From: Hamiltosporidium tvaerminnensis FI-OER-3-3
Lineage: Eukaryota > Fungi > Microsporidia
DNA: 64,000 nucleotides
Direction: 5' to 3'
NCBI GenBank assembly: GCA_022605425.2
Contig: CM061249.1
Span: 434,001-498,000 of the forward strand
The notes beneath the pieces are model-generated. The model had not been told where the DNA came from. It saw only the letters and a program-made list of their open reading frames with translations, and searched no databases. How positions within the stretch are numbered: the stretch's first letter is position 1; each line of letters begins with the position of its first letter. This document shows, piece after piece, positions 1 to 64,000 of this stretch. The position numbers and the translations under genes were made by a program.

Positions 1-109
1 GGAGTGTTGGGATAGGGGTTATTTATGCTAAACCTAGAACTGCGTTAATGTCATAAAAACAAATATAACACTTGCCACTATTCTAAAAGATCTGATACTT
101 CTAAATAAA
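1..109 (+). mobile_element. 3' tail of long 5S-headed SINE-like repeat (copy A, cut by window edge)
   Basis: GGAGTGTTGGG..GTTATTTATGCTAAACCTAGAACTGCGTTAATGTCAT..AAAAGATCTGATAC aligns with the 3' ends of the copies at 28794-29500, 37862-38570 and 38908-39627 (-). Confidence 0.8.
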
Positions 110-116
110 GTTGAAT

Positions 117-340
117 TTACTTACATATTTAAATTCTCTTTTACTTTTCAGTGTAAAAGATGAAAAAAACAAAATTTACCATTTTATTCTTTTAATATGT
201 TGTAACTCGGGATTATAGGGGATCGGCGTATAGATCTATGATGGTTTTTTCATCATAAAAATGGCAACAATGATTTTCACACCAATTCTACACACTTATT
301 GCCAAACGGCTAGTTTTTAAAGTGGTTATTCTCTCTCAAT
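117..340 (-). mobile_element. Short (~225 bp) 5S-headed SINE-like repeat with RTE-like GTAA tail (copy E)
   Basis: Aligns along its length with 55321-55547 (CTCTTTTAC..CAGTGT..GATGAA..TTCTTTTAAT..TGTAAC.CGGGATTATAGGGGA..GTGGTTAT). The minus strand starts with the head shared with the long family and ends in GTAAGTAA. Confidence 0.7.
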
Positions 341-3238
341 CTTATATTAAATAAGATATATTGGGTTATATAAGACTAGGAATGATGAAGATTTTAGAAA
401 ATATAATCAGATTCATTGTATGCTAATAGATTGATATTTGTAGAAGAAGTTTAAATTTTTGTTTATGTTATCTTCTTAGGTTGATAAAAGATCTAATGCG
501 TTAATATACTATGCAATACGGTTATAGGTCTTATTTCTAATGTATTTTATTATGTCTATTTAATAGTCTTTTTTTATACTAAATAAGCTATTGTATTAGA
601 AGAATATATAAATAGCAGTTCTAAAAAATTGAAATAACTTATCTAGAATAATAAAGAGAAAATGTTCTGTTTTGGTTTTTTTTTCACGAATTACAGCTTT
701 TCTAACTTTTTGATGTGAGTCATTATTGGATCTAACCTATAACTTATAAATATTTCTTCACACAGAGATCTTTCATTCTGTTATAACATCAAATAATCTG
801 TATATTTCCATTATGTTTTGTTTAAAGTCTTTATACAATACCATATCGAGGTTTTCTAGATAAATAAATTCAATTTTACTTCTGTAAAGATTGAATGGTA
901 TTGATTATTATATACATATATGAGCTCATGCTACTCTTCTACATATGTCATAACATGACAGCCATATCTTATACATTTCATATTCCCGCAATTATTAAAT
1001 GAATCAGTGATTTATTTGATATATTTATTTCTTTTAGCAAATGGGTTGTCATTATCTTAGAGAATCGGAAGTTACCCCAGGATTTCGGCTTATAAAGTAT
1101 GTATTTTCTTTAAATCCTCCAAAAACTCCATTTTAAGTTTAAATCTATAATATAATACAATAAATTTATTCTGGTAATGTATGGTATGCTATATTAATGA
1201 AGAATTTTATATGGGGCTTAAAGAGAGCTTATAATTATTCTAATGGTCGATTATGTGATTATAGACATAAAATATATATGCAATAGCAAGCTCCATTATA
1301 AATTTAAGGAATTATCAAGTCATTTAGATAAATCAGATTTCTTTCTCCTATTTTGTAACATTGGATGGTTTTTGATTTTCAGATTTTCACTTCATGTAAA
1401 TTATAAATTATTTTTATAGCTTTAAGTTCCTTTGTTTTCTTCTTTGCTTTGATGACCAAATGGATTTTAAACATACAATTAACATTTATAAGGTTGATTA
1501 CGGGTATTTCCATTGCTGCCGCGAAGTATATGAGATTTTCGAGATAAACTTAGGATATTTTTGCACATTCCTGCAGATTCGTAATTTTATGCTTATATGT
1601 TTTCATCTGTATTTAAAAATTAAATTTGTATTTATTGTTGTCTCAAACAGTACTACATCTGTTTCTTAATCTTAACGCAAATCTTTATGATTGAAGAGTA
1701 CTTTGCCGGATATAAATTAATTCTATATATCCGTCAATAATAACTTTTCTGCTTTCATAGCTTTTCTATTTTATCTTTACAAAGTCTTATCCGTTCTTTT
1801 GGCACATATGAAGTCATTCAAAATTTTTTTATACTGAAATTTTTCGTGGTATATTTTTTAGTTTGATTTTTATCTATTTATACAATAGATATTACAAAAT
1901 TAAAAATATTCTTTAGATTTTTTCTTTATTTACTACCTTATAAATAAAATCTAACGTATTATATTTCGGTTAACGAAAGGAATTTTAGCTTTTTAAATAT
2001 TGTTTAATCACAAATATAAAGTTCTTTTATTTTCTATTAATGCTTTCAAATGATTCTTGTATTTCTGACTTTTACTTAAAATAGCGTAAAACATAACAGA
2101 ACTTATTAAATACAAATTTTTAAAAAAAATTTAGAGTTGAAAAATGAGACAAATATCAATGAGGAATCGACCTGTGATATTTCAATTATGTGTATTAAAT
2201 ATATATTTAAAACTAGTAATAAGATTCAAATATTATCCGGGTTTTATTAATCTCTTTCTACATAACATTAGATGGGTTTTATTAATCTCTTTCTACATAT
2301 ATCAGACTAATTTTTAAATTTATATTCGCATCTTCATTTAGTTTGTATCATGTAAAATTAGGTGTTCAATAATAAATGTCTTATTTGGCTTGAGCATTCA
2401 TTTTTTCGTGACGAATATTTTTAAGCGGAGATTTACACGAATGATACTTTTTAACCTTATTTGACACGTAGTTGTTCAAAAAAGGGAAATTGAATTGTAT
2501 ATTCGCATGCCTTGTGACTAATGTCGTTAAGATTTTTTTTCTTTGGATATTTCCATAGCACTGGGTATATAAAAAAACCAGTTTAAAACAATTTTTTAAT
2601 TCTTTATAAGAAAGTTTTTACCTTTCTTCCGGAAAAAAAATAGTAAAAAAGGCTTTTATTGATCTAAAGAAGGTTATGATGAATATTATTTTAAAAAGGT
2701 ATATTTAAATTATGATTGGTAACAGAAAGCTTTATTCTCATAAGAATATATGTTTAAAATGCTTTTCGCCCATTAGAAATAAGAAATCTCTGTGTTAAGT
2801 TAAAATTTCAGAATTTATATTAATGATTCTTGAGAATTCCTTCTAATTTGTATTCCATAGACATATTGCTTAAATATATGAGGGACATGTGTCTTTTTCG
2901 ATTTTACCTTTATATTCTTAGTTCTTTCAAGTAGTTCATACAGCAAAATTCACTTATCTACTTTAAATTTCATCTTTCTACATTCTAAATTTTCTATACA
3001 ATTACAAAATATCTATTTTTTTAGATTTGATTAATTAAATTAAAATTTAATTAATATGTCCAGCTTTGGAAATAAAACGTAAGGTAATTTATTTTTATCG
3101 TCAAGTAACCCATTAAATAGTCAATCTATATAAAAAAGAATATTAAAGCAACCATTTAAGACCGTCTATTTCAAAAGATAAAAATAAATCTTTTTAATTT
3201 TAAAATTTATAACTTAAACAAAATAGAGTTCTCTAAAA

Positions 3239-4021
3239 ATGAGCGAATCAAAAAGAAAGAGAAAAGATATAAAAGGAATTGGAAAAAAAAATTTTGATTT
3301 TCCTGGTAAAATCATGGTTCATATATTCTTGTACATATTTTTTATATGTTTTGCGATTTTAATATGTTGCGTGGTTGCTTTGTATTTTGATATTATTGGT
3401 AAAAGAAGTTTAAAAATTTATATAGCGAAATATACATTACTCGCTTCTATATTGAATATTACTTTGATATTAAATGGTAAAAAGAGAATAGATAGACTAT
3501 CTGAATATATTTCAGGTTCAGTTATATTTGTGTTTATCTTTTTTACTTTTATATCAGAAATGTATATTAACACATTCAAATTCAAAGGCGGTCTTGCTTC
3601 GAAAATAGTGCTTGCAGTTATGAAGGTATTTTTTAAGTCCGCATATTCCTTCTACACATCTTTTTATATTGCTTTTGTAATATTGAGCGTATTTTTTAAG
3701 TCTGTATTTTGGCTGTATATTTCTTTTTACTTCAATGATTGTAAATTTATTAGAAAAAGAACACATTTGTGTAATATTTTACGATATTTATTGTATATTT
3801 ATATTCTAATTATATGGGAAACAGTTTGTCAGAAAGTTTTTAAATCTAAAATGAAGTTGTTTTTATTCTCTAAATTGGTTTGCTATATTATTGTAATACC
3901 AATAAGTTATATTTTTATGGCGAGAAAGAACGATTTTTTATTGGGATCTTTGCTATTTATCTATTATTTGTTTCTTTTAATCTCTATAGATTTTAATACA
4001 ATGATTGCCGTTATTGAGTAA
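3239..4021 (+). CDS. Lineage-specific ~7-TM membrane protein, paralogue 1
   Basis: 260-aa ATG ORF with a basic N-terminus and about 7 hydrophobic helices. Shares motifs IIGK.SL..KY, RLSEYISG, FNDCK.IRK and RKN..L.SL with 12289, 24388 and 27831. Confidence 0.85.
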   Translation: MSESKRKRKDIKGIGKKNFDFPGKIMVHIFLYIFFICFAILICCVVALYFDIIGKRSLKIYIAKYTLLASILNITLILNGKKRIDRLSEYISGSVIFVFIFFTFISEMYINTFKFKGGLASKIVLAVMKVFFKSAYSFYTSFYIAFVILSVFFKSVFWLYISFYFNDCKFIRKRTHLCNILRYLLYIYILIIWETVCQKVFKSKMKLFLFSKLVCYIIVIPISYIFMARKNDFLLGSLLFIYYLFLLISIDFNTMIAVIE

Positions 4022-7000
4022 GATTAAGATTAAAGTCTATTTTTGATTTAAAATATTTAGAGTGTTAATAGATTCGATTATTAAAGTAATTTTATTTTTT
4101 TTTTCGATTTTTATGAACTGAATTTGCATTCATATAGCCGAAGACGAACAAAACATACCATATAAGTTAAAAAATCAAAGAGCGATATTATAGGCAAACA
4201 TGAATAAAATGCGCTTTCCAATAAAGAGCTTTTATCTCCCTAGAAAATAACAACGGTCACACAAACTGTATTTAGGTTACAAATTAAGTCGTCTGCTTAT
4301 AGAATAAAATAGAGCACAAATAATAAAACCTGAAACTATATTTTATATTGCTTGGTGTTATATTTTTACATACTCTTTAGCGTTTTATCCTTTTTAATTT
4401 CAATGAATTTCGTTTAAAAATTAATTGTTGGTAGCACATTGTGCTTTTTTTAGCAAAAATCTATTCCGACGAAAAAATAAAAGAATAGAAATAGAAAATT
4501 AGAATATATTTTTGCTTTAGAGATCCCCACGCAAATGTATTGCAATAATTAGCTTGTTGTATTTAGTTTAAGACAATGTAAATATTCGAAAAAAGGTTAA
4601 GAAAATGGCTAAAAACTATTTCGAAAAGATTAAAGTTTGATTTTCAAGTTTTTTTAATTGGACAGTCTTTTTTGAAAATTAGACAATCTTAAGAAAAAAA
4701 CGGGTGCCTTTGTAATCCAAATTAACATCTCGATTAACCTCAAAAATATGCTCTCCTAAAACACAAATCATGTTACGTATATTTTTACAGGGCTATTGTT
4801 CTAACAAATCCTACACTTTCAGAATAACAGCCCTTTTCGTTTATATTATTTTTTGAGAATATCCATCAAATGAGTTATACTATTCATATTAGTATGAAAT
4901 CACAAAAAAAACAATTCTATCAATCTGCTCGTTTTCGATATCGTTTGCTTTGAAGCCAAGTTATTTTTTGTACTCAAGTTTGTTTGAACTTCAAAATACT
5001 ATATCAGTGAAACTCTAATCAGATTTTATCGACAATATTTTCAACTTTATTTCTTCATTAAGTCGAAACTAGCATCACAAAAATCCCGAATCTTTTTCTT
5101 GAAAAACCACGTGTTTGTTTTGCCTGCTCGTGTCAGTCACTCGTTACGTTTATGGCATGATCAACCATAGAATCGTTGAAGTATTGAAGGAATTCAAAGC
5201 TACAGCATTTATTCTTAAACTTTTACCCGTATAAATGCATATATAATAGGAGTGCCTGTTTTCCAAAGCAGAATGCAAATTACTTTAGAATCTGTAAACT
5301 AACATTTTTTTCATCTTAAATAAAAACAAACTCTTAAAAATTGACTCAAAATATTGTTTGATTTTGGAAATTTTCATAGGTTTATAAAATAAATCTCTAT
5401 GTGTCACAAGTCTCTTTGTTGACATGATTAAATTCTTTGAAGTTTTTTTACAAGCTTTACAATTGAAAGATTCAAATCTTGGGTTATATTATAAATTAGC
5501 TAATATTAAACTCAATGCACATGATAGAAAGAACAATATATTGAAGACAAATATGAAGAGCTTCTAGACTTACGTTTGTAAGCTAGTTATCTTTTAAGAA
5601 AGAAGGTTTTCTTCCAACCTAAACCCCCGATTTATCAAAAAAATATGAATACACCTGGATCATTTAGTTAACATTTTATTTATTCGTACATTAGAATCTA
5701 ATCTGTAATAAAGTGTCAAATTATAAAATTTAGGAACTTATGTTTCGTATAATAAAATATATACAATTGCAGTCTCTCGAAAAATTCAGTCAACAAGATC
5801 GCGAAATTTGAATTGCTTTTTTTTATAACTCTAGTCTAGATTTGCATTTAATCCTCATTTTTAATTTCGATATAAAAATTTTTGCAAATCAAGATAGAAT
5901 AGTTTGGCCAGTTAATAAACCCGTTCGTTTAGACCTGGAACTACCGGAAAATATTGTAATAGTTCTTAAAAATGTTTGTTATTAGGTATTTAAGCAACAC
6001 TTTCATTATTTACAATTTTCTGTAATCGAAATGACTATTTTAATAAATGTTTTCTTGACAACATTTCATCAATTTTTTTCTTTTAATCTGAGGATTTATC
6101 TGAATTAGTAAGGTCTAACAAACACCTTTAAATACTTTATTTGGAAGCACTTCAATATGCCATCATATGATTTTAATTCTAAGGCATACTTTAGAATTAT
6201 TGATATTGTATTTTATAGATAGAAAGAGTTAAGAAACAGCAATTTAATAGAAATATAAATTGGTTTTACAATAATTTAAAGATTATTCACTTTATAATAT
6301 ATTAATAATACAATAATTATAATAGCACTAGAATAAAATGTTTTAAATATTATTAAAACGTTAGAACCTGCCGCCCCTGAATAGCTCAGATCCCATCAAT
6401 CTCTTTTAAATTCTTTCTACACCGCCTCATATATATTTATAGGAATGCATTGTTTTTTATTAGATTCGCTTTATTTGAATATTGTTGTTTTCTGCGCAGC
6501 TTACATTTTTTCTCCTACCATTAATTCAGGGTTTATAAATGTTTATACTAGTTTGATAACTCTAATTCGTTCTGCTTAACCACCCATCTTGGGTCTTTTT
6601 TTAATAGAGATGGGAGCTTTTTAGAGATTAGGTAGAGTATACATATATTTTATCTTTAAATTAAACTGTCTAACTACCGTTCATTCTATTTCTTTGAAAG
6701 TTCTCTCATTCAAATAAATTGAAAGAGTTCTAATTTACTAGTGATTGCCTACGTTCAAAATTATATATTACATTCTGTTTAAAAAGCATTCATGTGATTG
6801 CTTTCAAGTGTCTTTGGCTCAACGGCATTTTACTCCTGATGCTCTTATTGTTTTATATTTTATGCTCGTCTCGATACTCTTTGGTCTAAATACATGTGTT
6901 TAATTCAACACAAATATTTCTCAGGGTACCTAAAACTCGAGGCTTTTACATATACCCAAAATAGATATATGAAATGTGTTTATGAATCCATGAGGATAGA

Positions 7001-7109
7001 ACTCACTTATTGTAGCAATTTGCATTTATTCTTGCCTCTGTTCTTGAATTTGAAGTATCTTCATCTCAGGACTATCTCGAAAATTTTTTAGAAACAGTTT
7101 CCTTTGAAC

Positions 7110-7740
7110 TTTGAAAAAGTATCAGGTTTTAAACACCTAAGTAAATTTCTGAGTGAGAATAAAATAATTTCACTTTAATAAAAGATACACAAAGGCAAGT
7201 AACAAAACCCATTGCTCGCTACAATGCTTACAGAAGTCTAACCGGATATACCGGAAGACAAAAAAACAAACACAGAGGACTGTTATTAAGCGCCTATAGT
7301 AATGTATGCTTCCGAAACATTGGTGATGACAAAAAGAGATCAAACTATGCTAGATATATGGAAGAGAAAGATACTAAGAAGGATATATGAACCAATTTGC
7401 ACTAATCACAAGTAGAAAATTAGAACCAATCAAGAGATTTTGAACTATATCGTGAATCCAATATTGTCCCTGTAATAAAAAAAAAGGATTTAGGCGGGTT
7501 GGAAACTTAAAAAGAATGTCTACAAAAAAAGCTGTAAAGAAAATACTCAAAACCACACCCGAGGGTAAGATAAGAAGAGGCAGGCCGCGGAAAAGATGGC
7601 TGGATAATGTCGAGGAAGATCAAATGGAACTTAATTGTTGCGCTGAAGAAGTTTGGTGCAAAAAAAGAGATTAATGGAAAAATTTCGCTAAAGAGGTCGG
7701 GGCTCTTAAAGAGCAGTACGGCCGCGGAGTAAGTAAGTAA
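7110..7740 (+). mobile_element. 5'-truncated, decayed RTE-clade non-LTR retrotransposon 3' end
   Basis: Broken frames give FEKVSGFKHL, RKTK..RTVIK/PIVMYASETL, RKILRRIY and GKIRRGRPRKRWLDNVEED, typical of the RTE C-terminus. Ends in a (GTAA)3 tail at 7729-7740. Confidence 0.8.
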
Positions 7741-10169
7741 TTTTTGAATTCTATTTCAAAGTTACAAAAATGGTGTTATGTCGTCTAATTTTACGCCAAA
7801 GATATCTGGCCATATGTACATACTACTTAATGAGCCATTTCTGTGTATAGCGTTCAATCCAATTTGCTTTCATGTACTGATGATTTGGTACATCTTCTGG
7901 TATAATATCTAACTAAATTATCTGTTTCATTTTCGTTGTCTATTATACGCGTCTTAAATCTTAAGAATATGAATAGTCAAATTACTTTATATTTTGCTCT
8001 AATCTGAATCATTTAGGTCGAAGAATAATTATAAATTGAATTCAGTCTTTACCAAGGTCTTGTAAATCAATTTCTGATCAGTAATATCATTTTCTTGCCT
8101 TCAATATTCGAATAGTTACCTTCTAGGATATTTTATGAATTTATGGGGCTAATATATTTCATGCAAATTTATAATCACCTGTTGAGCATCGGTTTCCGAA
8201 ACTATTTATATTTTTGTGAAAAGCGATTTCTTCATGACTCTAATATGGCACACATATAATTTAGAGACCTATGAATAACATTTAATAGAATTATTATTCT
8301 AAATTCGAAGTATTGTTAATTGAACTTTATATATTAAAAGGTAATATTAAATCGAACTTTCATTTAGTAAGATTTTAAATTTGCTATCAGATATTCTAAT
8401 ATGTTTTGCCCCGTTTATTAAGAAAAAATTTTCATATATAAGACCTTATTTTCAAAGTGTGTATTCAAAAAGGCTTTTTTTATTCGTTTGATGACATTTA
8501 TTGCTTAAGTGGTTTTTGATTGCTTCGGAAGGTTTTTTTTGCTAAGTTTATATTTTTTTAATATCAGAAGATCACATATATATCGATTCCGGTATACTCT
8601 TTAAGTGATATTTGTTTTTTTTTCAAAATATTCAGCTCTTTTTATTGAAGCTATATGTTATAAAAGAACCTCGTTTGAGTTTTCAAAATAATATCTAACA
8701 CGTGGGAATCTTTTTCTTGGTTTTACTATTTCTTCTTTTTTTTTAAATATTGTTTTATTTTCTTAATTTTTCGATTTTTATTTCATTATGAGGTTCGCCT
8801 TTTATTTTCTTAAGATATGTGAGATTGTATTCTCGCTTTGCCAAACTCTACATGTTTTTTGCCTCATATTTTTATTGCTGGATCTTTCATCTGACAATTT
8901 CTTAGGCCAAGTTTTATGCACTCTTCTGGAATATTCATACTACCCGTCTTGCTTCTTAAAATTTTTACAAGGTATAAGCTTTTCTGTCGAGTTTATTATC
9001 ATTTTGTTCGGAAAATACTAGCTCTCGTCAAATTAATTTTATAGATTCGTATATGCATAATATAGTATTCGTATAAATTTTTTTTAGCATAATATAACAC
9101 ATTATAGTATGAAATATCACAAAAATCTTTCCAACTTGTAGTCACAGGATATTATATTTCAACTAGAGTGATTCTTTTATTCACTTTAAAAAATTAACTT
9201 ACTTGGTATGGAGAATTAGAAACTATGTACATTGAAAAAATATCTTTGTATGTCTTGTTATAATAATAAGATAATTTAGTTTGGTGTGAGTCGGTCTACC
9301 CATCAAAGCCTATAATTTTGCATTGCTTAAAAAGAATCTATAAATACACGCATGTTGCTGCATCTCACCAGTCCATCTTACCCGTTGGTTTTTAGAATGG
9401 TAGTATGAAATCTATTTTTATACTTATCTTGATTTAAGATGTCTCTAATAGTTGTATTTATAACATTCTCAAAATTCATTGCTTCATCTTCTAATCTATT
9501 GCGATGTTAATATTTCATCTGATTTTGTTATTTTATATCAGGAAATCTGTATATGCCAATAAAGATAAAAGATTTGATAATATATCTGAATAGAGCATCG
9601 TAATAATTTAATGTGTTATCCTCGTAAATCATATTCATAGATTATTTTCATTGGAATAAACTCTTAATATCGCGTAGCTTGTGGTTACACACCCAATATC
9701 TGATTTTTGGTTTTCAAGATGCAAGTTCATTCACATAAAAATTTTCTGTTATGTCTCAAATTCTGCTTTTAGGGCACAGGCTCAACGTCAAAGTAAATTA
9801 CATACACCCATAAGTTCAGAAACGGTTCATATTACAATATAAAATCAACGCTTTTTTCCTGCTAAAATTGTTTCCAAATTACTACATGTGTTTAAGTTTA
9901 ATTTAGTTCTACCAACAGAGAATGTAAAATCTGATCCAACTCAGACCAACTTTATACTTTATTTAACCTTAGAATAGCTGACAAGATAGGAGCTAAATAA
10001 CTCGCCAGTGTTATTTATCATAGAAGAATGGTTACAAATTAAACTAATTATTTTAAAATTTGATAAGAATTGTATCTACAGTTATTAAGGTTCTGTCTAA
10101 ATAATTATATTTATTTGTCTACTATTGTTAAGAATATAAAATATTGGTTTCATAAAATTTTATTTATTA

Positions 10170-11837
10170 TAGGGTTTTTCGATCAATATAATAATCCTTG
10201 CAATCAATATAATAATTTTTCGATCAATATAATAATCCTTGCAATCAATATAATAATTTTTCGATCAATATAATAATCTTTGCAATCAATATAATAATTT
10301 TTCGATCAATATAATAATCCTTGCAATCAATATAATAATCCTTGCAATCAATATAATAATTATTTTTAAAAAATAAAAATTTAAAAAAAAATTAAAAAAA
10401 TAGAAATTTATAAAATAAAAATTGAAAAAATAATTCATTCATTATAAAATTAACTCCCATGTCAAATTCTTTTTCAGGTAAAAATACCAACGAGAACAAA
10501 TATGATTTTCATGTAGGTGAAACACCAGAATGTATAGAGTGCGAAAATGACAATGTTTTGAAGTGTCTTGTAGAAACATCGGGATCACATGATGAAAATC
10601 TCTCCATAACCACTATTCCAACTCTGAGGAAACAAAAAGTTTCTAATAATGATCGGGAACGCATAATTGCAAAGACATTAGAAGGATATTCTATGTCCGC
10701 AATTGCCTCGATGTACCGAATAAATTACCAGACGATTAATAGTATCGTTAGACGATATTTAAAAACCGGCTTGGTATTTGTCGAGAAAAGAGGTGGTGAT
10801 AGGCGCTCAAAGTTAACCTTGGAAATAAAAGAGAGCTTACAAGCCTATGTTGATTTGGAATGTACAAAAACCCTGTATGAGTTGGCAGAATGGGTCAAAT
10901 GTACATTTAATATTGATGTGTCAACTAGTACAATTGATCGCGCACTAAGTGAGTTCCATTACACTCTAAAGCGTGTAACATTGGTGCCTGAGCGTAGAAA
11001 TACACTTTCGACAATTGAGCTAAGAACCAATTACGCAACTAGTTTTGGTGAGTTGGAGGTTGATAACGATGACAAAAACTTTGTCTTTTTAGGTGAAGTT
11101 GGGTTTGCAGTAGTAACACGCCCCAGCAGAGGTCGTAATATGAGAGGTGAATCTGCATACTTATCTGTAACAGCAGCCCGAAGTAGAAATATTTCAGTAG
11201 TCCAGCAATGAACAAATATGGTAGGATATACCATAAGATTCATGAGAGGGCCGTAAATGGTGAGGATTTCAAATTATTTATTAAGGAGATTAATGAAAGT
11301 TGTCAAAGGCAAGGAATTTTGACTCCAATATTTGTAATGGATAATGCGAGAATTCATCACTATCGTGGATTGAATGATGATGAGGAAATTGCTTCGTATC
11401 GAATAAAATATCTTCCGCCTTACTCTCCATTTCTTAATCCAATTGAGAATGTATTCTCAGTCTGGAAAAATAAAGTAATTCGAGGTGGTGCTCGTACTGA
11501 GCCTCAGTTGAGAATATTAATTTATGAAAAATTTAATGAAATCACGGGAGAACATTGTAGTTCTTTTTACCGTAAAATGTTAGGATATTTGCAAAAGGCT
11601 GAGGTAGGGCAAATGATTCTTTAGTAATAATAAATCTCAAGTACTATTTATAATTTTATTTTTTCAATTTTTATTTTATAAATTTCTATTTTTTTAATTT
11701 TTTTATAAATTTCTATTTTTTAAAAATAATTATTATATTGATTGCAAGGATTATTATATTGATTGCAAGGATTATTATATTGATCGAAAAATTATTATAT
11801 TGATTGCAAGGATTATTATATTGATCGAAAAACCCTA
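10170..11837 (+). mobile_element. IS630-Tc1-mariner DNA transposon (DD34E) with long repeat-containing TIRs and TA target duplication
   Basis: TA|TAGGGTTTTTCGATCAATATAATAAT at the left end and its exact inverse ..GATCGAAAAACCCTA|TA at the right. TIRs of ~260 and ~180 bp contain 9 and 5 copies of ATCAATATAATAAT. Confidence 0.95.
10459..11624 (+). pseudogene. DD34E transposase, frameshifted near 11203, first catalytic Asp changed to Gly
   Basis: HTH region and RGG linker; FLGEVGF (canonical FLDE); MDNARIHH; YLPPYSPFLNPIE with 34 residues between D and E. The 250-aa and 138-aa ORFs join on restoring one base (ISVVAAMN). Confidence 0.9.
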
Positions 11838-12288
11838 TATATACTTGCTCTATCTATTTAAATATGAATTAATATTCTACTTTTTTCTTAGTGAATCGCT
11901 TTCTTAATGTTTATATAGATCGAATGATTATTCGGTAGCTTCTTCTATTCTTATTCTTCGTATAGATTCTTATTAAATACTATCTTTACCTATAAGTATT
12001 ACCAAATTCTGTTCATATTTATTAGTCATTTTATTTACTGTTAAGCTTATCTTTTTTTCATATATTTTTTTTCTATTCGATAAATTTGGTCTTATTTAAA
12101 TTAATTAAAATTTTAATTAAATTCCTTCTTTATCGTAAACTTATCGATTAAAAGTGTAATATCAAAGAAATATAGAAGATAAAAATCCGAACATATTATA
12201 TAAAATCTTTATGTATTATTTATAAAATATAAAAACTGATTTTAATTTAATTTAGATAATTATATAAGTGCAAATATTTTTTAGAGAA

Positions 12289-13020
12289 ATGGAGAGTCCT
12301 AGGAGAAAAAGAAATGAAATCGAAGAAATAAAGAAACTTGCGAAAGTAAGTACCAGAAAAATTATGTTTCACACATTTATATTTCTATTTTTTATCTTAT
12401 TTACCATTTTTACATGTTTTTGGGTTGCTGTAGACTTTAATATAATTGGTAAAAGCAGTTTGCAAACTTTTATTTCAAAATATATTTTATTTGCGTCTAT
12501 ATTGAACATATCGCTGTTATTAAATGTAAACATGAGAATAGATAGACTTTCTGAATATATTTCCGGATGTATAATATCTGTGTTTATATTTGTGGGTTTT
12601 ATATCAGAGATGTACATTAATACACTTAAAATTAATTTCGAATATGCTTCGTATACACTATTTGTATTTTTTAGTGTATTTTTTAAATCTGTATCGTGCT
12701 TATACATTTCTATTTACTTTAATGATTGTAAATTGATAAGAAAAAAGGTGTCTATTGGTTATATTTTACGATATTTATCATACATCTATGTTCTTATTAT
12801 GTGGGAAACAGTTTGTCAGAAAATGTTTACATCTAAAATGAAAATATTTTTTTTGTTTAAGTTATTAAGTTATATTATTCAAATACCGATTGTTTTTGTG
12901 CATAATGCGAGAAAGAATAATTATTTGTTGGGATCATTAATTTTTATATATTATTTGTGTATTTTAACTTCTCTTGAGTTTAATACAATGATTGTTCTCT
13001 ATAATTACAATTATAATTAA
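12289..13020 (+). CDS. Lineage-specific ~7-TM membrane protein, paralogue 2
   Basis: First in-frame ATG is at 12289 (MESPRRKRN). Highly similar to 3239-4021 (RIDRLSEYISG, WETVCQK, YFNDCK). Confidence 0.85.
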   Translation: MESPRRKRNEIEEIKKLAKVSTRKIMFHTFIFLFFILFTIFTCFWVAVDFNIIGKSSLQTFISKYILFASILNISLLLNVNMRIDRLSEYISGCIISVFIFVGFISEMYINTLKINFEYASYTLFVFFSVFFKSVSCLYISIYFNDCKLIRKKVSIGYILRYLSYIYVLIMWETVCQKMFTSKMKIFFLFKLLSYIIQIPIVFVHNARKNNYLLGSLIFIYYLCILTSLEFNTMIVLYNYNYN

Positions 13021-15768
13021 ATGTATGTTTTCCTATTTTCTATTAATCTAAATTATCGGTTACTTATTTCAATTATTTATATTGCTACAAATGTACTTTT
13101 GATATCTAAAAATCTTATATTCAATTCTAATTGGTTACTTTTTGATAATTGAGGTCAGTCAAAAAAAGACTAGAAGACCTTGGTAGCGATTTTAAAAGCA
13201 TATACTCCGTCATATAATCTACTTTATCTTTAAATTTTGAACTTCTTAATATTTTCCAAAATTAGATGAAAATTTATTAAATGACCAATTAAAGCATGAA
13301 GATTAAAAAATGAAGGATTAAAGTAAAGTCAACAAGGATCATATCTTTCCGCATGGCTCGCGCTATTTTTTAAGCCCCGTTTCTGATTTTTATGAAATAA
13401 ATGCAAATAAAATATTGTTTTTTAACTATAATTTGCACAAATAATGAATATAAAAGAGGATTAACAAAGGACATTGAAATAAAGATTTGCTTTGTGGCAT
13501 TTGTTATAGCTTTATAGCTATGTAATAGATTTTTTGTTTTGATTCTTTCAGGTATTTTATTTTGTGGATAAAAAATAGTAGAAACAGGCCTAATTATAAT
13601 CTAAATATCTTAAAATAAAAAACACTTCGAGCCTTGATTTTTTTTGATCTATGATAATCTTTTTGCCAAATTACAGGAAAGTGTGATTAATCCATGTTTT
13701 AAACAAAACCATCATAGTATATCCAAGAAGATACTTTTATTTACAAGTATCTATAGCATAAATAAAGTAGACCCAACTTTATATTCCCTCTTACCAGTAT
13801 ATAGCCTCGGTAAGTTGCCAAATAAAGTTTTGAGACATATATATTTACAGCATTATATTATACAATAAATTAACGTTAAAATAAGAATCACAGATGTCAC
13901 TGCCTATTTATAAATGTCTAAATATTTTTTATTGTGCTGAATTCATGTTTATTTAACTTTTTATATTTGGTGTAATTCATTAATTAATCTAAAATCGTAT
14001 ATTTTTAGTGCTATTTCGTCGAAGAGCATGAAAATTACGTATTATTCGTTTATCTAGATACTCTTTCCTGCCCACGAAAGCTATAATGCACATTAAAACC
14101 GTGTGATTGTTTGATTATATCGCCAACTTGCTTATAATTTTGTTGAATAAAGAAAATATTATAGATTAGCCAATCTTCAAAATAATTATAATTTTTATAG
14201 ATCCTTGCCAATAGCTCTATCCCCGTCACAATTAACCCATAAGTGCGTGTTTTTTTTAGAAATGATAAAAACTACTTAGAATTTTTGAGGCTGGTGTTGT
14301 CTTATCGACTATCCAAATTATTTTTTAAGTATCTATAAGCATTTTTTGTAAATATTTACCTATCGTTTACTATTTCACGTGCCTTCTCAGAGTCGTAAAT
14401 AATATTCAAGTTTCTGCAAGGTTTTTTTGATGTTGTAACCGGAACCATCAAAGTCTCAAGAAGAAAAAGAGTGTTAGGAATTTGAATATAAATCCTAGCA
14501 AATAAATCTTATTCGATATTGAAATTTCGAGTATACATCTTTGTATAATCGGATCCTATCTAATGAAACAAAGTGGAAAATTTACAAAATATCTATTGAT
14601 CGTCATAATAATTGCCTATATTTCCTACTATTGGGATTCTGTTTGTGATAGATTTTTTGTATTTTGGTAAGTTTTTTCTTATATATTGCTTAATTGGTTA
14701 ATTGATTTTTTAAATATAGTTTTAGCTTTTCTAACCTTGAAAGAGTTATAATTAAAATTTTCTGTTTCGGCGCAAAATTTTTTTAATTAATTTCATGCTA
14801 GTTATGACCAAATAGTTCTATTAACTTGCTATTTTCCTATGAATATGTTTATAGTCAAGAATGCGGTTTAAAAGAGTTAATTTTTACACCCTATAATTCC
14901 CTATATTATTACTTCAATTATAAGCCTATTTTAATCAAATTGGCTTAGTAAATATTAGAAAAGTTATTTTTCTACGCAGGAAGCAAAAGAATTAGACTAA
15001 CGAAATCAGATGGTGTTTCATTTCCATTCTTTTTTTACATTCCATGTTTTGAGACAACGTTTGATTTCGGTCATTTATTCACATTTTGGAGTTTTTGGAT
15101 TGCCGACCCAATACTCTCTCTCTCTCATTAGGTTTTATAAGTAGTAAGTGTATAGGATATTCGTGTGAAAAAGCCAATTATTACATCCGGTAATGCCTTT
15201 TTCGCGCATCCCTCGGTATTCTGTCTTGAATCAAAACTTTCTTCATGATTGAAAGTAATATTATGAACTGTTTTTTTTATTAGAGATCGACTATATTTAT
15301 TCTTATATCCTTAAAATCATCTATAGTTTTTAAGAACATACCTTCGGGTTATAAAATATCATAAAAAAGTATTACCAAGAGAATATTTGTAAAGCTTGCA
15401 AATATGATTTTCGGTCGCGATAAGTCGCACTTTCTTAGATTTGCGTTATAAAAGGTAGGTTAGGAAGCAAAGAAGTAATTCAAAAAACGAAAAAGGGAAA
15501 TTTTTTTGGAATCCCAATTTAAAATAAATATATCTGGTCTATATTTCCGCTTTTTAATATCTGTTTTCATTCTTTTTAAATCTTATTTTCGTTTATTAAC
15601 TGTTTAAAAAACATACAAAAATTGTCTCCTTAATGGAATCTAATACATATTTGTTTATATATGATTATTAATATGTTTCATTAATATATTTTTTAATTTA
15701 TCAACGATAAAAACCTTTGTGAAATCAAAAATCTTCTATATAAATACAAAAAAACCTGAATCCTTATA

Positions 15769-18147
15769 ATGAGGTTTTCAAGATCCAAATCCAATAATAT
15801 TTACCGTGAAGAATACTCTGATAATAAAATTCAGCGCATTATAATTTCCTTTATTTCCATTGTTGCGTCAATGAGTTGTGTTACTTGTTTGAAATATACA
15901 TATGGTTTTGAAAGGCATGGAAATCTTGAAATCATATTTCTTTCTGATAGAAACATATCAGATGTGACATTACAAAATTTTAATGAAGGCTTAGAGTTTG
16001 AGGTTTTTTACAATATAGAAACAATATTAAGTGAGAAAGTAGTTGAAGTTTCGTATAGAAGAGATAGATTTATTAGCTTCCAACTAATAAATTGTATTTT
16101 GGATTCTCATACTTTAGAAAATTCGTTTGGAAAAATCGAATGTAATTTTGAACTATTTTATTTCCTAAAACTGACCAATGATATATCAGACATACCTGAT
16201 AAAGTTGAATCCAATACATTTCAGAGTTTATTGATGGTGCTGAAATATCTAAAAGCAAAAGAAGGCAAAAACCAAATCAAATTTCTACAATTTTTAATAT
16301 TCAAAACTTTATTTTGCAGATACAATGTTGAATATGATAGAACAAACTCGGACGTACTTGAATTTTTCAATTCAAATTTTTGGGCACAAATTGGTTTTGA
16401 TATCATGAAAGATACTATGGTAGCATTTCTCAATAATATAATGGTAAAATATGTTTTTCAAGATGGGAACTGTATTTTACTAGAAAAAGCCAATGATTTT
16501 TATGATATGTCACTATTTGATGAACACATACCGTATAAAAATTTAATGATAAATAATTGTAAGATTTTCTGCATTATAGAGAATATATTAAAAGATTCAA
16601 ATACGTTAATTTTCTTTGAAATTATTCTGGATGGAATAAATATGAGATCCTTGGTTTTGAATAATTCTATAGGGTTTGACTTTCCTGATATGGGATTTGG
16701 TTTTTTTATCTTGTCTATTAAAACATTCAAATCAGTTACAGTTTCAAATTTTGCCAGATCCCCATCGCAATTTTTTAATAAAATTAGTTTGGTTCTAAGA
16801 AATGAAATTGAATTTTTAAGTTTCATTAATGTGGTTATTCGAAAAGAGACTCTTGATTTATTCTTAAAAAAACAACCGCTAAAAGGATTGAGTTTGACTA
16901 TTACCGATATGGAAATTGATACGCATTTTATTGATGATTATACTTACTCGATTGATGCCTTAGAATATATAAATTTCAGAATTTTATGTATCTGTCCTAA
17001 CTGGTGGACTAGGTTTTTTAGCACTGAAAATGCTCGTATAATCAAACTTGTTTTATATAATAATTTGGCACAGGAATGCTTTGTTAACGAAATTGTTAAA
17101 TTGAGAACACAACAAAAAACATTATATTTAGATGTAAGCTTTGTAAGTTTTGCGAATCTCAACGTTTTTTGCAAATATTTAAAACACTTTATACATTTAA
17201 AAACTCTAAAACTTTATAGATTTAAAATTGATGCAGTGTGTGAAAAGGGATTTGTAAAATCACTGAGAAAAATGGACGCGTTAGAACACCTAGCATTAAG
17301 ACACTATGCATTTAGAACAAAAATTTATAATTTCATATTTCAAAAACAGGGTATAAAAATTTTGCGTTTAGAAAACATTACTCAAAAACAAGAAATTTTG
17401 AATATTGGCTCCATTTATAATCATCAATCATTAACAGAACTTTTCTTGATGAACTTTAAAATCGATATAGAAGGTCTAGCAGAAATATTTAATCTGCTAA
17501 ATTTAAAGGTTTTATCATTGGAATCTTGTATTATCGAATACAATATTAAATTAAAATTTCGTGAATTCAGATCCAAAAGCATCGAATCATTATTTTTAAG
17601 AAAATCAAGAATAGGAACACCTGAAAACATAATTCTTTTAAGCAGCCTTAACAAATTAGAGAACCTAGATATATCAGGTACACAAGTCCTGCCTGGTTAT
17701 TTGAGCAGATTAAGCCAAATGTGTAATATAACATTGAAAAGATTACTTTGCACTTTCTGTGTTTTAAATTCCAGTGATTTGAATAGAATGAAAAATCTTG
17801 AAGCTCTAGAGGAATTAAATCTTGCTGGATGTGAATTTTCTGGGTGTAATTTTTGGAAATTTTTAGGCGGTTATTGTAATTTTTCCAATTCTTTGGTGAT
17901 TCTAAATTTATTTCAGATTAAAACAAATTATAAAGAGCTAAAATACTTACGAAATTTTAAAAACATGAAAAATTTATCTTTATCAGTAGTAGGCTATGAG
18001 ATGCTTGCGGAAAAAAACTATTTGAGATTCTTGCCCATTAAAGAATTTTCTACGGCTAAGAGATTTCGATCCGCTAATTCTACTGAGGCATATAAATATA
18101 TATATTTATACGAAGAAAATATTAATATTGATTATCTATATTTGTAA
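15769..18147 (+). CDS. Leucine-rich-repeat protein with N-terminal hydrophobic (signal-like) segment
   Basis: 792-aa ORF. Repeated LxxLxL motifs (LKTLKL, LEHLAL, LTELFL, LKVLSLESC, LENLDISGT, LEELNLAGC) in the C-terminal half; hydrophobic IIISFISIVASMSCVTC near the N-terminus. Confidence 0.85.
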   Translation: MRFSRSKSNNIYREEYSDNKIQRIIISFISIVASMSCVTCLKYTYGFERHGNLEIIFLSDRNISDVTLQNFNEGLEFEVFYNIETILSEKVVEVSYRRDRFISFQLINCILDSHTLENSFGKIECNFELFYFLKLTNDISDIPDKVESNTFQSLLMVLKYLKAKEGKNQIKFLQFLIFKTLFCRYNVEYDRTNSDVLEFFNSNFWAQIGFDIMKDTMVAFLNNIMVKYVFQDGNCILLEKANDFYDMSLFDEHIPYKNLMINNCKIFCIIENILKDSNTLIFFEIILDGINMRSLVLNNSIGFDFPDMGFGFFILSIKTFKSVTVSNFARSPSQFFNKISLVLRNEIEFLSFINVVIRKETLDLFLKKQPLKGLSLTITDMEIDTHFIDDYTYSIDALEYINFRILCICPNWWTRFFSTENARIIKLVLYNNLAQECFVNEIVKLRTQQKTLYLDVSFVSFANLNVFCKYLKHFIHLKTLKLYRFKIDAVCEKGFVKSLRKMDALEHLALRHYAFRTKIYNFIFQKQGIKILRLENITQKQEILNIGSIYNHQSLTELFLMNFKIDIEGLAEIFNLLNLKVLSLESCIIEYNIKLKFREFRSKSIESLFLRKSRIGTPENIILLSSLNKLENLDISGTQVLPGYLSRLSQMCNITLKRLLCTFCVLNSSDLNRMKNLEALEELNLAGCEFSGCNFWKFLGGYCNFSNSLVILNLFQIKTNYKELKYLRNFKNMKNLSLSVVGYEMLAEKNYLRFLPIKEFSTAKRFRSANSTEAYKYIYLYEENINIDYLYL

Positions 18148-18799
18148 AAATCTTTTTTTGTTGTTTTTAGTTTATTTAAATTAATATAAAAATTAGTCTT
18201 CAAAAAATTCTTTAACCTATATTTTTACACTTTTTGATTATTTTTTGAATCTTCATAGTCAGTAATAATACTACTATTTACTATATAACATTTTATATTT
18301 TTTATAATTATTCTTTTTCTGAGCTTACATTATTTTAATCTAAATCATATCTGTGTTTAATTATTATTTTGTATTTTGAAGTATATCGATTTATCTATTC
18401 ATTATTCGACGTGAGATTAAATAATTTTGCGTTTTTTTTTTTCAAACAACTTTCTTAGTTTCTATTAGGCATGTCCACTGATTAAATATTTAATTCAAAA
18501 ATTAATTGTTATTTAAATATCTTAGGCAATTTAAAGATTTTAAAAGATTAGATTATCTAAATATAAATAAGCATCTGCTTTATACCTCATCCGTCTATAT
18601 ATAAATTTTTTCGATAGTATATTATATATTATTAGAATATAAATTTGTAGGGTCGTAAAGAAATCTTCTTGTTGTTTAAGAGATCTTATACTTTCACACC
18701 GTTTTTTTTTATAGAATATTTATATCGAGTAGTTAGACAATCTTTGTTAGTAATTTATCTTATTATGAACTATTAATTATTTTTATTAGAACTGTTATC

Positions 18800-19950
18800 G
18801 CATTGAATTCGGATCAATTAAGCCAATTGAGATAATTTCATCAGAAAATATTCTTATTGATGCTATCGGTTTTTAAAAATTCTTTTTTAAGCATATCTAT
18901 TACAATATTTTCAATGGAACACCTCTTAAACCAAAATTGGTTTTGATGTCAGCATATTGTTATTCTGCAATGATTTTTTGTATAAACCCGTTTATTCTAA
19001 GAAATTTATAGAATTAAAGAAGTATATTTTCGTACCAATAAAGTCTTGAACTTCATCTATCTATTGTGTTTGGCAAAAATTTGTTTTATTCTCGCGGGTT
19101 GTTAGTTTTTTTTTTGAAATTTATCTGATACTTAATCGAACTACTCTAATTTAAGTTTGTCAAAGACTTGAACATTTGATTTTTTTTCAAGGTGAATTTC
19201 TAAACTATAAGTTAAGATAAGTCGCTTTCTATATTAAAGTAGGATTCGTTTCTGAATTCGGAAAACACCTTAAACGTAAATCTTATAATCATTAGGATAT
19301 TCAAGTTGTATTTTTATAGCATAACTATATGTTCATATATTAAACACGAGAGTCTATTGAAGTATTAAAATGGTTTAAGTGAGGCCAGTAAATATCTAAT
19401 AGAAGATAATCGAATGTACAGAGAGAATAAAACAACTGATATAAAATATCATTGAATTATATTTTAAATTCTAAATTATAGCATTTTTGGGAGCAACTAT
19501 AAATCTAGAAAAGGTATACTAGTAAAAATGATATTAATATTGGTTTATGTGATTCGATATTTTAACTATAATCAGCCTTTCTTAATAATTGTGAGATATA
19601 ATTATATCAATAATATACTATGGTTTTATCTGAACTTGAAAAGTACATAACTGAATATTTTTCTCTAGATGTGATTTGACTTCTTCTAACACCATAAATA
19701 ATTAATACTCATTGATGAATACTTCGAATTTTTAGTTTTTATAGTAGAAGAATTAACACTAAAAATAAATAGATATTATAGTTGCATATTGAACATACTA
19801 ATATACACCTTATAAAAGGTTATAGGTTTTTATAATTTAAATAGCGAACTCAACCAAAGATTATTTTTCATTCCATAAGCATATACCGACATTTCAAGAT
19901 ATATTTTAGTGATAGAAATCTTTAAGAGCTTAAGATATCACGTTATAAAA
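18800..19950 (+). pseudogene. Decayed LRR-family gene remnant
   Basis: Stop-riddled frames retain LRR-like fragments (QRLEHLIFF, SIEVLKWF, VEELTL, KSLRA*DI). Boundaries are approximate. Confidence 0.35.
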
Positions 19951-22900
19951 TTCTTTCACAAAAACATTTTTTTATTAGTACTTATTCTGTAGTTAATTCA
20001 ACTGAAAAACACGTTATTTTTTCTTTTTTCTTTTTTCGACTTATAAATTTATAATTACTCAAATTTATCTTTTTGTATAAATATTTTTACGAAATATTTT
20101 TAAATAATCAAATAAAGGAAGATATAGGTTTTAAATTTTATCAAGAAAGATATCAAATAAACTATTTTTCTTTTTAATTCGATATATATATGTATATTAG
20201 TTAAGAAAAAGTAAAAATAATCAATTTGTTGCAGTACAAATTATTCTAAAATTACTTCTATGAATAAAGCCAGAACGTGATCAATGAAATAAGATCGTAA
20301 AGTGGGCTTGTCGGGCCCGACTTGAAAAAAGTAAAAATCTTAACAAAAATTACGTATTAATACACCCTTAGTTAATTAGGTGAAATTTTCGATGCTTAAC
20401 TGTGATTAACTATCCCCGAAGTAAATTTCTTGTACCGGTTGAGATAGTTCATAACTAGAGCTTTTGAAATGTATTTTCAAACATTATTTTTTGTTTTTTG
20501 CACATATAAAAACGTATTTCATTCACTATTATGTTCTCATTACCTAACACATAAAAAAAATTGCGACAAAATATAATATAAGCACAACTTAGATTATACC
20601 TAGCTACTTATTACATTGTAAAAACCGAGTGTTTTATTGTATGATTTAGATATCTAATACATAATTTTTACAAAAAGTAAATTATATATGAAATATTTAA
20701 ATAATATATCGTAAAACTTTAGCTCGCCTTTTAATTTTTGATTCTATGTATGTTTTACAGATTTGCCTAAAAATCGGCAAAACCTTATTTTTTTGTACTT
20801 TCAGCGCTCTATCTTTAATTCCACATGAGAGTTTTCTAAGTATTCTAAAGCTACTTCAAAAAAATTCTGGAATTGCAAACAATAATTCGTTTTAAAATCC
20901 CATACTTAAATTGCATCTTATCTTTGTTAGAATTTTTAATGTGAGATGGACACTTTATTTTAACGCTAATCTGCACAGAATAATCTCGGTAATTTTTGCT
21001 GCCTTTTCGCTTCGCTTAACCCTTGGCTAGCTGGTCGAGAAAGTTTTCACAATCTAAAAATCCGCTGTCTGAAGCAATTTAATCACTTCATCATAGTTCC
21101 CACCTTAAATTTCTTCATGGAAATGTAAAAAATTTTTATTGTGTTCTTTATTCCTACGATTTTTTGAATTTAAATGCTTTGTATTATTGTCAATTTCCGG
21201 ATCTAATTTCTTGAATTTTGATTGTGACTATCTCTGTGCTGAAATTTTAAATGAATATCTAGGTTTTAGCAGAAAATGGCTATATTATATCAAATCAGTA
21301 GTTTTGGGTTTGATTTTTGACAAAGTTCATATTTTTATGACGAATTTATAAATTTTTTGAGTATAGAGAGTTCTTAAGATGCAAATTTTCTTCAAATTAC
21401 TGATAAATCAGCAAACAAATATTTAAAGAGAGTAAATAGAGTCCAAAGCCAAAAAAGAGTTTCTCAAAAGCCTTCCAAGATTATAATAAAGAGAAGTATT
21501 ACAAATATGTCTTTTTTAGGTCATGAATAAGTTAAGTGTAGAGATGAATTTTTTCTAAAGCCATAGAAAAGTACATAGCTTAGTTATAAAGTCGTTTTTT
21601 ATGAAATAAAATGCTTGGTACCAAGTTCTAGACTATATTTTTCTAGAATTCCAAGATTATCAGTCTTTTAAAATTGAGGCGCTTGGACAAAAGGTTGTAT
21701 GTCTCCATAAATATTTAAGTAACGCGATATTGACCCCGAAAAGCAATCAATCATTATATTCCCAAAAAAATAAGAAGGCTAGCTAATACGGAAATTTTTT
21801 TATCCCAATTTCACACTTGCCTAGGTTCATACACACCTCTTGTGGGTATGTACAGTATTTTAAGCATAGTTTTCACGTTGGAGCTTGTTATCAGATGCGC
21901 CTCTCTCTAAAATAAAACACGATTTGGTTAATATATCGTCTAAAGCGTGCAAAATAAAATTTCTCCCGCGAAATATATAAATTTCAACAAGATTCATTTT
22001 CATTTAGGTTAGTCAAAGTAAAAAAAAATAATTCTAATGGAGCTTTTTTTTCAGATTACTATCGATTCTGCCAAAATGTATTTTTCGCAACTAAGTTATT
22101 CCCGTAAGGTAGGTAGGAACTTTTTTTGGAACTTATTACGATTATTAACGATTCTTTCAATCTTTTTTGTTAGTGGTAACAGTAGCTGTTTCACATATTT
22201 TTATTTGTACATAGATATTAATCATATGAAAGGCTCGGGAAAGTCTAAATAGCGAGCATTTTACAACAATAATGTTATTTTTTATTCTGTTAAAAAATTA
22301 CTAACTCAAAGATATAGATCATAGTTTTATCGCGCTTTGTTTAGGATGATTTGAAAAAAACCTAACTGGTAACATTATATGACCTGGTTTATTTTCGAAT
22401 TTCAAACCGTTACAAAAGCAAAGGTGAATATTCAGTTGAAGATGCGAAAAAACCATAATAATAAGGATTTAAGTAAGGCGATATTAATCACTATAAATAA
22501 AAAAGAATTGTAAGTCTAAATTCAAAAAAAATAAAGCTGCGAAAGAGCAAAAATCGAAGTGCAAAATAAGCGAGCACTTTATCATATTTTTGGGCTAGAT
22601 TATTGCTGATTACTGCTCAACTTAATTTTTACATGATGGATAAATAAAACTTAGCGTGATCGGGTATAGGTCAATTATTTTTTGACTTTTCTATTTCGAA
22701 AATCCGAAGCGTATCAAATGAAGCGATTTTAATGACATTAGGCACAAAGAAATAATGCAAAACAAAATTAAAATATGCGTTAGATTTTTTTCAAAATTTT
22801 ATGTTGTTCTTGTTCTGGGTTAACGGGTTGCCTCGAAGCTCACTTGATTCGAGTTCTTGGAACAATTAATTTTAAGTTGTTGATAAGTAAATTAAAGTAC

Positions 22901-23299
22901 TGTTAAGACGCACAGAAAAATATTTCTGACTTACGCCTATTTTGCTGAAATCATTTATATATTACGGGACTTTTTATATAATCAAAAAAATAAACATTTA
23001 AAATATTTAAACAAACTTTATGCTTATGAAATACCTTTAACTCTTCGTGATCATCAAAAAAACATGTTTTCTGTCAGAAAATTATTATTTTATTTTGCCA
23101 GCATTGTAATAACTGAACCAATTCTATTTCAATTATATATAGCTCATATGTTTACGTGTTTTTATTTACTTTGGTAAAGTTAAGGATGTATCTAACTCCG
23201 CCAGAGATACGATGAGTTCTGATCTGCCCGTTCAAAGTAATGATAAAGGAGCAGGGTTAGCATATAGCTAACACTTTTATCTCATAAAACCATATTGTT

Positions 23300-23650
23300 A
23301 TTAAGCCGTAACAAAATAATATAAGTTGGAAAAATCTTTAAAGTGTGCTAGGCTCTTTAAGAGCTGTAGCTTTAATAAGTAGTAAATATTAGGGAGGGTT
23401 TTGGTATTTAAGGCTTGAATCTAAGCTTTACTAACTCAAATAAACGCTTTAAAGAAGCCGAGTATTTTTCCATCGCCGATTTGATAACACATGTGCATAT
23501 TTCTAAATTCTATAAAAAGTACCATAGATTAAAAATCTCTAGTATCTTAACATAATATCGGCATAAGTTTTAAATTCTCAATCAATATGATGAAAAATCT
23601 TGCTAAATTTGCGTTAAAGAAGTGTATTATTTCTTAACAAAATAGCAATA
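23300..23650 (+). pseudogene. Decayed LRR-family gene remnant
   Basis: Fragments KSLKCARLFKSCSF, IKNL*YLNII and MKNLAKFALKKC in broken frames. Boundaries are approximate. Confidence 0.35.
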
Positions 23651-24387
23651 TACTTATAATTCAATATAGATAGGTTTAACTTTTTTTGATGGATTATATA
23701 AAATATAAATAAAAAGCAATGCAATATAATATAATATGATAGTTTGGCTAGAACTTTACATATTTGATAAAGTGATTAAATGGGATAATTTTAAAACTTA
23801 GCAGTATTAAAAAAGCGATATTCTTTCAATACATTATCTCGAAAAAAATATGATTTTTATTTTTAAAGAGAATCAGAAATAAGGATATGTAATACAGGTT
23901 TAGAACTAGATTAGTCATTATTTATTCCAATACAAATGATAGAGATTTTTTTATTTTCGAGGCTGAATTTTTTTAGCTATTTTAAGTATATTTTAGATGC
24001 AAGTATGAATACATATACTTTATAGTTGCTTTAAAATGATAAATTAAAAGAATTTTTCGGCAAAAACTTTGTTTTTCATTCTTTATAACACATGAATCTT
24101 TACCTTCTGTTCATAATCAATAAGTTTCATATTTTTTTTGTTTAAAAGCAATCAATTTATTATAGAACGCCAACTTCAAATCCCAAATATATATTCTGCA
24201 TATATTGAATTTACTATTTCTACACTCTTTAATCTATTTCACAAAGTTTTTTTAAATTTGATAAAACATAATTTATTTAATTTTTTTTTTGGAACAAAAT
24301 ATCTATTCGATTGGAATTAAGAGCATTCTTAAAATTAATTTTTAATGAACTTTCTAACATAAAACATTTCAATTGAATCGATACAAA

Positions 24388-25125
24388 ATGACTTTAACAA
24401 TAAAAAGAAGAAGCCAAGACGAAATGAAAAAATACAAAAATTTTAATATCTGCGATTTAACTGTCGAAATCTTGTCTTTTCTTTGCCTTATTCTTATAGA
24501 AGTATTTGTACCAATTATTTCTTACATTAGAATATTTAATAATGAGGAAAATACGATCTTAGGTGTAATAATTCTTAAATATATCATACTCGCTTTGTTG
24601 TTAAATTTCTCTTTTCTATTTCATATATATTACAAAACTCTCGGGCGTAGACTTAGTCAAGTTTATTTGTTCACTGGTCTTATTCTTTATCTATTTATTA
24701 CGACCGAATTGTTTATAACTTCATATAATGTCTACCTAGGATATATAATGTCATCAACATGTGTTTTTCTATATTCGTCCGTTAACTTAATAGCACATTT
24801 TATTATCTTTATAAAATTTAATAACTGCAAGTTTATAAAAAAAGAAGCTTCTTTTAGAGTATATTTGAATTTCTTTTATTGTGTCTACACATTATTAATT
24901 GTAAAAAGCTTGATTAACAAAATATTTATAATAAATGTCGAGGATTTTTTTGCTTTCAAATTTACAGCTTATGGAATAGAGATGATAATCTCATACATTG
25001 CTTTAATTAGAAAAAACAGTTGGAGAAGTTCTTTATTATTGTTTATCTATCAGATATTCTTTTTATTTTCATTGGAGATGAACTCTTTGTATTCTTTTTA
25101 TAAAAATATTTATTATATCGCCTGA
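24388..25125 (+). CDS. Lineage-specific ~7-TM membrane protein, paralogue 3 (divergent)
   Basis: ATG at 24388. Same length and hydropathy as the other paralogues, with ILKYIILALLLN, RRLSQVY, KFNNCKFIKK and IRKNSWRSSLLLFIY. Confidence 0.8.
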   Translation: MTLTIKRRSQDEMKKYKNFNICDLTVEILSFLCLILIEVFVPIISYIRIFNNEENTILGVIILKYIILALLLNFSFLFHIYYKTLGRRLSQVYLFTGLILYLFITTELFITSYNVYLGYIMSSTCVFLYSSVNLIAHFIIFIKFNNCKFIKKEASFRVYLNFFYCVYTLLIVKSLINKIFIINVEDFFAFKFTAYGIEMIISYIALIRKNSWRSSLLLFIYQIFFLFSLEMNSLYSFYKNIYYIA

Positions 25126-25525
25126 AAAACGATTAAATAAATTTGTTTTTTATTTATCGGCTAATATTTGTTTCTAAGTTTATTTGGTTCTTAAAAATTG
25201 TTGATGATCGCTTTTTAAAACATATTTCTGTATTTAATATTACGGTTTAAAATATGTTGGCATTCAAATTAGTTGTCCGAGACTCTGAGAAAAATAATGG
25301 TTTGTTTTAATGTGTTTAATACCAGAAAAAGCAAACAACTTAATATATTAGATTGGGAAAATAATTTATTTATTAAAAAAAATCTAAAGATAAACAATAG
25401 CCGAAAGATTTTTTTTTATTTGCAATATAATATTTGTTTTGAATTGTTTAAAAAACTTGGAATACTTCATTTTTTAAAAAATAGTGTTCCGAATAAATTG
25501 GAATTTTACAGTAGATTTATTTTAT

Positions 25526-25764
25526 GCGCATTCATTCACCCTCAGCACTACAGCTCTGCACGAGCTTGGCCTCCCTCAGTAATACCGCCCACTGGTCTCT
25601 TTCCAGTGGGTGTGTTTACTTTTTAGGGTTTTTTAAAAGGTGGTTTTAAAGAGTAGGTTGTTGGCCCACCGCCTAACCTCAACTTGGAGGATTGGTCGCT
25701 TTTAGTCGCCTTTTACGACGAACAGAGAATACTCCAAGCTAATTCTGTTCCAGACATGGTGGGT
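25526..25764. mobile_element. 239-bp RTE-related SINE-like insertion with 12-bp target-site duplication
   Basis: GC-rich island flanked by GATTTATTTTAT at 25514-25525 and 25765-25776. The left end is the reverse complement of an RTE-like 3' end with a (CATT) repeat. Contains perfect hairpin CCCACTGG/CCAGTGGG (25588-25610). Confidence 0.75.
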
Positions 25765-27830
25765 GATTTATTTTATATTGTAATTATATTCTAAAACCAC
25801 TTCTGTTCCCAAAGTACGCGTTTTTTGGCTTATTTCGACAAGTGAGAAAGAAATTCAATGTATAAATAGATTCCCATAAAACATTTTCACATATGGAAAA
25901 GAAAATTATAGGTAAGGTCAAGTTAAGGTTTATAAAATACCCCAAAAAAACACTACATATTCATTAATGTTTGATAAACATATTCATGCGAAGTTTGGCC
26001 ATGGATATTGTATTTGATATTTTATTTTTATTTCATCTTCGGAACGTTTAATTCAATGTTCTTGAATTCTGGAAATTAATATACATTTCAAACCAAAAAC
26101 CAGAAAGCTATCATTTTCAAACCAATAATAGACAATTTTTCACACATAAAAGTACTATCTGGCTAAAGATGAAGTTTAATATAAGCTACCGCCAAAATAC
26201 TGAAATTAAAAATTTTTCAATTAAAATTTGTAGATTCAATGCAAAAGAGAATCTAAAGAATATAAAGCAGTAAACAGAAGCATATGTATGCCAGTAAAAA
26301 GGGAAATGATCGGTGAAAAGAAACATATAACCGTCTGGAAATTCGCTCATCTTTTACATCTAAAACAGAAATGATTTCTAAATTGTAAAAGAAAGTTTCG
26401 ACGATATTTAATTTTTAAAACTCTTCTGAAAATCTAGAAACAAGGATCCAAAAAATATTATAGATGACTTTCCCGGGCGTTGGACCAATTTTATTTTATT
26501 TATACATCTACTTGTCTTAATGAGATATAATTTTTATCTTTTTGAAAACAATTAGAGTTACTCTGCGCAGGTATCTTCAAAAAAATGAGTATACAATAAT
26601 AAAAGTAAACTTTAAAATATAAATGAAGTTTAAATTCAGAGTAATAGACCTAAGATGTTTATTTTAAAAAAATAAGAACAGAAAATAAATCAAGTTCGAA
26701 ATCGCGCAACGAATTTGTACCAATACGCTGACCGGAAAAACCAAGAAACTTCAAAACATTGGCTAATAGATCCTTCTTCATTTATTAGTGATAATATAAC
26801 CTAACCTCAAACATGATAATCAGCATGTTATTATAAATGATTTCTATGGAATATGCCTTTCGGTACTCTGTATACAGGTGAGAATGAAGGTATGTATTCC
26901 GGCTGGCAATACTCGAAAATCATTTGATACGATCTATCTGTTTTGAGAAGATGTTTACTCAAGATCGAATGAAAATGAAAACCAAGGTAAATAAATAAAA
27001 TATATCAGAAATACATCTCAAAAATACGAACATTTTATAACCAAAATTTTATTCGAAGCCGATGAAGAGGAAGAGCTCAAACAAATATCTAAATTACTGG
27101 TCAAACGATCTAAATAAAATAACAAATCAAAAACATACTCAAATATAAACGACCGAAAAAGAGTCTAATAAAATAATAGAAATAAGATTAATAAATAGAT
27201 CATAAATTATTTTTTCGAAGAATTCTAAAGTACGAAAATTTTTAATTAAAATTGTGAATCGATCTAAACCAAATACTTGTAGCCCAAATATGATTTTTTT
27301 GGTTATTTTATTTTTTACCAATTTCAATCCCTCGGCTTTTCCTATATAAAAGATAGCAACTGATTTATTTATATTTATATAAAAACTTTTTAACTGAAAA
27401 CAACTATGAAAATGTGTGATGTTTTTCGTTAGAATAAGAACTACTTTATTGCAATTTAAACAATTATGAATATAAAGAAAAGTGAAATTAATGAATATGA
27501 TGTAGACTTTTAGAAAAAAAATAATTACAAATATTATTGCTCTAAAGGAAATATAATTTGATTATAGAAATTTATGATCAAATTTTCATTTTTTTTCGAG
27601 TTATTTTTGTTTATAATTTCGTTACGCCGATTTAAAATTATAAATAAAATGTATTTTCACAAGTAAATTCTTGCTAGAGAAATTTTATTTTTTTCTTTGA
27701 TATTTATTTTCCAAGGCACCAATTATTGTAAAATAAAAATAATAAAATAAAATTTTCGTTAATTAGTCAAATAAGGAAGGTTGATTTTTTCTGCTCCTCT
27801 TTTTTAAATTTATTAACCCGTTGTATAAAT

Positions 27831-28562
27831 ATGAATTTGAAAATAAATAAAAGAAAATATGTTAAATATAAAAGAGAGACACAAATAGAACTTACAACAC
27901 GATATATCATTTTGGAATTTTATGTATATATTTGTCTCTTTTTGTGTTCATTCGATTGCACTATATTACAAAATTGGTATTATAAATCAAGAATACTGTC
28001 TCAAAAATCTTTTTATAAAATATTTTATTCTAGGTTTATGGTTGCATTTATATATTCCATTAAATGAAATATTTTCGCGGAAAAGACAAAGCGAATATAA
28101 ATACCAGTTAATACATGTACTTTTGGGTTCTCTATTGATTATGACTGATATATTGTGGGATACAGTTACTTCGGTTTTTGGTTTTAATTTAAATATAAAT
28201 ATAAAGACAGGGATTATAGTCCCTATATTACATATGATAATCCATTTATATGTTTCTTTAAATTATAACAACTGTAATGTCATTAGAAATAAATGTTCAT
28301 TCGATATATTTTTAGCACATCGCGCTTTTATATATTTTCTTGTTCTCATAGAAGGTATTTTTGGCAAGAATTTTTACATTTTTGATAATGAAAATTTTCT
28401 ATATAAATTTATGAGTTTAGTTCCAGTGATTTTGATTAAATTTATATATTTAATCAGAAAAAAGAGTTTAATACAATCATTGATGCTGTGTACGCATTAT
28501 TCGGATATTTATTTCTTTTCGAAATGAAGAACACTACTATGTTAAATAATTATATTGGATAA
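27831..28562 (+). pseudogene. ~7-TM family paralogue 4, two frameshifts
   Basis: The 27831 N-terminus shifts into the 27922 frame (LFIKYFIL, YNNCNVIRNK, IRKKSLIQSL). A second shift near 28515 restores ..FEMKN.., ending at TAA 28562. Confidence 0.7.
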
Positions 28563-28793
28563 GTAAAATTAAATTGATATTGATTATATTTCTAATAAGT
28601 TTAAATTTTTTAATTTGGATTTTCCAATGTATCTGGTATAAACAGGATATCTTTATAATCAAAGTAGTCCGAAAAGATAAATTATTTTTATTTTTTATAT
28701 CTTAATTGTAATATTGAACTTTTTTATAATTAGATGGTTTTAAAATAATTTTATTTAGAATGAATAAAAATTTTTTCTTTTCTATAATAATTG

Positions 28794-29500
28794 GTGGAAG
28801 AAAGATAACCATATAAAAAACTTTCTGCTTGGCAATAGTATGTGGACTTGGTGTGAAGATCATTTTTTAAATTTTTGGTAGGAAATGACCACACTACATC
28901 TTCGGTTGTTCCATGAGGGTTTGTATAAAAATAAGAAGGCCTACGACAAGGGTGAAGCTTTTCTACAATGCATTTGTAGTTTTTTATGTAACTAGATGCA
29001 GAACGTAGCTGAAAATGTTGGTGATTGCCATGTAAAAGCAGGGAAACCTAGTCTTTCTCACTCGGTTTAGAAGACTTAGCACCTGTGAAAATTATAAAAC
29101 CCTTTAAAACCGGGAAAGCTAAGTAGCAGGTTATGCCTGTTGGTATGAGATTATAATGTATAGTTGAATCCCTTTAAGTCTTCAAGATATATCTTGGTAT
29201 GATGTTTATTGGGTTCGAAAAGGTTGGAGTAAGTGGAAAAGCTGCAAGTCTTGGGGAGCCCAAGGAGGGCTTCGATCACACATCATGCAACGGAAATTAA
29301 CGAACTCCAGGCAACTGCCTTGCCAGTAATTAACTTCTATACACCTGGTAGATAAAAGGCTTTGAGATGTAAGTATCGCAGGTGTTACCGATGGAGTTTT
29401 GGGGTAGCAGTTATTTTATGTTAAATCTAGAACTACGTTAATGTCATGAAAACAAATATAACCCTTGCTACTGTTTTAAAAAGATGTGATATTTTTAATT
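28794..29500 (+). mobile_element. Long (~710 bp) 5S-headed SINE-like repeat (copy B)
   Basis: Non-coding and collinear with 37862-38570 and 38908-39627 (-). Head GTGGA..TTCCAT spans 28794-28914 (121 nt). Confidence 0.8.
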
Positions 29501-29569
29501 AATTTTAATCCTTTAATATACTAAATTAATATTTTGATTGCTAATCGTAACTAAATAACTCCGCGGTGC

Positions 29570-30513
29570 TATACCCTTTATAGAGCTCTTAGCTGATTTC
29601 CCACCATCCTTCCTTATTATGTTCTAAATTTTTACATTACGATACATTAGGGTTTCTTAGATTCTTCATCAGATCATATATGGTCTTTTCCGTAGTCTAT
29701 CTCGTCTTTTTTTACTTTCAGGTACAGATCTAAAAATTTTTCTAGCAGCATTTTATTACGAAATTTTTTCTCGTGCCGGTGTCTCTTTTGTATTTTTTGT
29801 CTTTTTTGTTTCCATACGGATATTAAATTAGTTCCTTGATAGAGATCATATATTTCTTGATTCTACCTAATTCTTTACTCGGTATTTTAAAATATTTACT
29901 CATAACATTCTTAGTATATTTTTTTCTCATGTATTCAACAAAGATTCTTCTCTTTGGTAATTACCGATGTTTCGAAAGTATGCAGTATCTTAGTTTCAAA
30001 ACAGTTCTATATATCTGCTTTTCTTGTATTGCGATTTATCAGATTTGACTTCAGTAAGCATTGAGAAGCAAAATACGCACTCTTGCCTACGTTTATTCGT
30101 TTTATAACTAAAATTTTCTTTATTATTGCATTTAAGAGTGTTCCAGATATTAAAAGTCTTATAATTTTTCAAATTTATATGCATCGATTTTTAAAGAATT
30201 TCCAGGGTGGTCGTATAACAGAGAAATTACCATATATTTGTCTTGCATATAATTATATTCCACTAGGGATATCGGATTCTGCTGCTAATATTTATAAGAG
30301 GAATTCTATGTCTTTTTGCTTTCTCACTACGATATCCAGGCTATCTACGTATGCTTCGTATTGTATAATCTCATTGATTATTGTACCACCGGCTATTCTT
30401 TCCTCTATTGTTAGATTGAATAATACACAAGATAACGTATTCTTTTGTCTTGCCTCCATATTGCAGGCTATGGTCACTAGATATATTAACTGTAACAATA
30501 CATTTATCTTCAC
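29570..30513 (-). pseudogene. Fragmented putative secreted protein
   Basis: Signal-peptide-like start (KINVLLQLIYLVTIAC) on a GTG codon. The reading continues through stops and frameshifts into the 29996-30184 ORF. The 3' boundary is approximate. Confidence 0.35.
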
Positions 30514-33500
30514 CCAGTTTTATTTGAATTAGACAAATAATAAATAAATATTGCCGGCCCTGGATTACAATTTTTCATGTGAATCAAATTCTTATCACCA
30601 CAATTATTTAAGTTCATTTAAGGAAGCTATTTAAGTAAATCATAACATCTAGTAGTCATTAAAATAGTCATAGTATAAGCCTTGAAACTCTACTGCTTTT
30701 ACCAAGTAAATTTAAAAATATATATTAGAAAAGACTAAATCTATTCAAGTTTTTCTATTTTGGAATAATTAATGAAACGTTTACAGTAGAATTGATGTAA
30801 TAAATGAAGGCACCAAAAATCACAGAAAAAAAATAATCTGATTTGCAGTATAATATAGAAAGGAAATTCTATTTTAACATTTTAAAATCTACTTGAAAAA
30901 AACTTAAAAAATCATTAATTATTCTATTGATATAAAATAAATCTTGAAAATTAGAATCAATAAAATATTGGGTAACGAATAAATGCCTATTCAATTATTT
31001 ATAAGAAATTATACGTTTTGTTAACTATTTTGGAATTTAAGATATAAAAATTAGAAATATGTGAAAAATAAACGGATATAAGAAAGGTGATCATTATTTT
31101 TTTGCTATAACACGATATTTAGATGTCCAAAACATATATTAAATATATCTAATCAAATTTAAACTATAATTTGTCTTTTTTTTCGATAAAAAAGATAAAA
31201 AAATAATCTATGGAAGAAAGAAATCAAGGTGCTACATATCGACACATTTTATTTAGTATTTTTTAGTATATAGTATCATTCTGTCCTTTCATAATTTAAA
31301 AACCCTCTTAAACCGAAGCATGCATAATATTTTTATCGAGAAAAAATCATTTATAAAAATATCTTATTGTGTGTGTTGATAATATTATTTCTGGGAGAAA
31401 TTTCGAGAAAGAGATATTCGTCAAAGATATTAAAACCCAGGGGTAAGATAATTTTTATGTTGTGTTGCCAAAATTTACAAATCCTATTTTATGAATTGCT
31501 TTCGTACCAAAAAATTTTAAGGTGGGAAAACTTTAAAAAGTAATTTAGTTAAAATTAAATCGCGAAAATTTATATAACTAACATAGAACACCAGAAATAG
31601 GAACCTTTGGCATGAGTCATACATAAACCTTTCGCCCGAAAAAAGAACCTTTTGCTGCGAATTTTTCTGTACTATATTATCTGAAAATATGTTGTATCAA
31701 AGTGGAATTCCATATCACTGGCAAGACACATGCTGAATTATATTCATCAGTACTTTCATTTTTTTACATTAATACATTTATCTCAGAAAAATTCACAAAA
31801 AAAAACATATAAGAGAGAATATATACAAGCCATTGCAAATATTTTCCAACAATGCAAAATAACGAGCATTTTATTTTGAATTCTGAAATATTAGTCTATA
31901 ATTTTTTCAAGAACTTTCATTGACTTATCTCTTTCCATTTGATTTCCCTAAGTGACAAAGTTTTATTCCATATAGCACCGAATCAAAAATCAATCCTTAG
32001 CGTTTGAAAATCATCATAATTTAACTAAAAAAACCTTCAATCGAGTTTATTTACATATGCTGTGTTTGAATATAAAATAATTTTTAATTTTCGTAGAATT
32101 CTTTGACATAGATATATAATTTAGAAAATTTATTTATCAATGACTAAAAATATGCCAATCTTTTCTAATAAAATAACTTGATCAGGTTTCTTAAGAATTC
32201 AAGTTCTGCAATGATTTTTTTAGTGCGAAAACCATTTGCGTGCATTCGGATTAAAGCTGGTTAAAATTCTGAATTTGACTTTAATTTTCTTTTGCAAACT
32301 TTTAGCTTTACATTTAATTCATATGCGCTCGTGATAAAATCAAAAAATAATTGGTTTATTAGCAAATTTATGGCTTATTATGAATCCATTCTTAAATAAT
32401 CTTTTGCATTAGTAAAAAAAATCTAATATTTTATAAACACTAAGCGAAACGTTAAAGACTTTTCAGTAATTACTTATCAGACATTGTTATGAATGTGTAA
32501 CTAAAATACAAGAGAGTTACTAAGTCAATAAGTTTGCCGTTATTTGTTTGTTTAAAGTTCACGCAGATATTTATTTTAACTATTTTTATAAAAAATCATT
32601 CTAATTTTAAAATAAAACAAGACCGGTATTTATGTAAATAAACTAGTGGTATGTTAGGCAAATAACCATAGAATCGAATGCCTGGAATTTTGAGTAAATT
32701 AGTGGAAACCTTCATCAGTCTTCCCTGCTACTACCAGATTTATCAGTCGTACCTAAACGATTTTTTATAGATTCATTTCTTTTTAGGAGATGTATTTACA
32801 ATTGCATTCCAAATATTCATTCCCTTTGGTAGTTAGTTGCCAATGGTGTTAAAGTAATCCTTTTTTCTTCGATATTATTTCCAATCTAGTAAGAAATTAA
32901 AAGCGCAGTACGAACGACTCGCACATGTGAAATATATAATAAGATATGCTATAAGATTCCGTAAGAATTAAATGCATTTTTTGATGTCTAATTAACATAT
33001 TTTTCGATTTTTCACTTTTTGAATTTCGCTTTGTTTCTAAATATTCATATATTTAGTTATTTTAAGAATCTTTGCATTTCTTTCAAACACTTAAACGGCA
33101 AAAATATGCATTTTAGCGGTGTTTCTGTCATATATTTATCAAGAAGAAATATTTATTAATATGTTTGAATTGTTTTTGAGGCAAAAAAAATCTCTAAAAC
33201 GTGCAATATCAAGAGCGATTGATAAACTTTATAAAAGCTTGCCGTATTTCCTATTTTTTTAATACTCGAAAAATAGATTGTTTTTCTTCGTTCTATCATT
33301 TTTTAATTGGGACTTAAGCTTTTTTTCTAAGGACGTCATTTTGACATTTCGCGTTCCAATATTCTAAAATATCATTTACTAAATACTTTTTTGGCTTTTT
33401 TGATCTTTTCATTCACTTTGGTTTTTCAGATTTGAACCCCTGCTTTATTTTATTTATAAATTTTGATGTTTCTATTTCCATTAGCCATATTTAGGGCAAC

Positions 33501-34799
33501 CATAATAATTTTACCAAAAACTAATTAAATAGGAACTCGAAATAATAACATGCAAAACTGCTTCAAAATAATTATCTCTATTGCAAGAAAACTGCTAAAA
33601 TTCAAACAAAAATCGAAATACAAGGCAAATAGATTTATATATCTTACCCGCAGCAACTTAGAATTCTGAGGAAAAAGAACTTAAGATTAGAAAAGAAGGT
33701 TTCATTGAGGGTTTTGAAATGGCAGATATGCCCAAGCGTTTCGCATTCTTTTGCTGGTATTTAGGTTCTAAATATTTTTTGTTAGAACTTATCGAAAGTA
33801 GATATAACGTAGGCGTATGTGTAGGTAAATGTCTCGTGGACTATAAAAGCGTCATAATCATCACTAACATCGCTTTTACAACGCAAAATGTCGATGTATC
33901 GATATACATAAAATTTTTAAAGTATATAAATGTTTCACATGCCCTTGAAGTGTTCATGTTATCTTAGTATTTATTTCATAAGTTGAAACAATGATATACA
34001 TTATTTATAAAAATCTAAGTTACAAAAATTCGACACCGAATCAAGCATTTGTATATAATCTTTTAAAATTAAAGATAAAGATAAAACAAAAGTAATTCAG
34101 ACAAATTTAGAGGGGCGAAAATGTCTATTTAAAAATCATTTAACCTCAAATATAATTGTAGAAATAAACAAAGAGAATGCCATATTAAATGTTTTACTGA
34201 TTCGAAAATACCAACCTACATCTCATTCAAATGTTCGGACAGAGTTCTATGTATATATAAATATTGTAGATTTAATAAAATGCATCGAAGCATAATCTTC
34301 CCTTTAAATTAAACTTTAATATATACATCGATTTTATATAATTAAAATATTAACATTTAAAAAGTATTTTTAAACAAATTATTGGTTCGTATTTATAAAA
34401 TAACTGTATTAGTTTAAATTATTGAACAATTTTTTTCCTTTTACTTATTTTCCTCCACCAATTCCATCATTTTATATTTCACTTTCCATTCTTTTTATTC
34501 TTTTCTGTCAATTTTCAATCCATCAAATGCTTCCTATCATATCTAAAATGATGAGTTATGATGTTTTTTTCTGCTTAAAAGCATCTTAGTACTTCCCCAG
34601 TCTTTTAAAATTGGTTTAGTTGTTAATACCTTTACTTTGCTTAATAACACATATTGATGTTCTATTCATACTCTTATTGTCTTTAGTCATTTCAAAGTCT
34701 TCTTCATATTTCAAAAATTGATTAAATTACTCCTAGTAAATAATTATTGTATGAATATATCTCTATTTATACTTATTTGCAGTTTTTTAAGAACATCTT

Positions 34800-35450
34800 C
34801 TAATATTTTGTCACAATACCGTTCCAGGTCATCACATAAAGAATTATATCAACAACTTACATATATAAGATAAAAATATTTACTTAGTGGATTACAATTC
34901 CTTGTTCTTTTATTAAAACTTTTAAAGTGAATCTTGAGATGTAATTCACACCCAATATGCGTTACCTTGTTTTTATAATCTAAAATAAATATATCGGGTC
35001 TATTATATCAAATTTTGACATCAGTTTTTATCCTGGTCTCTATATTTTTTTCTAAATACTCTTAGAAAAAAAATTTTCTAATCTGATTAACTCATATTTA
35101 GATTATAGACTCAAATTCAAGTCTGTATAGAAGGAACAATTATAGTCATCTAATTACTTTTTTATTCCGTCCGGCGTAGTAATGGTTTTCTCATATTAAG
35201 TTGCAAATGCTCTACCGTTTTACCAGACTTATCGCAGAATGTAAACTTCCCGTTTATTCTTCATAATACATTTCTATCTTCAATATAGCAAACAATTCTT
35301 AGACCTACTGCTAGACATATATATTGTTATCCAGCCTAAATATGTCAACAGCACTTCCCATCTTATTATTCCTAACACCATATAACCTGGAAAGGGTTTC
35401 CATCTTTCATTTTAATTATTAGATTCGCTACTTGGATCTCTTCTGTCTTA
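34800..35450 (-). mobile_element. Old degenerate relic of an R4-like RLE retrotransposon (endonuclease region)
   Basis: TTGTCACAATACCGTTCCAGGTCATCACATAA and AAAATAAATATATCGGGTCT match 46777-46810 and 46958-46980 (YVMTW.GIVTK, NRPDIFILD, RIKTDVKI). Confidence 0.75.
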
Positions 35451-36031
35451 TTTTTATTGAACTTTTCTTAGCTTTAAGTTATAGTATCACAATAAGAAAT
35501 TACTCTATCATTTGCAGTAAAACCAATTAAGTGAGTAAATACAGCTATTTTTAATAATATTGAAATTTAATCTAGAATTTATTTACTTAAATAGTTAGAT
35601 ATGGTTACTTGATCCAATCAAGATCAAACATCAAAATTTAAAAACTATTTGGGGTTCTTCTATTTCAATTTATTATTTAATCAAGTTATATTTTTTTTTG
35701 ACACAATTGCAGTAACCTTTTTTAAAAATATCTTTAAATTATAATCATGTCAAAGGGTAAAACTCGCTTTTAAAATTTCTATTCGTTCTTACCTTTTTTT
35801 GTCTTTTTAATTCGTATTGATTTAAATAATTCGATTATATTTATTAAATATCCAGAAAAAATAGATATTTTGTTTTGAAACTGTCCCTAACTGCAAATGA
35901 ACAAACAAATAAATTTATTCATTGCTTTTGTAATCGAAAATCTTCTAAAAAAAATAAATCAAAGCTGTCTTATCTTTTTAAATAAATTAGAAAAGAAGTA
36001 TTTTAAAGAATCTGAAATTTAATTCCTAGAA

Positions 36032-37700
36032 ATGAAAATATTGGGCTTTTTGACTTTATTTTTTACTGATTTATTCAACGGTGAAATCAAATAATAAAAA
36101 ATCGAAAGAAACAAAGGAAACAGAAGTAATAAAATCAAGAAACCATATACCAGACATTGTGATTTATAATGATAAAGACTCCTCGATGTATAAAAGAGTA
36201 TTTAACCATTTATATTTGGAACGATTAGCGATTTATCTTTCTGAGATATTTAATGGTTATTTAAATGAACCTGCTATTGAGGAAAGAATATTGCCAAAGT
36301 GTAAAAATATTGCATCAGAATGTGACAAAATAACAGATAGCAAGCAGAAACATGAAGAATTTTTCGAAAAAATTGCTTCATTTTCCAGGGCGGACATTAT
36401 ACACTGCAAGAGGTTGTTTTTGGAAAAATATAAAAACGATCAAACAAGAAATCAGTTTTTTGATCAGTTATTGGAATTTTCTTCTAATAATAATTTTGTT
36501 TCGCAGACTGCTTTTTATAAAAATATAATATATTAATCTATTACTGAAGCAAAAACACATAGTAATGCGATGGACCCGAAAATAACTTTTGAAGCTGCAA
36601 TTACCGATACAAAATCTACCATATATCGTACTGTAATGAATCTGTTGCTCCAAGGTTTTAGCTGTTTAATTGGAAATTTAATCTGTTTTTTTCCAAATTT
36701 TGAAGATCTTTATAGATTTCTCTACGATAATGATAAAGATAAGCTTCAATATGAAATTGACTTATTTTCGAATACTTTGACATTTTGCCCTCTTAAATCA
36801 AAATATAGAATGAAAAGTTATGACGATTTACCGTTTCAAAAGTTAAATTCTAAGGTGATTAAAAATTCAGAGTATCTAAAAAATTGGACATTTTATAAAA
36901 AAATAAATAAATTTTCTGATATCTGTCCAGAAGAAATACTCGAAATGCCTCTTAATAGGTTTTTTTGGCTTGGGAATCAAAATATTACAAATGTATGGAA
37001 CGAAACAGGGAGAAAGGTCAATCCAGACAGCTCAAAATGTCCTATAAAAGGAATTTTTCGAAGTGATTTAGCTGATATTAACCAGATAGAAGATGCGGAC
37101 AACATAGAAAAATTGAAAAAAAAATGAGAACTTTATAAGGAGTTTTAGGACAAATAAAAATAAAATATCAAACCAAAAAAACACAACAATATATTGTATT
37201 CTGAATTTGAACAACTTCTTCGAAGAATTTGTAGAAGAAACTTTAAATATAATCAACGAGAAGATAAATACGATCAAGAAAACCAACATGAATACTGAAA
37301 AAGAAAATAGTGATAAAAATCGAGGAAAAAATGATTCGAAAAAATTAATAACCTTAACACACATTTTTATATTTAATTTGGTAAAAGATCATTTTGAAAA
37401 GCTAATTTTACTTCCGAAACACGAAATCTTTTTGCATTTTTGGAGAAAATCAAGAAACTCTTAAACATCACAAATATTGATTTCGATTTTGTAATAATAC
37501 TCAAGAATTTTACTAATCTATTAAAGGTACTGAATTTTCTAATAAAATTTATTCTGTATGTGAAATCAACGTTAAAGATAGAGAAAAAATTGCAGAATAT
37601 ATTAAAAAGATTGAAGAAAAAACTGTAGAAATCACAAGAACCAGATTTAAAGAATTTATTTGCGATTTTTTTAAAAATTATTTTGGAAATCCTTCGGATG
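36032..37700 (+). pseudogene. Fragmented lineage-specific putative secreted protein (pseudogene or indel errors)
   Basis: ATG 36032 (MKILGFLTLFF) shifts into the 36081 frame. The TAA at 36534-36536 is followed in frame by the 36570 ORF, and further shifts (one in a poly-A run) lead to the 37207 and 37440 ORFs. Confidence 0.6.
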
Positions 37701-37861
37701 TAAAAATTCCAAAGAAACAGTTCTTGGTATCATTTTTGGAGATCGGATAGTATTTAAAATAAATTGATCTTTTTTTGACTTTATCTTAATTTGTTATTCA
37801 CACTTTATAATTCTCAAATGAAAATAATAATTTTTAATATATTTATAGATCGATAAAAAGA

Positions 37862-38570
37862 GTGGAGGGAGGAAAACCACATAAAAAACTTTCTGCTTGG
37901 CAATGAGTATTGAAACTGGTGTGAGGTCATTGTTTGGGGTTTTGATGGGAATAAAACCACACTATATCTTTGGTTGTTCCATGGAACTTTGTATAAGGAG
38001 GGAGAGGTCTAAGAATTGGAGAAACTTTTTCTAAAAATTTATTTGTAGTTTTTTATGTAACCAGATTGCAGAACGCAGATGAACATGTAGGTAATTTCCA
38101 TGTAAAAGCATGGAAACCTAGCCTTGCTCACTCAGGTTAGAAGACTTAGCGCCTGTGAGATATAAAAATAAAACCCATTAAAAGCTGAGAGAGCTAAGTA
38201 GCAGGTTTTACTCTTTGATATGACATTGAACAATCTAGTCAGCTTTCATGTAAGCTTAGAGATATATTTTTGCAAGAATTTTCCTAGCTTCGGAAAATGT
38301 AGGGTAAATGAGAATGTGATATGGTATTGAGAGAGCTCGAGGTAGGCATCCGCCAAAGATAAAACTCCATGCAACGAACACTTATGTCACCAGGCTACTG
38401 CTTTCCCCGGCAATTGGGTTATAACAGCTTATAGATCTAGGGTTTTGGGATCTAGATATCGATGGAGTGATGGGTAGCAGTTATTTATTTTAAAGATAGA
38501 ACTGCGTTAATATCATAGAATCAATATACAGGTATCACTGTTTTACAAAAATGTGATGCTTTTAAATAAA
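37862..38570 (+). mobile_element. Long 5S-headed SINE-like repeat (copy C)
   Basis: Head 37862-37982 (121 nt). Conserved body blocks ATGTAAAAGCA.GGAAACCTAG, GAAGACTTAG and GCTAAGTAGCAGGTT. Ends TAAATAAA. Confidence 0.8.
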
Positions 38571-38907
38571 TTTAAACGAGATTATAGATGTTAAAATATT
38601 TTTCTTTTGTTTAGACTTATAAAAAATTTCACTTGTTGATTGTATAAGATAAAAATTAGCTTCATTTCTAAAGTAAATTCTTTCCAAAAACAATTATTTG
38701 ATGGATTATGCTCATAAATATATTTTCAGTACATAAAATTGTGCTATAAACATACTTGTTGTAGTTTCAAACTATTTAGCCAACCGAAAGATAAAATGTG
38801 TCTAAATAATACATATGAATGCGTATTTAGAGTAAATATTAACCGAATGGTCACTTTAGAATACAAATAAAATTTAATTTTATGTCTTTAAACATATATT
38901 AATATAC

Positions 38908-39627
38908 TTTATTTAAAAGTATCACATCTTTTTTAAAACCGTGGCAAGTGTTATATTTGTTTTCCTGACATTAACGCGGTTTTAGGTTTAACATAAATAA
39001 CTGCTACCCCAACACTCCATCGGTAACCCCTGCGATACCTACATCCCAAAGCCTTTTATCTACCAAGTGTGTATAACCTAATTACTAGGCGAGGCAGTTG
39101 CCCGGAGTTCGTTAATGTCTGTTGCATGGAGTGTGATCGAAAGCCGAAGCCCCCCCCTCGCCCCCGAGACTATGCAGCATTCCCACTTTACAATTTCTGA
39201 ACCCAATACACTTTTAGCTAAGAAATGTTTTAGAGACTTACATGGGGTCAACCCGACAGTGCAATGTTATACCAACAGGTATAACCTGCTACTTAGCTCT
39301 CCCGGCTTTTAATGTTTTTTATTTTTTATATCTCTTAGGCACTAAGTCTTCAAACCCGATTGAGCAAGGCTAGGTTTCCATGCTTTTACATAACAATTAC
39401 CTACATGTTCACCTGCAGTCTGCAATCTGGTTACATAAAAAACTACAAACAAATTTGTAGAAAAAGTTTCTCCATTTCTTAGCTCTCTCCGCTCATAAAA
39501 AGTTCTATGGAACAACCGAAGATTTAGTGGGGTTATAGTTTACCAAAAATCTAAACAATGATCTTCATGCCAACTTCACCACTCAGTGCCAAGCAGGAAG
39601 TTTTTTATGGGGTTATCTTCTCTCCAC
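38908..39627 (-). mobile_element. Long 5S-headed SINE-like repeat (copy D), tail-to-tail with copy C
   Basis: Reverse complement is collinear with copies B and C. Head 39627-39507 (121 nt). TATTTAAA occurs at both ends (38910-38917 and 39628-39635). Confidence 0.8.
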
Positions 39628-40257
39628 TATTTAAACATATAAACATTTATTCTAAAAAAATATAAAATATATAAGAATTCCAAGGTTTACGAAATAATTT
39701 AAACGTTTAAGCGGCTATAAAAGCAAGGAAAAAGGTGATAATATTAGGATATAAAAAAACAAGTTGAAATAAGCTTTTTAAAAAAATACATTAATATAAA
39801 TATCTATAAGTATTAATAAGATATAATCAATAAATAAAAATCCTAGAAACTATTTTTAAACATTATATGATAAAATGAGATCATCAGATAAAAATACCGC
39901 TATTAAAAACTAAAATAATTTATTTCAAGAAAATAAGAAAATAAATTTTATAGTTTTAAAATTTCACTCGAAATTTCTTTTATTAAAACCCAAAAAGAAA
40001 ATTTATTTCAAGAAAATAAGAAAATAAATTTTATACTTTAGAATTTATATCAAAATTTCAATCTTTAAAATTCTTAAAAATATACAATTTAAAACATTTT
40101 AAGTATTAAATTGTTTGCTATCAAAATCAAAACGCTTCTTTTCTTATAAAATGCATTTTGAAACATTTTACTTCAAAGAAATAACACCAAGAATAGTAAA
40201 TTTTGTTTTAAAAATGTTTTATTAAAAAATATTAAAATAAACAAAATAGCATAAACA

Positions 40258-40941
40258 ATGGAAAGTGTAGGAACAATAAAAAAAATAAAAGAAAAAAAGA
40301 AAACTAATAACAAGTGGAATGAAATCAGAACAAGTTATGCCTGTGTACCTGACAATGAATATAATTTAAATTCCTTTTACACTCCACAATTCGATGATGA
40401 TTCTTTACATGAGCTTACATCCGATGAGATTGAAATGATCAAGAGATGGAAGGATGATCCACTTCCTATAGTTGATAAAAATGGTTCTTTGTATTTGACA
40501 TATACGAATACAAGTGTAAATGATGAGATAATTTCAGAAAATAATGATTCTAAACCAATTTTACCTTTAAGTGCCTTCGACACTCATCTCTCTCAAAACG
40601 AAACAAATAATGATAAAGAACTGATTGTATCAAAAAAATGGGAGATTTCATCAGTCGATAATTCAAAATCGGATCTAGAACCGGTAATATCAATCGTAAA
40701 CCAAAAAGGTAAAATTATTGGAATAAAAAACACCGTATATAATCTACTTATACTAACATTATTTACAGTACTGATATTTTCTTGGTATCAGAACATTCAA
40801 TCTGTACACAATTACGTATATACGGCCTTTAAATATGATTCATATAGCAGATTTGCACATCTGAGTATATTTGTTCAAAAAATAATATATTACATTCAAT
40901 ATATTATAAATAATCTTAAAAAATATGCGTTGTATCAATAA
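40258..40941 (+). CDS. Hypothetical protein with one C-terminal TM segment
   Basis: 227-aa ATG ORF with an acidic/Asn-rich N-terminal region and hydrophobic LLILTLFTVLIFSWY. Confidence 0.7.
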   Translation: MESVGTIKKIKEKKKTNNKWNEIRTSYACVPDNEYNLNSFYTPQFDDDSLHELTSDEIEMIKRWKDDPLPIVDKNGSLYLTYTNTSVNDEIISENNDSKPILPLSAFDTHLSQNETNNDKELIVSKKWEISSVDNSKSDLEPVISIVNQKGKIIGIKNTVYNLLILTLFTVLIFSWYQNIQSVHNYVYTAFKYDSYSRFAHLSIFVQKIIYYIQYIINNLKKYALYQ

Positions 40942-41089
40942 ATGAAATGAAATTATATTTTATTTGTATTTTTGATTTAACTATTTTTCAAAGTATTTTA
41001 TTTGTATTTTTGATTTATATTTTAAAAAATTTATATCGATTATACAAAGATTTTTTATTTATATAAAAATTTTGACTTTTCAATATACT

Positions 41090-41346
41090 TTTATTCAATA
41101 AAATTCTGGGTTAAAATATTTTTACCATTTTTTTATGTTTTCTTCCACCTCTTTAACCACTGCTGTCTCTTCTTCCAAATCCGACTGTTCATTTATGTTA
41201 TTGGTCGGTTCCTCTAAAGTGGTTCCTCCTTGTGAAATAAGGGGTGCTTTATTTTTCGGTTTATAATTTTTTGCACCATCTTCCTCTCTTTTCGCTTCTT
41301 TTAAAGGAAGTTTTGGTTCCTCATGCATCTCTGATCTCATAATAAC
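41090..41346 (-). mobile_element. 5'-truncated 3' end of R4-like retrotransposon with 11-bp TSD
   Basis: Near-identical to 46352-46607. Flanked by TTCAATATACT at 41079-41089 and 41347-41357. Confidence 0.9.
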
Positions 41347-41394
41347 TTCAATATACTATAATTAATAAGTTATATTTTAAAAAGCTCTTCTTCT

Positions 41395-41900
41395 GAATCT
41401 CGACTGGAGAGGAGACCCGTCGCTTGGAAAGAAAACAACAATATAGAGAATAGCAATTATGACTTTTAGTTAATTATCCGCATTTTTCCTCTGTTCTTTT
41501 TTGAGGTTAGCGATATTTTTTCTTTCGTTTGGCTGTAGTGCATGTTTTTTATGATATTGATGTCTAGAAATTTATTCCATTTAAATATTTTATTTTTTCT
41601 GGAAATTTCTATTCTAACAATTATTTTCTTAAATTATTTTTTAATGTATATTTTTTATATCGAAAAAAGAGTTTTGTATAAATATATTCGAGCATTTTTT
41701 TATGATCAATCGAAAACGAGAAAGTGCTTTTCTTTATTATGTTTGTCGGAATCTTGGATAGGAACCAGTCGCTTGGAAAGAAAAGAACAATATATGGAAT
41801 TACAATTGTGTCTTTTATTTATTTGTCCTTGTTTTCTTTCATTACATTGGCAGTGCATGTTTTTAGAAGGGGTGGAAATATACTCAATTTAAATAATTTT
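41395..41900 (+). repeat. Diverged tandem duplication (~355-bp spacing)
   Basis: GTCGCTTGGAAAGAAAA.AACAATATA occurs at ~41419 and ~41768, and GTGCATGTTTTT at ~41538 and ~41853. Confidence 0.6.
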
Positions 41901-42772
41901 TTTATAAATTTCTACTCTAAAAAAGTTACTTCCTTGCTTAATCTCCTGTTTTATTCGAAAAACTAAAAAAACTCTTCAAAAGAATTCCTAAAACCTAAAT
42001 TTAAATCTCAAATATAAATAGCAAGAAACCTCTTTGTAAACAAAAAATTTTAAATCAAAACGTACAAAAATCTTAAGTTTTTATTGTGATATTGATTGTG
42101 TTATTAAATTCTGATTATTAATACAATATCTAATGAATTCTAAGATCATTTGTTAAGCCAATAAAATAAAAAACTAGCATTTAAATATTTTATAAGTTTA
42201 GAAAAGTAATATATACATACATAATCTAAGAAAATTAGAATATACACAGGTACAGATGCTTGTTTTTAACCCTTTGCACTCGTATATTGATGGCGCTTGT
42301 ATTACACCGTACTCGTATTAATATTTAGGTAAGTTACGTATCAACTCGGATTTTTTTTTTACATTCTATCAAAACAAAAACATTTTTATAGTAATACACA
42401 CTTCATAAAAACATATATATTCACTAAAAAAAGATATAATTATTTTTTTTTTATATTAGGCTATAGAGGTTGGCCAGGGAAAGTAAGAGTCTGTACTGTA
42501 TGTATTAGAATAACTTTTATTTTTAAGAACTATAAAAAAATGAAAAAATATTTTACTTAATACAAAAATAATAAGAAACCGACATGTAAAAAAAAAGATA
42601 ATGAATGTGAAATTTGTTTGAAAAAAAATAATCTAAAAATATAGATACAAACATAAAATATTGTGTGTGGGTAAAATCTTTATATAATAATGCCTATCCA
42701 AATACATCTATTTATTACTTAAAGCTAAATAAACATGAGTAAGCTATTTTAAAAAATTAAACATTATAGTTT

Positions 42773-44578
42773 TTAATTCTGTAATGTGTGGTACCGTTCA
42801 AAACAGTCACCTATGTGAAGTCCTGGTTTGCGAGTGCATGTGCTGCAAATGTAACTGGTTTCATGCCTTCCACCTGGCACTTTACGATTGGAGCACACCA
42901 AGGAGTCCTTTTTCCCTTCATTTTGACGCATGATGTGTAATTTTCCGTTCAAACGTTCTTCTTTGTCTGTTGTAGACGGTCTTCCATGGGTCTTAGAACC
43001 CTCTCTATAATTTTGAGTCAATCCGTCCACAATTTCCCTTACGAATTTGAGGTGATTTATAGGTCTTTTGTTTTGACGAGTTTGGAAAATTTTATAAAGT
43101 AAATACGCGTTTACGCTAGATGCCTCCAATCCCCAGAAAAATAATTTGCGCCACCACTTCAGTGATTTCCTAAGAAAGCAATAGGATGTTGCATAGGAAT
43201 CAGCCCGATCTACGCCTTCCATGTATTTATTATAATTTACAATAATATGTGGTTTGTGTATGACTTGGATGTTGCCTCCTCGTACTCGACGATTTACCGG
43301 TTCAGTTCCCGAAACATCCCAGCTGGATAGTGCGAGGACAATTCTTTTATCTTTCCATGCTGATAATAATATATTTCCTGACCGACACGCAAACGTATTA
43401 TTTTCAGAAAATCTTGGTTTTTTTATGGAATCAGGTAGAAACTTCCTGTTACTCTGTATTGTGCCCGTAAAATTAATATTTAGCTTCAACAGTTCCTGAG
43501 CAAGTGGCAAGCTTGTGTAATACCTGTCAGTAAAAATATGGTATCCCGTACTTCCAGGATTACTATCTAGTAATTTATTGCATAATTCTAGTACAATTCT
43601 AGTGCTTACTGGAAGATCAAGTCGTATCAAATCTTCTGAGGTCAAGCTGCCATAATACGGCAAAATAGAATAAACATACCCAGTGTATGCATCTGCCATG
43701 ACATACATCCTTATTCCCCATTTGGTGGGTTTATTGGGATTGTATGTCAAGAAACTTATTTTTCCTTTGAATCCGACTACCGACTCGTCCACAGATATTT
43801 CTCGAGATGGAACAAAATGTTCCTTGAACCGCTCATCCAAGAAGTCTAAATAATCTCGCACTTTTTGAGTTCGGGCTCGAAGGCTTTTGTCGTTTGGATT
43901 ATTTTTATTTAAATGGAGCATCCAGAATATTTGCAAAAACCTTTCTCTCCTTAAGATATTACCAAAGAAAGGTTTTTTAGCATTAAAATTTTTGGTCCAA
44001 TATTCTTGGATATTTGCAAGTGTTATTGTGCCCGCATTCAACACAACTCCAAGGAAAGCCCGAAATTCCTCCACGGTAACATCGACCCACGAGTGCCACG
44101 TAGATCTTTTTGAGAGTCTTTTTTGGGTAATTTTATTTCGTGCATACCTATTTGTCTCAGTTACTATTTTTTCAATAAGTTCATCGGTGAAGAACAATTT
44201 AAAAAAATCTAGAGGTTTAGTGCAGTCAACAGGGATTTGTGGCCCTTCATTTCTAACACCAGAAATAAAATCAAACCTCTTTGGTGGATTATCTTCGATG
44301 GTAACATCCTTCCATGGCCGATTGTCTCTGGTTTCGCTTACATCCTCTTCACTGCTTGAAGTTGATGGCAACGGTAGTGTTCTACTTCTTTTATTCACTA
44401 TGATATCACTATCACTACTAAAGTCATTATCATTTTCTTCGTTTTCATTATCATCCACGAAGTTAGTGAAACTGTTTTTATCGCATTCTTCTTTATCACC
44501 AAATGAGTCCATAAAAAACTCATCATCGCTACTGTCTATCTCATTCATAATCACACCACGTGAATCTTTTTTCGACAT
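42773..44578 (-). CDS. piggyBac transposase (PGBD4-like)
   Basis: 601 aa with an acidic N-terminus, SVDES, KPTKWGIR, FTDRYYTS, YNKYMEGVDRAD, KWWRKLFF and a C-terminal Cys-rich domain. Confidence 0.95.
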   Translation of the reverse strand: MSKKDSRGVIMNEIDSSDDEFFMDSFGDKEECDKNSFTNFVDDNENEENDNDFSSDSDIIVNKRSRTLPLPSTSSSEEDVSETRDNRPWKDVTIEDNPPKRFDFISGVRNEGPQIPVDCTKPLDFFKLFFTDELIEKIVTETNRYARNKITQKRLSKRSTWHSWVDVTVEEFRAFLGVVLNAGTITLANIQEYWTKNFNAKKPFFGNILRRERFLQIFWMLHLNKNNPNDKSLRARTQKVRDYLDFLDERFKEHFVPSREISVDESVVGFKGKISFLTYNPNKPTKWGIRMYVMADAYTGYVYSILPYYGSLTSEDLIRLDLPVSTRIVLELCNKLLDSNPGSTGYHIFTDRYYTSLPLAQELLKLNINFTGTIQSNRKFLPDSIKKPRFSENNTFACRSGNILLSAWKDKRIVLALSSWDVSGTEPVNRRVRGGNIQVIHKPHIIVNYNKYMEGVDRADSYATSYCFLRKSLKWWRKLFFWGLEASSVNAYLLYKIFQTRQNKRPINHLKFVREIVDGLTQNYREGSKTHGRPSTTDKEERLNGKLHIMRQNEGKKDSLVCSNRKVPGGRHETSYICSTCTRKPGLHIGDCFERYHTLQN

Positions 44579-45123
44579 TTTAACGGTATAAAATATTCCA
44601 AAGTTTAGTAAAAATTAACGTACACTATGCCGATGTAGATAGATCGGAAGCACGGACAATACTGACTTAGCTAGGGCATGTTTACAAAAAATTACGGAAA
44701 AATAAACAATCACTCTAAGCGGCTAGATTAGAAACAACAATGGGATAAGGTAAACAAAGACTAGAAAATCAGTTTATATAAGTTATGAGGAGTCGAACGA
44801 ATTATAAGTTTTTAAAAATTAACTACTGCACAGAAAAGAAGCCGAGTCTCTTTGTTCACAAGCTAGGGAGAGACTAATCCCTTTTTATTGTCATCCTGAG
44901 GCCGTGCTCATTGTTGATTTTGACTCGACCTTTCTTTTACAAGAACAGAGAAGGGATTTTTTTCTGATGTGATTGAACTATTGTTTGGTTTTCCCTTCTA
45001 TTTAATCCTTTTTCAGCTCTGGATTATATTTATTTACTTAATTTCATATAAATATCTCCTCAGCAGACCAAAGAGCAAAAAATAAACGCATATTATATAT
45101 TATTATTGCATTTCCCCTTTATG

Positions 45124-45259
45124 GTAAAATGTATTATGTCGCTTATACGGCGACATATGAGCGCAACAGTAAAACATACTTTGTCGCCTATACGGCGACA
45201 TACGAGTGCAACGGTAAAACATAGTATGTCGCCTTACCGCGACATACGAGTGCAAAGGG
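45124..45259. repeat. Three ~45-bp subterminal repeats of piggyBac, each with a TGTCGC..GCGACA palindrome and a TIR copy
   Basis: GTAAAA...TGTCGC(N7-8)GCGACATA.GAG.GCAA occurs three times. Confidence 0.85.
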
Positions 45260-45828
45260 TTAAATTTAAAATATAAATTTTTCAAAAAAAAGTTCTGTTC
45301 TCCGAAATATACGAATACGAATCAAAAAGTTATTAGTCAAGAAGATAAATCATAAGCAAAATTAATTTTTCTCTATTTTTATCGAAAATTAAAAAAAATT
45401 TAAACTTCATTTACTTTCAAATGGAAATTTATATTTTTTTTGTTATAATTGTCAAATTCACTTATAATAATTACAAAAAATAAATATTAAATTATTTACC
45501 ACATAATTTATCAATTGAAAGTATTGAAGTGAAGTTCTGTTATTAATAAAGATAGTAAGACATAATTAGTTAGAAACATGTTCGATTTGAAATATAAAAA
45601 CATAGAAAAACATAGAAAAAAATTATTATTTTTTAAAATACACTAAAAAAAATTTTTTAAAGAAAAACATTACTATGTGCCTAATCATACTATATATTAT
45701 TTCATAAAAAAAATATTTTATCTTATATTTTTGAAAAATCAAATTTATTTTTTAATAAATCTAAACATTTCCGTTATTTCTATCTAAAATCATATTTCCT
45801 TATATTTTTGCTAAATTTAGTACCCATA

Positions 45829-46170
45829 ATGACATATACAATAAAAAAAATACATCATGATGCCAAAGTACCACATCGCCAAACATCTGGTTCAGCCGGT
45901 TATGATTTATATACATGTACATCTGGTAAAATAGCACCAGAAACTACTGCATTTATACATACAGGAATACTTTTAGAAGTACCATATCTTACACTTATAT
46001 TACCACGTTCTGGTTTAGCATCTAAACATCTTATAGATGTATCTGGTGAATATATTCCACCAAATAAATTACAAGAAATAGTGGTTTGTGTAACTAATTA
46101 TGGAAAAGAGGAATTTATATATAATGTAAATGATAGAATAGCTCAAATGGTATTTACATTTTGTAATTAA
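45829..46170 (+). CDS. dut: dUTPase-like protein, motif III degenerate and motif V absent
   Basis: ATG preceded by CCC. Has GSAGYDL (motif I), PRSGLA (II) and DRIAQ (IV); 113 aa. Confidence 0.8.
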   Translation: MTYTIKKIHHDAKVPHRQTSGSAGYDLYTCTSGKIAPETTAFIHTGILLEVPYLTLILPRSGLASKHLIDVSGEYIPPNKLQEIVVCVTNYGKEEFIYNVNDRIAQMVFTFCN

Positions 46171-46351
46171 ATCGAGCATTTTATGGATAATTTTAATTAA
46201 AAAAATATTTTTTTTAATATCTGTTTTTATGTTAACGAATTATATTTTTCATAATCTAAAAAATATTTTTTATGTATATTTCAATTAATAGAATTTATAA
46301 ATAATTAAATATTTTAAAAAATACAATTTTAATTTATCAAATATAAATTAT

Positions 46352-49300
46352 TTTATTTAATAAAATTCTGGGTTAAAATATTTTTAACATTTTTATATGT
46401 TTTCTTCTACCTCTTTAACCACTATTTTCTCTTCTTCCAAATCCGACTCTTCATTTATGTTATTGGTCGGTTCTTCTAAAGTGGTTCCTCCTTGTGAAAT
46501 AAGGGGTGCTTTATTTTTCGGTTTATAATTTTTTGCCCCATCTTCCTCTCTTTTCGCTTCTTTTAAAGGGGGTGTTGGTTCCTCATGCATCTCTGATCTC
46601 ATAATAACACCCATTGACGCTCTCTCCCAGCTCTCTTCGGCATTTAGTCCTGACTCAAGTCCTCTTCGTCGATCAAAGGAAATTGTTTCGACTGTTTTCT
46701 TAAGTACTATAGACTGAATGTATGCCTCTACATTCATGGGTATTTCTAGTCTTTTAAGATGAGATTTATGGTATTTTGTCACAATACCGTCCCAGGTCAT
46801 CACATAAGGGATTATCTCAACACTACACTTATAAATAAGACCCAACTTATTGGCTAGCAGGTCATACTTCCTAAGTGTTTTCGTTTCAACTATTTGAAGT
46901 GAATCTTGGGAAGTGATTCCTACTTCAATGAGTGTTATCTTATTCTTCTTCTTATCTAAAATAAATATGTCGGGTCTGTTATTCCGAATTTTAACATCAG
47001 TTTTTATTCTGGTGTCCACTCTTATCTCTGCATACTCATTATCAAGAATTTCTTGAACTGAGTGACTCCTAATTCGTTTTGAAAACTTAAACTTATATCT
47101 ATTTAAGAGAAGTAAGTGTAGGCATCTAACCACTTCATTATGTCGTCTGGTGTAGTCATGGCCTAGCATTTTTTCGCATCGAGTGGCTAGATGATCTACA
47201 GTCTTACCAGATTTATTGCAATGTTGACACACACCATCTGCTCCCCAGAATACATTTCTATCCTGGATATAGCAGAACACAGCTTCATTTCGTGGCCTAA
47301 TATTTCCTCTCTTTAGCCATCTTGAAGAGTCACTAACACTTACAAGCTCATTTTTCCTTGCATTATATAACTTTGAATAGAGTTTTCGTTTTTCTATTTC
47401 GTTATATAGTTTTGCAAGTTGAGCTTCTTCTACCAACCTGTACTTTACTTTTAAGAAGCCTTTTATTAGTGCAAGGTGGGTTTTATTATTATTCTCAATC
47501 TTGAGGATTGCTGCTCGTCTAGTTGATGTTTCTTTACTTTTTTCCAGACAATCCAAGAGTTGCAGAAGCATATGTTCGCTTCGCAACTCAACACTATGTA
47601 GGCCTCTTCCAAGTTCTGTTCTAGGAAGGTATAAACGCTCTTTACATCCTGGGCGGAGATGTATCTTATTCTTTACCAACACCGCATGACCTGCATCATC
47701 TATCTTAGAGAAGTCAGCCGGTTCAAGTCGAAGTACTCCTATGTGATAGTTGATTTACGATATCGCATGTTGATTAATTGCAGAAAATAAATTTTTTGCG
47801 TTTAATCTAGTGTGACAAAGTCTTTCAACTCTTGATATAAGTTTGCTCTGTACTTCTTCAAATGAGCTACATGTTGGGATTCCTCTGCCATCTTCTATTA
47901 TTCCTAAATATTTGTAAACACTAACACCTTCTAGAAGAGTAGCAGTATCTTCACAACGTGTATCATTTGTGGCTGACTTCTCTTTGTTAATCTCTAAGCC
48001 AATTTCCTCTAAAAATACCTTAGCCTCGCCTGTCATAGCACTCAATGTCGAACTGTCTTTAGCAAGGAGCTTTAGATCATCAATAAACAAGAATGATTAG
48101 TAGAATGAGATTCTGCATCTGTTTGTACTGTCACTTTTGTGTATTTTTCATTAAGTTTTCGGCTTAATGGATCCATACACAACACAAATAACAAAGGTGA
48201 CAGACTTTCTCCTTGTAGAATCCCTCTATCAATCTTCTTGCTCATGATTTTTTCAGGCCCTACTGATATATCAATTTTCCATTTTGATATAATTACCTTA
48301 ATAAATTTCAGGATCCAATCAGGTAAATTAAGGTTTTCAATGCATTGAGTTAAATAAGCATGATCTTTTAAATCATAAGCCTTTTTAAAATCATCCATGT
48401 TGCCTTAAGATTATTTCCATACTCTTTATTTAGGGCAATAATTAGTAAAGCCTGCTCTTTCGCTCCCTGCACACCTCTTACCGCCCCTAATTGGTTCTCT
48501 GCAAGCAACCTTCGCCTTTCCACTTCAATTTGAGCGACTTTCGTTACACACTTTGTCGTTAACTTGTAAAGGTTGGACATACAAGTAATTGGCCTGTAGT
48601 CAGAGCCTCTTCGTGGGATTCCTTTCGGTATCAAATAGGTAAGCCCGCAGTAAAACCAATCAGCTTGAGGTGTTCCTCCTAAACATATAACTTTCACAAT
48701 ATCATAAATATATTTGTGAAGAGTTGTAAGTTTCTTAATGAAAAAATTGTAAATACCATCAATTCCAGCAGCTTTCCAATTAGAGAGCCAATTAATGATA
48801 CTTACAAATTCATCAAGTGAACGAAACGTAGTCGGATGATTATCTGATACAAATGGAATCAAATAATCATCATACGTGACTGTGTCATCATTTTTGTTCC
48901 ACATTGTAGACCAAAAACTCACAATTTCATCACGGCTAACCACATGCTCGGATTCCACACGCTCAGATAACCCACGATAAAATCGACCTCGGAAAAGCTC
49001 AAACATACGATTCTCTTTTCGGAATTGCTTCCTACTTTCATGCATCGAAATTTTTTTCTCGTAAACATTCAAAGACTCATTCTTCTTAACTAAAGCCTCA
49101 GAAAGATCAGTTACACTGCTTAAGTTTAAATTAAACTCTCGCATGATTTTCTTAAGGCTCTTCGTTTAAGAGGTGGAGAGCTTTTCCTGCTTACGAGCCT
49201 TCTCGAGAAGATCTTTGGAAAGTACTAACTTAGAAATTTTACTTTCTATGTTTTCCTTCCAAGCGGATCTAGGCTTTTCTTTGCGTGTTGCCTCGTCATA

Positions 49301-50113
49301 GCATACATGGGCTGCCTGGATTATCCGTGCCACTGCCGTTATCGTCATAGGCACATAAGATTCAGCATACTCACCGATAATTCGATTAATAAGGTCCAAA
49401 ACTTTACTGTCAACCAATTCACTTGGAAGCTTTCGAGTTCGGACCACCACTTTTCCAATTTCCTTCTCCGTGATTTCTTTGATTTTACTCAAGAATTTAT
49501 CTCTCAGGTTTATGTACTCCGTGGTGTCAGTCAGGGTGCATGGCTCAGTGAGGCAAGTGGCGATTCTACGTCGCTCTCTATTCTCTTCTTGCCTTATTTC
49601 CCTTTCTGCCTTATTTTGTGCGAGTTATTTAAACGCATCGATATCTATTGTGCAGCTAAATTTCTCATTATAGTACCTCAGAGTAACGGGCCAGCCATTT
49701 CTGGGCATTCTCTCAAACCTCTTTTGCACTGCTAGAATAGCAGATCTAGGCCATTCCTGCCCTACGACTGTGACAGAGTCAAGTATTGAGTGCAATACCA
49801 CCAGTCGATTCCCTTCTAGAATGGCATGTGTATTGAGGTTTGTCATGCCGTTGGCTGGTCCAAACGCAGTGGCATCGGTACCAGAAGACGAGGGTATGGT
49901 GTCAACCAAGCAGACTAGACTATTCTGGCAACTACTGCTTGGTGGTTGGTGGGTGGTGTTATGGAAGGTCGGTGGAGGTGGAAGTCTCTCGGATAACATT
50001 GCTACATCTACATCACACATCAAAATCTCTACTGCGGTGTTCTCCAGGTTGTTTACAGCCTTTATTTTTTCATTTCTTATATTTCCGCTGTCTACTTTTT
50101 TCCTTCTACCCAT
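46352..50113 (-). mobile_element. Near full-length R4/Dong-like non-LTR retrotransposon (RT + CCHC + PD-(D/E)xK endonuclease), inactivated
   Basis: KAAGIDGI, YRPITC, KKAYD, GILQGESLSPLLF, FIDDLKL, YKYLG, CQHC..H....C, RRHNEVV and RPDIFILD..LIEVG. The single ORF is broken by 3 in-frame TAA and 2 frameshifts. Confidence 0.92.
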
Positions 50114-50236
50114 TTTTACTAAAAAAATAAATATATTTTGATATGTAATTATAAACCAAAAGCTGTTTTCTACTAAGCCTTATTCGTTTTATAAATCTCA
50201 TTATAAATAATATTTTCTAGACCAAAAATTTCTTAT

Positions 50237-50362
50237 TTAGATATTAGATATTAGATATTAGATATTAGATATTAGATATTAGATATTAGATATTAGATAT
50301 TAGATATTAGATATTAGATATTAGATATTAGATATTAGATATTAGATATTAGATATTAGATA
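50237..50362. repeat. Perfect heptamer array (TTAGATA)18
   Basis: 126 bp, read directly. Confidence 0.97.
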
Positions 50363-50487
50363 TACTATTTCAAAGAAACAATTGCCAAATATTAAAAATG
50401 TAAAAATGATGTAAACCTAAAAATTATCGTATGAATCAAGCAATTTAATATTTTATAGATGATTATTATACTTTTTACTCTTTAAAA

Positions 50488-53353
50488 CTAACATATAAAT
50501 CCTTTTTCTTCTTCAAACAGTACATGGATATATTTAAAAGTATTTATAATTTCATATTCGTAAAAAACGTTAGAATATTTTTCAAAAATATGCTTATAAA
50601 TTAAAATATAGTCATATCCTTCAAAAGAGTTATTAATAGATTTGTCTATAAAGGCATTATCAGTATCATCTCTATTGTTATTATTTCTCATTTCTTTTTC
50701 GACTTTTTCATCTACAATTTTGTCATTATCTATTTTATTATTTTTATCCTTTTTGCTTTCCAATTGCGTTTTATAACTTTCACTTGTGGCTTCCAATAAA
50801 TCCATATACATTTCATATTCATAGAAAATAACTTTTTGCCCATCAAATCTTTTACAGACAACTAAATCTTTCATTTTAACTGTTATGTCAGGATTTCTAG
50901 AAACGCTTTTTATATTTACATTTTCATAGCAAATAAAAGAATATACTGGTAAAGAATATGGACAGACAAAATAAAGTATTTCAATATTTTTTGTATTTTG
51001 GACCACAGATATATCTTTACCCAATACATTTTGGAAATCAACAGATATTTCGATTTTATTTCTTTCCGAATTCTTTATATTTTTATTCTTGTAGAAATCC
51101 AAATCTGTATTTGCTGCAAAAAAACTTTCTGTCAGTATTTTTTCGACTTCTGTTTTCATAAAAAAACTAATATCAAAAGTATTTTGATGTACCAATCCGA
51201 TATAAAGTCCTATAAAAAATGTTATATAAAGATCAACATATAAAACACCGGAGTATAACTTTTTACGTATATAATTTATACCACCCGTATTTCTGTAAGA
51301 CATTTTATTAATACTTATAGCACATAAAAGATTACAAAAAGGTATAACAGGGACAATAAACCGCATTTCTTTATGCTTTAATGCAGAATAAAATATTAAA
51401 TAAATTAAAACAGATATAGCAATATTTTGATTGGCGTTAAAATTCAAAAATAAAAATGTACCAGTAAAACCTGTTAAAACAATGAAAAACCATACGTAAC
51501 TTAGTACGTGTTGTTCGCCAAACACTTCACTTACTGACCACCTTACATTTACATTAAAAAATACAAAAGGAACAAATGTTAATTCCTTATAAAAATAACT
51601 GTCCACCAAAGCCATCAATAGTACTAATAAAAGACAACAAGGTATATTCTTTATAAATACCATGATAATACTTAATACTCTTCTACCATATCTATTATAT
51701 AAATCAAGATCTTCAGCATCTTCAAAATCATTAATCTTAGAATTTATAACAGAAACCTCTGTGTCTATTTGTCCTTTGATTTTAGATTGGCCATGTGTAT
51801 CATCAGATTTGTAAATATCTTTATTTTTTGTATCTTTGATAGATTCTTTCGTTTTATAATCATTGCTTTTGTCTTCTGGCTTATAACATTCCTTTGCATC
51901 ATTGTAAGAGATATTTTCTTCGTAATGATTATATTTATTATCTTGTTTATAATTTACTTGATTATCTGCAAGTTTGAGTTGTTCGTTATCTTTCTCAGAA
52001 TAGAAACATTCTTTGTAATTATTAAAATCAGTATTTTTTTCATTTGCAGATTTTTTTAAATTTTCATCGATTTTGGAATCTGTTTTACTACAAAAAATAT
52101 TTCTTATTTTAAAAAACGCTTCAACGAATTTATTCTTAATCATACGTATTATATAAAGACAAATACAACATACCTTCACAAGCTTCAAATAATTAACTAT
52201 GCTATGCAATTTAGAGCAAGTTACTGGATTTACATTTTCTGTTCTATCTTTTGACTGGTTGCAATCATTATTATTTGTTTCATTACATTCTAATTTTTCC
52301 AGTTGTAAATTATTAGATTCAGGAAGATTCTTTTTATTCTTTCTCATTTTATCATCTTCGATTGATGAATAATTTTTTTGGAAAACAGCAAAAAAAATAT
52401 GAACACCACTCAAAAATAAAATACTTGAACGTAAATAGAAAATAAAACACAAACACAAAAAGGAATTGTAGGTGTTTTAAATGTTTCTAGAGCATATAAA
52501 CACAATACAGCCATAAAAAGTTCAAAAGAGTTTATATGAGATCGAGGGGAATATAACCACAATCCATGTGAAAGCGCAGTAACATAGATAAGTGTATCCT
52601 CGTCTGCTTTATAAATAGTTCCGAGTTTTATTATAAGATAATCTGCCAACCCCGCGATTATTCCATTTACTATTTTAGAAACCAAATATCCATATTTACC
52701 ATACAAAGGTAAGATTGAATACTTGACTACCATTTCATCAAAAAACTGATATTTCGACTCCAATATTACCAAAACAACCAAATATAAATTATTTAGTATA
52801 TTTAGATGGCTTAAAAATCCTATAATCTGTCTTAAACCAAATCTTTCGAGATTATTATTTTGAAAATTTGTTTTCCTTATTTTTAAAACCTCTTTTTTCC
52901 CCATACATTTTAAAGCAACATCATCTTTAGGACAATTAATAATTTGATTTCTATTTTTGGTCTTTTCGTTAATAAGAAACCTACCAGAATCAGTTAATTT
53001 AAAAATACATAACACCACAGTAAAACAACATAAAAGACAAAGAAATATAAAATTCAAAAACAAAAAAATATTAAAATTATTCCGTATATAAACCAGACAA
53101 AAAAATCTAAAAACATCGCTAAATATCTTAAAAAAGTAAAGTGGTATAAAATATAAAAGAACATAATTAACCGATCTTATACCAATCATCCAATCCCATG
53201 TAAGTGTTCCTTTAGTATAAAAAATATAATTTATAGGTTCAAGATTCTGCCATATTTCATCCGGTTCAAATACTGTTTTGAGAAGAAATGAATTGTTAAG
53301 TCTGTAAAGAATAAAAAATAGAAGAAGATTGTTCTTATGGTTTTCAAAATCAT
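50488..53353 (-). CDS. GPI10: GPI mannosyltransferase III (PIG-B/Gpi10, GT22), with frameshifts near 53305 and 52460
   Basis: RLNNSFLLKTVFEPDEIWQNLEP, LTWDW..GIRS, RSHINSFE, DSYFY and HKEMRFIVPVIP. Likely ATG at 53353 with CCC 4 nt upstream. The two ORFs join by one T in a T-run. Confidence 0.8.
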
Positions 53354-55026
53354 AAAAGGGTAAAAGTAAACGCAATTAAAGTTTATTTTAATCATTTTAT
53401 AAAAAGATAAATTAAAATATATTTATAAAAATTAATTTTTTATTTTTGTGAGTATTTTATTTATAATATTTGTTTAAAATCATTTCTTTTAAATTTCATT
53501 TCATTTTCGCACTTCAAACTTCTCATATTTCTGCTCAGTGGATTTCAATTTCATTTTTTACTTTAAAATTATTTATTATTTTAAACGAGTTGCAAGTAAT
53601 TTTCTTTCACTTTCTACTCTAAATCTTCTTAAAAAACAGGATTAAATCAAGTTATAGAGTTGAAAAAAAAAGAATCAAATAGCCAATAAAATTTTACCCA
53701 AATATATTTGTCAATGTTTTATTTAAAATATTAAATTTATCTTGAGAAACTACGTAATTATGAAATCATTGAATGAAATTATAAAAAAAAATGTTTTACA
53801 AATAAATATTTTTTGCAAAGAAGATTTCACAAGACAGAAACTCATGATCAAAATTTTAATTTGGTATATTATGCCCTCCTTTTTTTACTCTTGATTCGAT
53901 GCATTATATAATTATTTAAATCTTTAATACTCTTTTTCGTTTCTTTCTGTATTTTTAATTATTTTTACCTACGAAATAAACAGTAAATATAACTCAGAAA
54001 TAATAAACACCAATAAATATAAAAGAATAATTGAAGATTTTCTTGTATCTTTAATTCATATTTCGAAGTAACTATATTACTGGTATAAATTAAATTTAAT
54101 TGTAGTAAATCAGATTATGTATATTTTATAAAAATATACGGAATATAAAATATATGAAGATTATATTTTCTAAAATTGATATGGAATGCAGGCTTTACCA
54201 TATTTTGCTATAAAAATATAGATTTATCACTTTTATTTACAAAAAAAATATTTACACACATTAAAACTACAACAATTTCAAATTATAAACTAGTATATAT
54301 TACAGTAGAAAATAGAATTACATTCAATGGATACAAATTTTTAAATATTTAGAAAAAATCGTATAACAGACGATTGCACCTTAACCAATATTTAACTAAA
54401 AAGGAGCTTTCAAAGTAAACTTAAAATATTTTTCAATTATTTTGTCGAGGCTTTTAGAATTAAAAATAATTTAATCAATTTTATATTGCATCTGTTAAAA
54501 ATACATCCCAGAAAAAGTTATCCGAATGCCTTTCATAACTTGATAGTCCTTATATATCCTACTTTGATATTAGAAAGTTCTTATTTTTTTCTAAATTAAA
54601 TAAACTTTTAGCAAAAATGTTAAGAGTTTTGATTATTTTTAACAAAAAGAATATAATTATATAGAAAATTTTATAAAAAGTTTATTTGATTTAGAAGAAA
54701 ATAAGAACTTTCTAATCAGAATGAGGAAATAAATTCTAAAAAAAACATTATAAAGAGACATAAGAGTTGTTGAGATAAATTTTTATCTTTATGATTAAAA
54801 AATATTGTAAATAGATCCAAATATAAAATGAAAATTAAAAACTGGCAGTAAAATAAATCACAAGTAGAAAGTAAAAACAATATAAGCTAATCATTTATTG
54901 AAAGAGAACCAAGTAAATATTAAATAAATAAATTTTATATGATGCTATTGGTCAGGCAGATTAAATTTTTTTAATTTTGAGCCATTTTTTTGATTTGTTA
55001 TTTGATAGCATAATACAGAATTTTAT

Positions 55027-55099
55027 GACCAGGCGGTGCAAGGATGACGCTCTTCGATTGGCACTCGATAGGTTGTAGGTTCGAATCCTGTCCTGGTCA
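55027..55099 (+). tRNA. Atypical tRNA(-like) gene, anticodon GGC (Ala), lacking G3:U70
   Basis: 73 nt. Acceptor stem GACCAGG/CCTGGTC plus A73, anticodon arm TCGA-TTGGCAC-TCGA, B-box GGTTCGAATCC, followed by a TTTTT Pol III terminator. Confidence 0.75.
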
Positions 55100-55320
55100 C
55101 TTTTTATGATTACCGTAAACTATAAATTTTTCAGTACAATGTGAATATCTCCTTTTTTATTTTAGAATTTTTATACTTTATTTACATTATAACATAGATA
55201 CTTCTAGCCAAATCTTTTATTTAAAAATTGATTCGAAAATTTACTTTTTTAGATATAAATTTCACAAGGTTTGATTAAAAATAATTTTAAGATTTTTTAT
55301 TCTACCCTACCCTTATAATT

Positions 55321-55547
55321 AATTACTTGCTTATTCCGTTCCTCTTTTACCTCTCAGTGTCGAGGATGAACAAATGAATGTTTTCCATCTGTTTCTTTTA
55401 ATCATTGTAACACGGGATTATAGGGGAATGGCCTATAGATTCGGTGTGGTTTATATCTCACAACAACGGCAGCAATAATTTTAATACGTATTTTAGACGT
55501 TCATTACTAAACAGGAAGTTTTTAATGTGGTTATCCTCCTTCCACAT
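55321..55547 (-). mobile_element. Short 5S-headed SINE-like repeat with RTE-like tail and 9-bp TSD (copy F)
   Basis: Minus strand reads GTGGAAGGAGGATAACCACATTAAAAACTTCCTG...CGGAATAAGCAAGTAA. Flanked by CTTATAATT at 55312-55320 and 55548-55556. Confidence 0.75.
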
Positions 55548-56150
55548 CTTATAATTTATTACTTGACGTAATAGAAAACACTTGGGTATGTCCACTCAAC
55601 ATATTTTGTACAGATTACATCTTTTGATCTGAATTTAAGCGTAAAACGAAATGTATTCTCTTAGTTTAGAAATAATATCATAACGTTTTTAAATTATTTT
55701 GATTTAATATAAAAAGTGCGAACAGCAATAATTATTTTCATATATGAAATAATAATTAGATTTGAGTTTCAATTTACATTAAATTTTAAGTTATTTAAAC
55801 TAAAAAAAAGATTTTTTTTACTGAGATCAAAATTATAAAATTACACATAGTACTTAATATTGTAAATTTATTGATTTTTAATACAGTTGAATGGTTAAAG
55901 GAATAAATGTTTAAGAATATAGTATTATTCACCAAATATATAATTTTTGAATTTGTTACTTTAAAAAATAGATATTTTGATATAATTAGTCTCTAAAATT
56001 ATTAATTAAGTTTGATCTACAAGACATGATTATTTTTTTAATAAATTTTATAATGAAATTTTTTTGGCTAATAAACCTACTTTTCGAAAATAAATATAAA
56101 TTTAAGTCTTTAAAACGAATTATGAGTCAGATTCTCAAATATAATTTATA

Positions 56151-56232
56151 AAATGAGTATGCAGAAATAAGAGTGGACATAAGAATAAAAACTGATAGAT
56201 AATATCAAGCAAGATAGACTTTATATATTTTT
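56151..56232 (+). mobile_element. Tiny R4-like endonuclease fragment
   Basis: AATGAGTATGCAGAAATAAGAGTGGACATAAGAATAAAAACTGAT translates to NEYAEIRVD.RIKTD, matching the RLE domain at ~46995-47040. Confidence 0.7.
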
Positions 56233-56313
56233 CCATAAAATTTTAGTTATATAACGCCCTATACAAGGGTTATCTAATAAGTTTATTTTTAAGATTTGTA
56301 TCAAATTACAAAT

Positions 56314-56516
56314 CTTATGACTTATGACTTATGACTTATGACTTATGACTTATGACTTATGACTTATGACTTATGACTTATGACTTATGACTTATGACTT
56401 ATGACTTATGACTTATGACTTATGACTTATGACTTATGACTTATGACTTATGACTTATGACTTATGACTTATGACTTATGACTTATGACTTATGACTTAT
56501 GACTTATGACTTATGA
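56314..56516. repeat. Perfect heptamer array (CTTATGA)29
   Basis: 203 bp, read directly. Confidence 0.97.
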
Positions 56517-57179
56517 AGAGAATTAAATATAATAAGTATTTTTTATAAGTGTAGCGTCGAGATAATTTCTTATTTGATTGCATTATGTAATATTTTAGCA
56601 ATATATATAATATATATTTTATGACAAATTATCATCCAATTGTAGTACAAAAAAATTAATTACATATTATTTGAAGGATAAAGAAAATCAGTATTAAGAC
56701 AATCAAATAATACAATTAAAAATAGGAAATTATGGCTTAAGAAATCAATCGTAAAGAAAATATAAACTAATCATCTATAAAAAAGCATTTTTTTTCATAA
56801 AATATAATTATAAATAGAAAGTCATGTCTCAAGAAAATATCAACGAAAAACTACAAACCAAGTCACACTTAAAACAACTATATCATCTTTACTACGTTTA
56901 CAATGCATATTTAAAAGATAATGTACCAACACGTATACCTGTGACTAAAAAAACCTATCAATAAACAGAACCTTCAAATAATTGCAATCCAATCAAATTT
57001 TAAAAACCTTTGATAAAAAAAAATGCTTAAAATAGAACAAATCATATGAAATTGAAAAATCAAATCTCCTTTTTCTTCACAATTATTCATATTAAATATC
57101 CTCCTTTTCCTTTCAACAAACCACCCCTTTATTATCTTCTAATCCTATAAATTACATCCTTCCCTACATTACCCTCCTT

Positions 57180-58577
57180 ATGACTCTACATCGGTCAAAT
57201 AACAGAGACACATTTCATAAACTTACTAAAATTATCAAACAGCAATATAGCACTTTTACATCTCAAAACAAATATATTGTTTGTATTCAAGGATGTAGTG
57301 CATCGGGTAAATCTACACTTGCTTTAAATATTAAGAATACCCTTGAACAACACAATATATCTGTTTATGTTATACATCTTGACCAATATTATAAGAGTCT
57401 GAGTAAATCTAACGAGGATATAAAGGGTGTTATGAATGAGGGTAGTAACTTAGAGGGTGTTAATATCAACACTAGTGAATTTAAGGGTGGTAACACATGT
57501 AGTGGTGATTTAAAGGGGGATAATTATACTACTACTAATCATAAGGGTGTTAATATCAATATAAGTAATAATAAGGGTGTTAATATTAATACTACTAATC
57601 ATAAGGGTGTTAATAATAGTACTAGTAATCATAAGGGTGTTAATACTAATACATACGATTTTGATAACCCTTCAGCTATTGACTGGTTAAACGTACATAA
57701 AACCCTTTAGTCTTAACACCAAATAACCCTTACATTCCAATATATAATTACTCATTTATAACAGAACAATCTACTGGTCCTACATATATTCCTAATACAT
57801 ATCCTACTGTTATAGTAATAGAAGGTATTTACGCTTATCAAGTATTATCTCCTATTCATTTTAATACAGACTTGTTAAATCCTTATTGTAAGAATAACAC
57901 TGTAACTTACATACCTAACAAGTATAAAACTCTTTATTCTTTTCACTCTTCAAATAATAAGAATGGGTTATTTACTAGGAATTTAAACTTTGAAAATTTA
58001 TTAAAATCCATGGGAATAAAGGGTGATAAAAATAGTAATGATAACATCCCTTTAAATAACAATGATGGTAATAACACCCCTTTAAACATACTACATACAA
58101 ATAACACCCCCCTTCATAAATTTTCAAATTTAAAAATATTAAATATTCGCCTTTCTATTTGTAAAAGTAAAGCCTTATCTATAAGAATAACTCGCGATAC
58201 ACTTTATTATAATAAGCTTTATTCTTATTCTTTACACCAATTCAATACACAGGTATGGCCATCTACACTTAAATATATTAATAGTACAGTTTATACTGAT
58301 AATATTAAAATTATACACGGTTCATTTAATAAGAGATGTGAATATCTTATTAAAGGATTGGTAGATTACTTTGATGATAATAAATCTAATAATAGTAGTA
58401 AGAATAGTAATAATATATTTTAATTGCAATAAACAATTAGTAGTTAGTAAACACATATATAATCAAGAAAGTGTTACTGTTCTACCTTCTCATGATATGT
58501 ACTGTAAGTCGCTTGTAAGTTGTACGGGAGAATGCATATTTGAAAGTAATAACGATATGACACTCTATGATGAGTAA
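57180..58577 (+). CDS. URK1: Uridine kinase-like P-loop kinase with low-complexity insertions; frameshift near 57705, possibly another near 58420
   Basis: ICIQGCSASGKST-type P-loop, IHLDQYYK and YDFDNPSAIDW. After restoring one base the frame continues IPIYNYSF, VIVIEGIY, RITRD and QVWPST.KYI. CCC lies upstream of the ATG. Confidence 0.8.
57423..57650 (+). repeat. In-frame 30-nt minisatellite (AAGGGTGTTAAT core, KGVN), about 8 units
   Basis: 10-aa period in the protein (NHKGVNINTT). Confidence 0.9.
58042..58114 (-). repeat. Inverted 30-nt minisatellite (TAACACCCCTT core, NTPL), 3 units
   Basis: TAAC at 58042, 58072 and 58102. The core is approximately the reverse complement of the 57423 array core. 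Confidence 0.75.
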
Positions 58578-60427
58578 AAAAATTTACGTTTTTTTTTAGT
58601 TTTTTTAGTAAATTTTAAACATTATTTACGGTAAAATTTGAAAATTTTATTCATTATTAATAATATTTTGTTTCTGTTTATTTTCAGAAGTTTGTAAATT
58701 TGGTGTTTTTAAATATTAAAATATATTATTTGGAAGTTAATGAGTGTTTAAAATCAAAATGTAATTTTTAAAAATTATTTAGAAACGATAAATTCAATAT
58801 ATTTCTATCGTTTTTTCGGTTCTAAGAGAAACCCTGATTTAAATACTTTTTTTGTTTCTGTTTTATCTATAAGAAGATCTCCAAAATCTTATTGGTGTGA
58901 TATATACTAGAATAGAAGAAAAAATATTGTATTGTCTCAAATGATTACATGAATAATGAAATTAGGGAGAAATATTTTAAATTCATAATTACTTTTCTTT
59001 TTTTCACTATCAAATCAAAAAAAATATTTTTTAATCTCTCTATATAGAGTAAAGTTCGGAAATTTTCTATTATGTTTCTTGATCTTATAAACTTTGTATT
59101 GCACTTTTTCAAGAAATATTTTAATAATAAATATTTTAAATTTTCGTAAAAGACGGCAAAAAATAAAGGTTCTGAAAACAATCCCTCAACTGCTATACAA
59201 TATCTTTAGATATTTTAAAAGTAAACAATACTGCTATATTTCATGGAAAATATATAGTAGGTGAATTTACATTGGTTAAAAACTTACCTTTAAATATTAA
59301 ATTCAAGTATAATAACATGCATTTCATTAGACTTAGATAAAATTATAAAAATTTGCCTGATTCGTCTTTTTTATTGCTTAATTTCAGAAGTTTTAAAATA
59401 CTTTGAAATCCAAATAAAGATTTTTCTCATGATGGTGTTACCGGCCTATAAAAAAAATATAATTTGTGTGAAAACCAACAATAATATTAGACTTAGGCAA
59501 AAATATTTTCACATTAAACATTTTGAATGTATTTTGAAAATATTATAGCTAAATTCTATTCCTCGAGCATACTTAAAACAACATTAACTCATATTTTATT
59601 TACTATATATTATAACGAATTAGATTTAAAGTAATATATAGAGAATATAAGCGTATTTCATTAACTCTAAAAATTTATTGCAGGTTTATTTTAATAGTTT
59701 TATTTTTAAAAATGTCATATTTCCGCTTCTTTTTTCTACCAATTAATCTACACTGAATTTTCAGCTTTCAATGCTTCATTAATAGATAAGTTTTTATTTA
59801 AATATGATATTGTTCCTGTATATTTATTGTGTAAAAAAATCTAATCGAAGTTTACTAACTATTTGTGCTTAGCGTAGATGACCTTTAGATTTAGAATACT
59901 TGGTGAGAATTAAAAAAAATATTTAAAATAACCCTTGTTTCTTTGTCAATGCCTTTTTTATGCTTACTCCGCAATACTTGCCTTGCTTTTTGTATATTAA
60001 TGTTGTACTTTTTTCTAAACATATGACTTTTACAATATCATAAATATTTTTTTAATAAAGATAGAAGCTTATAAATATTGAATTATTTATTGGTTCGTTG
60101 GATAAACGTATATATTATATAAGAGCAAATATTTACTTCAGATTTTTTTTAGTTTTGAAGAATTGAAAAGACCAATCTTCTTTTCAAATTTCAAAAAATA
60201 ATCAATTTTGCTTGTAAATAAATGTAAGTGCCGTAATTTTCGGGAAGGCAGCTAAGTTTGAAGTATGTCTCTAACAAGGAGATCGTATTCCTGCTCACCA
60301 TTCCTCTGTTGTTGTAAAGTAAAGAATTGTTTTTAGAAAAATTGTCTTTATTAATTTTGTTAATGATGGCACACCCCTCCTTTTTATTTTAAAATATAAA
60401 ATAAAAATATTATATTTTGTGATATAA

Positions 60428-63400
60428 ATTTATTTAATAAAATTCTGGGTTAAAATATTTTTACCATTTTTTATATGTTTTCTTCTACCTCTTTAACCAC
60501 TTTTGTCTCTTCTTCCAAATCCGACTCTTTATTTACGTTATTGGTCGGTTCCTCTAAAGTAGTTCCTCCTTGTGAAATAAGGGATGCTTTATTTTTTGTT
60601 TTAAAATTTTTTGCACCATCTTCCTCTCTTTTCGCTTCTTTTAAAGGGGGTGTTGGTTCCTCATGCATCTCTGCTCTCATAATAACACACATTGACGCTC
60701 TTTCCAACTCTCTTCGGCATTAGTCCTGACTCAAGTCCTCTTCGTCGATCAAGGGAAATTGTTTCGACTGTCTTCTTAAGTACTATAGACTGAATGTATG
60801 CTTCTACATTCATGGGTATTTCTAGTCTTTTAAGATGAGATTTATAGTATTTTGTCACAATACCGTCCCAGGTCATCACATAAGGGATTATCTCAACACT
60901 AAACCTATAAATAAGACCCAACTCATTGGCTAGCAGGTCATACTTCCTAAGTTTTTCAGTTTCACCATTTGAAGTGAATCTTGGGAAGTGATTCCTACTT
61001 CAATGAGTGTTATCTTATTCTTCTTCTTATCTAAAATAAATATGTCGGGTCTGTTATTCCGAATTTTAACATCAGTTTTAATTCTGGTGTCCACTCTTAT
61101 CTCTGCATACTCATTATCAAGAATTTCTTGAACTGAGTGACTCCTAATTCGTTTTGAAAACTTAAACTTATATCTATTTAAGAGAAGTAAGTGTAGGCAT
61201 CTAACCACTTCATTATGTCGTCTGGTGTAGTCATGGCCTAGCATTTTTTCGCATCGAGTGGCTAGATGATCTACAGTCTTACCAGATTTATTGCAATGTT
61301 GACACACACCATCTGCACCCCAGAATACATTTCTATCCTGGATATAGCAGAACACAGCTTCATTTCGTGGCCGAATATTCCCTCTCTTTAGCCATCTTGA
61401 AAAGTCACTAACACTTACAAGCTCATTTTTCCTTGCATTATATAACTTTGAATGGAGTTTTCGTTTTTCTATTTCGTTATATAGTTTTGCAAGTTGAGCT
61501 TCTTCTACCAACCTGTACTTTACTTTTAAGAAGCCTTTTATTAGTGCAAGGTGGGTTTTATTATTATTCTCAATCTTGAGGATTGCTGCTCGTCTAGTTG
61601 ATGTTTCTTTACTTTTTTCCAGACAATCCAAGAGTTGCAGAAGCATATGTTCGCTTCGCAACTCAACACTATGTAGACCTCTTCCAAGTTCTGTTCTAGG
61701 AAGGTATAAACGCTCTTTACATCCTGGGCGGAGATGTATCTTATTCTTTACCAACACCGCATGACCTGCATCATCTATCTTAGAGAAGTCAGCCGGTTCA
61801 AGTCGAAGTACTCCTATGTGGTAGTTGATTTACGATATCGCATGTTGATTGATTGCAGAAAATAAATTTTTTGCATTTAATCTAGTGTGAAAAAGTCTTT
61901 AAACTCTTGATATAAGTTTACTCTGTACTTCTTCAAATGAGCTACGTGTTGGGATTTCTCTGCTATCTTCTATTATTCCTAAATATTTGTAAACACTAAC
62001 ACCTTCTAGAAGAGTAGCAGTATCTTCACAACGTGTATCATTTGTGGCTGACTTCTCTTTGTTAATCTCTAAGCCAATCACCTCTAAAAATACCTTAGCC
62101 TCGTCTGTCATAGCACTCAATGTCGAACTGTCTTTAGCAAGGAGCTTTAGATCATCAATAAACAAGAATGATTAGTAGAATGAGATTCTGCATCTGTTTG
62201 TACTGTCACTTTTGTGTATTTTTCATTAAGTTTTCGGCTTAATGGATCCATACACAACACAAATAACAAAGGTGACAGACTATCTCCTTGTAGAATCCCT
62301 CTATCAATCTTCTTGCTCATGATTTTTTAAGGCCCTACTGAAATATTGATTTTCCATTTTGATATAATTACCTTAATAAATTTCAGGATCTAATCAGGTA
62401 AATTAAGGTTTTCAATGCATTGAGTTAAATAAGCATGATCTTTTAAATCATAAGCCTTTTTAAAATCATCCATGTTGCCTTAAGATTATTTCCATACTCT
62501 TTATTTAGGGCAATATATAGTAAAGCCTGCTCTTTCGCTCCCTGCACACCTCTTACCGCCCCTAATTGGTTCTCTGCAAGCAACCTTCGCCTTTCCACTT
62601 CAATTTGAGCGACTTTCGTTACACACTTTGTCGTTAACTTGTAGAGGTAGGACATACAAGTAATTGGCCTGTAGTCAGAGCCTCTTCGTGGGATTCCTTT
62701 CGGTATCAAATAGGTAAGCCCGCAGTAAAACCAATCAGCTTGAGGTGTTCCTTCTAAACATATAACTTTCACAATATCATAAAGATATTTGTGAAGAGTT
62801 GTAAGTTTCTTAATGAAAAAATTGTAAATACCATCAATTCCAGCGGCTTTCCAATTAGGAAGCCAATTAATGATATTTATTAATTCATCAAGGAAAGGAA
62901 ACGTGGTCGGATGATTATCTGATACAAATGGAATCAAATAATCACCATACGTGACTGTGTCATCATTTTTGTTCCACATTGTAGACCAAAAACTCACAAT
63001 TTCATCACAGCAAACCACATGCTCGGATTCTACACGCTCAGATAACCCACGATAAAATCGACCCCGGAAAAGCTCAAACATACGATTCTCTTTTCGGAAT
63101 TGCTTCCTACTTTCATGCATCGTAATTTTTTTCTCGTAAACATTCAAAGATTCATTCTTCTTAACTAAAGCCTCAGAAAGATCAGTTACACTGCTTAAGT
63201 TTAAATTAAACTCTCGCATGATTTTCTTAAGGCTCTTCGTTTAAGAGGTGGAGAGCTTTTCCTGCTTACGAGCCTTCTCGAGAAAATCTTTGGAAAGTAC
63301 TAACTTAGAAATTTTACTTTCTATGTTTTCCTTCCAAGCGGATCTAGGCTTTTCTTTGCGTGTTGCCTCGTTATAGCATACCTGGGCTGCCTGGATTATC

Positions 63401-64000
63401 CGTGCCACTGCAGTTATCGTCATCGGCACACAAGATTCAGCATACTCACCGATAATTCGATTAATAAGGTCCAAAACTTTACTGTCAACCAATTCACTTG
63501 GAAGCTTTCGAGTTCGGACCACCACTTTTCCAATTTCCTTCTCCGTGATTTCTTTGATTTTACTCAAGAATTTATCTCTCAGGTTTATGTACTCCGTGGT
63601 GTCAGTCAGGGTGCATGGCTCAGTGAGGCAAATGGCGATTCTACGTCGCTCTCTATTCTCTTCTTGCCTTATTTCCCTTTCTGCCTTATTTTGTGCGAGT
63701 TATTTAAACGCATCGATATCTATTGTGCAGCTAAATTTCTCATTATAGTACCTCAGAGTAACGGGCCAGCCATTTCTGGGCATTCTCTCAAACCTCTTTT
63801 GCACTGCTAGAATAGCAGATCTAGGCCATTCCTGCCCTACGACTGTGACAGAGTCAAGTATTGAGTGCAATACCACCAGTCGATTCCCTTCTAGAATGGC
63901 ATGTGTATTGAGGTTTGTCATGCCGTTGGCTGGTCCAAACGCAGTGGCATCGGTACCAGAAGACGAGGGTATGGTGTCAACCAAGCAGACTAGACTATTC
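60428..64000 (-). mobile_element. Second copy of R4-like non-LTR retrotransposon (5' end outside the window), inactivated
   Basis: Highly similar to 46352-49924 with the same domains and shared lesions, plus private stops and frameshifts. Confidence 0.92.

Follow-up and report, generated by a model that had tools for sequence, protein, structure and literature searches.

We found that the window, i.e. the whole 64,000-nt stretch of Hamiltosporidium tvaerminnensis FI-OER-3-3 that was analysed (contig CM061249.1, positions 434,001 to 498,000), carries four members of a ~720-bp non-coding family, three of them old and full-length and one represented by its tail. We interpret the family with good confidence as a LINE-dependent retroposon, SINE-like in a broad sense, that has no 5S, tRNA or 7SL head, most probably borrows the RT of the LINE designated LINE-A and is more likely transcribed by Pol II than by Pol III. 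The copies in the window are old members of a recently active retroposon family with hundreds of copies genome-wide. A preliminary description of this DNA had taken the first 121 nt of the copies for a 5S rRNA-like head and the family for a candidate SINE3 system; for this family the 5S/SINE3 idea does not hold.

The repeat family and its insertion signature

The three copies of ~710 bp and the 3' tail at 1-109 were recovered at the coordinates and on the strands first described. They are given here with the features on which the argument draws.

1 to 109, plus strand: copy A, a 3' tail cut by the window start, ending in ...CTTCTAAATAAA(GTTG)
28794 to 29500, plus strand: copy B, old, full-length, 84% identity to the young set
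28794 to 28914, plus strand: 121-nt "head" of copy B, not 5S-like, with T6 at 28863-28868 and T5 at 28872-28876
37862 to 38570, plus strand: copy C, the oldest full-length copy, 82% identity to the young set, ending in TTTTAAATAAA
38887 to 38898, no strand assigned: TSD of copy D, 3' side, TATATGTTTAAA on the element strand, an exact 12-nt match with 39630-39641
38908 to 39627, minus strand: copy D, full-length, 90.5% identity to the young set
39437 to 39442, minus strand: conserved internal T6 of copy D on the sense strand, element position ~186-188
39630 to 39641, no strand assigned: TSD of copy D, 5' side, pairing with 38887-38898

In the alignment, copy A corresponds to the terminal ~110 nt of the three full-length copies. 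The divergence of the window copies from each other, noticed from the start, was borne out (72-80% pairwise identity), and so was the termination of copies A, C and D by TAAATAAA. The 3' end of copy B has decayed to TTTTTAATTAA and its clear TSD is gone; in copy D, TAAATAAA at the 3' end is followed by 9 extra nt (GTATATTAA), and 2 extra nt (TA) are present at the 5' junction.

Genome-wide, a first look gave 1165 candidates, and 40 full-length matches, spread over all contigs, were scored. At up to 3 mismatches, a 40-mer of the 5' end has 439 copies in the genome and a 38-mer of the 3' end has 569, the reversed-pattern control being 0. Natural copies were used for the element comparisons, in which 29 copies formed a young set with 95-99.9% mutual identity, and several age classes (82%, 84%, 90.5% and >95%) as well as subfamilies with diagnostic tails were seen. 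The family accounts for about 2% of the genome or more. K-mer depth, which was taken from contig sets and reflects copy depth, drops ~1700-fold exactly at both edges of the element, and the flanks are unrelated among loci; thus the copies are not segmental duplications, a possibility that the preliminary description had kept in view. Its statement that the copies are non-coding was likewise upheld, since no conserved ORF was found in them: stop-free stretches longer than 86 codons were absent, the young copies differ in their frames, and third-position bias was not found.

The 5' end of the element is fixed at GTGGAG and the 3' end is TAAATAAA without poly(A), the extension past AAATAAA varying from 0 to 13 nt. 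The genome-wide check of copy number and TSDs that had been suggested returned hundreds of copies, and 22 of 32 copies proved to be flanked by exact TSDs 11-19 nt long, which stop 0-2 nt short of GTGGAG, as against a mean of 5.6 nt and a 95th percentile of 9 nt in the control with shuffled pairs. The 5' junction holds 1-2 extra nt in 19 of the 22. Furthermore, the 5' end is duplicated over 22 nt in two copies (L011 and L021), which is expected of template jumping at the 5' end of the RNA. The fixed 5' end, these duplicates and the extra nucleotides lend indirect support to an RNA that would start at the first base of the element. Variable TSDs, a fixed 5' end and a defined 3' end are together the mark of target-primed reverse transcription and therefore support the term non-autonomous retroposon. 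The TSDs, the hundreds of dispersed near-identical copies and the absence of coding capacity give strong support to the earlier view that the family is a non-autonomous retroposon whose 5' end is defined.

Transcription of the element and origin of its 5' part

Three T-runs are conserved in the young copies, namely T5 at ~79, which lies inside the "head", T5 at ~165 and T6 at ~188. The T6 run near ~188 occurred in every copy examined, old or young; besides its position in copy D listed above, it lies at 28980-28985 in copy B and at 38049-38054 in copy C. In this organism the 5S and tRNA genes themselves end at T5 and are without an internal run of T4 or more, which, together with the conserved T5/T5/T6 runs of the element, argues against Pol III read-through. 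The first 270 nt contain no A or B box, and further along the element such matches were as frequent as in shuffles. ARAGORN detected no tRNA-like sequence in the copies, its sole call in the window being a tRNA-Ala at 55027, and a tRNA, 7SL or snRNA head was rejected, as neither Rfam nor ARAGORN gave a match. Judged from these features, Pol III transcription of the element is unlikely.

We consider it improbable that the element is a Pol III SINE with an unrecognised head, either from another small RNA or with a degenerate type-2 promoter. About three quarters of the young copies have the fixed 5' end, which implies that the promoter travels with the element, and the 3' extensions past AAATAAA often end in T's, possible Pol III stops in the flank of the source. 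Against such an origin stand, besides the ARAGORN result, the missing A and B boxes and the three conserved internal runs of at least T5, the length of 720 nt, long for a Pol III transcript, and the lack of any Rfam family match to the copies at E<=10, a search which a fast-evolving, unrecognised host RNA could escape.

Of similarly low probability is a processed-pseudogene swarm, i.e. retro-copies of a structured host ncRNA gene that were passively mobilised by LINE-A. This would suit the folding of the sense strand, which is better than that of its shuffles (z = -2.41) while the antisense strand is not (z = +0.19), and the GC content of 42% versus a genome average of 27%, which is typical of structured RNAs. 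However, Rfam families do not match, the subfamilies and age classes indicate that a succession of master copies has propagated the family over a long time, in the manner of TEs, and a genome of 21.6 Mb with hundreds to a thousand processed pseudogenes of one kind would be an extreme case.

Less probable still is the SINE3-type element originally proposed, with a 121-nt 5S-derived head, a type-1 internal Pol III promoter and read-through into the body. It agrees with the observation that the element is a TSD-flanked retroposon, but 5S derivation, SINE3 membership and Pol III read-through failed every available test. The motifs of the head that had been read as 5S-like found no backing: the window copies and three young copies gave no match to RF00001 at the gathering threshold or at E<=10, as against 86-97 bits for the genome's own 5S genes, and when the heads were aligned to the own 5S their similarity equalled that of shuffles (z = -1.25 to +1.24, with 11-15 identical columns; z = 0.22 for copy B). 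Nor was 5S covariation observed, the covariation term being +0.94 kcal/mol and 1 of 32 pairs being compensatory in an alignment of 8 divergent copies; the consensus structure of these 8 copies has a closing stem and three arms, in contrast to the two-arm junction of 5S. Folded alone, the head was no stabler than shuffles (z = +0.67, -0.39 for copy B, and -0.24).

A stretch of 121 nt from GTGGA to TTCCAT, near to the length of 5S, is indeed present in all three window copies, but it is not a constant of the family, as it measures 122-123 nt in young copies. Its ends, likened earlier to 5S helix I, are able in all copies to form 5-6 bp, GUGGA(G)/UUCCA(U); the pairing recurs, but it is nearly invariant and hence uninformative. 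A T-run following the head, which had also been claimed, was seen only in copy D (element position 127), the young active copies being without it, and the runs that are conserved in active copies, including the T5 at 79 within the head itself, speak against the proposal as well. The SINE3 reading is thus already largely refuted, and the 5' part of the element is not derived from 5S rRNA.

R2 and L1Tc carry an HDV-like ribozyme at the 5' end. Such a 5' ribozyme was rejected for the present element, as Rfam gave no ribozyme match and, by inspection, its only 5' pairing, GUGG/CCAC at a distance of 11 nt, is too short for the nested double pseudoknot.

LINE-A as candidate partner

LINE-A is the most abundant LINE of the genome, ~3.8 kb long with one ORF of ~1256 aa, and many intact ORFs (~1255-1300 aa) were found. 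It starts exactly at ATG and so has no 5' UTR, its 3' end is AUUAAAUAAA (TTAAATAAA) without poly(A), and its TSDs, taken from four copies with both ends, are 11-15 nt long. The RT is of the non-LTR type, with L1 ORF2p closest (E = 5e-18), and a Pfam search at E<=5 gave no endonuclease.

The terminal T(T)AAATAAA is common to the element and LINE-A, the similarity being limited to about 8-10 AT-only nt, and among the LINE tails compared only that of LINE-A has this motif. In a 3'-anchored comparison of tails LINE-A scored z = 1.9-2.7, as against -0.5 and +0.65 for other LINE tails; in a genome of 27% GC, and with z values only this high, the shared AT-only terminus is suggestive, not decisive. 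The first ~12 nt of the element also resemble the LINE-A start (xTGG..AGRRAGA). A common 3' hairpin was not found, neither tail folding better than its own shuffles. An L050-type LINE was rejected as partner on its low copy number. Combined together, terminus, TSD length and absence of poly(A) make a suggestive link at the sequence level between the element and LINE-A, which is most probably its partner.

The resemblance of the first ~12 and last 8-10 nt to the ends of LINE-A could also be expected of an internally deleted LINE derivative of the RIME/NARTc type; this, like solo LTRs or a MITE, we regard as highly improbable, as BLAST with word size 7 found no similarity to any LINE/Ty3 locus beyond neighbouring element copies, the TSDs are variable (11-19 nt) and not fixed at 4-6 nt, the termini are GTGG...TAAATAAA and not TG..CA, and no inverted repeat exists between the copy ends. 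Neither gag/pol nor retroviral domains were found between the direct copies B and C, so that the copies are not LTRs of a coding element, the other possibility raised in the preliminary description.

For the LINE-dependent retroposon that we favour, we propose that transcription of a source copy would begin at a fixed point, GTGGAG, and would be driven by an internal promoter close to the start, of the kind that leaderless LINE-A must have as well, with Pol II a more likely polymerase than Pol III. The RNA, as read from the copies, would end at or 0-13 nt past UAAAUAAA, without a poly(A) tail. Target-primed reverse transcription into AT-rich sites would then produce the 11-19-nt TSDs, the 1-2 extra 5' nt and the occasional 5' truncation which the copies display, the RT being borrowed most probably from LINE-A, with which the element shares its insertion signature.

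Known counterparts and significance

EhSINE1/2/3 of Entamoeba histolytica measure 0.5-0.7 kb and are partners of EhLINE1/2/3 (PMC3716655). Similar to the present element, they are non-coding, LINE-dependent and abundant; their host, too, is a unicellular parasite with an AT-rich genome, in which they occupy intergenic AT-rich positions. They are not known to have a tRNA, 7SL or 5S head either. On the other hand, EhSINEs have a longer conserved 3' stretch in common with their LINE partner, whereas the element shares only the terminal T(T)AAATAAA with LINE-A; the host phylum is different and the sequences are not similar.

SINE3 of zebrafish and other vertebrates is, like the element, non-autonomous, with TSDs and a LINE-type 3' end, and the head proposed for the element was of comparable size (~120 nt). 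In SINE3 the head can be recognised as 5S by its sequence and has retained the internal control region, whereas the head of the element gave no 5S signal by covariance model, host-5S alignment or covariation and has a Pol III terminator within it. Eg-R1 of Blumeria graminis (~700 bp), the trypanosomatid RIME/NARTc/SIDER elements and human SVA are short non-coding elements mobilised in trans by LINEs, with a fixed 5' end and no known Pol III promoter. RIME and NARTc are built from the ends of their own LINE, unlike the element, which has no similarity to any LINE locus, and poly(A) tails, absent from the element, are present on SVA and Eg-R1 copies.

In Anncaliia algerae, four families of non-LTR retrotransposons have been reported (PMC4202319). 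These are autonomous elements only, and their RT machinery is of the type on which the element has to rely, the RT of LINE-A being non-LTR. In the microsporidian TE surveys and literature searched, a SINE or a non-autonomous retroposon was not mentioned. It is possible, and we put it forward tentatively, that the element is the first SINE-class retroposon described in Microsporidia, paired with a leaderless single-ORF LINE; both RNAs would start at the purine-rich xTGG..AGRRAGA and end in UAAAUAAA without poly(A), and the LINE RT would recognise this terminus.

The non-autonomous retroposon adds an element class to microsporidian TE surveys and points to an unusual LINE that lacks a 5' UTR, poly(A) and any recognisable endonuclease. 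Its insertions are homoplasy-poor presence/absence markers for the population genetics of this parasite of Daphnia. The large genomes among microsporidia serve to study why some of these parasites escaped genome reduction. In the published Hamiltosporidium tvaerminnensis assembly, unclassified repeat listed as "other" amounts to a quarter of the DNA (PMC10542269). With its clean TSDs, its recent activity and its roughly 570 to 1100 copies, the present family names a part of this fraction and, if the proposed pairing is true, the element and LINE-A together may explain a considerable portion of the 25% unclassified repeats by which the genome is inflated.

Copies in the window and in the genome

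The repeat finder recovered the repeats that the preliminary description had placed in the window, with 28794-29500 and 37862-38570 matching directly, both matching 38908-39627 in inverted orientation, and an element tail at 1-88/109.

1-109, tail of the element (copy A)
28794-29500, plus strand, copy B
37862-38570, plus strand, copy C
38908-39627, minus strand, copy D
38887-38898 and 39630-39641, 12-nt target-site duplication (TSD) of copy D

A four-way alignment gave homology across the whole ~710 nt, and A, C and D indeed share one terminus, TAAATAAA. The window copies' pairwise identity of 72-80% agrees with the clear divergence described earlier. The 121-nt span from GTGGA to TTCCAT, proposed as a 5S rRNA-like head, holds in B, C and D but measures 122-123 nt in the near-identical genome members (young copies), and of all copies only D has the T-run said to follow the head. 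Identity to 29 young copies was 90.5% for D, 84% for B and 82% for C, and the window copies are therefore older insertions.

Other features of the window were as follows.

10168-10453 / 11656-11839, 177-nt inverted repeats, 98% complementary, of 41/21-nt tandem subrepeats (TTGCAATCAATATAATAAT...)
10459-11211, ORF between these repeats, 250 aa, homeodomain-like HTH domains
46350-47682, 60428-61757, 41088-41365 and 34798-35290, repeated coding family, copies 88-98% identical; 429-aa ORF, minus strand, no Pfam match
42773-44578, minus strand, intact 601-aa piggyBac-type transposase ORF (DDE_Tnp_1_7, 267 bits, plus a C-terminal zinc finger)
52410-53375 and 50488-52458, minus strand, overlapping ORFs of an Alg9-like mannosyltransferase (Glyco_transf_22; 50488-53375)
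50237-50362, long perfect 7-nt microsatellite (TTAGATA)n
55027-55100, tRNA-Ala, the only tRNA gene of the window
56314-56523, long perfect 7-nt microsatellite (CTTATGA)n, ~1.2 kb downstream of the tRNA

The unit at 10168-11839, inverted repeats with the HTH ORF, is probably a DNA transposon, and its tandem subrepeats also adjoin element insertions at two other loci (L018, L020). A decayed relative of the 429-aa-ORF family sits between copies B and C. The split Alg9-like gene may reflect a frameshift, an intron or a pseudogene.

The window, C4:434001-498000, belongs to a genome assembly of 21.64 Mb in 17 contigs, which contains a full-length microsporidian SSU rRNA (RF02542, 1208 bits). With copy B as query it gave 40 scored full-length ~720-bp matches, on all contigs, among 1165 first-look candidates. 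At <=3 mismatches the first 40 nt of the element occur 439 times and a 38-nt segment of its 3' part 569 times, evenly across both strands, and the reversed patterns match nowhere; ~3/4 of young copies are therefore 5'-complete. The 29 fetched copies showed 95-99.9% identity (mean 97.4%), and young copies alone occupy ~0.4 Mb, or ~2% of the genome, at 0.72 kb per copy. In two public runs of the same organism, summed k-mer depth rose ~1700-fold precisely at the first base of a young copy and dropped at its last bases. Two young subfamilies are told apart by their tails, L014, L017, L025, L030, L034 and L036 being set against the other young copies: in one the tail ...TTTTAAATAAA runs on into G, GT or GTT..., and in the other ...TTCCAAATAAA is extended by as much as TATTCTTTA, GTGGAG being invariably preceded by G or AG.

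Insertion signature of a non-autonomous retroposon

In the oriented flanks of 32 copies the 5' end is constant (GTGGAGGGAGGATAACCAC), and the element finishes with ...GATGTGATA(C/T)TTTTAAATAAA, without a poly(A) tail. Exact direct repeats of 11-19 nt flank 22 of the 32, stopping 0-2 nt before GTGGAG and beginning 0-13 nt after AAATAAA; in flanks re-paired at random such repeats averaged 5.6 nt, with the 95th percentile at 9 nt. The 5' junction carries one or two additional nucleotides in 19 of these 22 copies, the last being G in 10 of the 22. Two full-length copies, L011 (~1479-1500) and L021 (~2223-2245), carry in front of them an additional 22-nt repeat of the element's 5' end (GTGGAGGGAGGATAACCACATA), as though the reverse transcriptase, on reaching the 5' end of the RNA, had switched to a second template. 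Target-primed reverse transcription (TPRT) by non-LTR elements is known to leave TSDs of variable length, added nucleotides at the 5' junction, and truncated or duplicated 5' ends. No ORF is present in the element: its longest stop-free stretch is <=86 codons, its frames are broken between young copies, and third-position bias is absent. Given the TPRT marks and the lack of an ORF, the reading of this family as a non-autonomous non-LTR retroposon was right and is now well supported.

The proposed 5S head and the choice of polymerase

The other half of the earlier reading, a SINE3-type element with a 5S head and Pol III read-through, is not supported. Rfam at gathering threshold matched only the tRNA across the whole window; at E<=10 it found no 5S in 28500-39900, and neither 5S nor any other family in three young copies with their flanks, while the same 5S model recognised six genuine 5S genes of contig C3, with scores of 86-97 bits. 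Five heads aligned to the genome's own 5S scored like shuffles (z -1.25 to +1.24), single heads folded no more stably than shuffles, and internal folds varied from copy to copy. Eight divergent heads aligned together gave a weak consensus at -11.7 kcal/mol; covariation counted against it (+0.94 kcal/mol), one of 32 pairs was compensatory, and its shape was a closing stem with three arms and not the two-armed 5S junction.

As a general rule Pol III stops at T-runs, and all copies, active ones included, keep sense-strand T5 at ~79, T5 at ~165 and T6 at ~188. The organism's six 5S genes lack an internal T4+ run and carry T5 (T7 in one) 1-3 nt downstream; the tRNA-Ala of the window is followed by T5. 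Calibrated in this way, the rule puts the expected Pol III stop at ~83 nt, still within the supposed head. The length of 720 nt and the absence of a recognised head, with no A or B box in the first 270 nt, likewise speak against Pol III. The six 5S genes (L001-L006; genome G000) share a conserved ATTATAAATAC box ~20-30 nt upstream of the start; this TATA-like element suggests that internal signals are not all that drives 5S transcription here.

By analogy only with LINE-A, an abundant single-ORF LINE that begins at its own first base and must likewise carry its promoter along, the element may have an internal Pol II-type promoter. The surplus of G at the position preceding GTGGAG might derive from reverse transcription of a cap; it may equally be a legacy of one subfamily's source copy, because it is concentrated in the TTCCAAATAAA subfamily. 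The full sense strand folded more stably than shuffles (z = -2.41, 0/20 shuffles as stable) and the antisense strand no better than them (z = +0.19), which fits a structured RNA and is no proof of function.

LINE-A as candidate partner

The genome holds 466 RT candidates of several classes, exemplified by the following loci.

L054, Ty3/gypsy LTR retrotransposon
L051, APE+RT LINE with (TTTTA)n end
L055, APE+RT LINE with poly(A) end
L050, 939-aa RT class, low-copy
L049 (3095-6898, minus strand), L052, L053 and L056, LINE-A, by far the commonest; ~1256-aa ORF, RVT_1 only

Comparison of four 10-kb loci gave a LINE-A unit of ~3.8 kb, which begins precisely at the ATG of its ORF (ATGGGTAGAAAGAAAAATG) without a 5' UTR, ends in ...TTAACCCAGAATTTTATTAAATAAA / TTAAATAAA without poly(A), and is flanked by TSDs of 11-15 nt (ATGAAACCAAAAA, TTTTTAAATAATCTT, TAATAGAAAATTAA). 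Two copies are 98.9% identical, and many have open frames of 1255-1300 aa. Among solved structures the RT is nearest to human L1 ORF2p (E = 5e-18), with R2 second; no endonuclease was detected in the N-terminal ~420 aa in Pfam at E<=5.

Element and LINE-A both end in T(T)AAATAAA without poly(A), and they share a TSD range. When the last 45 nt were aligned with the 3' ends anchored, the element gave z = 1.9-2.7 against LINE-A, versus -0.5 and +0.65 against the two other LINE tails. The first ~12 nt are also alike (xTGG..AGRRAGA), to which we give little weight. Beyond the terminus no similarity was found between the element and any LINE locus, and the element is therefore not a LINE deletion derivative. 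We lean, with some reserve, towards LINE-A as the driver of the element.

Eg-R1 of Blumeria, RIME/NARTc/SIDER of trypanosomatids and SVA are analogues. Among the closest are the Entamoeba EhSINEs, of 0.5-0.7 kb and paired with EhLINEs (PMC3716655). The H. tvaerminnensis assembly was reported with 39.56% repeats, 25.45% being 'other', and SINEs go unmentioned (PMC10542269); the word is absent from microsporidian TE surveys (PMC4202319, PMC7313128) and from earlier genome papers on this genus (PMC2784321, PMC6944219), and another microsporidian genome paper counts zero SINEs (PMC11585130). The family belongs to a known kind of element, the non-coding retroposons that depend on a LINE and have no Pol III head; going by these papers, it is apparently undescribed for Microsporidia.
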